NCBI GenBank assembly: GCA_003235475.1
Contig: QJWC01000028.1
Span: 1,188 to 65,187 of the forward strand
Reading direction: 5' to 3'
Length of the DNA: 64,000 nt
From: Acidimicrobiia bacterium
Lineage (GTDB): Bacteria > Actinomycetota > Acidimicrobiia > Spongiisociales > UBA5794
Part shown: positions 1-64,000 of the stretch, piece after piece
Layout of the letters: each line of letters starts with the position of its first letter
Position numbering within the stretch: position 1 is the stretch's first letter
Translations under genes and position numbers: made by a program
Notes under the pieces: generated by a model
Database searches by the model: none
Told to the model about the DNA's origin: nothing
Seen by the model: the letters and a program-made list of their open reading frames with translations, nothing else

Positions 1-509
1 ATGTCCTCCCCGCATCCCATGGGTTTCCTGCGCGTCTCGTCGTCCCTGGCCTGTACGGCTATGTGTCCGCAACGAAGTGGCTCACCGAGATCGAGCTCAC
101 GACGTGGGACGGCTTCGACGGGTACTGGATTCCGAGGGGCTGGAGCAAGGAGGGTCCCGTCAAGACCCAGTCGAGGATCGACCGGCCACGGATCGGCCAG
201 CCGATCGAGGCGGGGGTCTTCACCGCCGCAGGCGTTGCGTGGGCCCCGACTCGGGCCATAACCAAGGTCGAGGTGCGGATGGACGAGGGGGAGTGGCGGG
301 AGGCCGAATTGAGCGAGCCCCTGTCAGATGACGCGTGGGTGCAGTGGAAGCTCGACATCGATGTACCGCTCGGACGCCACTCGCTGCAGGTCCGCGCCAC
401 CGACGGCACCGGGCAGACGCAGGGTGGAAACGAGGTGAACCCCAAGCCGAACGGCGCTGAAGGTTGGCACCGGGTGAACTTCGAAGGGATCGAATCCGCT
501 ACGGCGTGA
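1..509 (+). CDS. Molybdopterin-dependent oxidoreductase, sulfite-oxidase family (5' end cut by window edge)
   Basis: Frame 3 reads GFPARLVVPGLYGYVSATKWL from the window edge. A dimerisation-type C-terminal domain follows, up to the stop at 507-509. Confidence 0.85.
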   Translation, partial: VLPASHGFPARLVVPGLYGYVSATKWLTEIELTTWDGFDGYWIPRGWSKEGPVKTQSRIDRPRIGQPIEAGVFTAAGVAWAPTRAITKVEVRMDEGEWREAELSEPLSDDAWVQWKLDIDVPLGRHSLQVRATDGTGQTQGGNEVNPKPNGAEGWHRVNFEGIESATA

Positions 510-3054
510 GGATCAGCGTCGACTCCGCCTGAGCCTCGATGTCTGACCGGCTCCAGAGCATCGACGCATAGCGGCCGTCGAGCCACAGCGGGATCATGTC
601 GTCGTAGTGCGGGTGGTCGATGTGGCCGGACTGCCCAGTCGTGTGGATGGTCAACGAGTTCGCGAGGTTGCCGAGGTCGACGATCATGCGCATCGACGGG
701 AGCCAGTCCACTTCGAAACCCTCGTCGGCGTTCCACCCCACGGCGTCGACCACCGACTCACTTCCTGCCACCGGGTATGGACCCCGATTGAACCGGTCGT
801 CGATGAGGCCGATCCCCGTGCTGCCCAGCGAGGCGCTCGTGAACCGAACCGTGTGCAGGTCGCCCCATGCCCAGTCATCGACGTCGCCACCGAACCGATC
901 CTCGAGCATCGACACCGCGGCTGAGAATGCGTCGGCCAGTATGTCGTCGCGGGTCTCCTTGCCGTCGGTCGTGACATCGTCCCAGAAGAGATCGTTCGGT
1001 AGGTCTGCGATCCCTCGCACCACCTCGAACCATCGAGAGCCTCCGCTTGCAGGGAAGTCCTCATGGAGTTCGTCGTTGAAAGTGCGGGCGAGGATCTCTG
1101 CCCATGTCGCCTGCCAGATCGCGGCTCCCGTGCTGTCGACAGCGTCCTGGAGATCCCAGGACGCAAGGGCGGCGACGGCATCCGCCTCGGATCCAGCTGC
1201 TGGAGCACTTCCCTCAACGGCTGAGAGGACGAACGGCCTGAGGAACTCTGCGTTCAGATCGCGACTATCGAATTGCATGGCAGCGAAGTCGGCGATCCCG
1301 GCGGAAGGGTACGCCTCGAGCATGTCCACGATCCGCCGCGCCCTGTATCCGTATGCCCAGTCCTCTGTGAGGAGATACGGGTACGAGTCGTCCACGACCT
1401 CGTTGTTCGCGGTGACGATGAAGCCGGAAGGGGGGTTCATCACAGATGGGAGTTCCTCGAATGGGATGAAGCCCGTCCATTCGTATTCGTCGGTCCACCC
1501 GGGCACCGGGAGTGTGCCATCTCCGTTCGCCCTGATCGGGATGTTGCCCGGTGTCTGGTATCCGATCGATCCGGTGATGTCCGCGTAGAGCAGGTTCTGG
1601 GACGGAACCCTGAACAACCTCGCGGCCTCCTGAAACTCCTCGAAGTTACGCGCCGTGTTGATTCGATGGATCGGGCCAGCGATCGACGGGATGTCGTCGA
1701 GACCCGTCCATCGCAGGGCGACCGCGTACGGCTCAGGAAGATCGAGGCCGGACTCGCCGACGGTGTCGAGCGGACCGTACGAACCGGAGATGATCGGGCC
1801 GTGGATGGTGGATCGGACGGTGACCTCGACGGAATCACCGCCAGCGACATCGATCACCTCGGTGCGAAGGTCCATGTCGAGCCATTCACCCATGTACTCG
1901 TACTGGAACTCGTTGTCCGGGTTGACCTTCTCGATGTAGAGGTCCTGCACATCAGGTCCGAGGTTCGTGAAGCCCCATGCGATGTTTGCGTTGTGGCCGA
2001 TGATCACGCCTGGGACCCCTGCAAAGCTGAACCCTGCCACGTCATATGGACACTCATCGTTCACGACCCGGCAGTGAAGCCCGACCTGATACCAGATGGA
2101 GGGCATCTGCATCCCAAGATGCGGGTCGTTTGCGAGGATCGCGTTCCCGGTCGGTGACCGGGCGCCGGACACAGCCCACGAGTTCGACCCGATTCCAGTG
2201 TCCACCTCGCCGCCCGTGAGGTGGTTCAGCCCTGCGATCGACCTGTAAGTGTCAGCCAGCGGTTCGATAGCTCCTTCAGGGACGGCGTACGACGCCTCGG
2301 CGCCGTACGCCTCTGCGGTGGAATTACCGACGATGACCGGGTGCCGGTCGTCCGGATACCGAGGGGCCAGCTGTCGCACCCGTTCCGGGGACATCGTGGC
2401 GAGCGCCATCGCCCGCTCGATCTCCGCGCCGAGGTTGCCCCCGAGGTCCCACGACATCACCTTGCCCCACGCGAGCGATTGCGCGCCGGTCCACGGCTCG
2501 ACGTTGTACCCGCCGTTGATGAGCGACAGGATCGTGTACTCGAAGCTGAGGTCTTTCTGAGGCGTCTTCGCGATGTAGGCGTTCACGCCTGCGGCGTACG
2601 AGTCGAGGATCCCTCGGAGGTCAGGCGAATCGGCGTCATACTGTCGCTGGGCGAGGCCACCCCAATCGAGGGTCCGGATGAAGGTGTCCGTGTCGACCTG
2701 GCTGTCGCCGAACATCTCAGAGAGCGTGCCGTGCGAGATGTGTCGCCAGAAGTCCATCTGGAAGAACCGGTCCTGGCTGTGAACGAAGCCCTGGGCCATG
2801 AAGAGGTCGTGCGGTGTGTCGGCGTAGATGTGCGGGACACCGAACTCGTCCCGGATGACCTCGACCTGTCCGTCGAGGCCTGGAACTTGGATGGTTCCTT
2901 CCGTCTGCGGAAACGCCCGACGGACCGACCACCGGCCCCAGAGCGCGACCCCGATGATCAGGACGAAGAAGAGTGCGAACGCTCCCCAGAGCACGCGGCG
3001 ACGTATCCGACGCCAGCGTGACGAAGGAGTCTTCTCCCCTGGTTGCCTCACCAT
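499..3054 (-). CDS. Penicillin acylase family protein (Ntn hydrolase)
   Basis: About 851 aa. N-terminal TM/signal VLWGAFALFFVLIIGVALW. Internal GIGSNSWAVSG fits the Ser-nucleophile context of the beta chain. The longest ORF (to 3549) runs antisense through bpa, so ATG 3054 was chosen. Confidence 0.9.
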   Translation of the reverse strand: MVRQPGEKTPSSRWRRIRRRVLWGAFALFFVLIIGVALWGRWSVRRAFPQTEGTIQVPGLDGQVEVIRDEFGVPHIYADTPHDLFMAQGFVHSQDRFFQMDFWRHISHGTLSEMFGDSQVDTDTFIRTLDWGGLAQRQYDADSPDLRGILDSYAAGVNAYIAKTPQKDLSFEYTILSLINGGYNVEPWTGAQSLAWGKVMSWDLGGNLGAEIERAMALATMSPERVRQLAPRYPDDRHPVIVGNSTAEAYGAEASYAVPEGAIEPLADTYRSIAGLNHLTGGEVDTGIGSNSWAVSGARSPTGNAILANDPHLGMQMPSIWYQVGLHCRVVNDECPYDVAGFSFAGVPGVIIGHNANIAWGFTNLGPDVQDLYIEKVNPDNEFQYEYMGEWLDMDLRTEVIDVAGGDSVEVTVRSTIHGPIISGSYGPLDTVGESGLDLPEPYAVALRWTGLDDIPSIAGPIHRINTARNFEEFQEAARLFRVPSQNLLYADITGSIGYQTPGNIPIRANGDGTLPVPGWTDEYEWTGFIPFEELPSVMNPPSGFIVTANNEVVDDSYPYLLTEDWAYGYRARRIVDMLEAYPSAGIADFAAMQFDSRDLNAEFLRPFVLSAVEGSAPAAGSEADAVAALASWDLQDAVDSTGAAIWQATWAEILARTFNDELHEDFPASGGSRWFEVVRGIADLPNDLFWDDVTTDGKETRDDILADAFSAAVSMLEDRFGGDVDDWAWGDLHTVRFTSASLGSTGIGLIDDRFNRGPYPVAGSESVVDAVGWNADEGFEVDWLPSMRMIVDLGNLANSLTIHTTGQSGHIDHPHYDDMIPLWLDGRYASMLWSRSDIEAQAESTLILTP

Positions 3055-3105
3055 GGGATCATCGTAGGTGGGGTACGAGTCACTCGGCTTCCGTATCCTG
3101 AGCCC

Positions 3106-3603
3106 ATGACCACTGACACGAATCCGGAATCGGAAGACGCCGTCGAATCCGTGACGCCCGAGGTCCTCGAACCGGCGGCCACCGACGACTCGGCCGGTGC
3201 CAGGGAGAGGCCTTCGGTATCCGAGCCGTCCAAGCTCATCCGCATCGCATCGATGACGAGGGCGATGCTCGACGAGGTCCGCGAGGCTCCGCTCGACGCC
3301 GCTGGCAGGATCCGGCTGCTCTCGATCTACGAGGGTTCGCTCGACGAGCTCAAGGAAGTCCTGTCCGAGGACCTCGTCGAGGAACTCGATTCCGTATTCG
3401 TCCCGATAACGGACGAGCCGTCGGAAGCCGAGCTGCGGATCGCGCAGGCCCAGCTCGTCGGTTGGCTCGAAGGGCTCTTCCACGGAATTCAGGCATCGCT
3501 CATCAGCCAACAGATGGCAGCGGCTGCACAGCTCGACCGGATGCGACAACGCAAAGCCCTCGAGCAGTCGTCCTCTTCGGACGGCAACGGCCTCTACCTC
3601 TGA
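3106..3603 (+). CDS. bpa: Bacterial proteasome activator Bpa/PafE
   Basis: AELRIAQAQLVGWLEGLFHGIQ matches the core recalled from M. tuberculosis Rv3780. The C-terminus ends GLYL, with the penultimate Tyr seen in the GQYL tail. Confidence 0.88.
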   Translation: MTTDTNPESEDAVESVTPEVLEPAATDDSAGARERPSVSEPSKLIRIASMTRAMLDEVREAPLDAAGRIRLLSIYEGSLDELKEVLSEDLVEELDSVFVPITDEPSEAELRIAQAQLVGWLEGLFHGIQASLISQQMAAAAQLDRMRQRKALEQSSSSDGNGLYL

Positions 3604-3647
3604 GGGCCGACCGTCCCCCTACGAAATCGGCTCTGTAGGCTGGAGGC

Positions 3648-4505
3648 ATGGCGATGTACCAGCTGCACACACCACCGCCGATGGAGGATCCGACGCTGAT
3701 CTTCGGGATGGCCGGTTGGGGAGACGCGGCGTCGGCAGCCTCCGATGCGGCCGACTGGCTCGTCGAGGACAGTCAACCGGTCGTCACCTTCGATCCGGAC
3801 GCGGTCTTCGACTACCGGTCGAACCGCCCCGTGATCAGGTTCTCGGGAGGCGATGTCGCATCCGTCACGTGGCCGAGGCTCGAGATCAGGCACGTTGCAC
3901 CGTCCGGGCGCGACGTCCTCGCGCTCGTCGGGAACGAGCCGGACTTCGCCTGGGCCGAGATATGCGACACGCTCGTCGACCTCGCCGGTCGATTCGGTGT
4001 GGAGAAGGTGATCACGCTCGGTTCGGTTCCGACGCCTATCCGCCACAGCCCCGAGGGCACGGTCTTCTGCTCTGCGTCCGACTCGCGGATGCTGCTCGCC
4101 GGTGACGAGGTGCTCATGGACCAGTTCGTCGTTCCCGCGTCGGCGGGGTCCGTCTTCCGTTCTGCGGTCGTCGAAGCCGGGTTCCCTTCGATCGGCTACT
4201 GGGCGCAGGTGCCGCAGTACGTCGGTCGCCCCTATCACCCTGCCATCCTCGCCCTGCTCAGAAAGACACAAGCGCAGCTCGGCATCGAGCTCGAGCTCGA
4301 CGCGATCATCAACGACGTCGGCCAGCAGATGGCCAGGCTCGATGAGATCCTCGAGCGTCGCGATGACGCGAGGGCGTTTGTCGACGGTCTCGAGCTGCGG
4401 GTGGGCAATACCGCGAAGTTCCCTGACGAACTGCCGACGGCCGATGAGATCGCGGACGAGGTCGCCCAATACCTCCGAGACTCCGAGGGCGGCGACGGCT
4501 TCTGA
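3648..4505 (+). CDS. PAC2 (proteasome assembly chaperone 2-like) family protein
   Basis: PTLIFGMAGWGDAASAA...FDYRSNRPVI...LVGNEPDFAW...VITLGSVP pattern typical of PAC2. Sits 45 nt downstream of bpa. Confidence 0.8.
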   Translation: MAMYQLHTPPPMEDPTLIFGMAGWGDAASAASDAADWLVEDSQPVVTFDPDAVFDYRSNRPVIRFSGGDVASVTWPRLEIRHVAPSGRDVLALVGNEPDFAWAEICDTLVDLAGRFGVEKVITLGSVPTPIRHSPEGTVFCSASDSRMLLAGDEVLMDQFVVPASAGSVFRSAVVEAGFPSIGYWAQVPQYVGRPYHPAILALLRKTQAQLGIELELDAIINDVGQQMARLDEILERRDDARAFVDGLELRVGNTAKFPDELPTADEIADEVAQYLRDSEGGDGF

Positions 4506-4513
4506 AGAGGATC

Positions 4514-4567
4514 TCGTCCGCCGTTCAACGGGGACGGGCGAGCGGAGCGAGCCACGGGATCATCCCC
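4514..4567 (+). repeat. Intergenic hairpin repeat, copy A
   Basis: tcgtccgccgttcaacggggacgggcgagcggagcgagccacgggatcatcccc. Shares its hairpin and the GGCGAG-YGGAG-SGAGC core with copies at 4665-4728 and 30367-30439. Confidence 0.7.
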
Positions 4568-4664
4568 ATCCGGCCTGCGAATCCCCCTGCGTCGCACCTG
4601 CGGTGTTCTGCCGTCCCCCGAAAGGGAGGACGTGTGCGGGAACGACGGGCGGACATGAAACCGG

Positions 4665-4728
4665 TTCGTCCCCCTTTCAAGGGGGACTGGCGAGTGGAGC
4701 GAGCCAGGGGGATCCCCGCGGGTCGCGG
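4665..4728 (+). repeat. Intergenic hairpin repeat, copy B
   Basis: ttcgtccccctttcaagggggactggcgagtggagcgagccagggggatccccgcgggtcgcgg. Perfect GTCCCCC/GGGGGAC stem, GGGGATCCCC palindrome and CCGCG-GGT-CGCGG hairpin. Confidence 0.7.
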
Positions 4729-4748
4729 TCAGGCGAGCTGCGAAGGCC

Positions 4749-5327
4749 TCAGTTGCTGAGGATGCCGACGAAGAGGGTCAGGACGATGAGCACGGCCGTG
4801 ACGGCGATCATGCCCCACACGGACCATGTCAGCCCCTTGACGGCGCTGATCTGATCCCTGATAGCCGCGGTCAGTTGGGCGAGCTCGACGTCGGACGCTG
4901 TGGCGGCTGGCTGCACTCTCGTGCGTTCGGCAGGCGTGGCCCTCGGAGGAGCGGCCGCGGGTGGCGTAGCGACCGCGGGTGGCGTGACGAGCGGAGGGGC
5001 CGGGTCGACCACGGTGGCTGCGGCAGGCGCTGGCATCCCTACTGGCACAAAAGACACTTCCTCGCCCTCTGCCGGGTGTCCGAGGTACAACGTGGTGGGC
5101 CCTTCGATGGCCACGACGTGGACCTGCTCGCCGTCGCGGAACGTCCCGTTCCTCGACCCCGCGTCCTCGAGCTTCCAACCGGTCCCGTCATACGACACGA
5201 TGGCGTGGCGTCGCGAGATACCCGGACGGGCGATGCGAACGTTCGCCGACGCGTCAGAACCGATCATGGCTCTTGTGTCATCGTCGATGACACTTTCGTT
5301 CCCCTGGTGGATGACCTTGAGTGGCAC
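4749..5327 (-). CDS. FHA domain protein with C-terminal membrane anchor
   Basis: FHA core IARPGISRRHAIVSYDGTGWKLEDAGSRNGTF, a Pro/Ala linker, then the TM WSVWGMIAVTAVLIVLTLFVGIL. The start is uncertain. GTG 5327 is preceded by GGAG. The longest ORF begins at TTG 5363. Confidence 0.8.
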   Translation of the reverse strand: MPLKVIHQGNESVIDDDTRAMIGSDASANVRIARPGISRRHAIVSYDGTGWKLEDAGSRNGTFRDGEQVHVVAIEGPTTLYLGHPAEGEEVSFVPVGMPAPAAATVVDPAPPLVTPPAVATPPAAAPPRATPAERTRVQPAATASDVELAQLTAAIRDQISAVKGLTWSVWGMIAVTAVLIVLTLFVGILSN

Positions 5328-5365
5328 GAGTTCTCCGGTGGTAAGCGTGCGGTGAAGCCACAATC

Positions 5366-5388
5366 GTAACGGACGTGAAGTCCGTTAC
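5366..5388. promoter_or_regulatory. Perfect 9-5-9 inverted repeat in the FHA/whiB divergent region
   Basis: GTAACGGAC-gtgaa-GTCCGTTAC read directly from the sequence. Confidence 0.4.
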
Positions 5389-5568
5389 CGCCACATCGAG
5401 GATGTGGACCGAGGGGCAGTGGACCGCATTTCCGACGAAATTTCTCGTCAATAGCCGTGCGCACCGGCGACAATGGCAGTAATCCGGGAATAGGCCCAAC
5501 ATCGTAGAGGTTGCATGCACCAAGGACGCACAGACCAGCAGAGCCGCGCACAGGAGGATCCGACCATC

Positions 5569-5859
5569 ATGCTGACCCTCAGCGACCTGATGTGGGAGCC
5601 AGAGGTCAATTGGCGTGCCGACGCAGCATGCAGTGGGATCAACTCCGACCTCTTCTTCCCTCCTGGTGACGACGATCCCAGCCCTGAGCAGACGCGCAAG
5701 GCGAAGGAGATCTGTGCGCAATGCCCGGTGCAGGAAGCCTGTCTCCAGTACTCCCTCGCCACGAACCAGGCTGCTGGCGTGTGGGGTGGCCTCGACGCCG
5801 GGGAGCGGCGGCGCATGAGGCGTCGTATCCGTGACCGGGAGCGCCGCAGAGCATCCTGA
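5569..5859 (+). CDS. WhiB family transcriptional regulator (Fe-S)
   Basis: Four Cys (C...CAQCPVQEAC), a GVWGG turn and an Arg-rich tail. ATG 5569 is preceded by CAGGAGGA. Confidence 0.9.
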   Translation: MLTLSDLMWEPEVNWRADAACSGINSDLFFPPGDDDPSPEQTRKAKEICAQCPVQEACLQYSLATNQAAGVWGGLDAGERRRMRRRIRDRERRRAS

Positions 5860-5878
5860 TCCACCGCATACTGGGCTG

Positions 5879-7321
5879 ATGCCTCGGTTCCTCATCTCGC
5901 TGTGCGTGTTCGCGGCGTCCGCAGCGATCCTCGTGCTCGAGATCGTTGCAGGTCGAATTCTTGCCCCGTACGTCGGTGTCAGCCTCCAGACGTTCTCGGG
6001 CATCATCGGAACCATCCTCGCCGCCCTTGCGGTCGGAGCGTGGGTGGGCGGTCGTGTCGCTGACGAGCGGGACCCCGTTGCGCTGCTCGGTCCCACGTTG
6101 ATCGTCGGAGGAGTCCTCGCCATTGCGTCGCCGGCCCTGGTCTACGTCCTCGGCCCATCCGCGTCCGGCGAATCGCCTGCCGTCATCCTGCTCCTCGCGA
6201 CCGTGGGCTTCTTCCTGCCTGCTGCGGTGCTCGCCGCCGTGACGCCCCTGGCAGCCAAGATCACACTTCGCAACCTCGACACCACGGGTTCGGTCGTCGG
6301 ATCGCTGTCGGCAATAGGTACTGCAGGCGCGCTCTTCGGAACCTTCGTCACGGGGTTCATCCTGATCGCGGCGATGCCCTCCCAGCCGATCACGTGGGCG
6401 ACAGGCGGGATCCTCCTGGTGCTCGGCCTCGTGGCAACTGTCGGAAAGCGAGCGATCATCGGCACGGGTGCAGTATTTCTCGTCGCTGTCCTCGGGTCAG
6501 CGGTCCTCGCCGCACCCTGCGATGTTGAGACTGCGTACTCGTGTGCCGTGATCGCCGATCGGCAGGTCGAAGGGCGGGAGTCGGTGAAGGCGCTCATCCT
6601 CGATCGATTCGTCAACAGCGTCGTCGACACCGAGGACCCGACCTACTTGTCGTCCCGCTACGCCAGGGTTCTCGTGGCCGCGGTTCAGGCGCAGTTTCCC
6701 GATGGCCCGACGCGTGCGCTCTACGTCGGAGGCGGCGGATTCACGTTGCCCAGGTTCTATCAGGCGACCGCCGGATCCGAAGCCGTGGTGCTCGAGATCG
6801 ACACCGTGCTTCCGAAGATCGCCGTGGAACGACTCGGGCTTGTCCCGGGTCCATGGCTGACGATCCTCGAGGGCGACGCCCGGATCGGCGTTCGGAAGGT
6901 GGCAAGCACGAGGTTCGATCTCGTCGTTGGTGACGCCTTCAGTGGACGCGCCGTGCCGTGGCACCTCACGACCCGCGAATTCGTGAGTGACCTCGTGTCG
7001 CTCCTCACTGATGACGGCCTCTACGTGATCAACGTGATCGACCATCCACCATTGCGGTTCGTGAAGGCGGAACTCGCGACGCTCGCGGCGGTCTTCCCCC
7101 ATGTTGCCGTGATCGCGCCGGCGAATTATCTCAGTGGTGAGCGGGGCGGAAATTTCGTCCTCGTGGGCTCGAACAGGGATATCGATGCGGCGTCGATCGC
7201 ATCACTCGTGCCAGCAAATGAGTTCGTTCTGGCGGACGCCGACGCCCACGGGTGGGCTGGCGACGCCGTGACGCTCACGGACGACTTCGCTCCTGCGGAC
7301 CAGCTGCTGAGCCGCCCCTGA
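5879..7321 (+). CDS. Fused polytopic membrane / spermidine-synthase-like protein
   Basis: N-terminal multi-TM region followed by a Rossmann methyltransferase-like part (LYVGGGGFTLPR, VVGDAF, LYVINV). Confidence 0.8.
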   Translation: MPRFLISLCVFAASAAILVLEIVAGRILAPYVGVSLQTFSGIIGTILAALAVGAWVGGRVADERDPVALLGPTLIVGGVLAIASPALVYVLGPSASGESPAVILLLATVGFFLPAAVLAAVTPLAAKITLRNLDTTGSVVGSLSAIGTAGALFGTFVTGFILIAAMPSQPITWATGGILLVLGLVATVGKRAIIGTGAVFLVAVLGSAVLAAPCDVETAYSCAVIADRQVEGRESVKALILDRFVNSVVDTEDPTYLSSRYARVLVAAVQAQFPDGPTRALYVGGGGFTLPRFYQATAGSEAVVLEIDTVLPKIAVERLGLVPGPWLTILEGDARIGVRKVASTRFDLVVGDAFSGRAVPWHLTTREFVSDLVSLLTDDGLYVINVIDHPPLRFVKAELATLAAVFPHVAVIAPANYLSGERGGNFVLVGSNRDIDAASIASLVPANEFVLADADAHGWAGDAVTLTDDFAPADQLLSRP

Positions 7322-7338
7322 AGTCTGCTGGGGCTCGG

Positions 7339-7932
7339 CTACTTCAGATAGGGACGTCGTTTCACGAACCTTCGACCCTGCCACCATCGGCCGATTCCGA
7401 TGTACACGCCACCGTTGAGGAACACGACCGCGAGCATCGTCAGCGCCCCGAGGATGTGCTCGTTCGTGAGCGGGTTGTCGGCAGGGGGAACCGATGTCGC
7501 GAGGTACATCACCAGGTACAGGAGTGCACCGCCGATGCCAGAGAGCCGCGTTCCTGCGCCGAGGATGAACGGCAACCCGATCAGCAGAAGGGCGATCATG
7601 AAGACCCAGTCCGTGACGTTCTGGGCGTTCGGTGCCGACGGTGCCATCCACGTGAACCAGTTTCCGAGAGCCGAACCGGCTGTTCCGACGTTCAGCACCT
7701 CGTAGGTCGGCGATCCACCGTTGATGAACGCCGCGTCGCACCCGATCTGTATCACCTTCTCGCCAGCGTCGTTCACCGAGGCACAGGTGCCGTATCCGAG
7801 GCCGATGAGCTTGTCGGCGAACGCCCAGAGCCACGTCCATCCGAACGCGATGCGCAGGATCCCGATCAACCACCAGCCTGACACCTTGCCGTCGACGGGC
7901 ATGTGCGTTCGCGGGTTGATCACCGTTGTCAT
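7339..7932 (-). CDS. DoxX/DoxD-like membrane protein
   Basis: WLIGILRIAFGWTWLWAFADKL plus further TM helices. ATG 7932 is preceded by AGGAGGG. The longest ORF begins at GTG 7953. Confidence 0.7.
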   Translation of the reverse strand: MTTVINPRTHMPVDGKVSGWWLIGILRIAFGWTWLWAFADKLIGLGYGTCASVNDAGEKVIQIGCDAAFINGGSPTYEVLNVGTAGSALGNWFTWMAPSAPNAQNVTDWVFMIALLLIGLPFILGAGTRLSGIGGALLYLVMYLATSVPPADNPLTNEHILGALTMLAVVFLNGGVYIGIGRWWQGRRFVKRRPYLK

Positions 7933-8065
7933 CTGGCCCTCCTGTGCGCTCACGATCCGGACGGATCTGACGCGCTGTGCGAAATCGGTCGGAGGGAGTA
8001 TGCCAAAGATCGGCGCGCGAAGGTCGATGCCGAGGTCAGCGTCGACCTTCGCGCGGTGCGAACGG

Positions 8066-8821
8066 CTATCCGGAGGGCGGTGTGAACGTCAGGACGACGT
8101 CGTCAACCTGGTTGAACACCACCTGCGAGATACCGATCGTCTCGAAGATGTAGCCATAGGCAGGACGCTTGTCCGGGTTGTAATACCCGTACCACCAGGT
8201 CGGCGAGAGTTCATCGTCCTCGAGCTTGGCACCCGTCGTGATGTTCACGGCGAAGGAGAGCTCGGCGCCCTGAATGTCATACGGGCCTTCTACGCCGTCG
8301 AAATCGCTGTCGAGCCAGAACCAATCCGAGTCTGCGGGAGAGCGGAGCATCCCTTCCTTGACGGAGGAGTCGACGTTCCCCACCAGGTAGTCCACGGAAC
8401 CGAGATCTTCGGGCGATGCGTCGAGCGATGGCATCACGACCAGGAAGGCGCCGGCTTCAGGCGGACCGAACAAGACGATCCCACCCGGCTCACCTATGTT
8501 GATCTCCCAGCTACCCGGGACCATGATCGACCAACCGACGACCTCGTCGACATACGTCTGCCACCCCTGTGCCTCCAGCGACGCGAGGTAGGCAGCCCTC
8601 AGCTCATCGGGTGTTGGCGGGAGAGTTGTGGTTGTGGTCGTGGTCGTCGAGGTAGACGTGGACGTGGTGGTCGAGGTCGACGTCGTCGGCAACTGCGTTG
8701 TCGTGGTGGTCGACGGCATGTCGGCAACCTCGGCAAGGTCGTCGTTGGTTGCGTCCTGGGTAGATCCACCGCAGCCAGCGAGAAGCGCTGCGATGCAGAT
8801 CGACGCTGCAATGTGCTTCAT
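8066..8821 (-). CDS. Lipoprotein with Thr/Ser-rich linker (function unknown)
   Basis: Signal peptide with lipobox MKHIAASICIAALLAGC, followed by the run TTTTTQLPTTSTSTTTSTSTSTTTTTTTT. Confidence 0.7.
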   Translation of the reverse strand: MKHIAASICIAALLAGCGGSTQDATNDDLAEVADMPSTTTTTQLPTTSTSTTTSTSTSTTTTTTTTLPPTPDELRAAYLASLEAQGWQTYVDEVVGWSIMVPGSWEINIGEPGGIVLFGPPEAGAFLVVMPSLDASPEDLGSVDYLVGNVDSSVKEGMLRSPADSDWFWLDSDFDGVEGPYDIQGAELSFAVNITTGAKLEDDELSPTWWYGYYNPDKRPAYGYIFETIGISQVVFNQVDDVVLTFTPPSG

Positions 8822-8929
8822 GATCGTTCCCCAATGGTTACGGGCCGTCACTCCCCGTCGACGACGCCACTCGTGAGACCATCGTCACGCATCTACGGGT
8901 CTTCGTGTATCGGGGATCGCCCCGATGCG

Positions 8930-9916
8930 TCAGCGGTGGGTGATGTGGACCATTGGTTCCCGGTCAAAAGCGATCGGAAACGTCACGGCCTGTTGGGTGA
9001 CGGCATCCAGCGTCTCGCGTGGTTGGGGAGAGAACAGCTCGACGGCTGTCCGCTTCGTCGTGCGCCGCCATCGGCCAACGATGGCGCCTTCGACGATCAC
9101 GACGCCCGGAGGAGGGGCCGCGGGCCACACGAGTCGGGAGAGGTCTGCGTCGAGCCATCGGCTGGTCGTGCGACGGAGGAACGCAGGGTCATCAGGGGGG
9201 AGGAGGACCACGTCCGGCGGCTCGGGAGGGGACGCGAGGAGGTCTATCGCATCGGTGGCGATGAGCATCGGGCCGTGCGGCGTCTCGATCTCCGTGAGAT
9301 CATCCTCGACGTCTGCGACAATTGAGCGCGCATCGTCGGATGTCGCGTCGATCCACCACTGGAAGTCCTTGACGGTTGCTGGGCCCAGATACCGGAAGAA
9401 TCGGCGAGCGAGCGCTCTCCGTGCCTGGCCGACCGGGATCGACGGCGGCTCGGCGATGGAGATCATGACATCTCGGGCGTCCCACCGCACCCTGAGCCTT
9501 CCGGTCGTAGCTGCCTTCCTGAAGGCTTTGTGGGTCAGATCGGGAAGCGCGCCCTCGACGTCAGCCTGGCGCATCGTGTCTGGGCCGAGGACGGCGGCAA
9601 TCCTGTCGGCTATCGCGGACGTCTCTTCCGCCCGTTCGGCGTCGATCGGGTGGGCGCCCCTCGTGAAGACTCCGAAGTCATCGGCGGGAATGAGATACAC
9701 GGAGGCCCTGAAGAAGACCTGCGCGAGGTCGTCGTGTTCCCAGGTGTCGGGCCCAACGCCTTCGACGCGAGCGTGGAGTGAGAGCAGTCCTGAACGGGGC
9801 GACCCGTCCTGGAGTCCAGGGCGTGCAGCCTCGGCAAGACGTTCGATCGGGAGTGCTCCCCCGACCCCCTGAACGGCGAGTCGATGGGCAAGCACGGCGG
9901 ATGCTTCGAACGTCAC
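8930..9916 (-). CDS. Winged-helix DNA-binding protein, YcaQ/AlkZ-like (DUF1006-type)
   Basis: Overall pattern GLQDGSPRSGLLSLHARV ... FFRYLGPATVKDFQWW ... GRWRR recalled for this family. Confidence 0.7.
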   Translation of the reverse strand: MTFEASAVLAHRLAVQGVGGALPIERLAEAARPGLQDGSPRSGLLSLHARVEGVGPDTWEHDDLAQVFFRASVYLIPADDFGVFTRGAHPIDAERAEETSAIADRIAAVLGPDTMRQADVEGALPDLTHKAFRKAATTGRLRVRWDARDVMISIAEPPSIPVGQARRALARRFFRYLGPATVKDFQWWIDATSDDARSIVADVEDDLTEIETPHGPMLIATDAIDLLASPPEPPDVVLLPPDDPAFLRRTTSRWLDADLSRLVWPAAPPPGVVIVEGAIVGRWRRTTKRTAVELFSPQPRETLDAVTQQAVTFPIAFDREPMVHITHR

Positions 9917-10005
9917 GTCTCCAACCTAGGTCAGGATCGTGAGCAGGTGGATGCGCCATAGGCGGAGACCCGAGCCAGCATCAGATTTGCCGTTCAGGTG
10001 GGCGT

Positions 10006-10695
10006 CTAGGCGCCAGGCTCGACGAATGGTGTCACGTCGATGCACGCTGCGATCGACAGGTCGTCTTCGGGAAACTGCTGTGCCATCACGGTCCACACTT
10101 CTGCGACGGATGGCCAAACACCGCTGAGCAGGACTTCGAACGAGTCATCCGGCCGTGCCAGGAACACCCCTTGTTCGAAGTACGTGTCGAAGGTCGCGTG
10201 GAACGTCCACTGGTCGTTGCGTCCAGCAGTGTCTACGACCGTGACGGCAACGTCGTCGGGTAGGTCGTCCCCTGAACTGAGCAACCACTTCTTGAACGAG
10301 GCCAAGACGGTGGCTGGAAGCTCCGACTCGGTCGACGAGCATGCGAGGTCGACTCCGGCCACGAGATCTTGGATTGCAGCAGAAGTGCGTGCGGCCGCGG
10401 CATCGGCCTCTCTCTTCAGGCCTTCGACCTCGTCCTGGAGCGCGTAATGAGACGCCTCGAAAGCGGCTGCGGTGTTGCTTGCAGCCTCCATAGCATCATT
10501 CGTTGACGCAAGCTCATGTGTCAACGAGGTGATTTCCTGATTCAGGGCGGTGACCCTGTCCTCGAGCGCCTTGAGGTCTGCCCGCGTGTCGTCTCTCGAG
10601 CACCCCGGAAGGGTGACGAGCAGGACACCAGCGACCACGATCGAAACGAAACGGTTCCCATGCAATGTGACTCCGATCCCCGGTGTCCGTTCCAT
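10006..10695 (-). CDS. Lipoprotein with coiled-coil segment (hypothetical)
   Basis: Lipobox VLLVTLPGC, a heptad-like region LKALEDRVTALNQEITSLTHEL, and good third-position GC bias. Confidence 0.6.
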   Translation of the reverse strand: MERTPGIGVTLHGNRFVSIVVAGVLLVTLPGCSRDDTRADLKALEDRVTALNQEITSLTHELASTNDAMEAASNTAAAFEASHYALQDEVEGLKREADAAAARTSAAIQDLVAGVDLACSSTESELPATVLASFKKWLLSSGDDLPDDVAVTVVDTAGRNDQWTFHATFDTYFEQGVFLARPDDSFEVLLSGVWPSVAEVWTVMAQQFPEDDLSIAACIDVTPFVEPGA

Positions 10696-10814
10696 CGTAT
10701 CCCTGTCTTCCCGGATCGGGCTGTGGATTCCTCACCCGACGCACGGACCTCGCGCGCGGAAGAATGGCCGCTCGGCTCGACGGCCGAACGGCGGCAAAGT
10801 CGGATTGTTGACCG

Positions 10815-11327
10815 CTATGCGATCGTGACGTCGACGCCGGTGATCGAAACCGGGTCGTGGGGCCGGTCCTGCGTCCCCGTGGCCGCCTCGGCGATTGCGT
10901 CGACGACGTCCATCCCATCGGTGACCTGGCCGAATATCGAGTAGGCGTTCGGCAGCGGGTAGTCGGCGTGCATGATGAAGAACTGGGAGCCGTTCGTGTT
11001 CGGACCGGCGTTCGCCATTGCAAGCGTGCCCCGCGTGTACGACGACTTCGAGTGGCCGAGCTCGTCGCGGAACTGGTAACCGGGGCCACCGCGACCCGTT
11101 CCCGTCGGGTCGCCGCCCTGGATCATGAATCCCTTGATGACGCGGTGGAAGATCACGTCGTCGTAGTACCCGTCCTCGGCGAGGAACACCCAGTTGTTGA
11201 CCGTTTGGGGGGCGTCGGTCGCGTACAGCTCCACCGAGATGTCGCCTGCCGTCGTGTGGATCACCGCGGTGTGGGCCTTCGAGAGGTCGATCGTGAGCTC
11301 AGGGGCAGACGAATAGTTCTTGGCCAT
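10815..11327 (-). CDS. Peptidyl-prolyl cis-trans isomerase, cyclophilin type
   Basis: FHRVIKGFMIQGGDPTGTGRGGPGY ... GTLAMANAGPNTNGSQFFI. Confidence 0.95.
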   Translation of the reverse strand: MAKNYSSAPELTIDLSKAHTAVIHTTAGDISVELYATDAPQTVNNWVFLAEDGYYDDVIFHRVIKGFMIQGGDPTGTGRGGPGYQFRDELGHSKSSYTRGTLAMANAGPNTNGSQFFIMHADYPLPNAYSIFGQVTDGMDVVDAIAEAATGTQDRPHDPVSITGVDVTIA

Positions 11328-11402
11328 TGGGAGTCCCTTCTTCGGTTCACATACCAGGTTGCGCCGGGATGGTACCGGTGCGCTCGCGGCGGGATTGCCC
11401 CG

Positions 11403-12638
11403 CTAGAAGCCCCCGCGGCGGCGGCGTTTGAGTGCTTTCTCCTTGAATGGCACTGCCTCTGAAGGCGGTTCCCACGACGCAAGGTCGTCGAGGCGGTCAT
11501 CGTTCGAGAACATCTTGACGATGGGCACGTTGAGTTCGGCCCGGCGCTGGATGCCGAGGACCTCGTTCACCTGGTCCCACTCGACGAGCGTGACGACGAG
11601 TCCGTCCTCGCCAGCTCTTGCGGTTCTACCGCTGCGGTGCAGGTAGGTCTTCGGATCGTCAGGCGGGTCGTAGTGCACGACGACGTCGACGCCGTCGATG
11701 TGAAGCCCTCTCGCGGCGACATTCGTGGCGACGAGGACCTTGATCGATCCCTCGGTGAAACGCTTCAGCGATTGCTCGCGCTTGTTCTGCGGGAGATCGC
11801 CATGGATGGGTGCGCACGCGACGTCGAGGTCCTGGAGGTCCCGAGCCAGGCGGTCGGCGCCGGCCTTTGTGCGGGTGAATGCGAGGACACGGTCGTTGTT
11901 CTCGGAGATCCGCTTGACCACCTTGGCCTTGTCCATGTAGTGGACCTTCAAGAAGCGGTGCTCCATCGTGTCGACGGTCTCGGACTCGGTCTCGACCTCG
12001 TACTCGACCGGGTCGACCATGTACCGGTCGATCAGTTCCTGTACCTGGTGGTCGAGGGTCGCGGAGAACAGAAACGTCTGGCGCGCCTTCGGGAGCTTGG
12101 CCATGATCGCGCGCACCTGTGGCATGAAGCCCATGTCGGCCATCTGGTCGGCCTCATCGATGGTCACGATCGAGATCGCGCGCGGGTCGAGCGCCTTTCG
12201 TTCCATCAAGTCGATCAAGCGGCCCGGAGTCGCGATGGCGATCGAGGCACCGCGGGCAAGGGCGTCGATCTGGGGTCCCATCGGTGCGCCGCCGTAAACA
12301 GCGACGACGGTTCGATCCCGTTTCGTGACGAGCGGCCGCAGCGCCTTCGTGACCTGTACGGCGAGCTCGCGAGTCGGCACGAGGATCAGCCCGTGTGGGC
12401 TGCGGGGCTCCGGCGGGCCGACGCGCTCGACCATCGGGATGCCGAAGGCAAGGGTCTTCCCGGATCCCGTCTGGGCCTTGCCTGTGATGTCGCGCCCGGC
12501 AAGCGAGGACGGAAGCGTCATCGATTGGATCGGAAACGGCGAGGTGATGCCTTCGTCTGCAAGGGCCTCGACCAGGTCCGCTGGCACGCCGAGATCGGCG
12601 AACGTCACGGCAGAAGTTTGTTTGAGGGTGTCAGTCAT
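11403..12638 (-). CDS. DEAD-box ATP-dependent RNA helicase
   Basis: Q motif FPIQ, Walker A AQTGSGKT, DEAD (IDEAD), SAT, and HRSGRTARAG. Confidence 0.95.
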   Translation of the reverse strand: MTDTLKQTSAVTFADLGVPADLVEALADEGITSPFPIQSMTLPSSLAGRDITGKAQTGSGKTLAFGIPMVERVGPPEPRSPHGLILVPTRELAVQVTKALRPLVTKRDRTVVAVYGGAPMGPQIDALARGASIAIATPGRLIDLMERKALDPRAISIVTIDEADQMADMGFMPQVRAIMAKLPKARQTFLFSATLDHQVQELIDRYMVDPVEYEVETESETVDTMEHRFLKVHYMDKAKVVKRISENNDRVLAFTRTKAGADRLARDLQDLDVACAPIHGDLPQNKREQSLKRFTEGSIKVLVATNVAARGLHIDGVDVVVHYDPPDDPKTYLHRSGRTARAGEDGLVVTLVEWDQVNEVLGIQRRAELNVPIVKMFSNDDRLDDLASWEPPSEAVPFKEKALKRRRRGGF

Positions 12639-12709
12639 CCGGTGGGAGCGAGGTTGCGAGGTGGCTCCGTGGTTGCAACGCTAGTGCGTGGGACCCGTTA
12701 ACCCGTGGC

Positions 12710-13498
12710 TCAGGCCCAGAACGGGCGCTTCACCCGTTTGCCTTGGGCTCGCCCGATCGCGTACGTTGCCGCTGCCAGAGCTACGGCGCCGGTCGCCGCC
12801 GTGGTGCGCTTGATGACCTTCTTGCGGGTCCGCGAGAACTCGACGACGGGCCAACCGCGGTGATACGCAACGGCCTCGAGGGCCCTGTCGGGATTGACCG
12901 CCACCGGGTGCCCGACCACTTCGAGCATGGGGAGGTCGCCTGCGCTGTCGGTATACGCGTACGACCGGGCGAGGTCGTACCCCTTTTCGGCAGCGACCTT
13001 CTGCAGGGCGATCGCCTTTCCCTCTCCGTAACAGAACGGTTCCGCCAGCTCTCCCGTGTAGGTGCCGTTCTCGATTTCGGCGACGGTACCGATGCCACCC
13101 GTCATGCCCATCGCCTCGGCGAAGCGCGACACGATCTCGACGGGGGATGCCGAGACGATGTAGGTGTCCCGGTCGGCGGCGGCATGGAGGTCGATGAGCC
13201 CCCGCGCCTCACGCCGCACGTCATCGAGTAGGCGTGGGAGCACATCGTCCGCGAGGTCCATGAGCGTCGAGACGCCTACGCCTTCGATTGCCGCGAGGAT
13301 GCGAGCCTTGACCGCGTCGGTCTTGGCATCTGAGGCTCCCTGCAGCTTGAACGCTGCGGCGTTCAAGGCGTCCTTGAGCAGCTGGCTCGTCGGCACCATT
13401 CCTCTTCGATAGGCGACCCACCCGAACACGAAGACCGAAGAGCCACCGATGATGGTGCGATCGAGATCGAAGAAGGCGGCGGCCCTTGGTTCGGTCAT
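12710..13498 (-). CDS. HAD-IB family hydrolase with C-terminal membrane anchor
   Basis: FFDLDRTII, ...YIVSASP..., YTDSAGDLPML. ATGA overlap with the upstream acyl-CoA dehydrogenase stop. Confidence 0.85.
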   Translation of the reverse strand: MTEPRAAAFFDLDRTIIGGSSVFVFGWVAYRRGMVPTSQLLKDALNAAAFKLQGASDAKTDAVKARILAAIEGVGVSTLMDLADDVLPRLLDDVRREARGLIDLHAAADRDTYIVSASPVEIVSRFAEAMGMTGGIGTVAEIENGTYTGELAEPFCYGEGKAIALQKVAAEKGYDLARSYAYTDSAGDLPMLEVVGHPVAVNPDRALEAVAYHRGWPVVEFSRTRKKVIKRTTAATGAVALAAATYAIGRAQGKRVKRPFWA

Positions 13499-15258
13499 CC
13501 GATGTACTCGTCAGCCACCGCGTAGAGGAGGTCCGGTCCCGCGACCGCCGCTTCGAACTTGCCGCGCGCGTCCGGAAGGAGGTTCGCTGCGTAGAACCGA
13601 GCGGTGGTGATCTTCGCCTGCAGCCACTCGTCGGCTGGCGAAGCGTCGTGCGCGGCTGCAGCCTGTCGAGCGAGGTAGTAGCCGCCGGCAACCGTGCCGA
13701 GTCCGTCGAGGTAGGACGTTGCACCGGCGAGGCGCAGCTGCGGGTCCTCGGCCATCAAGAGGATGGCGGTGGCCTGGCGGGCCGAGGCGGTGGCCCGTGA
13801 GAGCGCCACGCTGATGTCGTCGAGCTCGGTTGACTTACCGGAGAGTTCCTTCGCGGTGGCATCGATCTCATCGAGATACCCCTCGATCACGGCGCCGTTG
13901 TCGAGCGGAAGCTTGCGCATCACGAGGTCGATCGCCTGGATGCCGTTCGTGCCCTCGTAGATGGGGGTGATGCGGATGTCGCGATAGTGCTGCGCGGCCC
14001 CGGTTTCCTCGATGAACCCCATCCCGCCGTGGACCTGCACGCCGAGCGATGCGACATCGACGCCCCGGTCGGTCGCCCACGCCTTTGCGATCGGCGTGAG
14101 GAGGGCGAGTCGTGCCTCCGCCGCGGCCCTCTTCGCTTCGTCGGTCTCAGCGTGCATCCGGTCCTCGGCCGCAGTTGCGTCGTACAGCAGACCGCGCATC
14201 GCCTCGGTGTATGCCTTCATCGTGAGCAACATCCGCCGGACGTCGGCGTGGCCGATGATCGTGTCGGACTCGGCTGCGTCAGGCGTCCGGCCCTGAATCC
14301 TCTCCTTGGCGTACGCGGCAGCACCCTGATACGCCCGCTCTGCGATGCCGAGGCCCTCGAGCCCGACCCCGAGACGCGAGTGGTTCATCATCGTGAACAT
14401 GTAGTTCATACCCCGGTGCTCCTCCCCGATGAGGTAGCCGGTCGCCTCGTTGAAGGACAGAACACAGGTCGGACTGGCGTGGATGCCGAGCTTGTGCTCG
14501 ATCGACACGGTTTCGACGCCGTTGCGTTCCGCGGGTTTGCCGTCATCGTCGACGAGGAACTTCGGTACGAGGAAGAGCGAGATCCCGCGGGTGCCAGGGG
14601 GCCCGCCGGGCGCCCTCGCGAGGACGAGGTGGATCACATTGTCTGCGAGGTCGTGGTCTCCCCACGTGATGAATATCTTCGAACCGGAGAGGAGGTACGT
14701 GCCGTCGCCAACCGGCTCGGCCTTCGTCTTGAGCGCCCCGACGTCAGATCCCGCCTCGGGCTCGGTGAGGACCATCGTCCCCGTCCACTCACCGGTGATG
14801 AGGTTCTCGAGGTAGATGTCGCGCAGCTCGTCCGTTCCATGGCGTTCGAGGAGCGCGATGGCGCTGTCGGTGAGCATGTTGCAGAGCGAGAATGCCATGT
14901 TCGACGAAGCCATCATCTCCGACATCGCCTGGCCGACGACCTTGGGGAAACCTCCGCCGCCGAACGCTGCAGAACCTGCAACAGAACTCCAGCCAGCGTC
15001 CCTGAGTTTCGCCCACGCACCCTCGAACGCCTTCGGCATCGTGACGGTGCCGTCCTCGAACTTGGCGCCCTCGAGATCGCCGATCACGTTGGTCGGAGCG
15101 ATGACCTCCTCATAGAACCGCGCAGCTTCCGTGACCAGCGGCTCGATCATCTCCGCATCGACGTCTGCAAACGCCGGAAGCTCGGTGATGGACGACACAT
15201 CGCTGATCGTGTCGAGGGTGAAGAGAATGTCCCGTACGGGCGCGTGATAGTCCGCCAT
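13495..15258 (-). CDS. Acyl-CoA dehydrogenase (long form with extra C-terminal domain)
   Basis: MADYHAPVRDILF start, TEPEAGSD, IYEGTNGIQAIDL. About 587 aa. The longest ORF (to 15477) was trimmed to ATG 15258. Confidence 0.9.
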   Translation of the reverse strand: MADYHAPVRDILFTLDTISDVSSITELPAFADVDAEMIEPLVTEAARFYEEVIAPTNVIGDLEGAKFEDGTVTMPKAFEGAWAKLRDAGWSSVAGSAAFGGGGFPKVVGQAMSEMMASSNMAFSLCNMLTDSAIALLERHGTDELRDIYLENLITGEWTGTMVLTEPEAGSDVGALKTKAEPVGDGTYLLSGSKIFITWGDHDLADNVIHLVLARAPGGPPGTRGISLFLVPKFLVDDDGKPAERNGVETVSIEHKLGIHASPTCVLSFNEATGYLIGEEHRGMNYMFTMMNHSRLGVGLEGLGIAERAYQGAAAYAKERIQGRTPDAAESDTIIGHADVRRMLLTMKAYTEAMRGLLYDATAAEDRMHAETDEAKRAAAEARLALLTPIAKAWATDRGVDVASLGVQVHGGMGFIEETGAAQHYRDIRITPIYEGTNGIQAIDLVMRKLPLDNGAVIEGYLDEIDATAKELSGKSTELDDISVALSRATASARQATAILLMAEDPQLRLAGATSYLDGLGTVAGGYYLARQAAAAHDASPADEWLQAKITTARFYAANLLPDARGKFEAAVAGPDLLYAVADEYIG

Positions 15259-15376
15259 GGTCGGCAGGGTACCTGACCGGGAGGACTCCTCAGAAGTGCG
15301 TCCATTTCGCGTCGAGGGTGGATTACGCGGCGTGGAGGTAGCCTCACGGGCCCCACGACTTCTTGGAGAGATCCCA

Positions 15377-15871
15377 ATGCCGATCCGCCCGATTGCCGCG
15401 CTCGTCGCCTTGACCGCCCTGTTGGCCGCGTCATGCACATCGTCGGAAACACACCTCGTTGCGCAAGATGGCGACATCGTCGAGGTCCACTACGTGGGAA
15501 CGCTCGACGACGGATCGCAGTTCGACTCCTCGAGGGATCGCGGCGCCCCGTTCGAGTTCACGGTTGGGGGCGGTCAGGTCATCGGCGGCTTCGACGACGC
15601 GGTGCGCGGCAAGCAGGTCGGAGAGGTCACCACGGTCCGCATCGAGCCGGCGGACGCATACGGGGAGTGGAGCGAGGAGGCCTTGGTCGAGGTGCCGCGG
15701 AACCCCGAGCAGGGCGAGGTCACGGTCGGTGAGCAGGTGTACCTCGCGAACGGGCAACCCGTGACGGTGGTCGCTGTGACGGACGAGACCGTCACGCTCG
15801 ACACGAATCACCCGCTCGCAGGTGAGGCACTCACGTTCGAGATCGAGGTGCTCTCGATCACCCGGGAGTAG
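15377..15871 (+). CDS. FKBP-type peptidyl-prolyl isomerase lipoprotein (SlyD-like insert)
   Basis: Lipobox LLAASC, VHYVGTLDDGSQFDSS...FEFTVGGGQVIGGFD, and NHPLAGEALTFEIEV. Confidence 0.9.
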   Translation: MPIRPIAALVALTALLAASCTSSETHLVAQDGDIVEVHYVGTLDDGSQFDSSRDRGAPFEFTVGGGQVIGGFDDAVRGKQVGEVTTVRIEPADAYGEWSEEALVEVPRNPEQGEVTVGEQVYLANGQPVTVVAVTDETVTLDTNHPLAGEALTFEIEVLSITRE

Positions 15872-17654
15872 TCGCCGAAAGCGCGCCCTCCCAGATCGCT
15901 CGGAACGCTTCCGACGACTCCTGCAGTTCGGCTGCGGGTCCAACGGCGACCACGCGGCCTCCTTCCATGACGACCACACGGTCGGCGCGTGCCAGCGCTG
16001 CGTGGCGGTGGGACACCACGAGGGCAGCGACCTCGCTCCGTGCCCGGAACAGACGGTTCCACAGGATCTGCTCCGTCTCGACGTCGAGCGCCGACGAAAC
16101 GTCGTCGAGGACCAACAGCCTCGGATCGCGCGTCAGCATGCGTGCAGACGCCGAGCGTTGGATCTGCCCGCCGGACAGCCGCACCCCGCGGGGTCCCACC
16201 AGAGTCTCGAGCCCCTCTGGCATCAGGTCGACATCGTGGCGCATCGTCGCGATGTAGATCGACTCGTTCATCAGGTGGTCGGACACGTCCGCGCCGAGGT
16301 CGAGGTTGTCCCTGAGGGACATCGAGAACAGCTTCGGCACCTGGGGTGTGTACGCCGCGTTCGGTGGCACGAGCGCGCTGGCCGGGTCGTCGATTGCTTC
16401 CCCGTTCCAGATCACCAGTCCCGCGTCCGCAGGAAGGAGCCCGAGGATCGTTCGTAGTAGCGTCGTCTTCCCTGACCCGATCCGACCCGTCACGACGACG
16501 AACTCTCCTCTCCGGATGTCGAGGTCCACGTCCGAGATCCCGTTGTCCGATCCTGGATACGTGTACGACAACCCGCGCACCTCGAGCGACTCGAAGCCAG
16601 GGTGGTCCGAGGTCGGCAGTTCAGGAGCCGGCGGTTCCGAATCGAGCCACAGGTCGGTCTTCTCGAATGCCCGCGTCCACGGCTCCCCACGCATCGTGCG
16701 GGTGATCTTCTCGACAGAGACCGAACCTTGCTTTGCCCGCGCGATGAAGGCGCCCACGAAGTAGGACGCATCGGCAACGACGTGCAACAGGTAGACGAAC
16801 AGGGCGAACTCGCCAAGCGAGATCCCCGTCGATCCTCCCTCGTTCAGCCGGCCGGCCGCGAGCAGCAGGATGAGGCCCGTACCGATGTTCAGCGTGTTGC
16901 GGAACACGGCGTGGAGCACCTCTGTCAAGGTGCGGTCGCGCACCATCATGCGCTTTCGCACCGCGTTCAGTGCCATGAAGCGGTCGAGCATCGGCCCCTC
17001 GGTGCCAGCGACCTTCACGGCCTGCGTGGCTGCGAAGGTCTCGCCGAGGAACCCTGTGATCGCCTCTGTCGCCTCCCGCGCGGCTCGCCGATACCGACGA
17101 ATCACACCACCCATCTGCGTCGAGACGATCCCGACCACGAGCACCGGGATGGCGATCGCAATGGTGATGACCGGATCGATGGTCCAGAAGATGACGAACG
17201 AGATCGTGCCGGACACGAGCGCGCCGGTGAGATCGACTGAGATGTCGAATGGCTCGACGATGTGCTCCACGTCGTCCCTGAAGCGCGACACGATCTCACC
17301 TGGGGTCTCCTCGACGGCAGCGGCGCCAGGCATCTCGAAGATGCGGACGAGCAGGTTGCGGCGGATCGTGGCACCCGCGCGGAACAGGAGCGATCCGTGG
17401 TTCCTCATTCCGAGGAAGATCGCGACCGAGCGTCCAGCGGCGTAGGCAAACGTTGCGACGACGACGAAGACCACCGTGGACGATTCGATCCCGGCGAGCA
17501 GTTCATCGAAGAAGTGCGCGGTGATGAACCCGACGAGCACAGGCATGGTCCAGATCGCTGTCCAGAGGAACAGCGCTGCGCCGTATCGCCACGGTTGCAC
17601 GCGACCCATCCTCATGAGGATGCGGCCGAACCCTGGTTGCCGTTGGGTTGTCAT
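15858..17654 (-). CDS. ABC exporter, fused permease/ATPase (second half of a pair)
   Basis: Six-TM domain, then GRIGSGKTT, LSGGQ and LLVLDD. Confidence 0.9.
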   Translation of the reverse strand: MTTQRQPGFGRILMRMGRVQPWRYGAALFLWTAIWTMPVLVGFITAHFFDELLAGIESSTVVFVVVATFAYAAGRSVAIFLGMRNHGSLLFRAGATIRRNLLVRIFEMPGAAAVEETPGEIVSRFRDDVEHIVEPFDISVDLTGALVSGTISFVIFWTIDPVITIAIAIPVLVVGIVSTQMGGVIRRYRRAAREATEAITGFLGETFAATQAVKVAGTEGPMLDRFMALNAVRKRMMVRDRTLTEVLHAVFRNTLNIGTGLILLLAAGRLNEGGSTGISLGEFALFVYLLHVVADASYFVGAFIARAKQGSVSVEKITRTMRGEPWTRAFEKTDLWLDSEPPAPELPTSDHPGFESLEVRGLSYTYPGSDNGISDVDLDIRRGEFVVVTGRIGSGKTTLLRTILGLLPADAGLVIWNGEAIDDPASALVPPNAAYTPQVPKLFSMSLRDNLDLGADVSDHLMNESIYIATMRHDVDLMPEGLETLVGPRGVRLSGGQIQRSASARMLTRDPRLLVLDDVSSALDVETEQILWNRLFRARSEVAALVVSHRHAALARADRVVVMEGGRVVAVGPAAELQESSEAFRAIWEGALSATTPG

Positions 17655-19402
17655 GCCAGTGCCTCCTCCATGCCAGCGACGAGAAGGTGCGCGAACACCG
17701 AGTCCTCGTCCGCCATCAGCGCGGCCCTCTCGCCCTGCTCGATGATGCGGCCATCCTCGAGGATCACGATGTCATCGGCGCGCGCGACCGTTGCGAGCCT
17801 GTGTGCGATCAGGATCGCGGTGCGGTTCTCCAGAAGATGGTCGACCGCCTTCTCGATCAGTCCTTCGGTCGCGGGGTCGAGTCGGGACGAGGCCTCGTCG
17901 AGAACGACGACGCCGGGGTCGCGCAGGAACACCCGCGTGAACGCGAGCAGTTGTGCCTGGCCAGCGGAAAGGCCCCCGCTCCCTGACTCGAGCATCGTGT
18001 CGAGCCCCCTCGGGAGTGACGCGAGCCACTCGTCGAGTTCCAGCCTCTGGATCACATCCATGAGGCGCTCGTCCGAGATGGAGTCGTCGAAGAACGTCAG
18101 GTTGTCACGTACGGACGCCCTGAACAGCTGGACGTCCTGGGTGACCATCGCGACCCTGGCCCGAAGGTTCTGGAGGCCGATGTCCCACGTCGGGTGGCCT
18201 CCGACCAGAACGGCGCCACCCTGCGGTTCGTACAGACGAGTGACGAGTCTCGCCATGGTCGACTTGCCGCTTCCCGTCCGTCCGAGCAGCCCGACGACAC
18301 GACCGGGTGCGACATCGAACGACACCTCGTGCAGGACGGTCTCGTCGCCGGCCTCGTCATCGTACGAGAAGGTGACCGCGTCGAAGGTCAGCCGCAGAGG
18401 TCCCTCGCCGAGCTGGACCTTCCCGTCGTCGGCGATCTTCGACTCGCGAGCGAGGAGGTCGCCGACGCGGTCGATCGATGCGCCTGCTTTCTGGAGGTCG
18501 ACGAGCTGCTCCCTGATCTCGTCGATGGGCCAGTGCGCCATCTCGATGTACCGGAAGACGAGGTAGACGGACCCGATCGTCAGCGTGCCAACGCCGAACA
18601 ACCACGATCCGAGGATGAACCCCATCATGAGCGACAGGAAGTAGAGCGCCATCGACGCACTCCACATCATCGCCCACCCGGTCCAGCCGAGGACGATCTG
18701 GGGGAGCCACTTGCGCTGGATGCCGTCGAAACGCGACAGCATGAAGCCGGTCGCGCCGTTCGCCTCGATGTCCTCGGTGCCGTCGACCTGCTCACCGATG
18801 AATCCGTACATCTCGGCGCTGGTCGCGCGAATCGCCTTCTGCCACGGCACGGTGACGCCGTGGAGCCGGAAAAGCCCGAGGAACGTGAGCGCCGTGAACG
18901 CGGCGATCGCGGCCCCAACAATCCAGGACTCCAACCACACCAACACGAGGACGCCGACGAGGAGTACCCCGTTGCCGAGCACCTTGATGATCATGGATGA
19001 GAAGAAGTTCGAGAGCGCGGTGACGTCGCCGTCGATGCGCTCGATCAGCTCACCCGGGCTCGTTCCCTTGTGGTAGCCCATGTCGAGGTGGAGCACATGG
19101 TCCGTCAACTCGGCTCTGAGTTGGTTGGTCGCCGACCACCCGATCTGCTCGGCTAGGTAGGTAGCCCAGACCAGGAGGAGCTGATGCGAGAACGCGATGA
19201 CCATGAACCCGATCGCAAGCGGCACGAGCCTCGACGTGGGATCTCCCGCGAGCGTGCGGTCGATGAACACGCGGATCAGCTGCGGGTTGGCGAGTTGGAG
19301 GCCGATCGTCGTCGACAGAACGGCCGCGAGCAACCATGCCCTGCGCTTGTAGGGCCTGAGGTAGCTCTTGAAGAGTCTGAAATATGCTCGTACGGGGATC
19401 AT
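17651..19402 (-). CDS. ABC exporter, fused permease/ATPase (first half of a pair)
   Basis: TMD, then GRTGSGKST, LSAGQAQ and VVVLDEASS. ATGA overlap with the next gene. Confidence 0.9.
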   Translation of the reverse strand: MIPVRAYFRLFKSYLRPYKRRAWLLAAVLSTTIGLQLANPQLIRVFIDRTLAGDPTSRLVPLAIGFMVIAFSHQLLLVWATYLAEQIGWSATNQLRAELTDHVLHLDMGYHKGTSPGELIERIDGDVTALSNFFSSMIIKVLGNGVLLVGVLVLVWLESWIVGAAIAAFTALTFLGLFRLHGVTVPWQKAIRATSAEMYGFIGEQVDGTEDIEANGATGFMLSRFDGIQRKWLPQIVLGWTGWAMMWSASMALYFLSLMMGFILGSWLFGVGTLTIGSVYLVFRYIEMAHWPIDEIREQLVDLQKAGASIDRVGDLLARESKIADDGKVQLGEGPLRLTFDAVTFSYDDEAGDETVLHEVSFDVAPGRVVGLLGRTGSGKSTMARLVTRLYEPQGGAVLVGGHPTWDIGLQNLRARVAMVTQDVQLFRASVRDNLTFFDDSISDERLMDVIQRLELDEWLASLPRGLDTMLESGSGGLSAGQAQLLAFTRVFLRDPGVVVLDEASSRLDPATEGLIEKAVDHLLENRTAILIAHRLATVARADDIVILEDGRIIEQGERAALMADEDSVFAHLLVAGMEEALA

Positions 19403-19655
19403 GGGTGGTCCTTGGGGTCGAAAGACGGTCGCGGCGACGAAACACGGTCATCGTGCGGGGTCTTCGGTGCGGGAAGGGCGGGTTTTCTACCGCAAACGGG
19501 CGCGCGCGAAGACCGGCGAGGCTGTGTTCGGCGTGATCAGCCGTCTCATCCCGTCTCCTTGGTCGCAAACCCGATCCTCAGGACCGGAGATGCAATGGTC
19601 GCGGATCGTGTCGGAACTGTCAAGCCAATGCGCATCGTCGACCATCCACGGCCCG

Positions 19656-20465
19656 CTAGAGCACGTGGACGACGAACACGGCGCCGAGCATCGCCAGGCT
19701 GTTCGTGCCGATGTGGGCGAGGATCGATGCGGCCGTGCTGTTGGCGTAGAGCCTGATCCACAGGAAGGCCAGACCGGCGAGCATCGTTCCGCCAACGGCT
19801 CCGACGATGGCGATGACGAAGCCCGCGATTCCCGAGAACAGGTCGCCCGCCGGATTCACCTTCAACGTGTCGATCGTCGGGAGGATGTGCCAGAAACCGA
19901 AGAGCAACGACGTCCACAGCGCCGCGATGAGCGGCGAGTTGCGGCGCACGAGCATGCCGAAGACGATTCCCCTGAAGAGCACCTCCTCGTAGAACGCGGT
20001 GGCTATCGGGATGCGGATCAGCGCCTGGGCCAACGCCCACCAGAGAGAGTGCTCGATCACGCGGTCGTCCTTGAAGATCTCGCGCGTGGAAGGAATCGCA
20101 ATCGCCAGGACCACTCCGACGGCGATGACGCCCATCACGAGGAGGCCGACCCGAGTGCCCCTGCGAACACGGTCCCCCCTGAGGCCCATCGACGTCCACG
20201 AGGTGCCTGCTCGCCGGCCGATGAACAGCGCGACGGCGAGGACCCCGAGGTTGAAGGGGATGTGCCAGACGTCGGAGAGCACCTTGTTGGCGATGACGTT
20301 GGCGTAGGACGCAAGGCCGACGATCGCAAGGAGGTGGAACAGGTGGGCCTTGTGTGGCGTAGGTGGCTTGCGGAGCCATGTCGACGGCTTCCACATCACA
20401 TCCCAGTCGCGCAACGGCCACGACCAGAACGCCACCTGCTCCGTTGCGCCGCGATCCTGGGTCAT
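19656..20465 (-). CDS. CPBP family intramembrane glutamic endopeptidase (CAAX protease-like)
   Basis: Motifs EEVLFRG, FGFWH and HIGTN. Trimmed to ATG 20465. Confidence 0.85.
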   Translation of the reverse strand: MTQDRGATEQVAFWSWPLRDWDVMWKPSTWLRKPPTPHKAHLFHLLAIVGLASYANVIANKVLSDVWHIPFNLGVLAVALFIGRRAGTSWTSMGLRGDRVRRGTRVGLLVMGVIAVGVVLAIAIPSTREIFKDDRVIEHSLWWALAQALIRIPIATAFYEEVLFRGIVFGMLVRRNSPLIAALWTSLLFGFWHILPTIDTLKVNPAGDLFSGIAGFVIAIVGAVGGTMLAGLAFLWIRLYANSTAASILAHIGTNSLAMLGAVFVVHVL

Positions 20466-20495
20466 CGTGCGAAATCCTAGGGAGGTGAACGTGCG

Positions 20496-21110
20496 GTGTA
20501 CGGGGTCGATGTCAGCGCCTACGCTTTGTTCGTGCCCCTCTTCCACACTTTCAAGCAGACGGTCCTCGACCTCGGACGCGGTGAGGCCAAGGCGAAGGCT
20601 CGACCGCTCACGATCGGCGATGAGACGATCGATCGATCCGCAGCTGGTCTCGACCGCCGTGTGAGCGAGCGGGCCGTCCAATTCTGGCTGCTGTCCGATA
20701 GGGCGCTCTTCCTCGTTGTCGGCACCGACAGCGATGACCACGCGTACCGGATCCCTTTTGAGGCCATTGACGAGATCACGCTCGAATACGACGAAGCGGC
20801 AGACTTCCTCCCGTGGCACATGCGCGTGGCCCTTCGAGTGGACGGGCCGGGATCCATCACGAGAGTTCCTCCCGGCGCTCCTGTCGAACTTCCCGTGGGA
20901 GCGATCGCCCCGGAGGTCGTCATTGGCGTGGACCGGGATCGACTCGCCCAGGGCGGCGTGATGCCGCTTTCGGGCTTCGTCGCCGCCGGGAGGAGGTTCC
21001 GGGGCGCGCTCGAGCGTCGTATGGAACTCGCGGGTCGTCCCCTCATGGTGAAGGGAGCCGAAGCGGCGGAGCGCGCGCGCTTCAAGCGACAGGACCGAAA
21101 GGCCGGCTGA
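20496..21110 (+). CDS. Hypothetical protein
   Basis: Strong GC3 codon bias. GTG start lies 10 nt after AGGGAGG. The competing antisense 389-aa ORF is Ser/Arg/Thr-rich junk. No family recognised. Confidence 0.5.
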   Translation: MYGVDVSAYALFVPLFHTFKQTVLDLGRGEAKAKARPLTIGDETIDRSAAGLDRRVSERAVQFWLLSDRALFLVVGTDSDDHAYRIPFEAIDEITLEYDEAADFLPWHMRVALRVDGPGSITRVPPGAPVELPVGAIAPEVVIGVDRDRLAQGGVMPLSGFVAAGRRFRGALERRMELAGRPLMVKGAEAAERARFKRQDRKAG

Positions 21111-21113
21111 GAT

Positions 21114-22790
21114 CTAGTCGATGGATCGCGCCTCGTCCGGCAGCAGGAACCAACGGAGATCCTCGAACGACGCAGTCGCCTCGATGGGTGCCTGAGCGGG
21201 TGCAAGGGTCGGATCGACAGCGTTGAAGAGCCGCCTCGCTTCGTCGAGGTATGTGGCGAGGGCGGCATCCGGAGCGGTCTTCGAACTCTCCGTGAACCGC
21301 ATCGTCCCGTCGTCGTATGACACGTCGTGGAGCGACAGCGACGCGGAGCCCGGGCCGTCGACGTGATGCCACGCAGCCGTTGCAAGGTCGAACGTGTACC
21401 ACGGCAGCAGCTTCCATCCCTCGTTGGCGACCATGTGGACGGCGTCCACGATGAACTGGAAGACGTCCTCGCTGATGAAGTAGTTGAAGTTGACCCTGAT
21501 CCAGCCGGGTTTGATGCCCTCGCAGCCGAGGAGCACCTCGTGGCTGATCTCGTTCGAATGCTCGAGGTCGATGCCGAGCAGCGAGTGCCCGTAGGGGCCG
21601 GCGCACGAGCAGCCACCCCTCGACTGGATACCGAAGAGGTCGTTGAGCAGCGAAACGACGAAGTTGTGGTGGAGGTAGCGGTTTCCACGCCTGACGACGA
21701 ACGAGACGATGCTCAGCCGGTCGGCGTCGTGGTTCCCGAGCACCTCGATGTTGGGGTTCTGCTCCCACGACGAGATCGCCCTTCGGATGAAGTCCTCTTC
21801 GAGGGTCCGGATCCGCTCCGAGCCGACGGCCTCCTTCAGCTGGAAGACCAGTCCTGCCCTGATCGACTCGACGATTGCAGGCGTACCACCCTCCTCCCGA
21901 TGCTCGATGTCGCTGAGGTACTCGTGATGGTCCGGCTGGACGAACGCAACGGTCCCTCCGCCAGGCACTGAAGGGACGGCGTTCGTGAACAATTCCTTGC
22001 GGGCAACGAGGATGCCGGGTGTTCCCGGGCCCCCGATCAGCTTGTGAGTGGAGATGAAGATGGCGTCCTTGTACGCGGACGGACGGTCCTCGGGTGCCAT
22101 GTCGATCGCCACGTACGGTGCTGCCGCTGCGAAGTCCCAGAAGGAGAGTGCGCCGTGTTCGTGCAGGAGGTCGGCGATGCCCCTCGTGTCCGAGATGATC
22201 CCCGTGACGTTCGACGCTGCCGAGAAGGAGCCGATCTTGAGGGGCCGATCCGCGTAGCGCTCGAGTTCGGCTGCAAGCTGGTCCTGGTTGATGTGCCCGT
22301 CCGCGTCCTCGCCGATCTTGACCACCTGGGCGATGGACTCCCGCCACGGAAGCTCGTTCGAGTGGTGTTCGAACGGCCCGATGAAGACGACGGGCCGTTC
22401 GTCATCAGGGATGTGTGATGACAGGCCGTACGCCTCGTCGAGGGATTGCGGAAGGTGCAGGCCGAGCACGCGGATCATCCGGTCGATCGCCCCCGTGCAT
22501 CCGCTTCCCGTGAAGAGCACTGCGTGCTCGTCGTTCGCGTTCACGCACTTGCGGATGATCTCCCGTGCGTCCTCGCGGAATCGGGATGTCTGCAGACCGG
22601 TTCCGGACGACTCGGTGTGGGTGTTCGCGTAGAGCGGGAGCACGACGTCCCTTATGTAATCCTCGAGGAACGAGAGCGATCTGCCAGACGCCGTGTAGTC
22701 GGCATACGTGACCCGCCTCGGCCCGAAAGGGCCGGGAACGACGTGGTCGTTGCCGATGACGGAATCCCGGATCGTCTCGATGATGTCCAT
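21114..22790 (-). CDS. Aminotransferase class V-fold PLP-dependent enzyme (cysteine desulfurase-like, long form)
   Basis: YADYTASGRSL, HTESSGTG, and the PLP-Lys context STHKLIGGPGTPG. Confidence 0.85.
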   Translation of the reverse strand: MDIIETIRDSVIGNDHVVPGPFGPRRVTYADYTASGRSLSFLEDYIRDVVLPLYANTHTESSGTGLQTSRFREDAREIIRKCVNANDEHAVLFTGSGCTGAIDRMIRVLGLHLPQSLDEAYGLSSHIPDDERPVVFIGPFEHHSNELPWRESIAQVVKIGEDADGHINQDQLAAELERYADRPLKIGSFSAASNVTGIISDTRGIADLLHEHGALSFWDFAAAAPYVAIDMAPEDRPSAYKDAIFISTHKLIGGPGTPGILVARKELFTNAVPSVPGGGTVAFVQPDHHEYLSDIEHREEGGTPAIVESIRAGLVFQLKEAVGSERIRTLEEDFIRRAISSWEQNPNIEVLGNHDADRLSIVSFVVRRGNRYLHHNFVVSLLNDLFGIQSRGGCSCAGPYGHSLLGIDLEHSNEISHEVLLGCEGIKPGWIRVNFNYFISEDVFQFIVDAVHMVANEGWKLLPWYTFDLATAAWHHVDGPGSASLSLHDVSYDDGTMRFTESSKTAPDAALATYLDEARRLFNAVDPTLAPAQAPIEATASFEDLRWFLLPDEARSID

Positions 22791-22843
22791 ATGGGGAACG
22801 GTATCAGGATCGACCCCGTCGACAGGTCGAGGCGGGCGGGAAC

Positions 22844-23425
22844 CTATGCCAGAAGTGCACCTTCGCGGACGAGCAGGTCACGCTTGATCTCGGCTCCGAA
22901 CGCATACTGGCCGACGGAACCGTCGCTGCGGACGACCCTGTGGCACGGCACGAGCAGGGGGATCGGATTGTGGCCGAGCGCCGTGCCGACGGCCCGAACC
23001 GATCCGGGGTTGTTGATCTGCTCGGCGATCCACCCATACGGTCGGACCGTGCCAGCCGGAATCGTGGCGCACACAGCGAGGACGCCTTGCTGGTAGGAAC
23101 TCAGCCCCCGCCAGTCGATGGGCAGTCCGACGGTCTGGCCCTCGAATAGACCGGACTCGACGGCGTCCGTCAGGTCAGAGGGGAGAGTCGAGCTCTCGTA
23201 CACGCCGCGACGGTGGAAGCCCGCGAACTCTTCGAACGTCGCGGATTCGAACAAGGGCGAAAGCGCCGTGATCCCTCGCGGGCTCCACGACACCCACACG
23301 GGGCCGATCGGGCTATCGGTCCGCGCTGCACGGTCTGCTGCTCCCGCACTGACCAGGGTCCTCATCTCGAGGTCATCTGGTGGCGTTGCTTCCAGGTCGA
23401 TGAGTTCCGTGATGATGTCGTTCAT
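22844..23425 (-). CDS. ogt: Methylated-DNA-[protein]-cysteine S-methyltransferase
   Basis: IPAGTVRPYGWIA...RAVGTALGHNPIPLLVPCHRVV, with an intact PCHR active site. ATGA overlap with the upstream sigma factor gene. Confidence 0.9.
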   Translation of the reverse strand: MNDIITELIDLEATPPDDLEMRTLVSAGAADRAARTDSPIGPVWVSWSPRGITALSPLFESATFEEFAGFHRRGVYESSTLPSDLTDAVESGLFEGQTVGLPIDWRGLSSYQQGVLAVCATIPAGTVRPYGWIAEQINNPGSVRAVGTALGHNPIPLLVPCHRVVRSDGSVGQYAFGAEIKRDLLVREGALLA

Positions 23426-24027
23426 GTGAGTGCCTCCGCTTCGAGGGTCCTGCGCAGCCTGGCGAGGCCGCGCGAAATGTCTGCTTTCACCGTGCCCTCG
23501 GCACGGCCGGTGATGTCGGCGATCTCCGCTATCGGGAGGTCAGCCACGTGGCGAAGGACGACCGCGGTGCGCTGTGGGGCGGTCAGTGCCTCGAGTCGCC
23601 GGTTCCAATCGCCATAGTCGTGGTCGTCCTCGGTTCCGACGTGGTGGCGGTCTTCAAGGGGTGTCTGGGGTTTCCGTCCTTTTGCCGTCGACCGGCACAG
23701 GTTGATGGCGATGGTCCACAACCACGGCCGGAGCCGAAGCGCATCGATCCGCTCGTCGTCATAGGACTCGAGCGCCCTGTACGCCCGAAGGAACGCCTCC
23801 TGCGCGACGTCGGCCGCATCGTCCCTGTTTCTCAGCAGGCGAAGCGAACCGGCGTAGATCCCCGGCTGGAGGGCGCGAACGAGCTCCGTGAAACCCAGAT
23901 CGAGATCGCGCCGAATGGCACGCTTGATCGCTTCGTCGGAGGGTGGTTGGCTCCCCATACCCATAAGAACCCCGCGCCTGCCCGAACGGTTGCAGACGAT
24001 GTCGAATATATCCGGGGGCCGCGGCAT
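23422..24027 (-). CDS. ECF-type RNA polymerase sigma-70 factor
   Basis: Region 2 DVAQEAFLRAY...PWLWTIAIN. Region 4 LTAPQRTAVVLRHVADLPIAEIADITGRAEGTVKADISRGL. The start may instead be ATG 23964 or 23958. Confidence 0.88.
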   Translation of the reverse strand: MPRPPDIFDIVCNRSGRRGVLMGMGSQPPSDEAIKRAIRRDLDLGFTELVRALQPGIYAGSLRLLRNRDDAADVAQEAFLRAYRALESYDDERIDALRLRPWLWTIAINLCRSTAKGRKPQTPLEDRHHVGTEDDHDYGDWNRRLEALTAPQRTAVVLRHVADLPIAEIADITGRAEGTVKADISRGLARLRRTLEAEALT

Positions 24028-24039
24028 AGGCTCGCCGCG

Positions 24040-24933
24040 GTGAGTTCATCCAGCGCGCGTACCGGCATCTTCGTTGCCCTGACCGGTGCCCTCCTCTTCG
24101 CGATCGCTGGCGTGATCGCCGCTGGCGTGTTCGACACCGTGAGTCCTGCCAGGACCGCGCAGAGCCGAGCGGTGATCGCCGCGGTGGTCCTGCTCGGGTA
24201 CGGGGCCTTCCGCAGACGGCTCGCTCTTGGACGCCACCTTTGGAGGTTCGCCGTGATCGGCGTGATCATCGCGGCGTTGACGGTGGCGTACTACGAGTCC
24301 ATCGCCAGGCTTGGTGTCGGGCCCGGTATCACGATCGAGTTCCTGGCTCCCGTGCTCGTGCTGGCGTGGATCGCGACCGTTCGCGGAGAACGTGTTCGCC
24401 CGGCGGTCTGGGTGGCCGCCGTCGCCGCAGTGACGGGGGTCGGATTCGTGACCAGGGCATGGCAGGCAGACGGCGGGGACCTGGTCGGCATCGGGTTCGG
24501 CCTTGCCGCCGCGGCGCTGTACGCGGCGTACATCCTTCTGGGCGAGCGGCTGAGTGCCGAGCATCACCCACTGGCCATCGGAGCGTGGGGGTTCACGTTC
24601 GCCGCAGTGTTCTGGCTCGTCGTGCTTCCGCCGTGGACATTCCCTTGGGACGAAGCGGGCGGCGTCGGGCTCGAGCTCGTGGCGATCGGCGTGCTCGGAA
24701 CCGCGATTCCGTTCGTCCTCTCGTTTGTTGCGCTGTCGCTTGCTTCGCCGGGCGTCATCGGCGTGGTCCTCACCGCTGAGCCCCCTTTCGCGGCGATCCT
24801 CGCCGCAATGTTCCTCGACCAACATCTGGTGCCGATCCAGTGGATCGGCGTGGTCCTCGTCGCGATAGCGGTGTCGGCGATGCAGCGCTTCGGGGACGCT
24901 CCGCTCGCCTCCGATCAGCCAGCGGTGACCTGA
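24040..24933 (+). CDS. EamA/DMT family transporter
   Basis: Ten-TM pattern with two EamA-like halves. GTG start at 24040 is in frame with the long ORF. Confidence 0.8.
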   Translation: MSSSSARTGIFVALTGALLFAIAGVIAAGVFDTVSPARTAQSRAVIAAVVLLGYGAFRRRLALGRHLWRFAVIGVIIAALTVAYYESIARLGVGPGITIEFLAPVLVLAWIATVRGERVRPAVWVAAVAAVTGVGFVTRAWQADGGDLVGIGFGLAAAALYAAYILLGERLSAEHHPLAIGAWGFTFAAVFWLVVLPPWTFPWDEAGGVGLELVAIGVLGTAIPFVLSFVALSLASPGVIGVVLTAEPPFAAILAAMFLDQHLVPIQWIGVVLVAIAVSAMQRFGDAPLASDQPAVT

Positions 24934-24967
24934 GTGTCACGTCACGAGCCGGTGGTAGGTTGACCGC

Positions 24968-25417
24968 ATGAGAGTCCTCAAGCGGCTCGCGATTGCCTGG
25001 TTCGCCTTCGTGCTCGGTGGATTCATCGCGGCGCTCGCTGTCCGCAGGCTGGTTCCCGAACACGGGACCGAGGAGGACGACTTCGTATCGATCGTCGCCG
25101 CGGCCGGTGGTCGCGAGTTCGTGAGCCGGGCAGGGGACCTCCACCACGTCGAGGTCCTTGCAGTCATGGGAGGCGTGATGCTCGATCTGAGGCAGGCGCA
25201 CATCGAAGAGGCAGCGACGCTCGATCTCAAGATCTACGCGGGCGGCATCGACGTCGTCGTGCCCCGAGGGTGGCGGGTCGAGGCGTCGTCGAACGTGGTG
25301 ATGGGCGGCTTCGAGAACCGATCGGATCCCGATGTCGACCCCGATGCGCCGCTGCTGATCGTCGATGCATCCATCGTCATGGGTGGTAGCGAGATCCACC
25401 AAGTGGAGGTCGGCTGA
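24968..25417 (+). CDS. Membrane protein with LiaF-like C-terminal domain (tentative)
   Basis: N-terminal TM LAIAWFAFVLGGFIAALAV. A beta-rich repeat follows: GGVMLDL...GGIDVVVP...MGGFE...MGGSEI. Confidence 0.5.
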   Translation: MRVLKRLAIAWFAFVLGGFIAALAVRRLVPEHGTEEDDFVSIVAAAGGREFVSRAGDLHHVEVLAVMGGVMLDLRQAHIEEAATLDLKIYAGGIDVVVPRGWRVEASSNVVMGGFENRSDPDVDPDAPLLIVDASIVMGGSEIHQVEVG

Positions 25418-25980
25418 TGGCGGTCGACATTGCCTCGACGATCACGTACCTGAAGGACCATGCGATCGAGCACGGTTTCCACGTCCACGACGAACGCCAC
25501 TTCGTCGAGACGTACACGCTTCGCCAGGCGTGGGAGGTCGATGTGCACCCGGCCGAAGCGTGCAACGGCCCCCTCGACCTGCACATCTCGCTCGACATCG
25601 AGCCGAGGCTTCTACTGGACTTCGAGGAGTTGTTGGACGACACGCCAGATGTGCCGGAGGATCCGGACGGCAAGTTCTCAGTGACGTTCTACTTCAACTG
25701 GGCCCTGCCGACCATGCAGCGGCCGCCGGATCTGATCGTCCTCTCAGCCGAGCTCGCGGGTATCGGAGGGATCGACCTCCCGATCGAGGTCAGCTCGGTG
25801 CGTTCGATGGGTGCGTTGTCGCCCGCGGACGACGAGCGGCTTTCGATCGTCGGCGTCGCCAACAGGTCGCTCGTAGACGTGATGTTCCAGCAGGACTCCC
25901 TGTGCGAGGTGCTCGACCGTGTCCACGACGTGTCGATGTACATGCTCGAGCACGCCCACGAGTGGACGGACGAAGCCTGA
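25417..25980 (+). CDS. Hypothetical acidic protein
   Basis: TGATG coupling to the previous gene and good codon bias. No family recognised. Confidence 0.55.
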   Translation: MAVDIASTITYLKDHAIEHGFHVHDERHFVETYTLRQAWEVDVHPAEACNGPLDLHISLDIEPRLLLDFEELLDDTPDVPEDPDGKFSVTFYFNWALPTMQRPPDLIVLSAELAGIGGIDLPIEVSSVRSMGALSPADDERLSIVGVANRSLVDVMFQQDSLCEVLDRVHDVSMYMLEHAHEWTDEA

Positions 25981-25990
25981 TCCCCGCTGG

Positions 25991-27685
25991 CTAGCGGTCG
26001 GCCCGCCCGACCTCTTCACGCTCGGGCACCCAGCGAACCGACACGGTCACGTCTCGGCCAGCTTCTTCGGCGATCCGCTGTGCCAGATCCACAGCTGGGG
26101 GTGGACGATCGGGGCCGACGAGTTGGACCTCGACCTCATGGTCTGAAATTGCGACATCGGCAACACGAAGTGTCGTGTCCTCGCCGAGCCACTCGAACAC
26201 AACCGAGTTGGCCGTGCGGAGGTCCGATGCCTGCTGCAGCACATTCTTGGCTGTGAGGCCGAGCGGAATCGAAATCACGATCACGCCGAGTACGACGGCA
26301 GCGAAGGACACGCGTATCCGGTTTCTCCGGTGGTACAGCCGCGACCACGACCCATAGCCGACGATGATGAACACGAGTCCCGCCATCAACAAGATCGAAA
26401 AGAAGTTCGTCAGAAACAGCAGGAACGCACCCTGTGCCTGACCGAACTCACGAGCGTGGAGCGCGAGACCGGTCACGGCGAGCGGTGGCACGAGTGCGAT
26501 CGCGACGGCGACGCCCGGGAGGGCGTCAGAAGAGTCAGCTCTCGATACGCCGTAAGCACCCGCCGCACCGGCGGCGATGGCGATGGCGAGGTCGAGTAAC
26601 GACGGAGCGGTCCGCGACAAGACTTGTGAGTTCTCCATGACCGTCTGAAGATCCGGGATGGTCGCGGCGAGCGCCCACGCAGAGAAGACTGCGCCACCGA
26701 CGCCAAGTCCAGTGATGGTTGCCGAGATCACGGTCGAACGACTCTTCCCATTGATGAGCCCAGCGCTGATGCCGAGGATCGGCGTCATGAGCGGGGCGAC
26801 GAGCATGGCGCCGATCACGACGGCGGTTGAGTCGGTGGCGATCCCGAACGTGGCGATGACGGTCGCGAGCAGCATCAGTATCGCGAACCGCCACACGCGG
26901 TCGTGGAGCGAACCGATGTGGAGGAACACGCGGGCATCGACCTCTTCGGCTTCGGCTGCATCCATCTCCTTCGATGACAGCCAATAGGTCACGATGGCGA
27001 AGGTGTCCGTTGGGTCAGCGCTGCCGAGCGATTCGCGATTGGACGCCGCCCACCAGACGCCGATCAACGCCCGTGCGATTGTGAACGCTGACATTCCGAC
27101 GATCGCGAACGAGATGGCGGCCTTCGGGAAGAGGAACGCGATCGCGGCGACAGCAAGCATGATCAGCCCCCGTACGAACACCCAGCTGTTCGACCCCTCT
27201 TCGTACCAACGCCGCAAACCAGCCCAGATGTCGAGGAGGCCCCTGAAGGCCAGGAGGGCCGCGGCGACGATTCCCGCCACGTTCACCGTCCGACCGGGCC
27301 ACAGGAGGAGGACCACACCCGCGACGACCACGGCCGCCGGTTGGAGATAGTGCTTCAAGGGGGCGCGACGCCTTGTCACGGAGATTGCCTCGAACAAGCC
27401 GAAGGCGACGAATGCGAGTCCGGCCATCTGCTCGAGCGAAGTGAACGCGTACGGGTCGGCTGCAAGCAAGAAGAGGATCGCGGCGCCGACCAGTCCTTGG
27501 GTGACGAGCGCGGCCAGACTTCCCGGCCTCCTGAGCTTGGCTTCGAGTTTCTGGGCTGTCGAAGGATCGCCCGCCTCACCGATCGCGTCGTCCGAAGCGG
27601 TCACGTCTTCGACGACCGTGACGGGTTCCAGCTCGCCCGTCGGGTCGTCCCCGTTGTCGTGGGTGATGCCGGGATCGTCAGTCAT
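25991..27685 (-). CDS. DUF389-type membrane protein with HdeD/DUF308-like N-terminal region
   Basis: Multiple TM helices, followed by a soluble tail after the last TM. Pattern recalled for TIGR00341-type proteins. Confidence 0.65.
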   Translation of the reverse strand: MTDDPGITHDNGDDPTGELEPVTVVEDVTASDDAIGEAGDPSTAQKLEAKLRRPGSLAALVTQGLVGAAILFLLAADPYAFTSLEQMAGLAFVAFGLFEAISVTRRRAPLKHYLQPAAVVVAGVVLLLWPGRTVNVAGIVAAALLAFRGLLDIWAGLRRWYEEGSNSWVFVRGLIMLAVAAIAFLFPKAAISFAIVGMSAFTIARALIGVWWAASNRESLGSADPTDTFAIVTYWLSSKEMDAAEAEEVDARVFLHIGSLHDRVWRFAILMLLATVIATFGIATDSTAVVIGAMLVAPLMTPILGISAGLINGKSRSTVISATITGLGVGGAVFSAWALAATIPDLQTVMENSQVLSRTAPSLLDLAIAIAAGAAGAYGVSRADSSDALPGVAVAIALVPPLAVTGLALHAREFGQAQGAFLLFLTNFFSILLMAGLVFIIVGYGSWSRLYHRRNRIRVSFAAVVLGVIVISIPLGLTAKNVLQQASDLRTANSVVFEWLGEDTTLRVADVAISDHEVEVQLVGPDRPPPAVDLAQRIAEEAGRDVTVSVRWVPEREEVGRADR

Positions 27686-27782
27686 GTCGGGGCAGCATAC
27701 GTGCCTGGCGGTCGGGGAACATGCGGAAGGGCATCCGCTACCGTTGCGGACCCTGATCGGGACTCACTGACGACGAGGTGCC

Positions 27783-28199
27783 ATGAGCTACGCAGGCGAC
27801 GTCACGCCACGCGACGCATTCGAGGCACTGTCGCGCGATCCGGCTGCGGTCCTCGTCGACGTCCGGACGCGTCCGGAGCTCGCGTACGTCGGCTACCCGG
27901 ATCTTTCCCCGATCGCGAAGCAGCTGGTACCGATCGAATGGCAGACCTTCCCGACTGGAGCGCAGAACGCTTCGTTCATCGAGGACCTCGAACGTTTCGG
28001 CGTCCCACGCGACGCTCCGGTCTTCTTCATCTGCCGCTCCGGTGCTCGATCTCGTTTCGCCGCCGTGGCCGCGACGGCAGCCGGTTATGTGTCAGCGTAC
28101 AACGTGGCTCACGGTTTCGAGGGCCCAACCGACGCGAACGGACACCGTGGGACGGCTGCCGGCTGGAAGGCCGAGGGCCTTCCGTGGAGGCAGTCCTAG
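27783..28199 (+). CDS. Rhodanese-like domain protein
   Basis: Active-site loop FFICRSGARS. Confidence 0.85.
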   Translation: MSYAGDVTPRDAFEALSRDPAAVLVDVRTRPELAYVGYPDLSPIAKQLVPIEWQTFPTGAQNASFIEDLERFGVPRDAPVFFICRSGARSRFAAVAATAAGYVSAYNVAHGFEGPTDANGHRGTAAGWKAEGLPWRQS

Positions 28200-28459
28200 T
28201 CGACGTAGCCGGCGCGGCGACGTCTGCGGCGCATGTAGCTCCATCCCTCGGCGAGAACGAACCCCAGGCCGAAGAAGATGATGAGCGTCACCCACAGCGG
28301 GAGGTTCAACTCGAACCAGAGGAACTCCATCGTTATGTTCTCCGTGTTCTGGAGGACGAAGACTGCCCCGAGGACGAGGAGCACACCCGCAACGATGAGC
28401 CAGATCGGGATTCCCGATTTGTCGCGATCCTGGGTGGGTGAGTGGCCGTGTTCGGTCAT
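28196..28459 (-). CDS. LapA/DUF1049-like small membrane protein
   Basis: VFVLQNTENITMEFLWFELNLPLWV, two TM helices and a basic tail RRRRRR. Confidence 0.6.
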   Translation of the reverse strand: MTEHGHSPTQDRDKSGIPIWLIVAGVLLVLGAVFVLQNTENITMEFLWFELNLPLWVTLIIFFGLGFVLAEGWSYMRRRRRRAGYVD

Positions 28460-28533
28460 ACCTCTCCTGTCGTCGTGGTCGCCATCATATTCGTCATGAT
28501 CACCGGCGGGCGCTGTGGCTAGAGTCTCCCACG

Positions 28534-28836
28534 ATGGGTGACACGGACATCATGGAGAGCGCCACCGAGGAACGCCGCACCTTGGGACTCGCCGACAAGA
28601 TCGTGATAGCGGTCGCCGTCGTCGGCGTGTTGGCCGCCGTGGCGTTCGCCTTTTCGTCGTCCGAACTTGCCTTCCTCGATGGGCACATGTTCGACGTCGT
28701 TTCCGCGACGTGGAGCAGTGATGCGACGGTAGGAGTCTTCGTTGCGCTCGGCATTGCCGCCATTGTCGGCGCGTTCGTCCTGATCCTCAGCCGGGCGACG
28801 ATCTCGCACAAAGAGCACGGGGACGAAGGCGAATAG
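28534..28836 (+). CDS. Small two-TM membrane protein (hypothetical)
   Basis: ATG 28534. Two hydrophobic helices. No family recognised. Confidence 0.45.
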   Translation: MGDTDIMESATEERRTLGLADKIVIAVAVVGVLAAVAFAFSSSELAFLDGHMFDVVSATWSSDATVGVFVALGIAAIVGAFVLILSRATISHKEHGDEGE

Positions 28837-28870
28837 TGCCCTCGGTTCGCTCATTGATATATCGGTTCCG

Positions 28871-30334
28871 ATGAACCGTCAGCAAGCTGCCGTTGGCGCG
28901 GCCGAATCGCACATCGCGAGCCACGCCACAGCCATCGTCCGGGAGTTCTGCGACCTCCTTGCCCTTCCGAATGTATCGGCAGACCTCGAAGACGTCGGGG
29001 CCGTCGCGGTGAAGGCTGCCTCCATGCTCGAGGAAAGGGGGGTCGTCCCGCGATTCGTCGAGATCGAGGGTGCAGCGCCGATCGTGACCGGCCGGATCGA
29101 AGTGGGTTCTGATGCGCCGACGATTGGGATCTACGCGCACTACGACGGTCAGCCGGTTGATCCTGATGCTTGGATCACGCCGCCGTTCGATCCCACGATC
29201 GTCAACGCCGCTGGCGAACGCGTCGAACTCGGCGAGGAAGTCGACCCTGACTGGCGGATCCGTGCACGCTCGACATCCGATGACAAGGCCCCCATCCAGG
29301 CGTTCGTCTCGGCGCTCGACGCGCTCGCCACGAAGGGAGTCGACCCGACCGTGAACGTGGTGATCCTCTTCGAGGGGGAAGAAGAGGCAGGAAGCCCGCA
29401 CCTTCGCAGGTACCTCGAGGAGAACGCGGCGTGGTTTGCCGCGGACATGTGGCTCATCTGCGATGGGCCGGTCCACCAGTCAGGCCTCCCGCAGGTCATC
29501 TTCGGGGTTCGTGGCATTGCACAGCTCGACGTCACCGTCCTCGGCCCGACGAGGGGGCTGCACTCGGGCCACTACGGCAATTGGATCCCGAACCCGACCT
29601 GGAAGCTCGTGCATCTCCTCGCAACGATGCGCGACCCCGATGGCGAGGTCGTCATCGACGGGTACTACGACGATGTGATTCCGCCTTCCGACTCGGAGGT
29701 GGCCGCGCTCGCCGAGGTTCCCGCGTACGAGGAGGACCTCCTGCGCGCACTCGGCGTGCGGACTCCGGAAGGGAACGGCGAGTCGCACATCGAGCGGATG
29801 TTCCGGCCGTCGTTGAACCTGCGGGGGTTCTTCGCCGGCCACACGGGCGCTTCTGCGGCGAACGTGCTTCCCGAAGCCGCAACGGCTTCCTTCGACGTCC
29901 GGTTGCCGCCGGGCCACGACCCGGAGGAGATGCTCGGCAGGGTGGAGGCGCACATCGCCGCACAGGGCTTCCACGTGATGCATGAGATGCCTGACCACGA
30001 CACGCGCCTGCAGCACGATTCGATCGCGGTGATCCGTCGCGACCCGCACTACACGGGTTTGAGGGTTCCCCTTGACGGACGGGAGGGCGCGGCCGTCCTC
30101 GACGCGGCGCGCGCCGCCGCCGAGGGCGGGGAGGTCGTTGCGATGCCGACGCTCGGAGGCTCGGTCCCGATCGTCCACTTTGCGGACGTTCTCGGGTCAC
30201 CGACGATCATCATCCCCATGGCGAACCATGACAACAACCAGCACGATGCGAACGAGAACATCCGCATCGCCAACCTCTGGTACGGCATCCGGTTGATGGC
30301 CTCCCTCCTCGCCACCGACTACCGCCCCGACTGA
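28871..30334 (+). CDS. M20/M25/M40 family metallopeptidase (dipeptidase-like)
   Basis: YAHYDGQP, RSTSDDKAP, FEGEEEAGS, and a dimerisation-lid region. Confidence 0.85.
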   Translation: MNRQQAAVGAAESHIASHATAIVREFCDLLALPNVSADLEDVGAVAVKAASMLEERGVVPRFVEIEGAAPIVTGRIEVGSDAPTIGIYAHYDGQPVDPDAWITPPFDPTIVNAAGERVELGEEVDPDWRIRARSTSDDKAPIQAFVSALDALATKGVDPTVNVVILFEGEEEAGSPHLRRYLEENAAWFAADMWLICDGPVHQSGLPQVIFGVRGIAQLDVTVLGPTRGLHSGHYGNWIPNPTWKLVHLLATMRDPDGEVVIDGYYDDVIPPSDSEVAALAEVPAYEEDLLRALGVRTPEGNGESHIERMFRPSLNLRGFFAGHTGASAANVLPEAATASFDVRLPPGHDPEEMLGRVEAHIAAQGFHVMHEMPDHDTRLQHDSIAVIRRDPHYTGLRVPLDGREGAAVLDAARAAAEGGEVVAMPTLGGSVPIVHFADVLGSPTIIIPMANHDNNQHDANENIRIANLWYGIRLMASLLATDYRPD

Positions 30335-30366
30335 TCATTTACTGTTGGCGAAGGGGTGTCTTGTCT

Positions 30367-30439
30367 TTCGTCCCCGTCGCAAGGGGGTCGGGCGAGCGGA
30401 GGAAGCTCGGGGGATCGCCGCACGGCGACCCCCCGAGCT
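30367..30439 (+). repeat. Intergenic hairpin repeat, copy C
   Basis: ttcgtccccgtcgcaagggggtcgggcgagcggaggaagctcggggg... shares the core of copies A and B. Confidence 0.65.
30404..30439. terminator. Strong hairpin between convergent M20 peptidase and nrdJ (putative bidirectional terminator)
   Basis: agctcgggggatcgccg-ca-cggcgaccccccgagct pairs at 16 of 17 positions. There is no U-tract. Confidence 0.55.
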
Positions 30440-30448
30440 CATCGAGGT

Positions 30449-33400
30449 TCAGCTGCAGCCCTTCGATTCGCCGCAGTTGAGGCAGCGATAGCACGAGCCG
30501 TTGCGGACGGTGATGTGGCCGCACGTGTCACACAGTGGCGCGTCGCCCATCTTGTCTGCGAGAACCGCCTGCACTGCTGCTGTTTGCAGCTCCTGTGCGG
30601 AGTGGACGCCCTGCGGGGCAACCGCTCCGACGGGTGCCGGGGCGTCGGCGAGGTTGATGACGCCGTTCGATGAATCGCCGTTGTCGGCAAACCTCGCTGC
30701 GGCGACCTGTGCGTCGATGTCCTGTTCCATGGCTGCCTCGGTGAGGTCCAGCTGGACGCCAGCGTCCACCGCAATGCCCTGCGGGGGCTCCGGGAGGTCG
30801 CCCGATCGATCCGGTGGCACCTGGGCCAGCTCGTCCCTGTGGAGGTACTCGACACCGAGCGCCCTGAACACGTAGTCGATGATCGAGTTCGCCATCTTGA
30901 TGTTCGGATGTCCCTCGACCATGCCCCTCGGCTCGAAGGTCTGGAACGTGAACGTGTCGACGTACTCCTCGAGCGGCACGCCGTACTGGAGGCCCTTGCT
31001 CACGGCGATCGCAAAGCACCCGAGGATGCCACGCAGCGTCGCACCTTCCTTCGCCAGGTCGAGGAACAGCTCGCCGAGTGTGCCGTCCTCGTACTCGCCG
31101 GTGCGCAGGAACACCTTGTGACCGCCGATGCGTGCCTCCTGCGTGAAGCCTGCGCGTCGGGCGGGCAACATGAACCGCGGCCTCGGCAGGCTCTCGTACG
31201 CCTGTGTCGGGGACATGCCGGGTGTGAACGCCCCTGAGAAGAAGTCGACGTGCCGCTCGACCGCAGCCGTCAACTCGTCGTCCTCCTCATCGGAGGAACC
31301 CTCGTCAGACGTCGCCGAGAGCGGCTGTGATGCCTTGGAACCATCCCGGTACAGCGCCATGGCCTTGAGCCCGAGCTCCCACGACAGCTGGTACGACTCC
31401 ATGATGTCGTCGACGGTCGCCTCGTTCGGCATGTTGATCGTCTTCGAGATCGCTCCTGAGATGAATGGCTGGGCGGCAGCCATCATCCGGATGTGGCCGG
31501 TGTGGTGGATGTACCGCTGCCCGAACTTGCCGTTCTTGTTGGCCGTGTCGAAGACCTCGAGATGCTCGTCACGCAGGTGCGGTGCGCCTTCGATCGTCTG
31601 GCGGCCACAGATGTCGTCGTTCGCCTCGTTGATCTCGGTCTGCGTGAAGCCGAGGGACGACAGCATGTTGAAGCCGAGCCCGTTGTACTCCTCGGGAGTG
31701 AACCCGAGCCGCTGCATGGCTTCCTCGCCGAGCGTCCACTGGTTGAACGCGAACCCGATCTCGAAGACGCCGGGAAGCGTCGCCTCGACCTTCGCGATGT
31801 CCGCCTTGGTGAATCCCTTGGCGAGCAGCGTGCGCGTGTTGATGTGCCGCGCCTTCTCGAGGCTTATCGAGCCGATCACGTACTCGATGATCTCGGAGAT
31901 CTCACGCTCTCCGTATCCGAGCTTTGCAAGCGCTGGCGCGATCGATTGGTTCGCGATCTTGAAGTATCCGCCGCCGGCCAACTTCTTGAACTTGACGAGC
32001 GCGAAGTCGGGCTCCACGCCCGTCGTGTCACAGTCCATCAGCAGGCCGATCGTGCCGGTCGGGGCGAGGACCGTCGCCTGCGCGTTGCGGTACCCGTTCG
32101 CCTCGCCGAGTTCGAGGGCCGTGTCCCATGCTTTGTGTGCCGATGCGAGCATGTCCTCGGGGCACAGGTCCTGGTCGACGCCGACGACCCGGTGTCCGAT
32201 CGCGTCGTACTCGAACTGCTCCGCCCCGTACGCGGCGCGCCTGTGGTTCTTGATGACCCGCAGCATCGACGCTTCGTTCTCCTCGTACTTGGGGAACGGC
32301 CCGACGACCGAAGCCATCTCTGCCGACGTCGCGTACGAGTACCCGGTCAGGATCGCTGTGAGTGCTCCGGCGATCGCACGGCCCTCGTCCGAGTCGTAGG
32401 CGATGCCCATCCGCATCAGGAGCGAACCGAGGTTTGCGTACCCGAGACCGAGGGTCCGGTAGTCATACGAGCCCTGGGCGATCTCCTTGGAAGGGAAGTG
32501 CGCCATCGTCACCGAGATCTCGAGGACCATCGTCCACACCCTGATCGCGTGCTCGTACGACGCGAGGTCGAACTCGCCCGTTGCGTCGTCGTAGAACTTC
32601 CCGAGGTTGAGCGATGCAAGGTTGCATGCCGTGTTGTCGAGGAACATGTACTCGGAGCATGGGTTCGATGCCCTGATCTGGCCGCCAGCAGGCGAGGTGT
32701 GCCACTCGTTGATCGTGGAGTGGAACTGGACGCCCGGATCCGCAGATGCCCACGCGGCTTCGGCGATCTGGGACCACAGGTCACGTGCCTTGACGGTCTT
32801 CATCGTCGCCCCGTCGGTGCGGCGCGTGAGATGCCAGTCGGCGTCGTCGATGACGGCCTGGACGAACTCGTTCGTCATGCGGACGGAGTTGTTGGAGTTC
32901 TGCCCTGAAACCGTCGCGTAGGCCTCGCCGTTGAAGTCGGCCGAGTACCCGGCTGCGACCATCGCGTGGACCTTCTTCTCCTCCTCGGCCTTCCAGGCCA
33001 CGAAGGTTTCGATGTCCGGGTGGTCGACGTCGAGGATGACCATCTTCGCGGCGCGGCGCGTCGTGCCGCCCGACTTGATGGCGCCAGCCGCGCGGTCACC
33101 CACCTTGAGGAAGGACATCAACCCTGACGACTTGCCGCCTCCGGAGAGGGGCTCGCCCTCTGCGCGGATGTTCGAGAAGTTGGAACCGGTGCCCGACCCG
33201 AACTTGAAGAGGCGTGCCTCGCGGACCCAGAGATCCATGATGCCGCCGGGGTTCACGAGGTCATCGGACACGGACTGGATGAAACAAGCGTGTGGTGCTG
33301 GGCGGCTGTAGGAATCCGGCGAGGCCTCGAGTTCGTCGGTCTCGGGGTTGACGAACCAGAAGCCCTGCTCAGGCCCCTCGATCCCGTAGCGGTGGTGGAG

Positions 33401-33844
33401 ACCCGTGTTGAACCACTGGGGTGAGTTCGGGGCAGCCATCTGGTGGAGGAGCATGTAGACGAGCTCGTCCTCGAAGATCCGCGCGTCGTCTGCGGTTGCG
33501 AAGTAGCCGTTCTCCTCGCCCCACCAGCGCCACGTCGCTGCGAGACGGTCGACGACCTGCTTCACGGACCGTTCCGGGCCGCGAACCGGTGTGCCGTCCT
33601 CGTCGAGAAGGGGAGTGCCGTCTTCGGCGACCTGCGGAACGCCCGCCTTGCGGAAGTACTTCGACACGACGATGTCCGCGGCGACCTGCGACCAGTCCGC
33701 AGGGATCTCGGCATCGGTCATCTCGAAGACGATCGAGCCGTCTGGGTTCGTGATACGGGAATCCCGCTTCGACCATTCGACGGTGTCGTAGGGGCTCACA
33801 CCATCGGTGGTGAACCGTCGTTCGATCCGCAGACCCTTTGTCAT
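30449..33844 (-). CDS. nrdJ: Vitamin B12-dependent (class II) ribonucleotide reductase
   Basis: About 1131 aa. SNPCSEY active-site region and the C-terminal Cys cluster CDTCGHITVRNGSCYRCLNCG. ATG 33844 is preceded by GGAGG. Confidence 0.95.
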   Translation of the reverse strand: MTKGLRIERRFTTDGVSPYDTVEWSKRDSRITNPDGSIVFEMTDAEIPADWSQVAADIVVSKYFRKAGVPQVAEDGTPLLDEDGTPVRGPERSVKQVVDRLAATWRWWGEENGYFATADDARIFEDELVYMLLHQMAAPNSPQWFNTGLHHRYGIEGPEQGFWFVNPETDELEASPDSYSRPAPHACFIQSVSDDLVNPGGIMDLWVREARLFKFGSGTGSNFSNIRAEGEPLSGGGKSSGLMSFLKVGDRAAGAIKSGGTTRRAAKMVILDVDHPDIETFVAWKAEEEKKVHAMVAAGYSADFNGEAYATVSGQNSNNSVRMTNEFVQAVIDDADWHLTRRTDGATMKTVKARDLWSQIAEAAWASADPGVQFHSTINEWHTSPAGGQIRASNPCSEYMFLDNTACNLASLNLGKFYDDATGEFDLASYEHAIRVWTMVLEISVTMAHFPSKEIAQGSYDYRTLGLGYANLGSLLMRMGIAYDSDEGRAIAGALTAILTGYSYATSAEMASVVGPFPKYEENEASMLRVIKNHRRAAYGAEQFEYDAIGHRVVGVDQDLCPEDMLASAHKAWDTALELGEANGYRNAQATVLAPTGTIGLLMDCDTTGVEPDFALVKFKKLAGGGYFKIANQSIAPALAKLGYGEREISEIIEYVIGSISLEKARHINTRTLLAKGFTKADIAKVEATLPGVFEIGFAFNQWTLGEEAMQRLGFTPEEYNGLGFNMLSSLGFTQTEINEANDDICGRQTIEGAPHLRDEHLEVFDTANKNGKFGQRYIHHTGHIRMMAAAQPFISGAISKTINMPNEATVDDIMESYQLSWELGLKAMALYRDGSKASQPLSATSDEGSSDEEDDELTAAVERHVDFFSGAFTPGMSPTQAYESLPRPRFMLPARRAGFTQEARIGGHKVFLRTGEYEDGTLGELFLDLAKEGATLRGILGCFAIAVSKGLQYGVPLEEYVDTFTFQTFEPRGMVEGHPNIKMANSIIDYVFRALGVEYLHRDELAQVPPDRSGDLPEPPQGIAVDAGVQLDLTEAAMEQDIDAQVAAARFADNGDSSNGVINLADAPAPVGAVAPQGVHSAQELQTAAVQAVLADKMGDAPLCDTCGHITVRNGSCYRCLNCGESKGCS

Positions 33845-33904
33845 AGATGCCTCCAGGCGTCCTTGCCACATGCCATGGCCACTTATCCACACACTTGCCC
33901 ACAT

Positions 33905-33953
33905 ACACAACATGTAGTGGTTGGGAGGTGTCTCAACCCACGAGATGTTGTGC
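33905..33953 (-). promoter_or_regulatory. Two tandem NrdR-box-like 16-mers upstream of nrdJ
   Basis: Read on the minus strand: CCACTACATGTTGTGT (33905-33920) and GCACAACATCTCGTGG (33938-33953). Against the recalled consensus acaCwAtATaTwGtgt they match 13/16 and 11/16. Centres are 33 bp apart. Confidence 0.6.
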
Positions 33954-34223
33954 TGGGTTGCACGAGTGTAATTACACGCGTGGCACTCGTCAAATACCCA
34001 TTTCCGCGCGGCGGTATTCACTTGTCTCAAGGGGAAGCCCCGTATGTGTAGCGCACTGCGAGCCGTCACTCCAAGCCGGATCCGTGAAGGGTTTTCGCGA
34101 CGTCGGATGTGTTTCGCGAACCGCGGTCGAGGGCGTGCGCGCGCTCGTACCCGAGCCGACGCTCGAGGCCCGGAGCATCTATCTTTGGTGTCGAAGACGT
34201 CCCCAGAATCGAGGCATCAGCCC

Positions 34224-35114
34224 ATGTCCTTCGACCAGCAATTCGACAAGGTGGCGCACGCCGACGGTTTCATCGCCGCGCTCGACCAGAGCGGCGGCAG
34301 CACACCGAAGGCCCTGCGCATGTACGGCGTCGACGAGTCCGAGTACTCAGGCGACGACGAGATGTTCGACAAGATCCACGAGATGCGAACCCGCATCGTG
34401 ACGAGTCCCAGCTTCGGGGGCGACCGCATCCTCGGCGCGATCCTCTTCGAGCAGACGATGGATCGGACGATCGACGGCAAGGAGTCCGCCGACTACTTGT
34501 GGAGCGAGAAGAACGTCGTGCCGTTCCTGAAGGTCGACAAGGGCCTCGCGGAGGAGGCAGACGGCGTGCAGGTGATGAAGCCGATGCACGACCTCGACGA
34601 CCTGCTTGCAAGGGCCAAGGCAAAAGGCGTCTTCGGAACGAAGATGCGCTCGGTCATCAAGACGGCGGATGCGGACGGGATCGCGCGGGTCGCGACACAG
34701 CAGTTCCGCGTCGGTCGCCAGATCGTCGAAGCCGGCCTGGTGCCCATCCTCGAACCAGAGATCGACATCCACTCCGAGACCAAGGCCGAGGCCGAGGACC
34801 TCCTGCGGGCTGAGATCATGACGCACCTCGGCCATCTCAGGCCGGACGAGAAGGTCATGTTCAAGCTGACGCTGCCCGACGTCGACAACCACTACTCAGA
34901 GGTGATGGACCACCCGAACGTCGTGCGTGTCGTGGCGCTCTCGGGCGGCTATTCGCGAGAGGATGCAAACGCGAGGCTCGCGAGGAACACGGGCATGATC
35001 GCGAGCTTCAGCCGAGCGTTGACGGAGGGGCTCTCAGCGCACCAGAGCGACGAGGAATTCGACGCCATGCTCGACAGCTCGATCCAGAGCATCTTCGAGG
35101 CGTCCCGCACCTAA
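34224..35114 (+). CDS. Class I fructose-bisphosphate aldolase
   Basis: 296 aa. GFIAALDQSGGSTPKAL, FLKVDKGL, ILEPEI and LSGGYSR. Confidence 0.9.
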   Translation: MSFDQQFDKVAHADGFIAALDQSGGSTPKALRMYGVDESEYSGDDEMFDKIHEMRTRIVTSPSFGGDRILGAILFEQTMDRTIDGKESADYLWSEKNVVPFLKVDKGLAEEADGVQVMKPMHDLDDLLARAKAKGVFGTKMRSVIKTADADGIARVATQQFRVGRQIVEAGLVPILEPEIDIHSETKAEAEDLLRAEIMTHLGHLRPDEKVMFKLTLPDVDNHYSEVMDHPNVVRVVALSGGYSREDANARLARNTGMIASFSRALTEGLSAHQSDEEFDAMLDSSIQSIFEASRT

Positions 35115-36556
35115 CCGGCCGCGTTGCCCTTGCCGACCGCCCCCGCGTCCGATGCGCGGGCCGCGAGGGTCGCCCGTACCTCGGCGATGTCGGATGGGCA
35201 CGTCTTGCTCGCCCGCCAGTAGCAGTACCCGGTCGGTAGGAAGAAGGCCTGGAAGAGCGTCAGACCGAGCGCCCAGTTGAGGGGTGGCGGGAACGAGGTC
35301 TCGAGGGCGTTGGCCACTGGTCCCGTCAGGGCGCTTCCCACCGATCGGCCGACGCCGTTCGCCATGTTGCCCGCACCGAAGACCGTCCCGCGATGTTCCG
35401 GGAGGTTGACATCGCCGATCAGCGCGAACCAGTTCGGGCTGTCAGCTGATGTGAAGGCGATGGCGCCGACCCCCGAGAGGAACGCCAGCGCAGCCCACGG
35501 GTTCGTGACGACGGACAGGAGGACCTCGCCGGCCAGCGTCAGGGTGCCGGCCCCCTCCGTCACGTCGAGACTGTTGAGCGGCACCCAGAAGAACACGAGA
35601 AACAGCGGCACCGCGCCGACGATCCCCACCGCGGAGAGCAGCGCTCTTCCGCGAAGGGTGCGGCGTTGGAGCCGGTCACCGATGTGCCCTGCCAGGATCG
35701 AGAACAGGGCCCCGACGGTGAAGAGCGCAGCGAACAGCCCACCGACCTTGTCGGCCGTGCCCTGTGAATACCCCTGGTCGAGGACCTTCTCCTGATAGAG
35801 GAGGGTCACCCAGATGAGGGAGCCGTACGCGATCTGTGCGGTGACCCCCTGGAGGATCAGCCACAGGTTGGTGCGGCGCTTGAGGATCAACGGGAGCTGG
35901 TCGCGATCGATGCGGTGTTCGTATTCGATGTTCATCTCGCGCATGGCGCGCAGCTCGGGTTCGCTGTGGCCTCGGGGCGCCTCGAAGGTGGGGAGGTACA
36001 GCACGGCGAACAGCAACCCTGCGGCGCCAATGACCCGAAGGGGCATCTCCCACCCGCCCGATGAGAGCTGTGAGGCGAGCAGCCCGCCGACGAGGACCCC
36101 GACGCCCTGGGAGATTCCCCAGAAGCTCATCGCAAGCCCGCGCCGACGCGGAGCGATGAGGTCCGACACCACCGAGAACCCGACCGATGCGATCGACCCG
36201 AGTCCGATCGCCGTGAAGAGCTGCCATGCCGCGAAGACCGTGAAGCTCCCGGCGGCGGTCGATGCGATCACGCCGCCCGCCCAGAGCACCGTCCCCCACA
36301 ACAGAAGGGGCTTCCGGTTGCGTGAGTCGCCAACGTATCCCCACGCCACCCCGACGATGGCCGTGAGCAAGATCTGCGCACCTGTCAACAGCGTGATCGC
36401 AGTCTTCGAGACCTCGAACGCAGCGGTGAGGGGATTGACCATCGCCGGGACCGCGCCGATTGCGGCGTTGTCCAGCGACGCCAGCACGATGAAGACGACG
36501 ACCGTATAGACGACGTGCGAACGGCCACCCCACCAGCGAGGTCGAGGGCGTGCCAT
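35111..36556 (-). CDS. MFS transporter
   Basis: 12-14 TM helices. Loop motif GYVGDSRNRKP between TM2 and TM3. Confidence 0.85.
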   Translation of the reverse strand: MARPRPRWWGGRSHVVYTVVVFIVLASLDNAAIGAVPAMVNPLTAAFEVSKTAITLLTGAQILLTAIVGVAWGYVGDSRNRKPLLLWGTVLWAGGVIASTAAGSFTVFAAWQLFTAIGLGSIASVGFSVVSDLIAPRRRGLAMSFWGISQGVGVLVGGLLASQLSSGGWEMPLRVIGAAGLLFAVLYLPTFEAPRGHSEPELRAMREMNIEYEHRIDRDQLPLILKRRTNLWLILQGVTAQIAYGSLIWVTLLYQEKVLDQGYSQGTADKVGGLFAALFTVGALFSILAGHIGDRLQRRTLRGRALLSAVGIVGAVPLFLVFFWVPLNSLDVTEGAGTLTLAGEVLLSVVTNPWAALAFLSGVGAIAFTSADSPNWFALIGDVNLPEHRGTVFGAGNMANGVGRSVGSALTGPVANALETSFPPPLNWALGLTLFQAFFLPTGYCYWRASKTCPSDIAEVRATLAARASDAGAVGKGNAAG

Positions 36557-36578
36557 CAGTGCGTGGTCCCGGTGGGGT

Positions 36579-36824
36579 TCAGGCTTCGGGCTGCGAGTCT
36601 TCGGCGGCGTCGGGCGCCGGGGGAGCCGGCTCCGGCGACGGTGCCGTTCCCCCGCCGAACGGGCCCCACGCGGCCATGGCCAAGCCGAGGACCAGGCCGA
36701 TGAGTGGCAGGATCCACAGCAGGCTCGACGCGAGCGGGACCACTCCGTAGAGGAACAAGGTGATTCCGAGGAACAGGCCGAACATGAACCCGGAGATCAG
36801 CCCGAGGATGGGTCGTCCCTTCAT
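36579..36824 (-). CDS. Small membrane protein (hypothetical)
   Basis: Two TM helices and a Pro/Ala acidic tail. ATGA coupling to the upstream gene. Confidence 0.5.
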   Translation of the reverse strand: MKGRPILGLISGFMFGLFLGITLFLYGVVPLASSLLWILPLIGLVLGLAMAAWGPFGGGTAPSPEPAPPAPDAAEDSQPEA

Positions 36825-37369
36825 GCGAGCCCCTTCTTCCGGAACCCTGCGCCGATGACGCCTGCGCCGAAGATCACGGTGCCGACGGCGCCGACCGCGG
36901 CAGCCGCTCCGGGGCTTCCCTCGATGGCCATTTGGACGGTGGCCACGCAGGTCTGACCCTGCTGCACATGCCGCGCGGTGACCTCGAGCGCGCCAGAGCC
37001 TCGTGGGACGAGCGAGGGGACGGTGTACTCGTAGGTGCTGGCCGCCGAGTTCGTTTCCGTCTCACCGGACCAGGTGACGACCGTGATGCCCCCGAAGGGG
37101 AGTGCGACGTCGACGCTGCCGTTGAACGACACCGGGCCGTCGGGTTCCGGCATTCCGGTCGTCCCCGAATAGTCGACGGATCCGCCGTCGGGCACGATCG
37201 AGACGACGTCGATGGGCTGTTCGGACGATACGATCGTGCCGTTGGAGAAGGCGCCTATCCCAGAGCAGAGCCCACTCTCGGTGACGCCAAAGGCTGGAGT
37301 CGCCGCAGCCACGATCCAGAGTGCGGCGAGACCGACGATCCCGATGGCGGTTCGTTTGCGTGTGCGCAT
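36821..37369 (-). CDS. Secreted protein with C-terminal membrane anchor (hypothetical)
   Basis: Signal peptide AIGIVGLAALWIVAAATPAFG and a C-terminal Gly/Ala TM followed by RKKGLA. Confidence 0.55.
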   Translation of the reverse strand: MRTRKRTAIGIVGLAALWIVAAATPAFGVTESGLCSGIGAFSNGTIVSSEQPIDVVSIVPDGGSVDYSGTTGMPEPDGPVSFNGSVDVALPFGGITVVTWSGETETNSAASTYEYTVPSLVPRGSGALEVTARHVQQGQTCVATVQMAIEGSPGAAAAVGAVGTVIFGAGVIGAGFRKKGLA

Positions 37370-37443
37370 GGTCCTCCTTGCCGCGCCATCCTACGCGATC
37401 GGCCTGGTCCCCGCAGCAGCCTTGCGGCGTTTAGCCTCGTTGT

Positions 37444-39255
37444 ATGGCTCACACGGATCCGCCGGGAACGTGGTCGCCCACGCCCGAGACGATTGCCAAC
37501 TCCAACATCGCCGCGATGATGCGGTCGAGGGGCTTTGCGTCGTACCGCGAGCTCCATCAGTGGAGCATCGGTGATCGATCGGCATTCTGGGCAGCCGTCC
37601 TCGATGACCTCGCGCTCGACTTCGCCGAACCACCCAACGCCGTGAACGCGTCAGATGACCCCTACCGCCCCGAGTGGCTTCCCGGAGCAGAACTCAACAT
37701 CGCTGCGTGTGCCCTCACCGGTGACGAAACACGGACGGCCATCGTCGCGGGCGTCGACGGGGCCATCATGCGCGTGACCCGCGGTGATCTCGCAGACCGG
37801 GCGCGGCGGGTCGCCGCGGGATTCCGCAGCGCGGGATTCGTGCAGGGTGATCGCGTCGGCGTCGCGATGCCGATGACCGTCGAGGCGGTGGCGGCGTACC
37901 TGGGGATCATCCTCGCCGGAGGCGTCGTCGTGTCGATCGCTGACTCGTTTGCGGCCGAAGAGATCGCGGTTCGGATGGAGCTTTCGGATGCGAAGGCGGT
38001 CATCACCCAGGACGTGAGCAGGCGCCTCGGGAAGACGCTTCCGATGGCCGAGAAGTGCCAGCGAGCGACCGAGATGCCGTGCATCGTCATCCAGACAGGC
38101 GCTGACGTCCCGCTGAGGGAGCAGGACCTCGCATGGGAAGAATTCGTGGCCGACGCGGGCACGGAGCCAGCGGTGACCCAAGGGGCAGGCGCGTACACGA
38201 ACATCCTGTTCTCGTCGGGAACCACCGGCACCCCGAAGGCGATCCCGTGGTCCCAGACACCGCCGATCAAGGCTGCGATGGATGCCCGCTATCACCATGA
38301 CATCCGCGCCGGCGACGTTGTCGCGTGGCCGACCAACCTCGGCTGGATGATGGGGCCGTGGCTCATCTACGCCTCGCTCCTCAACGGCGCCGCGATGGCC
38401 CTGTACGACGACGCACCCACGACGAGGGGCTTCGTCGAGTTCGTCGAACGCGCCGGGGTGACCATGCTCGGCCTCGTCCCGTCGATCGTCGCAGCCTGGC
38501 GCACGAGCGGCGCCCTGACGCGAGGTGACTGGTCGACGGTCCGCGTGCTCTCGAGCACCGGGGAGGCGTCGAATGCCTCCGACTACTCATGGCTGATGCA
38601 CGAGGCAGGCGATGTGCCGGTCATCGAGTATTGCGGAGGAACCGAGGTCGGCGGTGGGTACGTTGCTGGCACGGTCGTGCAGCCAGCGGTGGCGTCCCGG
38701 TTCACGACGCCCGCGCTCGGGCTCGACTTCGTCCTCCTCGACGATGAGGGAAACGAAACCGACGAAGGCGAGGTGTTCCTCGTGCCGCCGTCCATCGGGC
38801 TCTCGACGGAGTTGCTCAACGCGGACCACGACGCGGTGTACCACACTGGCGTACCGGCGTCGGACCGTCCGTTGCGGAGGCACGGTGATCGGATGTCACG
38901 AGATGAGAACGGCTACTACCGGGCGCTCGGCCGGGCCGACGACACGATGAACCTGGGCGGGATCAAGGTGTCGTCTGCAGATCTCGAGGGTGCGGTCGTT
39001 GGCATCGAAGGCGTCGGGGAGGTCGCGGCGATCGCGGTACCGCCCGAGGGCGGAGGACCCGAGCGCCTCGTCATCTACTACGTGCCAGTGGGAGAGTCCG
39101 ACCCCGAGGACGTCAAGCAGGCGATGCAGGGCGCGATACGGACGCGTCTCAATCCGCTGTTCCGCGTGTACGCCGTTCGTGAAGTCGATGCACTGCCGCG
39201 CACCGCTTCCCAGAAGGTCATGCGCCGCGTCCTGCGCGATGACTTCCGCGAATAG
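37444..39255 (+). CDS. AMP-dependent synthetase/ligase (acetyl/acetoacetyl-CoA synthetase-like)
   Basis: AMP motif LFSSGTTGTPKAI, YCGGTE and GDRM...GYYRALGRADD. Confidence 0.85.
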   Translation: MAHTDPPGTWSPTPETIANSNIAAMMRSRGFASYRELHQWSIGDRSAFWAAVLDDLALDFAEPPNAVNASDDPYRPEWLPGAELNIAACALTGDETRTAIVAGVDGAIMRVTRGDLADRARRVAAGFRSAGFVQGDRVGVAMPMTVEAVAAYLGIILAGGVVVSIADSFAAEEIAVRMELSDAKAVITQDVSRRLGKTLPMAEKCQRATEMPCIVIQTGADVPLREQDLAWEEFVADAGTEPAVTQGAGAYTNILFSSGTTGTPKAIPWSQTPPIKAAMDARYHHDIRAGDVVAWPTNLGWMMGPWLIYASLLNGAAMALYDDAPTTRGFVEFVERAGVTMLGLVPSIVAAWRTSGALTRGDWSTVRVLSSTGEASNASDYSWLMHEAGDVPVIEYCGGTEVGGGYVAGTVVQPAVASRFTTPALGLDFVLLDDEGNETDEGEVFLVPPSIGLSTELLNADHDAVYHTGVPASDRPLRRHGDRMSRDENGYYRALGRADDTMNLGGIKVSSADLEGAVVGIEGVGEVAAIAVPPEGGGPERLVIYYVPVGESDPEDVKQAMQGAIRTRLNPLFRVYAVREVDALPRTASQKVMRRVLRDDFRE

Positions 39256-39321
39256 CAGTCGCTTGCTGCCCCGTTCCGAACTTCTTCGTCGCTCGTACAC
39301 TCGTCGCCAGGAGGAAAGACG

Positions 39322-40209
39322 ATGGCAGACCCACGCCGCGCCGCGGAACTCATCGAGCGCAGCAGCGAACTCGACGGCGCGATCATGGCGATCGGCGAGG
39401 CAGACACGGGCAAGACCTCGACGCTCATTTCGATCGCCAGGCGTGCCGTTGCCAGGGGCAGGTCCGTCGCGATCATCGACGGCGACGTCGGTGCGTCGAC
39501 CGTCGGGCCGGCGACGTGCGTCGGCCTCAAGGTTCTCCGAACCGAGGGCGACTTCGACGATCTGGCGACTCCTGACGTGCTCAAGTTCGTCGGATCGACC
39601 AGCCCCGAGGGGGTGGTTCTGCCGTACGTCGTCGCCGTCGGAACGCTCGTCGAGGAGGCGCGCGCGACTGCGGACCTCGTCCTTGTCGACACGACCGGCG
39701 AGACTTCTGGTGTCATAGGCCAGACGGTCAAGTACCACCTCGCGGAGATGATGAAGCCGGTGCTCGTGATCGCGATGCGGCGAGGCGAGGAGCTCGAGCC
39801 CGTCGTCGGGATGCTTCGCAGGTTCTTCTCGGTCCGCGTCGCGGAAGTCGATCCACTCGATGAAGTGAACCCCATGGACCCGATCCAGCGCCAGGAGGCG
39901 CGGGCAGCGGCCTTTCGCGTCGATCTCGGGGACGATCCACCGAAGTGGAGGGTGCAGACGACGGTGTTCGCCCCGACGCTGCCGGTCGGTTTCGACAAGG
40001 AGCGGCTGCACGAGCTGCTCGTGGGGGTCCAGGACGAAAAGGGCTACTGCCTCGGCCTCGGGATCCTCGAACACACAGACGGGACCGTCCGCGTCGCAAC
40101 GCGCCACGGGGATCAGATGCGAGGGCTCAGGCTCGGATCGCTCCGTGTCGACCCGAAGACGTATACCACCACGCGGGTGCGTCTCAGGGAACTGATCTTC
40201 GGGATCTGA
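39322..40209 (+). CDS. Clp1-like P-loop NTPase (putative polynucleotide 5'-kinase family)
   Basis: Walker A GEADTGKTS, IIDGDVGAST (resembling the Clp1 DxDxGQ clasp) and Walker B LVLVDTTGE. ATG is preceded by AGGAGGA. Confidence 0.5.
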   Translation: MADPRRAAELIERSSELDGAIMAIGEADTGKTSTLISIARRAVARGRSVAIIDGDVGASTVGPATCVGLKVLRTEGDFDDLATPDVLKFVGSTSPEGVVLPYVVAVGTLVEEARATADLVLVDTTGETSGVIGQTVKYHLAEMMKPVLVIAMRRGEELEPVVGMLRRFFSVRVAEVDPLDEVNPMDPIQRQEARAAAFRVDLGDDPPKWRVQTTVFAPTLPVGFDKERLHELLVGVQDEKGYCLGLGILEHTDGTVRVATRHGDQMRGLRLGSLRVDPKTYTTTRVRLRELIFGI

Positions 40210-40740
40210 TCAGCGGCTCGTGTCCGCACTCAATACCGCGAGGCCGGCGTCAGTGTCGCGCACGGTGAAGATCCGGCGGTTCGGCTGGATGGCCTTGCGG
40301 ATGTCCCCAACCGAAACGCCCAGGGCCTTCCACTCCAGCGCAACTGATTCCAGCGACCTCGTCGTTGACAGGGCGATGCCGTAGATCGACGCCGAGCGCA
40401 CAGGCGACTCGATCACCTCGACGACCGTGCGAGCTCGGAAGAACGCCGCCGGTCGATCCCTGACCAGCATCCTGAGGCGAGGCGACACACCGACCAGGTG
40501 GAACGTTGCGATCGCCTCTTCGAGGTCAGGGACGAGTAGGACGACGTGGTCCACGGCGAAGTCGATCACGTCGGGCGCCTCGGGGCCGACGAAGGTTGGA
40601 ACGGTGAAAGCCGGTGCCGAAGGCTCCCAAGACCAGGCCGGCTCGCCCGTTGACAGGGCGATGCCGTCGAGGTTCACCGCAGGTGCCCATCCGAACGCGG
40701 CCCAGTCGATGGGGAGGCGAATCGCGTTGATCCCGGTCAT
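40210..40740 (-). CDS. VOC/glyoxalase-like domain protein (tentative)
   Basis: FAVDHVVLLVPDLEEAIATF is a beta-alpha-beta start typical of VOC folds. Otherwise weak. Confidence 0.5.
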   Translation of the reverse strand: MTGINAIRLPIDWAAFGWAPAVNLDGIALSTGEPAWSWEPSAPAFTVPTFVGPEAPDVIDFAVDHVVLLVPDLEEAIATFHLVGVSPRLRMLVRDRPAAFFRARTVVEVIESPVRSASIYGIALSTTRSLESVALEWKALGVSVGDIRKAIQPNRRIFTVRDTDAGLAVLSADTSR

Positions 40741-40966
40741 CGGAGGAGCGTAGGCGCGACAAGGCCCGACGAACCCTCACGTGGTGTCCCGCACTTCCCC
40801 GAACGAGATACTCATTGTGGTGGCACATCGGGCCTTCTCGACGTGCAAGCTACGTCTTCGGCGGTCCGTGTTCAACACGCCCGATAGCCACGGATTTCGC
40901 GCTCCGGGAACGCGGCGACTCCCCTGATGGCGGTACTTGGGGTGAGATGGCCGTCATGGAGCGCCC

Positions 40967-41007
40967 TTGTCCACATATCCACCGTTATCCACAGGAGGTT
41001 GTGCACA
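40967..41007 (+). promoter_or_regulatory. Cluster of DnaA-box-like 9-mers
   Basis: TTGTCCACA (40967-75), tATCCACcg (40976-84), TTATCCACA (40985-93) and TTGTGCACA (40999-41007). All are in the same orientation. Confidence 0.45.
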
Positions 41008-41057
41008 AAACCCTGTGCGAAAGTCGCCGGGCGAATCTTTTCGCGACCAAAACCCGG

Positions 41058-42290
41058 TCAGGCAGCGGCTTCGCGGATGCCGTCGTACAACTCGAGGAGC
41101 CTGCTGGCAGTCGCATCCCACGAGAAGCGCTCTGAGAACTCGACTGCGCCCTCCGAGAGTCGCTCGGCAAACGACGGGTGGTCGATGATCGCCCTCATCG
41201 CGGCGGCAAACGCCATGGGATCCAGCTTGTCGACGAGCAGGCCGGAGTCCGACGGACGCACGATGTAGGGGAGACCGCCGCGATTGGCCGCGACGACCGG
41301 TGTCCCGCATGCCTGTGCCTCGGCTGCGACGAGGCCGAACGACTCGCTTCGCGAAGGCATCACCACGACATCCGCTGCGCGGTAGTGGTCCGCGAGCGTC
41401 TCGTGGGGAACCGGATTGAACCACCGCACGCGTCCGCCGAGCCCGCGTTCGGCGATCGTTGCCTCGCACCGTTCGACCTCGGCCCGTCCGCTTTCGCCGC
41501 TTGCTCCGCCGATGATGTGCAGGACCGCCTCGCCTGATCTCCCCGGGCCGGTGAGGTGGGACAGCGCCTCGACTGCGAGGTTCGTTCCCTTGTGCGGTTG
41601 GATGCGGCCGGCATACACGATGACCGGGTTGTCTGCGATACCGAGTCGTGCCTTCGCCTCAGCTCTGTTGCCCGGTGCGAACACACCGTGATCCACCCCT
41701 GGAGGGGAGACGCAGAGGCGTTCGGGCGATGCGCCGTAGTGCTCGAGCAGGTCCTCGAATTCGTAGGGAGTCGAGGCGATCACGCAGTTGCTGCGGCCGA
41801 TGACCTCTTCCTCGGTGAGGAGGCGGTCTGCAGGCTCACGGGCCTCGCCATCGCCGCGGGCAGCGTCCTTGACCTTCCCGAGCGTGTGGAACGAGTTGGC
41901 GAGTGGCACGCCCAATGCGTCCTTGATGCGGACGCCGGCTCGCCCTGACAACCAGTAATGCGAATGGACGACATCCGGATGCTCATCGTGGTCCTCGATC
42001 CATGCGAGCGACCCGGCCGCGAACGGCGCGGCGTAGGGCCTGAGGTCTCCGATGCCGAGCGGTTCGACGGGGCCGGCCTCGATGTGAACGACCCGGTATC
42101 CATGACAGACCTCGGCGACGGTCGGATCGTCCGGATCGGTGCGACGGGTGAACGTCGTCACCCTCACCCCTCGGGAAGCGAGCGTCCTCGCCAGCCTGTC
42201 GAGGTACACGTTCATCCCGCCCGCATCACCGGAACCCGGGAGCACGAGCGGCGAAGTGTGCATCGCGACGAACGCGACGTGCTCGATCAC
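41058..42290 (-). CDS. mshA: D-inositol-3-phosphate glycosyltransferase (mycothiol biosynthesis)
   Basis: HTSPLVLPGSGDAGGMNVY, HSHYWLSG, GRIQPHKG and SESFGLVAAEAQACGTPVVA align along the full length with the recalled M. tuberculosis MshA. Confidence 0.8.
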   Translation of the reverse strand: MIEHVAFVAMHTSPLVLPGSGDAGGMNVYLDRLARTLASRGVRVTTFTRRTDPDDPTVAEVCHGYRVVHIEAGPVEPLGIGDLRPYAAPFAAGSLAWIEDHDEHPDVVHSHYWLSGRAGVRIKDALGVPLANSFHTLGKVKDAARGDGEAREPADRLLTEEEVIGRSNCVIASTPYEFEDLLEHYGASPERLCVSPPGVDHGVFAPGNRAEAKARLGIADNPVIVYAGRIQPHKGTNLAVEALSHLTGPGRSGEAVLHIIGGASGESGRAEVERCEATIAERGLGGRVRWFNPVPHETLADHYRAADVVVMPSRSESFGLVAAEAQACGTPVVAANRGGLPYIVRPSDSGLLVDKLDPMAFAAAMRAIIDHPSFAERLSEGAVEFSERFSWDATASRLLELYDGIREAAA

Positions 42291-43177
42291 GGCAGAGTCC
42301 CAGTGAAACGGTGAAGCGGTCGTGGCAGCCCGCCGTGCCTGCGCTTGTAGGTCTCGTCTCCTTTGAGGAAGTCGAATCTCGAGACTCCCCGTGCGAGCTG
42401 GTGCTCGATGAGGTATCCGAGGAGTACCGCCCCTGGTGCGAGATCCGCGATGTCGGTGTCGTACGCGGAGTTGTACAGGTAGTAGGCCTCGGCTGTCGGG
42501 AATCCGAACGCTGAGGCGAGCACGCGGTCACCGGCCACGAGGTTGTGGATGAGGGCACCGGCTGTCTCGACGAGTTCGGCGAAGAACGCTTCCATCGCCG
42601 AGGTCATGAACGCTTCCTTGTCGTCGGAGTTCGAGCGGTGTACCTCGCAGAAACGGCTGACGTCCTCGCCGCTTGCGACGGCGAGCGACACGGGGCCAAG
42701 CGCCGCTTCCAGTTTGCGCCTCTTCCGTCGCACCTCGTGCCGCTGCTTCTTCCCGATGTCCGACAACCATCCCTGGGTTGACCTCGAGTAGACGACGGTC
42801 GCGGCGTGAACCTCCTCGGAACCGGAAGCGCCGACCCGGTCGAGCGCGCGGCGGATGACATCCGCCGCTTCCTCGGGCAGGGAGTCGAGGTCGTATCGGG
42901 CGCCGCTGAACTCGTTGAACGCCTTGACGAGGGATGGCACCGGATCCCCGCCGAGCGGCGCGTGGTAGTCGGTGATGAACCCGTCCCCTGCGAAGCGGAT
43001 CTCGTTGTCGTCCACGACCATCGCAACCGCGCCGCGCCCGTCCATGAAGACACGAACCTCCTCAGGCGTGCGTCCAACAGCGCGTTCGGCAGCAACGAGG
43101 AACGGGGCGTGAGGGAACGGTCCGACCGATGGGGCGCAGGCCTCGAGGGAGTCGTCGAGGATTCGCGATTTCGTCAT
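42287..43177 (-). CDS. GNAT acetyltransferase, CelD/BioF2-like (Acetyltransf_6 type)
   Basis: C-terminal signature FDFLKGDETYKRRHG. GTGA overlap with mshA and TGATG overlap with the upstream gene. Confidence 0.7.
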   Translation of the reverse strand: MTKSRILDDSLEACAPSVGPFPHAPFLVAAERAVGRTPEEVRVFMDGRGAVAMVVDDNEIRFAGDGFITDYHAPLGGDPVPSLVKAFNEFSGARYDLDSLPEEAADVIRRALDRVGASGSEEVHAATVVYSRSTQGWLSDIGKKQRHEVRRKRRKLEAALGPVSLAVASGEDVSRFCEVHRSNSDDKEAFMTSAMEAFFAELVETAGALIHNLVAGDRVLASAFGFPTAEAYYLYNSAYDTDIADLAPGAVLLGYLIEHQLARGVSRFDFLKGDETYKRRHGGLPRPLHRFTGTLP

Positions 43178-44106
43178 CACGCGACACGCTCGAGGCGGCC
43201 GACGACCTTGCCGCCCCCTCGAACGACCGGGTGGCGGGCGTCTTCGAGCCACTCGTCCGTGCCACCGACGAGAAGGCCCAACTCCGATGCGGCCTCGAGA
43301 GCCGCAGCCACTGAGATCGCCGAGCTGCCGTCGACCGACTTGGTGGCGATGGCGATTCCGTGCCGGGCCATGGCAAAGGATCCTTCGGCACCGACCTTCA
43401 CCGGGCCACCCCACGATGCGGCGACGCGACCATCAACCCTGACGTTGTCAGCGACGAGCGCACCGTATCGAGTCATCGCCGTTGCCACGGCGTCCATTTC
43501 GGGGTCGGTGGTCAGTCGGGAGAACGCGCGCCCGAGGCCAGCCACGCTTCCTCGGTGCACCGGTGCGCCACACCCGTCGACGCCTACCGGCTCCGGCTCC
43601 ACCCCCGTCGCGTCCCGAACGAGATCGGTGATGCGACGCTGGAGTGGATGGCCGGGGTCGAGGTACGAGCCGGTGTCCCAACCGTTCGCAACCGACGCTG
43701 CCAGCCAACTCGCATGCTTGCCCGAGCAGTTGTGGAACCAGCGGCTCGGAGTGTTGCGGCCGAGGCCCATCTGCGTCTCCCACGCGTCGAGGGAGAGCGG
43801 TCGGTCGACGGTGCACTGCAGCGCGGACCGGTCGAGGCCCGCGTCCGAAAGCATCTGGTCGACGATCGCGAGATGGGCAGGAAAGCCACCGTGGCTGGCG
43901 CAGGCGAGCGCGAGGTGCTCTGCCGGAAGGTCGGTGCCTGCGGCGACGACCGCAGCAGCCTGGATTGGTTTGATCGCGGACCGGTAGTACATGGGCCGGT
44001 CGGTATCACCAGACTCGTACAGGGTGTGACCGCGCTCGTCGACGGCCAGGACGATGACCTCGTGACGTGTTTCGGGCAGGGACGACCGGACGCGGGCGAA
44101 TTGCAT
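43177..44106 (-). CDS. Asparaginase II family protein
   Basis: YRSAIKPIQA, NCSGKHA and KVGAEG, recalled for PF06089-type proteins. Start taken at ATG 44106. Confidence 0.7.
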   Translation of the reverse strand: MQFARVRSSLPETRHEVIVLAVDERGHTLYESGDTDRPMYYRSAIKPIQAAAVVAAGTDLPAEHLALACASHGGFPAHLAIVDQMLSDAGLDRSALQCTVDRPLSLDAWETQMGLGRNTPSRWFHNCSGKHASWLAASVANGWDTGSYLDPGHPLQRRITDLVRDATGVEPEPVGVDGCGAPVHRGSVAGLGRAFSRLTTDPEMDAVATAMTRYGALVADNVRVDGRVAASWGGPVKVGAEGSFAMARHGIAIATKSVDGSSAISVAAALEAASELGLLVGGTDEWLEDARHPVVRGGGKVVGRLERVA

Positions 44107-44110
44107 CCGC

Positions 44111-44653
44111 TTAGTTCGCCGAGAGCAGCTCGTCCGCGTCCGCGAGCCCTTCGCGATAGCGACGGGTGAGTTCACCGGTGATCACGTCGTACGCATCGTG
44201 AACCGCCCTGCGCTGTTCGGACACGGTGCGCTCGGTGTCTGCGAGGCTGTCCCTGATCCCTGCGAGCTCGTTGTCGCTGATACGGGGCAGGTGCGTGAGG
44301 AAGTCGTCACCCAAGGCTTTGTCGATCGCTCGGCGACCCTCGCCCACCCGGGGCGGCGCATCAACCGAGAGTTCCTTGTCGAGGGGGTTAGAGGTCTTCC
44401 CCGAAGGCGCATCGGCGAGGATCTCGGGGAGGGCATCGATCAGCGATCGTTCCTCCAGGCCTGCTCGCCTTCGGAGCTCGAAGTCGAGGAGGTCGAGGCG
44501 TCCGTGGAGAATGCGCCTGTAATAGGAGAGTTCGGTATCGAGGACATCGAGCAGCTCGCGGCGTGCCCGCAGTTCCTCGATCGAAAGCGTGTCGAGATCG
44601 CTCGCGAAGGAAGGGTCGAGCGCCTGATCGATGCGTCTGCGTTGGCCTGTCAT
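44111..44653 (-). CDS. RsiG-like two-helix protein (putative c-di-GMP-binding anti-sigma family)
   Basis: Two copies of [DE]xxxSxxRxxxHxxxD: DTELSYYRRILHGRLD and ERTVSEQRRAVHDAYD. They resemble the RsiG motif ExxxSxxRxxxQxxxD. Confidence 0.45.
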   Translation of the reverse strand: MTGQRRRIDQALDPSFASDLDTLSIEELRARRELLDVLDTELSYYRRILHGRLDLLDFELRRRAGLEERSLIDALPEILADAPSGKTSNPLDKELSVDAPPRVGEGRRAIDKALGDDFLTHLPRISDNELAGIRDSLADTERTVSEQRRAVHDAYDVITGELTRRYREGLADADELLSAN

Positions 44654-44678
44654 TTGGTGCTCCTCGGACGCGCACAAC

Positions 44679-45824
44679 CTAGCAAGCGGCGCGCACCGTC
44701 GGGTACGGGTTGACGGCGACTCCGTCCGGGCGGATCTCGAAATGGAGGTGCGGCGACGTGTACCGCGCGTTGCCCGTGTTCCCCAGATAGCCCACGACCG
44801 TGCCCTTGCTGACCCGTTGACCCGACCTGATGTCGTCCGGGAATCCCTGGAGGTGGGCGTAGTAGTAGACGACGCCGTTGTCCGCATAGATGTGCGTCGA
44901 GAGGCCACCGAGGCTGTTGGACCCGAACGTCACTTTCCCGTCGACGACGGCGACGAGAGGGGTCCATCGAGGAGCGAACATGTCGACGCCCTTGTGCGTG
45001 CGACCGCCCGACCGCGGGAAGCCCCATGAGTCGATGAACGACGCACCCCCCTGGACCGGGCAGATGAATCCGGGGGTGAGTGACGGATCGGCGCCACCTG
45101 CCGCACCCGGTCGCGACGACGACTTCTGCGCGAGCTGGCGCTTGACCCGCGCATCCTCGAGGGCCTTCTCTCGCTTCTCCTGGTTCAGCGTGTCGATCGC
45201 CGCTCGGAGGTTGGCGTCTGCCTTTGCGAGGATGTCGGCGGCCTGAGCCTGGAGCGCAGCGATCTCCTCGACGACCGCAGCAGCAGCGTCCTGGTTGGCT
45301 GCGACGTCGGCGCGGCGCACATCGAGTTCGGCCGAGGACCGCTCGGCTTGTCGGGACACGGCGTCGAGGTTGTCGATCGATGCGAGCTCCCACTCGGAGG
45401 CCCGGTTGATCAGGGCGCGCGACGTCACGAGTTCCTGGATGGTGTCCGCGCTGAAGGCCGATCCGATCATTCGGTTCTGGCCGGAGATGTATGCATCGAC
45501 GACGATGCTCTTCGCGGTCTCCGACAATGTGGCCGCTTGCGACTGATAGAGGTCGACGGCCTTTTCCATGCGGGAGATGCGGTACTCGAGGTCCTCGTGC
45601 TCGGCATGGAGAAGCTCGTACTTCTCGACCGCCTCGTCGAGCTTCGCGGTCACTTCGACATACGCGGCATACGCCTTGGACTTTCGGGCCTCTGCGATTC
45701 CCTTCGCCCGTTCGGCGGCGTCGACGTCCTGCTGGGTCTGGGCGAGCGCGCTGGAGGGGACGACGACCAAGAGGGCGAACGCCAAAAGCAGGATTACCCA
45801 GCGCCGAGCGGAGGATCGGACCAT
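44679..45824 (-). CDS. M23 family metallopeptidase with N-terminal coiled coil
   Basis: Signal peptide, a long coiled coil, then HKGVDMFA and GNTGNARYTSPHLHFEI. Confidence 0.9.
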   Translation of the reverse strand: MVRSSARRWVILLLAFALLVVVPSSALAQTQQDVDAAERAKGIAEARKSKAYAAYVEVTAKLDEAVEKYELLHAEHEDLEYRISRMEKAVDLYQSQAATLSETAKSIVVDAYISGQNRMIGSAFSADTIQELVTSRALINRASEWELASIDNLDAVSRQAERSSAELDVRRADVAANQDAAAAVVEEIAALQAQAADILAKADANLRAAIDTLNQEKREKALEDARVKRQLAQKSSSRPGAAGGADPSLTPGFICPVQGGASFIDSWGFPRSGGRTHKGVDMFAPRWTPLVAVVDGKVTFGSNSLGGLSTHIYADNGVVYYYAHLQGFPDDIRSGQRVSKGTVVGYLGNTGNARYTSPHLHFEIRPDGVAVNPYPTVRAAC

Positions 45825-45876
45825 GAAACGAACAGGTTATACCCCGCCCCAGACAAGCGCCCAGGGGGCGTGTTGT

Positions 45877-46866
45877 TCACCCGAAGAGCCAGATGGCCAA
45901 CCAGAACAGGGGTGCGGCGACGATCGCGCCGTCGAACATGGCGAGGGCGCCAGGGGCGTCCTCTGTGTGGGTGACGTGGCCTGTGCGGAGGACCGAACCG
46001 AGTGCCCTGCCGCCGATCACGCCTGCAGCGGCGGCCACGCCTCCGAGGAGGCCGGCCGACACGTCGAGTTGTGCGATCGCCAATCCGGCCACGAGCCCGG
46101 CGAGGAGCGCACCGAGCAGGGCGCCCACGTTCGCGTCGAGCGACTGGATCGCCGAGCCATATGTGTGGGCTGCCCATGCGCCGACGAGGGCGAGCACCGT
46201 CACGAGGACGTATCCGACGACGGCGTGTGTACCGATCAATCTCACGAGCACAAGGCTCCCCGCCGCGGCACCCGATACGAGGGTGACGAGGGTGGTCAGC
46301 GCGGTTATCGAGAAGTCGCGGCTCGATCGATCGAAGATCGGCCAGCTGACCGCGATCACGACACCGACGGCGGTCGCTCCGGCATAACCCGCGAATCCCC
46401 ACGCGTATGCGAACGCTCCGCTCGCGGCTGAGCCTGCGAGTGCGGGAAAGATGGCGAACCGCGAAGCGGTCCCTGCAGCCGTGTCTGCGAGGTCCCATAC
46501 CCAGGCCATCACGGATCCGACGGCGACGATGACGAACCATTTCGGATCGGCCCAGGCGACCGCGAGAAGTGCCACGACAAGGGCGACCGAAAGGATGTTC
46601 GGGGCGAGTTGGGCGGAGGCCATGCTCATCGCTCCGCCACTCACGGGCGGGATCAGGGCGACTTCGTCGTTGTCCGAGATCGTGGTCGCGCGGTCTGCGA
46701 CCTCGCCGTTGACCCACACGCCTGCGGCGACGAGTCCGGTCGTGAACCCGTCTCCGAATCGATCAGATGCAGACTCGAGCAGCTCGCCGACCGACCCAGC
46801 ATCGATCACGACGCGATCGGTCCCTGCGGACTCTCTGAGGTTTGCGAACAATCGGAGGGTTGCCAC
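45877..46866 (-). CDS. MoaD/ThiS-like ubiquitin-fold domain fused to a polytopic membrane domain
   Basis: aa 1-78 form a complete beta-grasp domain ending ALIPPVSGG. The frame continues without a stop into about 250 aa with 7-8 TM helices. Confidence 0.65.
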   Translation of the reverse strand: MATLRLFANLRESAGTDRVVIDAGSVGELLESASDRFGDGFTTGLVAAGVWVNGEVADRATTISDNDEVALIPPVSGGAMSMASAQLAPNILSVALVVALLAVAWADPKWFVIVAVGSVMAWVWDLADTAAGTASRFAIFPALAGSAASGAFAYAWGFAGYAGATAVGVVIAVSWPIFDRSSRDFSITALTTLVTLVSGAAAGSLVLVRLIGTHAVVGYVLVTVLALVGAWAAHTYGSAIQSLDANVGALLGALLAGLVAGLAIAQLDVSAGLLGGVAAAAGVIGGRALGSVLRTGHVTHTEDAPGALAMFDGAIVAAPLFWLAIWLFG

Positions 46867-46911
46867 GTTCGGGAGCGTAGTCGTCCGGCGTCTGGCAGCC
46901 GCGTCAGCGGT

Positions 46912-48153
46912 TCAGGGCGTGACGGTGCCTTCACACACGCCGAACCCGATCGGCACCCGGCCGTTGGCCTGGCAACGACCTGAGATCGTGACCGTGTCGC
47001 CGTCCTCGAGGAAGGTTCGGGTGCCGCCGTCGACCTCGATCGGTTTCGTCCCGTTCCAGGATCGTTCGAGGAGCGATCCGAACTCGTCGGGTGTCGGTCC
47101 TGACACGGTGCCGGAGGCGAACAGGTCGCCCGCTCTCACCGTTGCCCCGTTCACCGTCGCATGGGTGAGCTGCTGGGCCATCGTCCAGTACATGTTCGTG
47201 AACGAGGTCTCGGTCACCCTCGTCGCGTTGGCCGATCCGGATGGTGTGAGGTCCACTCGTAGGTCGATGGCGACACCGCGGCTGTCGGATCCACGCAGAT
47301 ACGGGAGAGGCTGGGGGTCCTGCTCGTGCGCGGGTACGCGGAATGGCTCGAGGGCTTCGAGAGGCACGATCCACGGCGAGATCGACGTGGCGAAGGACTT
47401 GCCGAGGAATGGGCCGAGCGGCACGTACTCCCAGGCCTGGATGTCGCGGGCCGACCAGTCGTTCACGAGGCACATCCCGAAGATGTGGTGCTCGGCCTCG
47501 TCGACGCCGATCGCCGTGCCGAGCTGAGGCCCCGTCCCGGTGACGAAGCCGACCTCGAGTTCGATGTCCAGCTTCTCCGAAGGCCCGAACGTCGGGCCAT
47601 TCGTACCTCGGCGTTGTCCCCGCGGGCGGGCGATCGGCGTCCCGGACACCACGACGGTTCCCGAGCGGCCGTGGTATCCGACCGGCAGGTGCTTCCAGTT
47701 CGGGAGTAACGGTTCGCCGTCAGGTCGGAACATCTTCCCGACGTTGGTGGCGTGCTGTTCGGAGCTGTAGAAGTCGACATAGTCCCCGATGTCGACGGGC
47801 ATCCGCATGGCAACGGGTTCGCGGACGATGAGGTCGTGCGACTCGCAGAACGCCTGCCCTTCCGTGTTTCCTTCCGCAAGCGTTTCGATCAGGTGCGCTC
47901 GGACGTTCGACCACACACCACGAGCGTGATTGAGGAAGCGGTTGAGGCTCGGCGTGCCGAAGGTGCCGTTCGCGAGCCCTGTGTTCTTGAAGAGCCCGAC
48001 CGCTTCCGCTCGCGCAAGGTCGAACACGACGTCGCCGATGGCGACGCCGCACCGCGTTCCCTGCGCATCCGAGAACACGCCGTAGGGGAGGTTCTGGATC
48101 GGGAAGTCTGATTCCTCCCGCACCTCGATCCACGAGCGGAGGTTCTCGCTCAC
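46912..48153 (-). CDS. fahA: Fumarylacetoacetase
   Basis: FPIQNLPYGVF N-terminal domain and FAH fold motifs (GYHGR, DIELE, GMCLVNDWSARD). GTGA overlap with the upstream gene. Confidence 0.9.
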   Translation of the reverse strand: MSENLRSWIEVREESDFPIQNLPYGVFSDAQGTRCGVAIGDVVFDLARAEAVGLFKNTGLANGTFGTPSLNRFLNHARGVWSNVRAHLIETLAEGNTEGQAFCESHDLIVREPVAMRMPVDIGDYVDFYSSEQHATNVGKMFRPDGEPLLPNWKHLPVGYHGRSGTVVVSGTPIARPRGQRRGTNGPTFGPSEKLDIELEVGFVTGTGPQLGTAIGVDEAEHHIFGMCLVNDWSARDIQAWEYVPLGPFLGKSFATSISPWIVPLEALEPFRVPAHEQDPQPLPYLRGSDSRGVAIDLRVDLTPSGSANATRVTETSFTNMYWTMAQQLTHATVNGATVRAGDLFASGTVSGPTPDEFGSLLERSWNGTKPIEVDGGTRTFLEDGDTVTISGRCQANGRVPIGFGVCEGTVTP

Positions 48154-49070
48154 GTGCCGTCCCCGAGCATGCCTGCGGCCGCGAGGGCATCGAGTGGTTC
48201 ATCGATGTCGCACGACCCGAAGGCCGTGAACCCGATGTTCCTCGACCGGCGCACCGCCGATCCTGCGAAGTGGAGATCGCGCCACGATGCGGTCGCGGCA
48301 CCCATGTGGAAGGCGGTCTCGTCGGCTTCACCCACGATCGACGCGACGGTGTCACGGTCCGCGCCCTCTCGAGCCGCAACGCCCGCGATCACGATGTTCA
48401 CGAACCCGTGCCGCCAGACACCGAGGTTGTCATCGAAGTGGCGGACGGGCTGGTGGAGGCCGGCAGTGGCCTTGAACGGCACCTGTCGGTTCGTGGCCTC
48501 GACGATGAAGTCCGTGAGCTCGTCGACCGACGGGAAGAGGTCAGGGGTGGCGCCGCCACAGCGCAGCTTCACGCCGCCTGACCGACCGCGGGCGACGAGT
48601 ACGTCCCTCACGGCGCCGATCTGCAGACCGAAGTCGACCGCGCGGTCCACCTCGACGAAGAGCGCGGCCTCGTTGTCTGCGACCGACATTGCATCGACCA
48701 GTTTCTCGACGCCGTCCGGCGACGCATCGGTGAGCTTCGCCTCGATGCCGGTCACCTTCATCGCGGGATCCATCTCACGCGCAAAGGACGAGGCGAGCAC
48801 TCCCGACTCGCCGGGCCCTCGGTCATAGATGACACCGACGGCCCACGGTTCGGACCCCTCGACAAAGGTCTGGGATGCAACCGCGGCAAGCTCCTCGAGT
48901 TGGCTCGCACGGCTGAGGAATCTGCCGACGATCCATTGCTGGTCAGACGCCTTGAGCCGCAGGTAGTCCTCGACCGCGTCCTCCACCGACAGCGATGCGG
49001 GCGGGAACACGCCGGCGTAGTCGATGAGTCCGCCGAGCGCAGCGGTGCGGGCGTCGAGGATGAGCCTCAT
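48150..49070 (-). CDS. Conserved-looking hypothetical protein embedded in the homogentisate operon
   Basis: 306 aa. ATGA overlap with the hmgA stop and GTGA overlap with the fahA start. Motifs GVKLRCGG and FKATAGLHQPVRH. No family recognised. Confidence 0.7.
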   Translation of the reverse strand: MRLILDARTAALGGLIDYAGVFPPASLSVEDAVEDYLRLKASDQQWIVGRFLSRASQLEELAAVASQTFVEGSEPWAVGVIYDRGPGESGVLASSFAREMDPAMKVTGIEAKLTDASPDGVEKLVDAMSVADNEAALFVEVDRAVDFGLQIGAVRDVLVARGRSGGVKLRCGGATPDLFPSVDELTDFIVEATNRQVPFKATAGLHQPVRHFDDNLGVWRHGFVNIVIAGVAAREGADRDTVASIVGEADETAFHMGAATASWRDLHFAGSAVRRSRNIGFTAFGSCDIDEPLDALAAAGMLGDGT

Positions 49071-50233
49071 CGGCCCTCGAGCCACGTCCAGGCGTAGCTG
49101 TCCTCTTCCGAGTCCCGCGCGCCCGGGCCGAGGTCGAGGGGGCGGAACGTGTCGATCATCACCGCAAGCTCCTCGGTCCCGGCCTTGCCGATGCTCGCCT
49201 CGACGGACCCCGGCTGTGGGCCGTGCGTGTGGCCGCCAGGGTGCAGCGAGATCGAGCCCTTCTCGATTCCTGCGCCCTTCCGAGACATGAAGTCGCCGTC
49301 CACATAGAACAGCACCTCATCCGAATCGACGTTTGCGTGGTTGTACGGGGCTGGGATCGCCTGCGGGTGGTAGTCGAAGAGCCGTGGGACGAACGAGCAC
49401 ACGACGACCCCGGGCGCCTCGAACGTCTGATGCACGGGCGGGGGCTGGTGGACACGGCCCGTGATCGGTTCGAAGTCGTGGATCGAGAACTTGTGCGGGT
49501 ACAGGCACCCGTCCCAGCCGACGACATCGAAGGGATGGTGCTCGTAGACGAACCGCGTCATGCCCCCGCGGTGCTTGACCATGACCTCGACGTCCGAGCC
49601 GTGTGCGAGGAGAGGTTCGGTGGGGCCGTGGAGGTCGCGCTCGCAGTACGGCGCGTGTTCGAGGTATTGGCCGTTGCGCGACAGGTACCGCCTCGGCGGG
49701 CCGATGTGGCCCCGTGTCTCGAGGATGAGCGCCCGGACGGGCTCGCTCGACTCGTCGAGCTCGTACCGGTGGATCACCGACGCGGGGATGATCAGGTAGT
49801 CACCGGGCTCGAACCGGATCGCGCCGAACACGGTTTCGAGCGTGCCGATTCCCTGCTCTATGTAGACCATCTCGTCACCGGTGGCGTTCTTGTAGAGACC
49901 AGAGCTGTCGGATCCGACGTAGTACGAGATCGTGCAGTCCTCGTTGCCGAGCAGCACCGCACGCGTCATGACGAGGTCGCCGCCGGCCTTGAGCTGGTGT
50001 GTGCGAAAGTGACGCGGTCGGAGTGGGTGGTTCGGCTTCGTCTCCTGGGTCTCGACGTCGACGCCCTCGATCGCCTTCAGGGCCGTTGGCGGATACCGGT
50101 GGTAGAGCAGTGCGGAATCGAACGAGAAGCCCTCCTCGCCCATGAGTTCCTCGGCGTAGAGCGAACCGTTCGGTTGCCGGAACTGGGTATGGCGCTTGGC
50201 CGGTATCTCGCCGACGGACTGGTAATACGGCAT
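49067..50233 (-). CDS. hmgA: Homogentisate 1,2-dioxygenase
   Basis: 388 aa, short bacterial form. HPFDVVGWDG, NHANVDSDEVLFY and SLHPGGHTHGP. Confidence 0.9.
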   Translation of the reverse strand: MPYYQSVGEIPAKRHTQFRQPNGSLYAEELMGEEGFSFDSALLYHRYPPTALKAIEGVDVETQETKPNHPLRPRHFRTHQLKAGGDLVMTRAVLLGNEDCTISYYVGSDSSGLYKNATGDEMVYIEQGIGTLETVFGAIRFEPGDYLIIPASVIHRYELDESSEPVRALILETRGHIGPPRRYLSRNGQYLEHAPYCERDLHGPTEPLLAHGSDVEVMVKHRGGMTRFVYEHHPFDVVGWDGCLYPHKFSIHDFEPITGRVHQPPPVHQTFEAPGVVVCSFVPRLFDYHPQAIPAPYNHANVDSDEVLFYVDGDFMSRKGAGIEKGSISLHPGGHTHGPQPGSVEASIGKAGTEELAVMIDTFRPLDLGPGARDSEEDSYAWTWLEGR

Positions 50234-50347
50234 CGAGGTCCCTTCTTGCTCGCGCCCATGGTACGGAACCCGCCACCGTTCGGGAGGGGTGGGAGCGTCG
50301 CGATCCTGCGATAATCAGGGTGAGCGAGCTCCCATGGAGGATGGCTG

Positions 50348-51463
50348 ATGGACATCGATCTCACGTTGCGTGCGAAGGAGTTTGCGTCCAAGGATCCCTT
50401 CCCGATGATGGGCTTCGGCCCGATCGAATGGTGGGTGGGCAACGCATTCATGACGGCGCAGGCGTTCCGGGCGTTGCTCGGAATGGAGATCGTCGGGTAC
50501 GCGGGCCCTGAGACGGGTGTGAGGGATCGTTCCTCGTACCTGCTCAAGAGTGATCAGATCCGGTTCATCGTCACCGGCTGTCAGGACGGAGACCACGAGA
50601 TCGCCGAACACGTCAAGCTGCACGGGCCCGGCATCAAGGATGTGGGATTCCTCGTGCCGGATGCCGTGCACGCGCACGCCATGGCGGTCGAGCGCGGTGC
50701 CGAGTCCTACCGAGAGCCTGTGAAGATCGAGAACGATCGTGGCCGGATGGTCATCGGGGCCATCAGGACGTATGGCGAGACCGTGCACTCCCTCATCGAG
50801 CTCGAAGGCGAGGATCCGCGGTTCGAGGAGCGCACCGACACGATCGCCCGCCCGACTGGCCTCCACGCCGTCGACCACGTCGTCGCCAACGTCGAGCTCG
50901 GCAAGATGAACGAGTGGGTCGGGTTCTACGAAAAGATCTTCTCGTTCACCATGTTGCGGCATTTCGACGACGAGGCGATCTCGACCGAGTACACGGCGTT
51001 GATGTCGAAGGTGATGGCAGGCGGCAACGGAATCATCAAGCTGCCGATCAACGAACCCGCAGATGGCAAGAAGAAGAGCCAGATCGAGGAGTACCTCGAC
51101 TTCTACAAGACGCCTGGCGTGCAGCACATCGCCATGTCCACCGACGACCTCCAGACGACGATCTCGGACATCCATGGCAGGGGCCTCGAGACGATCTACG
51201 TGCCGCACGAGTACTACCCGGAGGCCAAGGAGCGGCTCGCTGGTATCGACCTCGATTGGGACAACCTCGAGGCCGAGAGCATCCTCGTCGACAAGGACGA
51301 TGACGGGTATCTGCTCCAGACGTTTTCGAAGATGCTCCAGGACCGACCGACGGTGTTCTTCGAGTTTATCGAGCGCCGCGGTGCGACCGGGTTCGGCGTC
51401 GGCAACTTCAAGGCCCTGTTCGAGAGCATCGAGCGCGAGCAGGCCAAGCGCGGCAACCTCTAG
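50348..51463 (+). CDS. hppD: 4-hydroxyphenylpyruvate dioxygenase
   Basis: DHVVANVELGKM, SQIEEYLDFYKTPGVQHIA, and FFEFIERRGATGFGVGNFKALFESIE. Confidence 0.95.
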   Translation: MDIDLTLRAKEFASKDPFPMMGFGPIEWWVGNAFMTAQAFRALLGMEIVGYAGPETGVRDRSSYLLKSDQIRFIVTGCQDGDHEIAEHVKLHGPGIKDVGFLVPDAVHAHAMAVERGAESYREPVKIENDRGRMVIGAIRTYGETVHSLIELEGEDPRFEERTDTIARPTGLHAVDHVVANVELGKMNEWVGFYEKIFSFTMLRHFDDEAISTEYTALMSKVMAGGNGIIKLPINEPADGKKKSQIEEYLDFYKTPGVQHIAMSTDDLQTTISDIHGRGLETIYVPHEYYPEAKERLAGIDLDWDNLEAESILVDKDDDGYLLQTFSKMLQDRPTVFFEFIERRGATGFGVGNFKALFESIEREQAKRGNL

Positions 51464-51481
51464 ACCGTCAGCCACCGCACC

Positions 51482-52327
51482 ATGCCATCCCCGATCTCGT
51501 TCCTCTCCGACTTCGGACATGACGACGAGTTCGTGGGTGTCGTCCATGGGGTGATCGCCCGCATCGCGCCGGACGTGAAGGTGATCGACATCACCCACGG
51601 GATCAGGCGGGGCGACATCCATGGAGGGGCGCTTGCGCTGACCAGGGCGGTCCAGTTCATGCCCGATGGTGTGTTCCTCGCGGTCGTCGACCCGGGTGTG
51701 GGCACGGAACGCAGGGCGATCGCGGCGCGCTCGCCGGTCGGGTTCTTCGTGGGCCCTGACAATGGCGTCCTTGCCCCCGCGGTGGCCATGGTTGGCGGGG
51801 CCGACCTCATCGTGTCGCTCGAGGACGAACGATTCCGCCTCCCGACACCGGGCGCCACCTTCCACGGCCGCGATGTCTTCGGGCCTGCGGCCGCGGTACT
51901 CGCGTCGAACCAGGCCGATATCACGGACCTCGGTCCCGCCCTTCCACCCGATTCGATCCAACCCCTGCTCGTTCCGTTGGCGGAACCCGCAGGGAACGGA
52001 GGCATCAAGGCGACGGCGCTGTGGGTGGACACGTTCGGGAACATCCAATTCAACATCGCAGCCGAGGACCTCGAGCGTCTCGAGCTGTCAACGGGAGACG
52101 ACGTCCTGATGTCCCACAATGTGATCGAACACCGGGTGCGTTGGGGTGTGTCGTACGGATCGGTCGAGGAAGGCGAGGCGGTGTTCCACGTCGACTCCCA
52201 CGGCCAGATCGCGTTGGCGGTCCGTGGCGAGAGCGCAGCGGAAACCTTCGACATGGGCGCCGGGGACTCAGTCGTCATCGGCCGCCCTGACGGCGGCAAC
52301 ACCATCGAGATCCGCGCGGTCGGCTAG
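51482..52327 (+). CDS. SAM hydrolase / SAM-dependent halogenase family protein (DUF62)
   Basis: ISFLSDFGHDDEFVGVVHGVI, VVDPGVGTERR, FHGRDVFGP, and VDTFGN. Confidence 0.85.
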   Translation: MPSPISFLSDFGHDDEFVGVVHGVIARIAPDVKVIDITHGIRRGDIHGGALALTRAVQFMPDGVFLAVVDPGVGTERRAIAARSPVGFFVGPDNGVLAPAVAMVGGADLIVSLEDERFRLPTPGATFHGRDVFGPAAAVLASNQADITDLGPALPPDSIQPLLVPLAEPAGNGGIKATALWVDTFGNIQFNIAAEDLERLELSTGDDVLMSHNVIEHRVRWGVSYGSVEEGEAVFHVDSHGQIALAVRGESAAETFDMGAGDSVVIGRPDGGNTIEIRAVG

Positions 52328-52451
52328 GGCGTCAATCCGCCCGTCACCAGCTTGATGATGAATGCAAGCACGATGAACGCGAGCAGTGCAGCGACAGCGA
52401 TGGAAGTGACGGGCCTCACGACCCACGAAGATACCCGTAGGCTCCCGCCCG

Positions 52452-52685
52452 ATGTCCGTCACGATCTACACGCGCCAGGGTTGTCATTTGTGCGACGAAG
52501 GGATCGCCGCGGCGCGGTCGGTCTTCGGTGACGACATTTCTCTGATCGACGTCGACCTCGACCTCGCCCTCCTCGAACGGTTTGATACGCGGGTCCCGGT
52601 GATCGTCGCCGAAGACGGTACCGTGATCGACGAGGGGATCGTGGATCGCGCGGTACTCGTCCGTCATGCAAGGCGGCATGCGTGA
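52452..52685 (+). CDS. Glutaredoxin-like small protein
   Basis: Thioredoxin-fold start IYTRQGCHLCDE (CxxC) and RVPVI. Confidence 0.8.
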   Translation: MSVTIYTRQGCHLCDEGIAAARSVFGDDISLIDVDLDLALLERFDTRVPVIVAEDGTVIDEGIVDRAVLVRHARRHA

Positions 52686-53512
52686 GTCAGATCCTGGCGC
52701 TCCTCTCGGGGGCGATGTTCGGCATCGCCGACTTCTCGGGTGGTCTCGGATCGAGGCGAATGGGGGCTTATCGCTTCACCGCCTGGGCCCAGGTTCTTGC
52801 CGTTCCCGTTCTCATTGCGGGCGTCTTCCTCGTGAGAGCGGACGATGTGCGTTCGTCGGACCTCGCCTTCGGCGCCGTGGCTGGCCTGCTCGGTCTCGTG
52901 GGGTTGTTCGCGCTGTACTCGGCGCTGGCGGCTGGGACGATGTCGACGGTGGCACCCATCACCGGGGTACTCACCGTTGGGATTCCGATCGTGTGGGGCG
53001 TCACGACGGGCGACGCGATCGGAGCCCTCCAGTGGCTCGGGATCGTTGCAGCCATCGTGGGCATCCTTCTCATCGCAAGGGATCACAAGCACGCTCGGCT
53101 CACGCGAGCCGTCGCAGTCCAGGCGGTTGTCGCCTCGCTCGGTTTCGCGGGCTTCTATGTGATTCTGGATCTGGCGTCCGACGACGCCGGGTTGTGGCCG
53201 ATCGTTGCGGCGCGGTCGGTGACGATCCCGGCCGCGTTCGTCGTGGCCCTCATCGCGACCAGGTCGGTTGCGGCCCCGACGCGATCTGCGCTTCCGTACG
53301 TGGCTGCAACAGGACTCCTCGACGCGACCGCAAACTTCTTCGTGCTGCGTGCGCTCCAGACCGGGCCGATATCGATCGCGGTGGTGCTCAACGGTCTGTA
53401 TCCCGTGTTCACGACGATCGCAGCGATCATCTTCCTCCGGGAGCGCCCCACGAGGTCACAAGGGTCTGGCATCGCGCTCGCGACCGCTGCGTCGGTGTTG
53501 TTGCTGCTCTAG
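52682..53512 (+). CDS. EamA/DMT family transporter
   Basis: Ten-TM pattern. GTGA overlap with the glutaredoxin-like gene. Confidence 0.8.
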   Translation: MSQILALLSGAMFGIADFSGGLGSRRMGAYRFTAWAQVLAVPVLIAGVFLVRADDVRSSDLAFGAVAGLLGLVGLFALYSALAAGTMSTVAPITGVLTVGIPIVWGVTTGDAIGALQWLGIVAAIVGILLIARDHKHARLTRAVAVQAVVASLGFAGFYVILDLASDDAGLWPIVAARSVTIPAAFVVALIATRSVAAPTRSALPYVAATGLLDATANFFVLRALQTGPISIAVVLNGLYPVFTTIAAIIFLRERPTRSQGSGIALATAASVLLLL

Positions 53513-53524
53513 CGGTGAAGGCGA

Positions 53525-54748
53525 TCAGGATCCGATGTTGACGGTCTTCTCGATGGCCTTGTAGATGTGCTCGGACATCTTCGCTTCCTCGGGGTCGAGG
53601 AGGTTGGCCATCACCTTCAGCGTCCACTCCATGAGGGTCTTCGATCGGAGGCCGACCGTGGTGAGGGAACGCATAACGGCCGGGTTCCCGATCGCCTTCA
53701 CGAACACCCTCGCGACACGGTGGTAGTCGCCGTACGTCGCTTCGAGCTCCGCCGAATACCCGGCGAGCCCGGTCCGGTTCCCACCGAGAGCGTCCGCAAC
53801 GTGAGCTGCCGCCATCCGGCCGGTCTCGTAGGCGTAATCGATGCCCTCACCGTTGAAGGGATTCACCGCACCGGCGGCATCACCCACCAGGATCCAGTTG
53901 TTTCCCACCTTCGGGCCCACGCTCATCGACATGGGCAGCTTGCCGCCGATCGGCTTCGTGTGGACGGTCTCCTCGGTGATCTTCCAGTGCTCGGGGAGCG
54001 AGGCCGCGTATGCCTCGAGCATCTCGGAGGTATTCACGTCCTTCCACCCCTTGAACGTGGACACGAGTCCCGCCCCGACGTTGATCTCGCCGTCGCCCAG
54101 AGGAAACACCCACCCGTATCCGGGCATCGCCCTTCCCTGACGATCCCGCATGTCGAGTTGCGATTCGATGAACCGGTCGTCCGAGTTCGGGCTCTCCCAA
54201 TAGCCCCGCACCGCCAATCCGTACGGGAAGTCCTTGCGCCTCGCCGCACCGACGCCGCGGCCGAAGCGAGAGTTCGACCCGTCTGCGATGACCACGAACC
54301 TCGGGTGCACCTCGTGCCTGTCAACGCCGTCGTCGAGGACGACACCGGTGACAGTGTCCTGGTCGACGACCGGCGTTGCGGTCGTGCCCTCCGTCACGGT
54401 TGCGCCCTGCGCCGCGGCCATCGCGGCCACCGTGCCGTCGAGATCGGCGCGGCGCATCGTCGCACCCCAGTTCGGGAACTCGGAGTGGTCAGGCCACGGA
54501 AGCTCGATCTTCAGATCACCCGCATAGGCGCGAAGGCCTTCGACGCGGTGGAGGTCGAGGCCGTCGAAGTCGAACCCCATGTCGAGCAGCTGTTTGATGG
54601 CCCTCGGGGTGAGGCCGTCGCCACACGCCTTTTCCCGCGGGTACCTCTTCTTCTCGACGAGGTGGACGTCGACGCCGTTTCGCGCGAGCCAGTACGCCGT
54701 GGATGCTCCACCGGGTCCGCCGCCTACCACAAGGACATCAGATGTCAT
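53525..54748 (-). CDS. Geranylgeranyl reductase family FAD-dependent oxidoreductase (possibly an isoprenoid-quinone side-chain reductase)
   Basis: VLVVGGGPGGAS, KACGDGLTP, and LVGDAAGAVNPFNGEGI. Confidence 0.88.
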   Translation of the reverse strand: MTSDVLVVGGGPGGASTAYWLARNGVDVHLVEKKRYPREKACGDGLTPRAIKQLLDMGFDFDGLDLHRVEGLRAYAGDLKIELPWPDHSEFPNWGATMRRADLDGTVAAMAAAQGATVTEGTTATPVVDQDTVTGVVLDDGVDRHEVHPRFVVIADGSNSRFGRGVGAARRKDFPYGLAVRGYWESPNSDDRFIESQLDMRDRQGRAMPGYGWVFPLGDGEINVGAGLVSTFKGWKDVNTSEMLEAYAASLPEHWKITEETVHTKPIGGKLPMSMSVGPKVGNNWILVGDAAGAVNPFNGEGIDYAYETGRMAAAHVADALGGNRTGLAGYSAELEATYGDYHRVARVFVKAIGNPAVMRSLTTVGLRSKTLMEWTLKVMANLLDPEEAKMSEHIYKAIEKTVNIGS

Positions 54749-54786
54749 GGGGGAAGGGTACTGAGCAGCCGGAAACGGTCGACCGG

Positions 54787-56196
54787 CTACGGCGCGCTTG
54801 CCTCTGTGCTATCGGCAGCCTCGACGAGCCCGCAGTCCACCTCGGCCTCCTCGATGGACTCGCCACCGAACTGCACGCGTTCGTACAGGACCACCGCCCT
54901 CAGCTGCTCTTCGGAGAGCGAGGACCCGAAGGAAGGCATGACACCGAAGCCGCCGACGGGCTTGTTGGTCGCACCGTATGTCGCGTCTGGCCAATTGGCC
55001 GTGCCGAGGCTGACCCATTCGACGTGGTCAGCGCACGAGCCGCTCGGGAACGTTGCGAGCACCGCGCCCCCGGCGAATGCGGGGCCAGCGCCGCCACCAC
55101 CGTCTGCACCGTGGCATGCGGCGCACTGGGTGAACACGCCAGCACCCATAGCGAAGTAGTCGACGCTTGCCGCGCCGTAGCTCGAACCGTCGCAGTTGAC
55201 CGCGAGGCCGGTCGAGGGATCGACGAGCAGCTGACCGCCAGTGCCGCAGTCGGGGCCGTTCGGCGACACGAGGATGTAGATCACTGCGAGGAGGGGAATG
55301 AGCACGAAGGCGGCTGCCAGCCACGCGGGGTACCTCCCTCGCCTTGCTCCGGCCTCGTCGCCTGCTTCGCCGGTTTGTGGCTCTGCAGCGGTCGCCTCGA
55401 TGACCTCGACCTCGGCATCCGGTACCTCTTCGTCCGTCGCCGTCTCCATGGCGGGAGCCGCTGGTTCCTCGGCGGCGTCTGGGGGAGCAGGGGAGGGCGC
55501 GTCTGCGCTCACGGAGGCCACGTCGACACCGGCCCATTCGGCGAGGACGGCTTCGAGCGGCTCGCCTGTCTTCTTCGCCCGGGCCTCGGCCGAACGCTTT
55601 GCGAGCGCAGCAGGCATTCCCTTGGTCTCGGCGACCTTGTCGAGAAGTTCGTCCATCGACATCGCTCCTGCCGCCGCTGCGACGGGTGACTCCTGGGTGG
55701 GCTCCTGCACGGCAGAAGGCTCCGCAGCGGGCGCCGGTTCGAGTTCCGGTGCGGGTGCGGTCGGTGGTGCAGCCGCCGACGGCTTCGCGCGGAGATCCGC
55801 TTCGATCTCCTCGAGGGTTGACCCGGCCCAATCCGCAAGCACTTCGTCGACGGAGGACTTGGAGTTCTTGGCGCGCGCCTCGGCAGACGACAGAACGAGC
55901 TTGGGTGGCATCCGCTTCGCCTCGGCAGCAAGCTTCACCAGATAATCGGTGGTGAGCGTGGCTGGTGCGACAACGGCCTCCTCACCCACCGGCTCGGCGG
56001 CGGCCTCCGCCGCGGGGGCTGCGGACTCGGCTGGTGCGGGGCTGGATGCTGCGCTGGCATCCTCGCCAGCCCACTCCAGCAGGACCGCTTCGAGGGTCGT
56101 TCCCGTCTTCTCGGCCCGAGCCTTCGCCGATCGCTCGACGAGCGATGCGGGCATCCCCCGGATCTCAGCCACCTTCTGTAGCAGTTCGTCCATCAT
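54787..56196 (-). CDS. Membrane-anchored monoheme c-type cytochrome with three N-terminal repeat modules
   Basis: Three copies of a module of about 43 aa, Ala/Pro linkers, TM AWLAAAFVLIPLLAVIYILV, heme site CAACH and GVMPSF (Met ligand). The ATG directly follows the stop of the upstream gene. Confidence 0.8.
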   Translation of the reverse strand: MMDELLQKVAEIRGMPASLVERSAKARAEKTGTTLEAVLLEWAGEDASAASSPAPAESAAPAAEAAAEPVGEEAVVAPATLTTDYLVKLAAEAKRMPPKLVLSSAEARAKNSKSSVDEVLADWAGSTLEEIEADLRAKPSAAAPPTAPAPELEPAPAAEPSAVQEPTQESPVAAAAGAMSMDELLDKVAETKGMPAALAKRSAEARAKKTGEPLEAVLAEWAGVDVASVSADAPSPAPPDAAEEPAAPAMETATDEEVPDAEVEVIEATAAEPQTGEAGDEAGARRGRYPAWLAAAFVLIPLLAVIYILVSPNGPDCGTGGQLLVDPSTGLAVNCDGSSYGAASVDYFAMGAGVFTQCAACHGADGGGGAGPAFAGGAVLATFPSGSCADHVEWVSLGTANWPDATYGATNKPVGGFGVMPSFGSSLSEEQLRAVVLYERVQFGGESIEEAEVDCGLVEAADSTEASAP

Positions 56197-58188
56197 CTAC
56201 TCCAGCGTCTTCAGGTAGCTGACGAGGGCCTGCACCTCGTCGTCGGAAAGATACGAATACGAGGGCATCGTCGAGTACGGAACCACGATCCTCGGATCGG
56301 TCAGGTGCGCCCCCAGGATCACTACGTCGATGGCCTCCCGGCTCGCGTAGTGCATCAGGTCCGGCCCGTAACGATCCGCTCCCACGAGGGCAGGCGACTC
56401 GTGGGCATAGTCGCCGGGAACGCTGACCGGCCCGAGACCGACGTCGGTGCCCACCGGGCGAACGACCTGCGTGTGGCATTCGCCGCACCCCTCGGAGATG
56501 TAGAGGTTGCGGCCGTCGAACTCGGCAGTCCCGCTCTGGTAGATGCGGCTGGTGTCGGCGAGGATCGTCGGGTCGCGGTCCGTGTCGTCCATGGTCGGGA
56601 TCACAGCTGCGACGAGCGCCGCGAGTATCCACAGCGTGGCCACCCCGGTGATGAGGCCCTTCCACGTCAGGGATGTCGCGTCCGCTGCGAACTCGAGCTC
56701 GTACTCAGGTGGCGCCTCCGGAGCCTCGAGGGGTTCGTCGGACCGCGCGTTGATGCCGATGAGGTAGAGGATCTGAGCAGCTGCGTAGACGACGGCCGAG
56801 ATTGCGGCGATCCAGAGGAAGGGCTCAGCGGTGTCGATCGTGACCTTCCACGCGATACCCCCGTTCGCATAGGCCTGCACCGCCGGACCGGCGGCCCAGG
56901 AGAAGGCGACGGCTGTCCCGCCCGCGAGGAGGCCAACGGTCACACCGACCAGGCCAGCCAGGGACATCTTGGAGTGGAATACAGCAAGGGTGCCGCCATC
57001 CCCGGCAATCAGACGATGGCCTGCGAAGACGGAGAAGGCAATCGCCCCGAGGAGGAGAAGGACGCGGGTGCCATCGACCCACGTCGAGTACGCAATCACC
57101 GCGCTCGTCGCGCGCCAGGCGAGAAGGATCGAAGCGACAACGGCGACCGACCCTGCCATGCCCGATACGACGACGCTGCGAAGGGCTGCCCTGTTCCTGA
57201 TCGAGGCGATCCGGCCCTTGAGCATCAGTCCGAGGTCCGTGGCGATGACGAGCAACGGCACGAGGGCACCGAGCGTGATGGCCACCGAGATCGTCTCGAG
57301 CCAGTCGGGCGCCGGCGAGTAGATCTGTGCCCACCCGCTCAGGAAGAGCGACACGAGCACTGCGGACCAGAAGCCCAAGGGCCCGAGGTTGCTCGGCTCG
57401 GTCGCGTCGACCCCTGAGAGGGAGGCGACCACGAAATAGAGCACGCCGATCGTTCCGAGTACCAGGAAGGCGTGGACGGAGCCCGACGCGAACGCGGTGA
57501 GAAGTGCCCCGGGGATTCCATGCGAAACCGACACAAGCCCCACCACGCCCCCGAGTGTGAGGACGATCGGGGCGGCAACGAGGTACCAGCCGGCGGGGCC
57601 GAGCGAATCCTGCTTCGCCTTCGCGGTTCCCCTGATCGCCAACGTTGCAAGCAGGGCGCCGACGACGAGGAGCGCCCTCGCCCAGATCGGGGCTGGCAGG
57701 TCGGTGATGCCCGTGTTGAGCCCGAACACCACGCCGAGTGCGCCAGCCACTGCTCCGAGTGACAAGGTCGCGAGGGAGGCCATTGCAAAGGGGGCGCGTC
57801 GCAGCGGCGAGTCAGCGAGGCTGCCGATCGCGTGGTAGGCGAGGCCGATGAGCCCGATCGTCGCAAAGCCGTCGACGAGGAGGATCCGCGAGGCAGGGGC
57901 GATCCTTCCGTAGGTCAAGAAAGCGATCCCAGAGCCGAGATCGGGGAGGACGAGCTGGAGCGAAGCGAGGGCGGCGAGGATCCCGCCAACCACCAGAAAG
58001 GCCGCCGAGACCATGAGATGGAGACCCACGAGCTGCGGTCCCTGGTCGACGGACCCCGCACTCTGCGTGTCGTGTGATCCAGTGTCGGCTGTCACGCTCG
58101 CGGCGTCCTCCTGTGCGGCGCGGTGGTTCCGCCGCGCTCTGAAGCTGGGCAACGAGACTCTAGCCAATGACGGCTCTCCAAGGTTCAT
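56197..58188 (-). CDS. CcoN-like (ligand-deficient) polytopic domain fused to CcoO/FixO-type monoheme cytochrome c
   Basis: C-terminal GRNLYISEGCGECHTQVVRP...DRYGPDL...TMPSY aligns with recalled CcoO. The N-terminal domain keeps CcoN framework motifs, but His and Tyr ligands appear replaced (see findings). Confidence 0.75.
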   Translation of the reverse strand: MNLGEPSLARVSLPSFRARRNHRAAQEDAASVTADTGSHDTQSAGSVDQGPQLVGLHLMVSAAFLVVGGILAALASLQLVLPDLGSGIAFLTYGRIAPASRILLVDGFATIGLIGLAYHAIGSLADSPLRRAPFAMASLATLSLGAVAGALGVVFGLNTGITDLPAPIWARALLVVGALLATLAIRGTAKAKQDSLGPAGWYLVAAPIVLTLGGVVGLVSVSHGIPGALLTAFASGSVHAFLVLGTIGVLYFVVASLSGVDATEPSNLGPLGFWSAVLVSLFLSGWAQIYSPAPDWLETISVAITLGALVPLLVIATDLGLMLKGRIASIRNRAALRSVVVSGMAGSVAVVASILLAWRATSAVIAYSTWVDGTRVLLLLGAIAFSVFAGHRLIAGDGGTLAVFHSKMSLAGLVGVTVGLLAGGTAVAFSWAAGPAVQAYANGGIAWKVTIDTAEPFLWIAAISAVVYAAAQILYLIGINARSDEPLEAPEAPPEYELEFAADATSLTWKGLITGVATLWILAALVAAVIPTMDDTDRDPTILADTSRIYQSGTAEFDGRNLYISEGCGECHTQVVRPVGTDVGLGPVSVPGDYAHESPALVGADRYGPDLMHYASREAIDVVILGAHLTDPRIVVPYSTMPSYSYLSDDEVQALVSYLKTLE

Positions 58189-58283
58189 TGGGGTCGATGG
58201 CGAACCCGTGCCTCGAGAATGTCATCGTGTAACGTCCCCTGCGCCCGTGCTGTCAACGCAGATCACTCGGGCGCCGTAGACTG

Positions 58284-58892
58284 TTGCGAACTCTCCGAGG
58301 GTTGGTAGTGAACGAACGCAGACAACTCATCGCAGGAATGGGACTCCTCGTCGTTGGCATCGTCGTCGCCATCCTCGGCGCCGTCATGGCGCACATGGCA
58401 GAGGCCCCCGATGTCGATCAGTTCGGACGCGCCATGTTCTCCGGATTTCCAAGGGGCTGGATCGTCGCAACGCTTGCCCAATCGATGTCGCTCGGTGGCG
58501 TGATGGTTGCGATGGGTGGCCTCGCATTTGGCCTCATTTGGAAGCGGAAGCTGACCTGGGCGCGGGCGATGCTCGGCGCACTGCTGTTCACGGGGTTGAT
58601 GTTCATCATCTTCGCGATCGTCCCGAACCAGATGCTCACGATCTTCCAGGCGACCCTCGAGTGGACGCCGCAGAAGATCTTCGTCACGATCCCGCCATGG
58701 CTGATCCTCGGTCAGGACATCTCCATTTCCTATGCCACGCTCAAGGACATGATCGTGGCCGGCTTCCTCACGACGATGCTGCTTGTGGTCCCGATCGCGA
58801 TGTACCAGATCCAGGAGCGGGCGAAACGGGCAGACGTCCCGAAGCCGCAGCCCGTGTCCACGTATGGTCGACCGATGCGGGTGCCCGACTGA
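58284..58892 (+). CDS. Polytopic membrane protein, first gene of the Rieske/cyt b operon (hypothetical)
   Basis: 4-5 TM helices. TGATG coupling to the ferredoxin gene. Start uncertain: TTG 58284, GTG 58308 or ATG 58338. Confidence 0.6.
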   Translation: MRTLRGLVVNERRQLIAGMGLLVVGIVVAILGAVMAHMAEAPDVDQFGRAMFSGFPRGWIVATLAQSMSLGGVMVAMGGLAFGLIWKRKLTWARAMLGALLFTGLMFIIFAIVPNQMLTIFQATLEWTPQKIFVTIPPWLILGQDISISYATLKDMIVAGFLTTMLLVVPIAMYQIQERAKRADVPKPQPVSTYGRPMRVPD

Positions 58893-59332
58893 TGGCAAAG
58901 GAAGTCTGGCTCGAGACCCCGCCGATTCGCGATGACTACCAGCTCGCGATGGTCGATACCGCGTACCTGACCGCCGCAGTCAAGCCCAAGCAGTTCATCC
59001 ACATCAACGAGTCCGAATGCATCCTGTGCGCAGGGTGCGTCGACATCTGCCCGTGGAAGTGCATCCACTTCCTCACGCCCGACATCGTCACCGAGACGTT
59101 CGGCGTCGAGAACCCCGCGGACAAGGAAGAGAACGGGGCCCTCTTCCTGATCGACGATACGGAGTGCACGAGGTGCAAACTGTGCGTCGATCGGTGCCCG
59201 ACCAACGTCATCACCATCGGCAAGTTCGCGGGTTCGGTTGCGGAGCAGACCGAGTACGCGGAAGCGCCGTGGGAGTTGGACACGGGTGAACGTGACCACA
59301 AGAACGGATACAGCTACGGCATGCGCTGGTAG
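58892..59332 (+). CDS. 4Fe-4S dicluster ferredoxin-domain protein
   Basis: CILCAGCVDICP and CTRCKLCVDRCP. Confidence 0.85.
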   Translation: MAKEVWLETPPIRDDYQLAMVDTAYLTAAVKPKQFIHINESECILCAGCVDICPWKCIHFLTPDIVTETFGVENPADKEENGALFLIDDTECTRCKLCVDRCPTNVITIGKFAGSVAEQTEYAEAPWELDTGERDHKNGYSYGMRW

Positions 59333-59348
59333 CTCGGAGTGAAGAACT

Positions 59349-60122
59349 GTGGCTGACAGAGGACGAACGAGTCTCAAGGAGCGGGTGAGCGGGCTGGGCG
59401 ACCACGTCCGCAACTCCCAGGTCTGGACATCGATCTTCAGGCCTGGCTCGGCGCTGCGCGCCGACAGCGGTGACTCCCCGAGGAACCGTGCCTATGTCGT
59501 GATGAACAATGTGCTCTACCACCTCCACCCCGTGAAGGTGAAGCGGCGTGGGATCAAGGTCTCCTACACGTTGTGCCTCGGCGGGTTGAGCTTCTTCCTG
59601 TTCATCCTGCTCACTGTGACCGGCATCTTCCTGATGTTCTACTACCGGCCGACGTCGCCGCAGGCCTACTTCGATATGCAGGCACTTGCGACCGACGTGG
59701 CATTCGGGCAACTGGTGCGCAACATGCACCGATGGGGCGCTCACGTGATGGTGCTGACGGTCTTCCTGCACATGACTCGGGTCTTCTACCACGGCGCCTA
59801 CAAGCCGCCGCGCGAGTTCAACTGGGTCGTCGGCATCATCCTCCTGTTGCTCACGCTGCTGCTCTCGTTCACCGGCTACCTGCTCCCGTGGGACCAGCTC
59901 GCGTTGTGGGCGGTGACGGTGGGCTCGAACATGGGCGGCTACGTGCCGGTGTTCGGGCGACAAGTGTCGTTCGCGCTCGTCGGCGGTGTCCAGATCACCG
60001 CGGACACGTTGTTGCGGTTCTACGTGCTCCATGTTCTCTTCCTGCCGTTCATCATCGTCATCTTCATGGCCGTCCACTTCTGGCGGGTCCGTAAAGACGG
60101 CGGAATATCGGGACCGCTCTAA
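59349..60122 (+). CDS. Cytochrome b, N-terminal (b6-type, four-helix) subunit
   Basis: [24 protein letters not shown] and [25 protein letters not shown] supply four heme His. [10 protein letters not shown] also present. Confidence 0.9.
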
Positions 60123-60131
60123 GGAGAATGC

Positions 60132-61010
60132 ATGGCAGACCTTCCTGAACATCTCCTCAAGAGAGCCGCTGAGGCCCGTGCGAAAGCCGAGGGCGTGCCC
60201 GTCGAGCAGGTTCTCGCTGAAATGAAGGGTGAGGCACCCGCGGCTGCGGCGCCGGCGGCTGCAGCACCTGCCGCGGCCGCTTCGCAAGGCGCTGGACGAG
60301 ACCTCGATGCGGATTCCGCGAAGTTCGGCGTGCCGCGTCCGCTTCTCGAAAGGGCGATGCTCGCGAGGGCAAGGCGCGACGGTACGCCGGTTCCCCAACT
60401 CGTCGGCGCGGGCGCTCCGGCCGCCGCAGCGGCCCCCGCTGCGAGCGCGGCACCAGCCGCCGCTCCGAAGGCGGCGTCCGCTGGTCCGCCCCCGGGCGTT
60501 CGGACGCAGCGACTCCTCACCGTCGTCAAGGCAAACGCGATTCAGGGGACGACGAGGGAGCCACAGGACAAGGTCAACGTGTGGCCCCACCTGCTCGCAA
60601 TCGAGTTCGTCGCCCTCATCTCAATGCTCGCCTTCCTGACCCTGCTGTCGGCCCTGGTCGACGCGCCGCTTCTCGAGTTCGCAAACTTCAACCAGCAGCC
60701 GAACCCCTCGAAAGCGCCGTGGTACTTCCTGGGCCTCCAGGAGATGCTCGCCTACTTCGACCCCATGCTCGCCGGCGTGCTGATCCCAGGGTTCGGGCTC
60801 GCGGCGCTCGCGTTCATCCCGTATGTCGACAGAAACCCGTCGGTGCGCCCCTCCGACCGGAAGCTCGCCATCTCGCTCTACACGGTGTTCTTCGTCGGTG
60901 CTTCGATCCTCACCATCTTCGGTTCGTTCTTCAGGGGACCGGGGTTCAACTTCACGTTCCCGTGGCGTGACGGCATCTTCTTCGACGACTTATTGACGAT
61001 CCTCGAATGA
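60132..61010 (+). CDS. Cytochrome b C-terminal (subunit IV-like) protein with N-terminal repeat/linker extension
   Basis: About 125 aa of extension with two repeat modules and poly-Ala/Pro. Three TM helices follow, with the Qo-region motif KAPWYFLGLQEML. AAGGAG precedes the ATG. Confidence 0.85.
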   Translation: MADLPEHLLKRAAEARAKAEGVPVEQVLAEMKGEAPAAAAPAAAAPAAAASQGAGRDLDADSAKFGVPRPLLERAMLARARRDGTPVPQLVGAGAPAAAAAPAASAAPAAAPKAASAGPPPGVRTQRLLTVVKANAIQGTTREPQDKVNVWPHLLAIEFVALISMLAFLTLLSALVDAPLLEFANFNQQPNPSKAPWYFLGLQEMLAYFDPMLAGVLIPGFGLAALAFIPYVDRNPSVRPSDRKLAISLYTVFFVGASILTIFGSFFRGPGFNFTFPWRDGIFFDDLLTILE

Positions 61011-61852
61011 GCGGCGCAGCACTTTTCGGCATCATCCTCGTGGTCTCCACCGTCGTGGCGGCGGGAGCGATCATCGCGATCGCGTCGCGCCGCAGCGACA
61101 GCGAGGGATCTGTCACGAGCGCGGAGCTCGACCGGAAGGCAGCCAAGGCCGATCGCGATCGTCGCAAGGCGATGGCAGCGGCAGCACCGGCGGACGCGCC
61201 GCCGGCGAAGCTGGTTCCCGCCCCTATCGAGTTCGAGGACGACGCTCCGAGGCAGGAAGTCACGGCATCCGAGTTCGGCGTCACCCGGCGGAAGTTCTTC
61301 AACCGCGCGGTCGGGGCGATCTTCGGCTTGTACCTGCTCCAGTTCGCGCTCGCGGGCCTGGCGTTCTTCTGGCCGAAGCTCAAGGGCGGATTCGGCACGC
61401 CGATCAGCGCAGGTGCGCTCGACGCTCTCAAGGCCGAGGTGGTCGACGGCGCCCGGTTGGTACCCAAGTTCATCCCGGCAGCCCAGTCATGGGTCGTTCC
61501 CTTCCCGATGAGCAGCTTGCCGGGATCGTCGTTCGAGGCGACGCCGTTCGTCGTCGCGGGGGGTGAGTCGGACGGCATCGGGCTCATGGCTCTCTGGCAG
61601 CGATGCGTTCACCTCGGGTGCCGCGTCCCCTCGTGCGAGTCGTCCCAGGGCTTCGAATGCCCGTGCCACGGCTCGAAGTACAACGGCCACGGCGAATACT
61701 CTGCTGGTCCCGCGCCCCGCAACCTCGACCGGTTCGCGGTGAGCGTGGACGCGGCGGGCGAGTTCATCATCGAGACGGGCACCGTGGTCCAGACTGCTCG
61801 TGCGAAGCACTACACGATCGCGTATCCCCAAGGGCCGTTCTGTGTGGGGTGA
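61007..61852 (+). CDS. Rieske 2Fe-2S subunit
   Basis: CVHLGC...CPCHGSKY. Also TRRKFFN (twin-Arg-like) and N-terminal TM helices. ATGA overlap with the upstream gene. Confidence 0.9.
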   Translation: MSGAALFGIILVVSTVVAAGAIIAIASRRSDSEGSVTSAELDRKAAKADRDRRKAMAAAAPADAPPAKLVPAPIEFEDDAPRQEVTASEFGVTRRKFFNRAVGAIFGLYLLQFALAGLAFFWPKLKGGFGTPISAGALDALKAEVVDGARLVPKFIPAAQSWVVPFPMSSLPGSSFEATPFVVAGGESDGIGLMALWQRCVHLGCRVPSCESSQGFECPCHGSKYNGHGEYSAGPAPRNLDRFAVSVDAAGEFIIETGTVVQTARAKHYTIAYPQGPFCVG

Positions 61853-61858
61853 CCGATC

Positions 61859-63490
61859 GTGATGCTTGATTTCATCCTCGCAACCGCGGAGGAGACAGAG
61901 GTCGTCGACTCGAAGGCGGGCCTCGGCGTCGGCGCGTGGGCGCTGATCATCGTGGTCGCCGTGATCCTCTTGTGGATGGCGTACCTCTACATCAACTCCC
62001 GGCAGTCACGATCCGCCGCGGCGGAGGCAGCACCACCGAACCTTTCGCCAGGGGCATCAGACGACGAACTCGAGAACAAGAGGCTCACGGCCGTTCTCCG
62101 TGCGGCACTGTTCGGGTCGGCTCTGCTCGCTATCTCGCTTCCGTGGTATGCCTTCAACGAACCGGACCGCCAGGTCGAGGCCGCGTCAGAGATCCTCGCC
62201 GCCGACGTGGAGGCTGGAGCCCACTATTTCAGCCGTGAGGGCTTCCAGTGTGCGAACTGCCACGGACCTTCGGGCGGGGGCGGCGGGGCCGCCTTCGAAG
62301 AGCCGCGATCGAAGGTCAACACGACATGGACCGCCCCTTCCCTCGATGACATCTTCTTCCGGTACGCCGACGATGAAGTCCGCTACTGGATCGAGTACGG
62401 CAGGGCTGGCACCCCGATGCCCGCGTGGGGTCTCGTCGGTGGCGGTGCAATGACCGGGCAGGAGATAGACCAGACGATGGCGTACATCAGGTCCATCCAG
62501 GTCGACCAGGCAACTGCGTTCGGACGCTCCGAAAGTGCAGCAGCACTGGCGCTCGCGCGGATGGCGAACGGTACGGTGACGACGCAGAGCCTCATCAACA
62601 AGCAGACCGCTGCGATCGCCGACGTGAACGCCGCACCGGACAAGATCGCTGTCGTCGGTGGATACCCCGATGAGGTCGCCGATCTCCTCCAAGGCCCCGG
62701 AACCTGCACCGACGCCTCCGCCGCGCTCGTCAACGCCACCTGTTCGTCGCCGGGGCAGGACCTCGACCGTGACGGTCTGGCCGACGCCGCGGAGGTGCGG
62801 CTCACCGACATCGCAACGTCGGCGATGGAAACCATCACGGTGACCGTGGAGAACGTGCCGCCAGCGCAACCGGGGCAACCGCCGCTGCCCAACATGTACG
62901 TGCCCGGGCCGAACACCGCGTACGACCTCAGCTTCGACCCATTCGCCGCGTTCACGAACTCGAATCCGGACACCAGGGCTCCCGAGCCAGACCTCGACGC
63001 AGCAGACACGCTCCTGAACCTCCTTCGCAACGACGTGCTCGTCATCAATGTCACCGCTGAGCGGGGGGACGACTTCCTCGCCAAGCTCAGGCCGGGGCTC
63101 GAGTTCCTCCAGACCGCACTCGAGGAGCAGCCGTGGATGGTGGATACCGCTGCCGCCGCGGACTACATGGGCGTGTCCGTGGAGGACGCCACGATGGCTG
63201 TCGGACTGTTCAATGCCTATTGCGCCAGGTGTCACACGGGTGGCTACAGCGCAGGACCGTCGTTCGAGCGTGGCGCGGGATCGGGCGCCTGGGGCCCGTC
63301 GTTGCGAAACGGCCGTGCCGTGACGCAGTTCCCGGACATGGCTGATCAGGTCAAGTTCGTCATCTCCGGCTCTGAGAACGCCAAGGGCTACGGCACCAAT
63401 GGCATCGGCACCGGCCGCATGCCGAGCTTCGGGGCCCTGCTGTCGGAGCGCCAGATCGAACTCATCGTCGCCTACACGAGGGGGCTGTGA
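61859..63490 (+). CDS. Diheme c-type cytochrome with a large inter-domain insertion
   Basis: Two TM helices. Heme sites CANCH (aa 131) and CARCH (aa 455), each followed by a Met-ligand region (TPMPAW, GRMPSF). About 225 aa lie between the two domains. Confidence 0.85.
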   Translation: MMLDFILATAEETEVVDSKAGLGVGAWALIIVVAVILLWMAYLYINSRQSRSAAAEAAPPNLSPGASDDELENKRLTAVLRAALFGSALLAISLPWYAFNEPDRQVEAASEILAADVEAGAHYFSREGFQCANCHGPSGGGGGAAFEEPRSKVNTTWTAPSLDDIFFRYADDEVRYWIEYGRAGTPMPAWGLVGGGAMTGQEIDQTMAYIRSIQVDQATAFGRSESAAALALARMANGTVTTQSLINKQTAAIADVNAAPDKIAVVGGYPDEVADLLQGPGTCTDASAALVNATCSSPGQDLDRDGLADAAEVRLTDIATSAMETITVTVENVPPAQPGQPPLPNMYVPGPNTAYDLSFDPFAAFTNSNPDTRAPEPDLDAADTLLNLLRNDVLVINVTAERGDDFLAKLRPGLEFLQTALEEQPWMVDTAAAADYMGVSVEDATMAVGLFNAYCARCHTGGYSAGPSFERGAGSGAWGPSLRNGRAVTQFPDMADQVKFVISGSENAKGYGTNGIGTGRMPSFGALLSERQIELIVAYTRGL

Positions 63491-63999
63491 TGCGAACTCC
63501 GAAGGTTCTTCTGATGACTGCTGCAAAGGACGAGCGGGGTCTCTCGAAGCTGGAGTCGCTCGGGCTCATACTGTTCGTCCTCTCGATCCTCGCGATGATC
63601 GGCCCCATCAGGGATCTCGCCGTCAACCTGATCGGGACGGTGTTCAATCAGGTCGACCCTGACACCGGGCACCCGAACGACTTCTCGAAGGCGATGCGTG
63701 GCTTCGCGATCGCTGGTGGTGCGGTCCTGGTTTTTGTCGGGTCGGGCTACCTCGTCATGTGGACCGATCTCGGCAAGCGTCTCGCGTTCCTGCTCATCGG
63801 GGCAGCGACCTCCGGGTACCTCGTCATCAACGGCCTCTTCTTCATCGTGTATGCACCGCGTGGGGTGAGGCCGCCAAACCTCGAGGGTCTCGACGCCATC
63901 CAGATGCGGCTCCCTGCGATCGCGCTCACGCTCGGTTCCCTGTTGATCTTCCTGATGTTCTCGGTCGCCCTCGCGCGGTACGAAGCCGAAGCCGAATAG
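63487..63999 (+). CDS. Polytopic membrane protein, last gene of the Rieske/cyt b operon (hypothetical)
   Basis: Four TM helices. 4-nt overlap with the cytochrome c stop. Stop at 63997-63999. Confidence 0.6.
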   Translation: MMRTPKVLLMTAAKDERGLSKLESLGLILFVLSILAMIGPIRDLAVNLIGTVFNQVDPDTGHPNDFSKAMRGFAIAGGAVLVFVGSGYLVMWTDLGKRLAFLLIGAATSGYLVINGLFFIVYAPRGVRPPNLEGLDAIQMRLPAIALTLGSLLIFLMFSVALARYEAEAE

Positions 64000-64000
64000 C

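Follow-up and report, generated by a model that had tools for sequence, protein, structure and literature searches.

Gene content and organization of the locus

The window (the whole stretch of DNA analyzed, 64,000 nucleotides of contig QJWC01000028.1 from an Acidimicrobiia bacterium) includes a locus of ten genes arranged in two divergent units (Table 1). The plus-strand unit is a seven-gene operon for a b6c-type complex, and the minus-strand unit encodes a CcoN-CcoO fusion (CcoNO), a monoheme cytochrome c and a reductase. All ten genes were present with the domains and at the coordinates reported in the earlier note, as were the 38-nt spacing ahead of the reductase gene and the four c-type hemes on three proteins (four CxxCH motifs were counted). 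The junctions between genes were otherwise tight, with overlaps of 1-4 nt or gaps of ≤16 nt.

Table 1. Coordinates of the features of the divergent locus, given as positions in the window.
Feature	Position	Strand	Basis
FAD geranylgeranyl-reductase family enzyme	53525-54748	minus	TIGR02032, 239.9 bits (cutoff 158.8)
Membrane-anchored monoheme cytochrome c (CAACH, residues 358-362)	54787-56196	minus	Pfam Cytochrom_C, 30 bits
Repeat DNA in the monoheme cytochrome c gene	56065-56193, 55822-55950, 55528-55656	minus	
CcoN-CcoO fusion gene (663 aa)	56197-58188	minus	COX1 (62.7 bits) and FixO (78.9 bits)
CcoO-like monoheme cytochrome c domain, C-terminal in the fusion	56200..56676	minus	Pfam FixO, 78.9 bits
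CcoN-like domain (residues ~50-480)	56749..58041	minus	12-helix heme-copper oxidase subunit-I fold, without metal ligands
Divergent intergenic region	58189..58283	.	95 nt with longest ORFs, up to ~212 nt with JGI starts
memA, four-helix membrane protein, first gene of the operon	58284-58892	plus	Hydropathy
2x[4Fe-4S] ferredoxin-like subunit	58892-59332	plus	Fer4-family matches
Cytochrome b6	59349-60122	plus	Pfam Cytochrome_B, 165.8 bits
Subunit IV, two N-terminal repeat copies	60132-61010	plus	Pfam Cytochrom_B_C, 33.6 bits
Repeat DNA in the subunit IV gene	60132-60230, 60306-60416	plus	
Rieske [2Fe-2S] protein	61007-61852	plus	Pfam Rieske, 35.4 bits
Membrane-anchored diheme cytochrome c (CANCH, CARCH)	61859-63490	plus	Pfam Cytochrome_CBB3, 63 bits, two stretches
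memB, four-helix membrane protein, last gene of the operon	63487-63999	plus	Hydropathy

The length of the divergent intergenic region in the earlier note holds for the longest open reading frames but depends on the start codons chosen, since in the JGI gene call of identical DNA both flanking genes begin further in. The CcoNO sequence upstream of V32 is conserved in most orthologues, which favors the long start for this gene. Neither a sigma-70 consensus nor a Rex box was found in the region. In the orthologous spacers, a -10-like TA(C/G)(A/G)AT word was observed on the b6c strand in ~40 of 71 loci. Rex and a complex I operon adjoin the locus, and the window also encodes two O2-dependent enzymes, HPPD and homogentisate dioxygenase.

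The operon begins with memA, for which Pfam and NCBIfam searches gave no match. The gene was found in 74 of 82 loci, always adjoining the ferredoxin or b6 gene, and the last nucleotide of its stop codon doubles as the first of the ferredoxin ATG (an overlap of 1 nt). The ferredoxin-like subunit contains CxxCxxCxxxCP motifs at residues 42-53 and 91-102, and its nearest solved relatives are the FwdF polyferredoxin and NuoI. Because it possesses neither a signal peptide nor a transmembrane helix, it is presumably located on the cytoplasmic side. Its identity between loci is 57-94%, and it is missing from one subclade. Cytochrome b6 (79-93% identity between loci) aligned end to end with 1vf5_A (E 1.5e-48), with the Cys of its LCLGG motif on Cys35 and all four His aligned. 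The CxGG motif, which holds the predicted heme-ci/cn cysteine, was present in 68 of 69 b6 sequences examined, and the Qo motif of subunit IV was APWY in all 64 orthologues. The Rieske protein has CVHLGC at residues 200-205, CPCH at 218-221, two transmembrane segments and a TRRKFF twin-arginine motif, and the heme domains of the diheme cytochrome c are separated by a ~250-residue insert. The last gene, memB, showed no significant family match in Pfam or NCBIfam and was present in every locus with enough flank.

Judging by its motifs, this complex III, with its heme-ci cysteine, belongs to the published APWY clade, which includes Geobacter ExtO/P/Q and in which the cultured Acidimicrobiia strain Ilumatobacter coccineum YM16-304 is named (PMC4122944). 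Shared features are the split cytochrome b, the APWY Qo motif, the CxGG heme-ci motif and a Rieske 2Fe-2S protein in the cluster. However, the heme-ci motif in the clade is typically WCMGG, whereas LCLGG is found here, and the partners here are a diheme cytochrome c, a 2x[4Fe-4S] protein and two membrane proteins of no known family. Cytochrome b6 scored 305.8 with the NCBIfam ExtP model, above its cutoff of 290, and the ExtQ model gave 56.8 against a cutoff of 150. The porin, rhodanese and multiheme cytochromes ExtH-N and ExtS of the Geobacter Ext cluster (PMC5877670) were all absent from the window and related loci. The published APWY work (PMC4122944) mentions neither a pseudo-cbb3 neighbor nor the repeat described below, and no published description of a b6c/pseudo-cbb3 arrangement was found in the literature.

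Firmicute/heliobacterial b6c and cyanobacterial b6f complexes likewise combine b6 with subunit IV and have the covalent heme ci/cn cysteine (Cys35 in 1vf5_A), but their Qo motif is PDWY or PEWY, and the extra Fe-S subunit, the extra membrane subunits and the N-terminal repeats of subunit IV distinguish the locus from them. A diheme cytochrome c occurs in heliobacteria, as it does here. The scores with the actinobacterial Qcr models remained below the cutoffs (QcrB, 112.6 against 500; QcrA, 25.2 against 275; QcrC, 18.1 against 200).

The CcoN-CcoO fusion and its neighbors

The family profile of the CcoN-like domain matched P. stutzeri CcoN (3mk7_A, E 3.8e-24), and the best Foldseek matches of its AlphaFold model (pLDDT 80.4, pTM 0.86) were CcoN chains with target-normalized TM of 0.82-0.85. 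The cbb3 His ligands scored were H60 and H347 for heme b, H345 for heme b3, and H207, H257 and H258 for CuB. His was absent from the positions of H60, H207, H258, H345 and H347 in all 73 fused orthologues and was retained at that of H257 in a single one of the 73. The cross-link tyrosine of helix VII, Y251, was replaced by Trp (69/73), Gly (3/73) or Ser (1/73), and ten unfused relatives have lost the His ligands likewise. The deficiency is a family trait and not a sequencing artifact. The ligand deficiency proposed in the earlier note thus survives a proper alignment, so the protein is not an ordinary cbb3 oxidase. Its description as an oxidase-shaped scaffold unable to reduce O2 also agrees with the loss of the sites for heme b, heme b3 and CuB, since a CcoN-like protein without these could reduce neither O2 nor NO. 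As far as can be read from the sequence, oxygen reduction is almost certainly beyond the product of this gene, whose routine annotation is that of an oxidase. Throughout the pseudo-CcoN set, invariance is limited to Gly, Trp, Phe and Leu residues, and hence there is no conserved alternative axial ligand.

The CcoN-like domain is still under purifying selection, with dN/dS of about 0.07-0.27, similar to that of the CcoO-like domain. Among the ten proteins CcoNO evolves fastest, with a median identity of 37% versus 85% for b6.

The CcoO-like domain has a transmembrane helix, CGECH at residues 568-572 and the Met of an MPSY motif at 641. It aligned with CcoO (3mk7_B, E 5.3e-16) over the CxxCH and Met regions, and among 69 sequences C568, C571 and H572 were invariant and M641 nearly so. 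The next gene encodes the monoheme cytochrome c, which has three cytoplasmic 43-residue repeats, Pro/Ala-rich linkers and one transmembrane helix (residues 293-311). Based on hydropathy and flanking charges, its N-terminus is predicted to lie inside. It contains a single CxxCH and scored 23.6 bits with the ccoP model TIGR00782 (cutoff 179.95). CcoNO followed by this cytochrome was found in 75 of 82 loci.

The unit resembles cbb3 CcoNOP in its 12-helix subunit-I fold, in a CcoO-type monoheme domain with CxxCH and Met, and in the gene order of N, O and another c-type cytochrome. An N-O fusion is itself already known from genuine oxidases (NCBIfam PRK14485), although the fusion protein scored only 114 bits with that model (cutoff 1080). 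In contrast to cbb3, the cross-link Tyr has been lost along with the six His ligands, the third gene encodes, in place of the diheme CcoP, a protein with one heme and a novel repeat on the cytoplasmic side, and the unit is always divergently paired with a b6c operon.

The reductase gene is located directly downstream in most loci and is displaced or absent in some. Its product has the FAD-binding fold of the MenJ/geranylgeranyl reductase family and aligned over nearly the full length of the MenJ model, with 290.3 bits for the equivalog NF045655, under the cutoff of 700. Cultured members of Acidimicrobiia contain MK-9(H6/H8) (PMC12263773), and the gene adjoins a respiratory locus. Saturation of the quinone tail, as suggested earlier, is therefore plausible, and the enzyme is probably a menaquinone side-chain reductase.

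Conservation of the locus and the shared repeat

A synteny check of all ten genes confirmed that the two divergent units are conserved together, far beyond chance. Among 46 Acidimicrobiia loci with enough flank, 38 contained all ten genes, four were missing only the ferredoxin, and in another four only the reductase was not nearby; 45 of the 46 were colinear. Synteny holds with CcoNO identity down to 31%, and the divergent arrangement is retained at 24-29% identity of the CcoN-like protein. The identical layout was also found in lineages where the CcoN-like and CcoO-like proteins are encoded by separate genes, including abundant low-GC marine contigs. It should be noted that a b6c operon beside a pseudo-cbb3 unit occurs in many uncultured Acidimicrobiia. 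In one orthologous locus, L043, genuine A-type COX2 and COX1 (441 bits) genes lie just downstream; an A-type oxidase was nearby in only this one of ~165 loci.

A 43-residue three-helix domain is common to the cytoplasmic N-termini of subunit IV and its partner c-cytochromes. Pfam gave no match to it, and the PDB none that was significant. Within the window and 84 further loci the repeat was confined to subunit IV and cytochrome c, and subunit IV carried it in every locus. The copy number varies from 1 to 7. When 1.84 billion representatives were searched exhaustively, no more than 421 hits were obtained; among the best 150 of these, the full-length proteins with a recognizable partner domain were this cytochrome c, subunit IV or stand-alone CcoO-like proteins. 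The repeat is also kept in loci without the ferredoxin. Its presence on both subunit IV and the cytochrome c, missed in the earlier note, is the strongest link between the divergent units. The domain could instead bind a third partner.

Proposed function and alternative readings

Based on these results, we suggest that this locus is the source of the bacterium's main complex III and of a fossilized cbb3 oxidase acting only as a cytochrome-c module, a proposal whose chances we put at about even. The plus-strand operon would produce a b6-type menaquinol:cytochrome c oxidoreductase comprising the Rieske protein, b6 with heme ci, the APWY subunit IV and the diheme cytochrome c. The same operon would add a 2x[4Fe-4S] subunit in the cytoplasm and a pair of small membrane proteins. 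The minus-strand unit would provide a dead 12-helix CcoN shape joined to a CcoO-type heme c domain that is still functional, with the tethered monoheme cytochrome c next to it. The dead CcoN may be kept as a membrane scaffold needed by CcoO and as a docking surface, and the CcoN-CcoO pseudo-oxidase probably serves as a cytochrome-c scaffold. The 43-residue repeats at the cytoplasmic N-termini would join the subunit IV unit to the c-cytochrome unit, and the extra c hemes would carry electrons from the diheme cytochrome c to a genuine terminal oxidase whose genes lie elsewhere. The reductase next door may tailor the menaquinone tail.

The bc1-cbb3 supercomplexes in the PDB (8smr, 6xkw, 9g83) provide a precedent for such coupling. 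In those of P. aeruginosa (8smr) and R. capsulatus (6xkw), as in the actinobacterial QcrCAB-CtaCDEF, complex III is likewise linked to an oxidase-shaped partner via membrane-anchored c hemes, and a diheme c replaces the soluble carrier. However, the partner here is catalytically dead, and its physical association with complex III is inferred, as are the direction of electron flow, the relay and the role of the Fe-S subunit. Against a relay, it should be noted that the CcoO heme of cbb3 hands electrons to CcoN, whereas the CcoN-like protein here has no heme b, and a simple forward model leaves the Fe-S subunit unexplained. The fast evolution of CcoNO and the presence of a nearby A-type oxidase in only one of ~165 loci also count against the proposal.

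The earlier note favored an assembly that feeds an unknown acceptor or works in reverse or bifurcating mode. In such a model the high-potential c hemes would feed electrons in, or heme ci would pass them out to the 2x[4Fe-4S] subunit on the cytoplasmic side, and the quinone pool would be connected with carriers at the ferredoxin or NAD(P) level. The co-encoded, highly conserved cytoplasmic Fe-S subunit, the heme-ci cysteine retained on the cytoplasm-facing side of b6 and the constant APWY motif are consistent with this, the motif having been tied to reverse operation by Kao & Hunte (PMC4122944). Their reverse running of the APWY clade speaks against a forward direction, but is itself only a proposal (Kao & Hunte 2014). 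Moreover, the locus has no flavoprotein or NAD(P)-binding partner, one subclade without the ferredoxin retains all else, and the contigs apparently showed no other Rieske/cytochrome b locus. With complex I and Rex adjacent, O2-dependent dioxygenases in the window and A-type oxidase genes following the locus in L043, it is simpler to assume an ordinary chain that runs forward to a separate oxidase. The step from a dead oxidase to an unknown acceptor, or to reverse or bifurcating operation, did not find support, and we regard this model as rather unlikely.

It is also unlikely, in our opinion, that the two units are co-regulated neighbors forming no physical complex. The CcoO-like protein and the monoheme cytochromes would then be general anchored carriers for several reductases and oxidases, a monoderm equivalent of soluble cytochrome c, and the repeat would be a localization or regulatory tag. 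Some loci indeed have unrelated genes inserted between the units while keeping both, the repeat copy number is variable, and the linkers are long, low-complexity segments. However, in all lineages only subunit IV and these cytochromes carry the repeat, a restriction that is difficult to account for unless one partner is common to the b6c complex and the carriers, and the divergent layout has outlasted strong divergence of the CcoN-like protein. A new activity of the CcoN-like domain itself, as the site of a non-His cofactor, a proton/ion channel or a quinone-/lipid-binding module, seems very unlikely to us. Purifying selection is as strong as in the CcoO-like domain, and the fused subfamily has conserved Trp, Arg, Glu and Asp and a near-invariant His405; but the unfused and marine relatives have kept neither His405 nor the polar positions, there is no conserved Met, Cys, Lys or Tyr that might act as an axial ligand, and in one marine orthologue the 468 residues include just one His. 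Our best reading, held with roughly balanced confidence, is a respiratory b6c complex that runs forward and to which a non-catalytic cytochrome-c relay of cbb3 origin is tethered.

A bolder version, which we consider improbable, is that the cbb3 fossil, stripped of its ligands, and the b6c complex form an obligate, Acidimicrobiia-wide supercomplex via cytoplasmic "velcro" repeats on subunit IV and on every anchored c-cytochrome, with the 2x[4Fe-4S] subunit docked at heme ci as an electron port. If so, the multivalent three-helix repeats would represent a new principle of respiratory supercomplex assembly, and through the cytoplasmic port the complex could reduce menaquinone with ferredoxin or bifurcate electrons, as has long been debated for b6f-type complexes.

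Organization of the respiratory locus and its flanks

Based on gene and domain reading, the ten genes in two divergent units that the earlier note placed at 53525-63999 are confirmed, as are the 38 nt between the cytochrome c and reductase genes and, from four CxxCH motifs, its count of four c-type hemes on three proteins. The plus-strand unit (the b6c operon) is tightly packed, its genes overlapping by 1-4 nt or lying no more than 16 nt apart, and its 2x[4Fe-4S] protein has 146 residues. Its first and last genes, memA and memB, gave nothing credible in Pfam at E up to 10. In the diheme cytochrome c, an insert of ~250 residues separates the heme domains; it carries a conserved Cys pair and a conserved D.DRDGL.D..E motif, which is possibly calcium-binding.

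Features of the respiratory locus, the window and related loci (L-numbers, loci in other genomes or contigs)
Feature	Location	Strand	Description
CcoN-CcoO fusion (CcoNO), 663 residues	56197-58188	-	Pfam COX1 62.7 bits (N-terminal), FixO/CcoO 78.9 bits (C-terminal)
Monoheme cytochrome c, 469 residues		-	Abuts fusion gene directly; three copies of 43-residue motif within residues 1-223
Geranylgeranyl-reductase family FAD enzyme, 407 residues		-	TIGR02032 239.9 bits (cutoff 158.8)
Divergent spacer	58189-58283		GAGAAT at ~58216-58221
b6c operon	58284-63999	+	Four-helix membrane protein, 2x[4Fe-4S] protein, cytochrome b6, subunit IV, Rieske, diheme cytochrome c, second four-helix membrane protein
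Diheme cytochrome c	61859-63490	+
Rex-type redox regulator, then nuoA-E	L085 1-4056 (window DNA past 64000)		Put_DNA-bind_N + CoA_binding; directly after last operon gene; nuoA-E on opposite strand
SAM hydroxide adenosyltransferase	51482-52327; L001 16247-17092; L003 15261-16133; L166 15296-16102	+ (window)	SAM_HAT_N/C
Homogentisate pathway cluster	46912-51463
4-Hydroxyphenylpyruvate dioxygenase-like (HPPD)	50348-51463
Homogentisate dioxygenase-like	49067-50233
Fumarylacetoacetase	46912-48153
Bacterial CLP1_P P-loop domain protein	39322-40209	+
Class II B12-dependent ribonucleotide reductase	30449-34069	-	TSCPD domain; very long, 1206 residues
Rrf2 regulator, COX2, genuine COX1	L043 14395-17516		Downstream of reductase; CuA motif CAELCGVGHAAM in COX2; COX1 441 bits

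The spacer between the units had been put at 95 nt. This length holds with the longest ORFs and becomes ~212 nt with the JGI gene call of the same DNA, in which both starts lie later; the long CcoNO start is favoured because most orthologues are conserved upstream of V32. No sigma-70 consensus promoters were found in window 53300-64000. The sole recurring promoter-like element is a common word such as CGTACAATG or CATAGAATG on the b6c strand in about 40 of 71 orthologous spacers, which looks like a -10 box. A canonical Rex operator (TTGTGAAN4TTCACAA, up to 2 mismatches) was absent from the divergent spacers of 85 loci, its two matches both lying elsewhere. In some loci the two units are separated by additional genes (Rrf2-like, sigma-factor-like and others), from which nothing could be learned.

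Past the window end, the Rex-type regulator and the complex I (nuo) operon follow as they do in two related loci. The gene for SAM hydroxide adenosyltransferase remains at most a few kb away from the respiratory locus, even in a distant marine lineage of low GC in which neither the reductase nor the nuo genes still adjoin that locus. No terminal oxidase was found among the 29 further ORFs that were scanned from 1 to 52.7 kb of the window, nor by an oxidase-motif regex over the whole window; of ~165 loci, L043 alone has a real heme-copper oxidase in its flank. The CLP1_P domain is typical of eukaryotic- and archaeal-type polynucleotide kinases. The window had no tRNA or Rfam matches, and four stretches (8851-10815, 35114-37444, 40740-42287 and 43414-44679) also held no ORF passing the GC3 filter.

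Conservation of the CcoN-like protein and of the locus

The ligand deficiency of the CcoN-like protein was upheld in a proper alignment of 73 full-length orthologues and is a family-wide trait. In this HMM alignment (residue numbers of P. stutzeri CcoN, 3mk7_A), His was found in none of the 73 at H60, H207, H258, H345 and H347 and in one at H257, and the position of the cross-link Tyr251 was Trp in 69. A profile of 21 orthologues nevertheless matches 3mk7_A over its whole length (E 3.8e-24), and the AlphaFold model (pLDDT 80.4, pTM 0.86) superposes best on the CcoN chains of solved cbb3 oxidases (target-normalised TM 0.82-0.85). Judging from model and alignment, the heme-copper oxidase fold is retained and its chemistry is lost.

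No alternative axial ligand is conserved among the CcoN-like proteins, distant relatives included; once these are added, invariant positions hold nothing but Gly, Trp, Phe or Leu. O2 or NO reductase activity is thus almost certainly ruled out on sequence grounds. The gene is not decaying: in 12 pairs of close relatives, the CcoN-like domain has a dN/dS of 0.07-0.27, and the CcoO-like domain, in which CxxCH is invariant and the axial-Met motif retained, one of 0.05-0.25. It should be noted that two unfused CcoN-like proteins outside this family, P0076 and P0078, also miss most ligands, the sole one kept in P0078 being the H60 equivalent (in one alignment). Other lineages may hold ligand-poor CcoN homologues.

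Scanning one genome for each GTDB species with a sequence pattern yielded 111 relatives, and the labels of the best 80 are nearly all Acidimicrobiia or Actinomycetota MAGs. Co-conservation of the two units, which the earlier note had set as a test, was examined by tblastn with the ten window proteins: order and orientation were the same wherever the contig was long enough. All ten genes were present in 38 of the 46 loci counted (flanks of 6.5 kb or more upstream and 5 kb or more downstream); only the ferredoxin was missing in four, only the reductase was not nearby in another four, and 45 loci were colinear. Identity across loci was 79-93% for cytochrome b6 versus 31-50% for CcoNO. More distant lineages, known from metagenome contigs, have the same divergent layout with CcoN-like and CcoO-like proteins as separate genes; these CcoN-like proteins (467-518 residues) likewise have none of the six His. 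Among these lineages is a low-GC marine one of very high abundance in TARA and GOS data.

In addition, a subclade (L044, L045, L050, L056, L057 and L070, ~8.2-9.3 kb in each) has no 2x[4Fe-4S] gene and keeps memA, b6 (with LCLGG), APWY subunit IV and the repeats described below. This indicates that the Fe-S subunit is dispensable for the rest of the module. The ferredoxin homologues returned by a search were all close relatives (63% identity or more), none of them in a different genomic context.

Complex III type and the 43-residue repeat

A full-length alignment pairs the cytochrome b6 with cyanobacterial b6 (1vf5_A, E 1.5e-48) and matches all four His as well as Cys35, to which heme cn/ci is attached. 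Of the 69 sequences examined for it, 68 have the CxGG motif, and APWY is the Qo motif of all 64 orthologues compared. The complex is therefore exactly of the kind defined as the APWY clade by Kao and Hunte in 2014, with split cytochrome b and CxGG in several phyla, including the Acidimicrobiia strain Ilumatobacter coccineum; these authors speculated on reverse operation and noted no characterised member (PMC4122944). The b6 also passes the NCBIfam model of Geobacter ExtP (305.8 bits, cutoff 290), which reflects only the APWY-clade relationship. The remaining Ext cluster genes are absent here, and for lack of this context the "selenite/tellurite" name of that model was rejected as a label of function. 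Models of actinobacterial QcrABC were not matched by the locus proteins.

The N-terminus of subunit IV carries two copies of the 43-residue motif of the monoheme cytochrome c. Across all ORFs of the window and of 84 loci, HMM matches of the repeat were confined to cytochrome c and subunit IV and were present in every locus, with 1-5 copies each; in the separate-gene lineages the CcoO-like protein also has one copy. When 1.84 billion representative proteins were searched exhaustively with the repeat profile, only 421 matches at E up to 1e-3 were obtained. Among the best 150 of these, full-length proteins with a recognisable partner domain were cytochrome c (26), subunit IV (16) and stand-alone CcoO-like proteins (4).

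Structure prediction gives the repeat as a three-helix bundle at high confidence (pLDDT 94.9); Foldseek of the model gave no PDB match at E <1, and Pfam nothing credible at E up to 10. A weak resemblance to the c-di-GMP-binding MshEN/PilF domain was not significant and was dropped. The N-terminus of subunit IV is on the n-side, and the cytochromes run from repeat through a single helix to a heme domain outside; this topology places all copies in the cytoplasm, an orientation that also follows from established b6f topology. The ferredoxin is not an obligate partner, since the repeat persists in loci without it. Of all the evidence, the shared repeat speaks most strongly for binding between the b6c complex and the other unit's c-cytochromes, or for a partner common to both.

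Proposed electron path and its significance

Based on the above results, we suggest that the b6c complex would oxidise menaquinol, and that the diheme cytochrome c and then the two extra anchored c hemes would hand electrons on to a genuine oxidase whose genes lie elsewhere. In this model the dead CcoN would be retained as a docking surface and as the scaffold required by CcoO. The MenJ model scored 290 bits against the reductase, under its cutoff of 700; MK-9(H6/H8) is typical of the class (PMC12263773), and the reductase most likely makes it. Solved bc1-cbb3 supercomplexes are a precedent for pairing complex III with a cbb3-type partner.

We favour this forward chain to a separate oxidase on circumstantial grounds: the adjacency of complex I, the real COX2 and COX1 a few kb downstream in L043, oxidase-positive cultured relatives, and HPPD and homogentisate dioxygenase in the window, whose O2 dependence implies an aerobic lifestyle. 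The 2x[4Fe-4S] subunit is encoded next to heme-ci b6, and such a pair could form a cytoplasmic electron port; together with the reverse or bifurcating mode proposed in the earlier note, we consider this unlikely.

The superfamilies of the parts are already known and the cytochrome b clade is published; full-text searches of the literature found no description of a ligand-free CcoN, its obligate pairing with a b6c operon or the repeat domain. With no Pfam match, no significant PDB match and an unusually specific distribution, the repeat is a new domain. The pseudo-CcoN would be a clear example from nature of an enzyme that has become a scaffold, with every cofactor ligand lost, purifying selection kept and complex III always beside it. 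Furthermore, the locus provides a handle on b6c complexes with APWY and heme ci, and on the role of an Fe-S subunit at their cytoplasmic side.

JGI and NCBI label these proteins "cbb3-type cytochrome c oxidase subunit I/II", so metabolic reconstructions would be misled. The ccoN gene serves as a metagenome marker for high-affinity O2 respiration (e.g., PMC11279179), and inference of O2 respiration from it would be wrong for a widespread class that includes abundant marine lineages.

Follow-up and report, generated by a model that had tools for sequence, protein, structure and literature searches.

A fused CcoNO-like protein of Acidimicrobiia with an intact heme c motif and without the heme and copper ligands of CcoN

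Gene content of the locus

The window analyzed here, a 64-kb stretch of Acidimicrobiia DNA, carries an open reading frame (56197..58188(-)) in which a CcoN-like domain is fused to a CcoO-like cytochrome c. Counted from the first ATG the ORF encodes 663 aa. The likely true start, used by other pipelines and by the family consensus, is a GTG at residue 32 (58095), which gives 632 aa. Residues 53–467 match PF00115 (COX1; profile positions 2–436 of 436; E=3.8e-17; 62.7 bits, cutoff 34.8) and residues 517–654 match PF02433 (FixO; E=4.9e-22; 78.9 bits, cutoff 29.6), both above the gathering score; the ORF is real, and the fusion proposed in the original prediction exists. The N-terminal part is a domain of the heme-copper-oxidase fold with 12 transmembrane (TM) helices (residues 50–477; 56758..58041(-)), lacking the six His ligands and the cross-linked Tyr. 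The CcoO/FixO-like part (residues 509–663; 56200..56664(-)) comprises a membrane anchor helix (509–533), which stands N-terminal to the FixO domain, and a periplasmic monoheme cytochrome c domain with a CGECH heme c attachment motif (56473..56487(-)) and Met641 (56266..56268(-)), the presumed sixth heme c ligand. The fusion protein did not reach the cutoffs of the NCBIfam models TIGR00780 (ccoN; 33.3 bits vs 583), PRK14485 (fused CcoNO; 114 vs 1080) and TIGR00781 (ccoO; 77 vs 200.65), and its CcoO-like part is a divergent CcoO/FixO member. Source annotations label the proteins of this family 'cbb3-type cytochrome c oxidase subunit I/II'.

The TAG stop codon of the fusion gene directly abuts the ATG ATG of the next ORF (54787..56196(-)), as had been read from the sequence before. 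This ORF encodes a membrane-anchored monoheme cytochrome c of 469 aa with a single TM helix (288–315), a CAACH motif at 358 and three cytoplasmic repeats of ~43 aa. It is set apart from CcoP by its one CxxCH and by its TIGR00782 score (23.6 bits vs 179.95), and is CcoP-like solely in position and membrane anchor. A gene for an FAD-dependent geranylgeranyl-reductase-like protein (GGR; 53525..54748(-)) is also found here and is syntenic in most loci.

The intergenic region separating these genes from a divergent operon covers 58189..58283; with the GTG start it reaches back to 58096. A sigma-70 consensus was not found in it, and a promoter and terminator scan of 53.4–58.4 kb gave nothing above shuffled expectation. 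The divergent operon starts with a 4-TM membrane protein of 202 aa without a known family (58284..58892(+)), which is syntenic everywhere, and continues with a 2x[4Fe-4S] ferredoxin-like protein of ~146 aa (58892..59332(+)), the start of which overlaps the stop of the preceding gene. It further encodes a cytochrome b6-type (split) cytochrome b (59349..60122(+)), a homolog of subunit IV or the cytochrome b C-terminal part (60132..61010(+)), a Rieske iron-sulfur protein (61007..61852(+)), a diheme cytochrome c of 543 aa (61859..63490(+); CANCH at 131, CARCH at 455) and a syntenic 4-TM membrane protein of 170 aa, again without a known family (63487..63999(+)). With a split cytochrome b (PF00033 and PF00032), a Rieske 2Fe-2S protein and a c-type cytochrome, this operon has the components of a Rieske/cytochrome b6-type (b6c) complex, and the cytochrome b6 gene passes the NCBIfam model NF040969 (305.8 bits vs 290).

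Every locus that was long enough showed the same order, memb170-diheme c-Rieske-subunit IV-cytochrome b6-Fer4-memb202 divergent from CcoNO-like-cytochrome c-GGR, including loci with unfused ligand-less variants. A second dedicated cytochrome c was always encoded beside the CcoNO-like gene in the loci examined. The two operons also share the cytoplasmic motif of ~43 aa, which within the window occurs solely on their products, subunit IV carrying an N-terminal copy; across loci it was found on the cytochrome c in 77 cases and on subunit IV in 51, and where the CcoN-like and FixO-like genes are unfused, the FixO-like protein carries it too. The 43-aa repeat had no match in Pfam, and a PDB sequence search gave no match for this repeat, the 202-aa membrane protein or the diheme cytochrome c. 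Neither a terminal oxidase nor ccoGHIS-type cco maturation genes were found among the ~50 ORFs scanned in the window. Genes for an aa3-type oxidase adjoin the family locus in only one of ~80 Acidimicrobiia loci; genuine A-type COX1 genes are present in two Acidimicrobiia MAGs carrying the family.

Fold and cofactor ligands of the fusion protein

An AF2 model of the fusion protein showed 12 helices and the CcoO anchor helix, with pLDDT above 90 in the TM helices. Its top Foldseek matches were CcoN chains (3mk7, 9g83 and 8smr; TM 0.80–0.83, with 0.83 for P. stutzeri CcoN, 3mk7), followed by NorB and ba3. Pfam, profile and Foldseek comparisons thus agreed on a heme-copper oxidase fold closest to CcoN, and not on another, transporter-like family.

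To map the ligands, the profile of a 72-sequence family was aligned to P. stutzeri CcoN (3mk7_A; E=2.4e-21, residues 4–462), and hmmalign was used as well. The low-spin heme b ligands H60 and H347 of CcoN correspond to S100 and V376 of the window protein, the heme b3 ligand H345 to T374, the CuB ligands H207, H257 and H258 to G236, W286 and A287, and the cross-linked Tyr (Y251 of CcoN) to S280. The substitutions listed in the original prediction were recovered residue for residue, and the P. stutzeri motifs it had quoted match the PDB sequences 3mk7_A and 3mk7_B except for one residue. It had left the first CuB His as ambiguous and regarded the other ligands as substituted; this His can now be counted as lost too, since the aligned residue is G236 and the nearby H239, three residues off, is kept in only 9 of the 72 members.

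All six ligand positions are without His in all 72 members, and the position of CcoN Y251 is likewise without Tyr; the rigorous alignment placed no His at a heme or CuB site. The residues found instead vary within the family (A/S/G, A, V/A/T, L/F, V/L). Each N-domain contains one to six His (mean 3.5), and H405, which aligns with the non-ligand H384 of CcoN, is the only one conserved at 90% or more. Because there are so few His in the whole domain and only one is conserved, the ligand deficiency is robust to alignment details. A misalignment reading was rejected, the low His count being independent of alignment.

The CcoN framework residues Q38, P42, G54, R55, P58, W162, Y223, F244, W245, P265, W267, R308 and W410 are kept, and Glu122 of the Ca2+ site is absent from the window protein. 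NorB has six His plus Glu ligands of FeB; these His positions are those of CcoN and all are missing here, and the match of NorB (4xyd_A) to the family profile was weak (E=0.0027). As far as its sequence tells, the N-domain is a cofactor-less descendant of CcoN, predicted to be unable to hold heme b, heme b3 or CuB, and as such it would have no binuclear centre at which to reduce O2 or NO. The earlier proposal that no O2-reducing centre could be built here fits all 72 members, and the gene should, on this prediction, not count as an oxygen reductase.

The cytochrome c part is intact, as had been proposed. C568, C571 and H572 of the CxxCH motif are invariant (72/72). M641 is found in 69 of the 72 sequences and corresponds to the KMPSY Met of P. 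stutzeri CcoO (3mk7_B).

Conservation of the family and ligand loss in other lineages

The fusion is intact in ~80 uncultured Acidimicrobiia species-level genomes, as ORFs of 630–680 aa with 31–50% identity to the window protein. The domain has therefore been retained, as the original prediction held, and this intactness indicates that the gene is probably under purifying selection. Its description as welded to the cytochrome c holds for the fusion as such, yet the fusion can be dispensed with: a sister group of matching synteny encodes the CcoN-like and FixO-like proteins in two genes (25–28% identical) and lacks the ligands just as completely.

An exhaustive profile search, which gave 3005 hits, showed that 89 of the best 150 cluster representatives are free of ligand His. 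Ligand loss is thus widespread in the CcoN superfamily, and it has probably arisen repeatedly in several lineages. In a rough distance tree (NJ, midpoint rooting), which was used for close relationships only and not for counting losses, the ligand-less Acidimicrobiia and Verrucomicrobia groups formed separate clusters. The ligand-less proteins that stand alone gave a broad alignment without a conserved stretch. A genome scan with the 'ANG.RQW' subgroup returned one locus only (L246).

In Verrucomicrobia, C-type oxidase genes are known to adjoin alternative complex III-type ACIII genes (PMC8498564, citing Refojo et al., 2010). We found there a CcoN-FixO-cytochrome c module located between ACIII and aa3 genes, with ligand-less and intermediate forms included: most CcoN proteins at ACIII have the full ligand set, ~17 are without ligands, and intermediates exist. 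The ligand-less loci with enough sequence were followed by aa3 genes in 13 of 13 cases and the full-ligand loci in 21 of 36, counts that come from phylogenetically non-independent loci. Like the Acidimicrobiia family, these modules lie beside a complex-III-type enzyme and have lost the ligands in a subset; they differ in that the full ligand set persists in most copies, CcoN and FixO are encoded separately, the partner is ACIII and aa3 genes lie directly downstream. In all loci examined, ligand-less CcoN occurred together with a heme-bearing CcoO.

Known systems and possible roles

The closest known protein pair is CcoN-CcoO of the P. stutzeri cbb3 oxidase (3MK7/5DJQ), with the same 12-TM fold, the framework motifs GR..P, GFW and PDW, and the same monoheme domain with CxxCH, Met and N-terminal anchor helix. 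The window protein differs from cbb3 CcoN in being without the six His ligands, the cross-linked Tyr and the Ca2+-site Glu122. Natural CcoNO fusions (PRK14485; Melioribacter roseus CcoNO, PMC5492636) have the same N-then-O order, and in cbb3 operons a membrane cytochrome c gene occupies the CcoP position as it does here, the one at the window locus being monoheme with cytoplasmic repeats. A mirror image is provided by qNOR, a fused NorC-like and NorB protein whose catalytic centre survives and whose heme c motif is gone (PMC11214002). Both join subunit I of a heme-copper oxidase (HCO) and a cytochrome-c-type partner in one polypeptide with one half cofactor-less; in the window protein it is instead heme c that remains and the catalytic centre that is missing, and the domain order is reversed.

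In bc1-cbb3 supercomplexes (R. capsulatus 6XKW, P. aeruginosa 8SMR, alphaproteobacterial 9G83) cbb3 is joined to a Rieske/cytochrome b complex and c-hemes pass electrons; 6xkw, 8smr and 9g83 appear among the sequence and structure matches of the family and its AF2 model. There cbb3 is the terminal oxidase, which the window module would be unable to be, and the association of the latter with the b6c complex is suggested by synteny. The core 1 and 2 proteins of mitochondrial bc1, which derive from a processing peptidase, offer a parallel in concept, as an enzyme fold kept in a respiratory assembly after losing catalysis. They differ in their unrelated fold and origin, since the dead enzyme of the window would be a former terminal oxidase with a redox-active partner domain.

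Because the cytochrome c is kept, the ligands are lost and a complex-III-like operon is conserved alongside, the fusion protein probably has an electron-relay or scaffold role. We rate it somewhat above an even chance that it is a membrane c-heme relay or docking scaffold linking a complex-III-type enzyme to a distinct oxidase. The 12-helix N-domain would be kept as a membrane scaffold, placing the CcoO-type heme c and the co-translated membrane monoheme cytochrome c beside the divergently encoded Rieske/cytochrome b6 complex. Electrons would enter the relay from this enzyme's diheme cytochrome c and leave it for a distinct terminal oxidase of the aa3 type, probably within a supercomplex. From gene content and order we infer the physical association with the Rieske/b6 complex as well as the direction and partners of electron flow. 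The Verrucomicrobia parallel, the A-type COX1 genes in two MAGs and the solved bc1-cbb3 supercomplexes were counted in favor of the relay, as were, indirectly, the synteny and the 43-aa motif on products of both operons. Against it counts the diheme cytochrome c that the b6c operon itself encodes, since an extra relay is then not obviously needed, and likewise that the window ORFs scanned include no terminal oxidase and that aa3 genes so rarely adjoin the Acidimicrobiia loci.

The same diheme cytochrome c, together with the synteny and the common cytoplasmic motif, which argue for one assembly, would also suit a purely structural or assembly subunit for the Rieske/cytochrome b6 complex or a supercomplex, with its c-heme off the main electron path. 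We consider this unlikely, because an invariant CxxCH, a near-invariant Met (72 sequences) and a second cytochrome c that is always co-encoded indicate selection on redox function and not on shape only. Equally improbable in our judgement is an N-domain acting as an ion- or proton-conducting or quinone- or lipid-binding energy-coupling module, which would respond to the redox state of the c-heme or the b6c complex as its driver or gate. The domain is almost as conserved as the heme part (mean pairwise identity 52% vs 61% in the 72-member family), and polar residues in or near its TM helices are invariant or nearly so, with D318 in 72/72, E298 and H405 near-invariant, and also Y202 and Y251, the latter aligning with the K-channel-analog Y223 of CcoN. 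This strong conservation, above all of D318, E298 and H405, hints that the N-domain is perhaps more than a passive scaffold. However, the other mapped proton-channel residues of CcoN are lost (H243 is replaced by an invariant Gly, Y317 by Leu in the consensus), and we know of no precedent for an HCO fold that pumps without a binuclear centre.

That the protein is still a catalytic oxidoreductase, using O2, NO or another substrate via unconventional non-His heme or metal ligands, appears very improbable. HCO relatives with altered ligands are known, gNOR having Asp for one CuB His, and nNOR and some eNORs using His/Met and His/Lys low-spin heme ligation, respectively (PMC11214002), and the N-domain does have one conserved His and several conserved Tyr. 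In this family, however, variable small or hydrophobic residues replace all six ligands, and no conserved substitute was found at or beside the former ligand sites in the 72 members; no Met, Cys or Lys column of the N-domain is conserved at 70% or more, no Cys column reaches 50%, and in some members the entire domain contains just one His. The loss of every catalytic residue could also be expected of a pseudogene in decay, or of an artefact of annotation or assembly. This reading is effectively refuted by the conserved, intact ORFs of the ~80 species, and conserved motifs, a confident fold, the preserved stop-ATG translational coupling to the next gene and class-wide synteny stand against it as well.

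In the literature searched, a description of ligand-less CcoN was not found; the 'unknown group' of Muntyan 2015, mentioned in PMC5492636, lay outside that search. An HCO classifier discarded sequences without six His (PMC3084760). Cofactor-less CcoN may form a large unrecognized class of 'pseudo-oxidases', derived from genuine cbb3 in several lineages and kept as adaptors or relays from complex-III-type enzymes to A-type oxidases, or in a new energy-coupling role; we hold this tentatively, at a little less than an even chance. The adaptor pairings would be with Rieske/b6c in Acidimicrobiia and with ACIII in Verrucomicrobia. In either role, metabolic reconstructions built on metagenomes would contain many erroneous 'cbb3 oxidase' calls. 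Where microaerobic high-affinity respiration has been inferred for Acidimicrobiia and some Verrucomicrobia from 'cbb3-type' annotations of ligand-less proteins, the inference may be a false positive. A simple ligand check on the six His columns would mend such annotations. An HCO fold kept without heme or copper over class-level evolutionary time would give a superfamily at the core of bioenergetics a clear example of a pseudoenzyme. The verrucomicrobial series from full ligands over single-ligand losses to none would offer a natural experiment on the decay of an oxidase while its partner subunits persist. The pairing with complex-III-type operons in two phyla leads to a testable hypothesis on how respiratory chains may be wired without soluble cytochrome c.

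The fusion gene and its cofactor ligands

The open reading frame at 56197..58188(-), numbered here as 663 aa, is real, as the original prediction had it; family members and another gene caller point to an alternative GTG start at residue 32, resulting in 632 aa. In Pfam searches COX1 matched over its full length at residues 53-467 (E=3.8e-17) and FixO at residues 517-654 (E=4.9e-22), and the NCBIfam ccoN, ccoO and fused CcoNO models gave weak scores below threshold. The C-terminal CcoO part aligned with P. stutzeri CcoO (3mk7_B, E=5e-16) with CxxCH and the Met of KMPSY in register, confirming the claim that this part is intact; the P. stutzeri motifs quoted earlier agree with the PDB sequences apart from one residue. 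As also observed earlier, the TAG stop abuts the ATG of the next gene, which encodes a 469-aa monoheme cytochrome c with a single transmembrane (TM) helix.

The CcoN-like N-terminal domain (N-domain) retains the framework residues of CcoN, as had been claimed. The proposed check against a cbb3 oxidase structure was carried out with an AlphaFold2 model (pLDDT >90 in the TM helices), which assigned the N-domain to the HCO fold, with CcoN as the best structural match (TM-score 0.83), followed by NorB and ba3. To map the ligands, a profile of 72 relatives (33-75% identity) was aligned to the solved CcoN 3mk7_A (E=2.4e-21, residues 4-462). CcoN residues H60, H207, Y251, H257, H258, H345 and H347 correspond to S100, G236, S280, W286, A287, T374 and V376 of the window protein, and for the substituted ligands this mapping is identical to the earlier hand alignment. 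The first CuB His, previously ambiguous, is now settled: H239 lies three residues off and is present in 9/72 members only.

In the 72-member alignment the mapped ligand columns contain no His or Tyr. An alignment-independent count found 1-6 His per N-domain (mean 3.5), and the only His column conserved at >=90% is H405 (71/72), which corresponds to H384 of genuine CcoN, a residue that is not a ligand. Columns of Met, Cys or Lys in the family's N-domain all stay below 70% conservation, and those of Cys below 50%. The fusion protein is unable to form the heme b or heme b3-CuB centre. By the ligand mapping, the His counts, the framework residues and the AlphaFold2 match, the N-domain is an HCO fold without the means of cofactor binding, joined to an intact c-type cytochrome.

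His columns at >=50% are confined to the H57 column, H391 and H405, all at predicted cytoplasmic ends (TM1, TM10 and TM11); they are a possible candidate for a cytoplasmic-side site.

Ligand loss beyond the family

An exhaustive N-domain profile search retrieved 3005 cluster representatives at E<=1e-3, of which 542 reached E<=1e-30. Among the top 150, none of the six ligand sites carries His in 89 representatives, one in 29, two in 15 and all six in 17; judged from these alignments, ligand loss is widespread among N-domain relatives.

Verrucomicrobia encode a CcoN-FixO-cytochrome c module between genes for a complex-III-type enzyme (ACIII) and an aa3 operon (COX2-COX1-CtaA-CtaB-COX3-SCO1). The complete set HHYHHHH (residues at H60, H207, Y251, H257, H258, H345 and H347) is present in 59/80 of their CcoN genes and lost in about 17, and CxxCH is kept in 78/78 FixO-like partners. 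The aa3 genes follow the module in 13/13 ligand-less loci with enough sequence versus 21/36 full-ligand loci, numbers that are phylogenetically non-independent.

ACIII-linked verrucomicrobial CcoN also include intermediate decay states, placed between full-ligand and ligand-less relatives, with loss of one CuB His or of the cross-linked Tyr: HRYHHHH (loci L104, L106), HHSHHHH (L096, L101), HHCSHHH (L092) and HQFRWHY (L161). A third group, the standalone CcoN-like subgroup of P0078 (locus L005, 1833-3332) and the P0100 cluster (Verrucomicrobiota), has kept no ligand other than the H60 equivalent; its neighbours are again ACIII-like genes and a FixO-like gene. Another His lies one residue off the H345/H347 positions. 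These proteins might have kept the ability to bind one low-spin heme, and would then be a candidate half-way state. The actinobacterial locus L246 combines CcoN-like and FixO-like genes, a 245-aa ORF and the same geranylgeranyl-reductase-like (GGR-like) FAD enzyme as the window.

Genomic setting and a motif shared by both operons

Scanning one genome per species identified 144 relatives, and 80 loci were kept, nearly all from uncultured Acidimicrobiia MAGs. Wherever a locus is long enough for judgement, the membrane cytochrome c gene follows the fusion gene, usually with the GGR-like enzyme next, and the fusion gene is divergent from the b6c operon (4-TM, 2x[4Fe-4S], cytochrome b6, subunit IV, Rieske, diheme cytochrome c, 4-TM). 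The window has the same arrangement at 53.5-64.0 kb. The more distant loci L077-L085 (25-28% identity) carry separate CcoN-like and FixO-like genes at this position, ligand-less too. The 72 family members share on average 52% pairwise identity in the N-domain and 61% in the CcoO part. A pseudogene is ruled out. Selection acts on the c-heme motif, the fold and the pairing with a complex-III-type operon.

Seven loci from MAGs labelled as other phyla, namely Kiloniellales (L036, L039, L075), Saprospiraceae (L046) or Acidobacteria (L030, L040, L041) are typical Acidimicrobiia loci with high identity across all ten genes, and are probably mis-binned contigs or wrongly labelled.

The downstream cytochrome c, 54787-56196(-), has an uncharacterised ~43-aa motif (consensus MDELLxKVAExxGMPAxLVxRSAxARAxKTGxxLEAVLxEWAG) in triplicate on its cytoplasmic N-terminal arm (residues 1-44, 83-125 and 180-223). 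One or two degenerate copies lie at the N-terminus of subunit IV, 60132-61010(+) (residues 7-33 and ~60-92), which in b6f-type complexes is on the cytoplasmic (n) side. No other genes of the window carry the motif, and it matched no Pfam family or PDB chain. A repeat HMM detected it in the cytochrome c of 77 loci (1-5 copies), in subunit IV of 51 loci, and in the separate FixO-like protein of unfused variants. Its presence on both operons indirectly supports the idea that their products belong to one assembly or have a cytoplasmic partner in common.

The Rieske/cytochrome b6 operon includes a 2x[4Fe-4S] ferredoxin-like gene, 58892-59332(+), which shows translational coupling to the 4-TM gene before it and is syntenic in nearly all related loci. 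Such a gene is not usual in bc/b6f-type complexes; it hints that this one has an additional low-potential branch at the cytoplasmic face.

Elsewhere in the window, a tyrosine/homogentisate catabolism cluster at 46912-51463 encodes fumarylacetoacetase, a homogentisate-dioxygenase-like cupin and 4-hydroxyphenylpyruvate dioxygenase; its O2-dependent enzymes are consistent with an aerobic lifestyle despite the dead local 'oxidase'. A class II (B12-dependent) ribonucleotide reductase with a TSCPD domain, 30449-34069(-), is 1206 aa long and its barrel domain match is split in two stretches; both might result from an insertion, e.g. an intein.

Proposed role and relation to known oxidases

The fusion protein is almost certainly not a heme-copper O2 reductase. 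We slightly favor a model in which it would dock to the Rieske/b6c complex, serve there as a membrane scaffold and c-heme relay, and pass electrons on to a separate oxidase. This model is drawn from the ACIII-module-aa3 gene order in Verrucomicrobia, from two Acidimicrobiia MAGs that carry the family and also have genuine A-type COX1 genes with HPAVY, HHMF and HFH motifs, in one of them only ~3.7 kb downstream, and from solved bc1-cbb3 supercomplexes, in which such modules dock on complex III. It is weakened by the lack of a terminal oxidase among the roughly 50 ORFs scanned in the 64-kb window, by the b6c operon encoding its own diheme cytochrome c, and by the conserved polar TM residues D318, E298 and H405, which suggest that the empty helix bundle might have a further role.

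The fusion protein works like the CcoN-CcoO core of cbb3 oxidases and descends from it. It has neither the ligands nor the Tyr that define CcoN and scores below the curated cutoffs; its CcoO part qualifies as a divergent CcoO. A mirrored case is qNOR, where the heme motif is lost in the fused cytochrome-c-like part and the catalytic part is intact (PMC11214002). No description of a ligand-less CcoN was found in the literature searched. An HCO classifier discarded sequences without the six His (PMC3084760), and reviews treated the ACIII-adjacent genes of Verrucomicrobia as cbb3 oxidase (PMC8498564). We classify the fusion protein, whose family carries the source annotation 'cbb3-type cytochrome c oxidase subunit I/II', as a pseudo-oxidase derivative of cbb3, a status with practical consequences for inferring metabolism from genomes.
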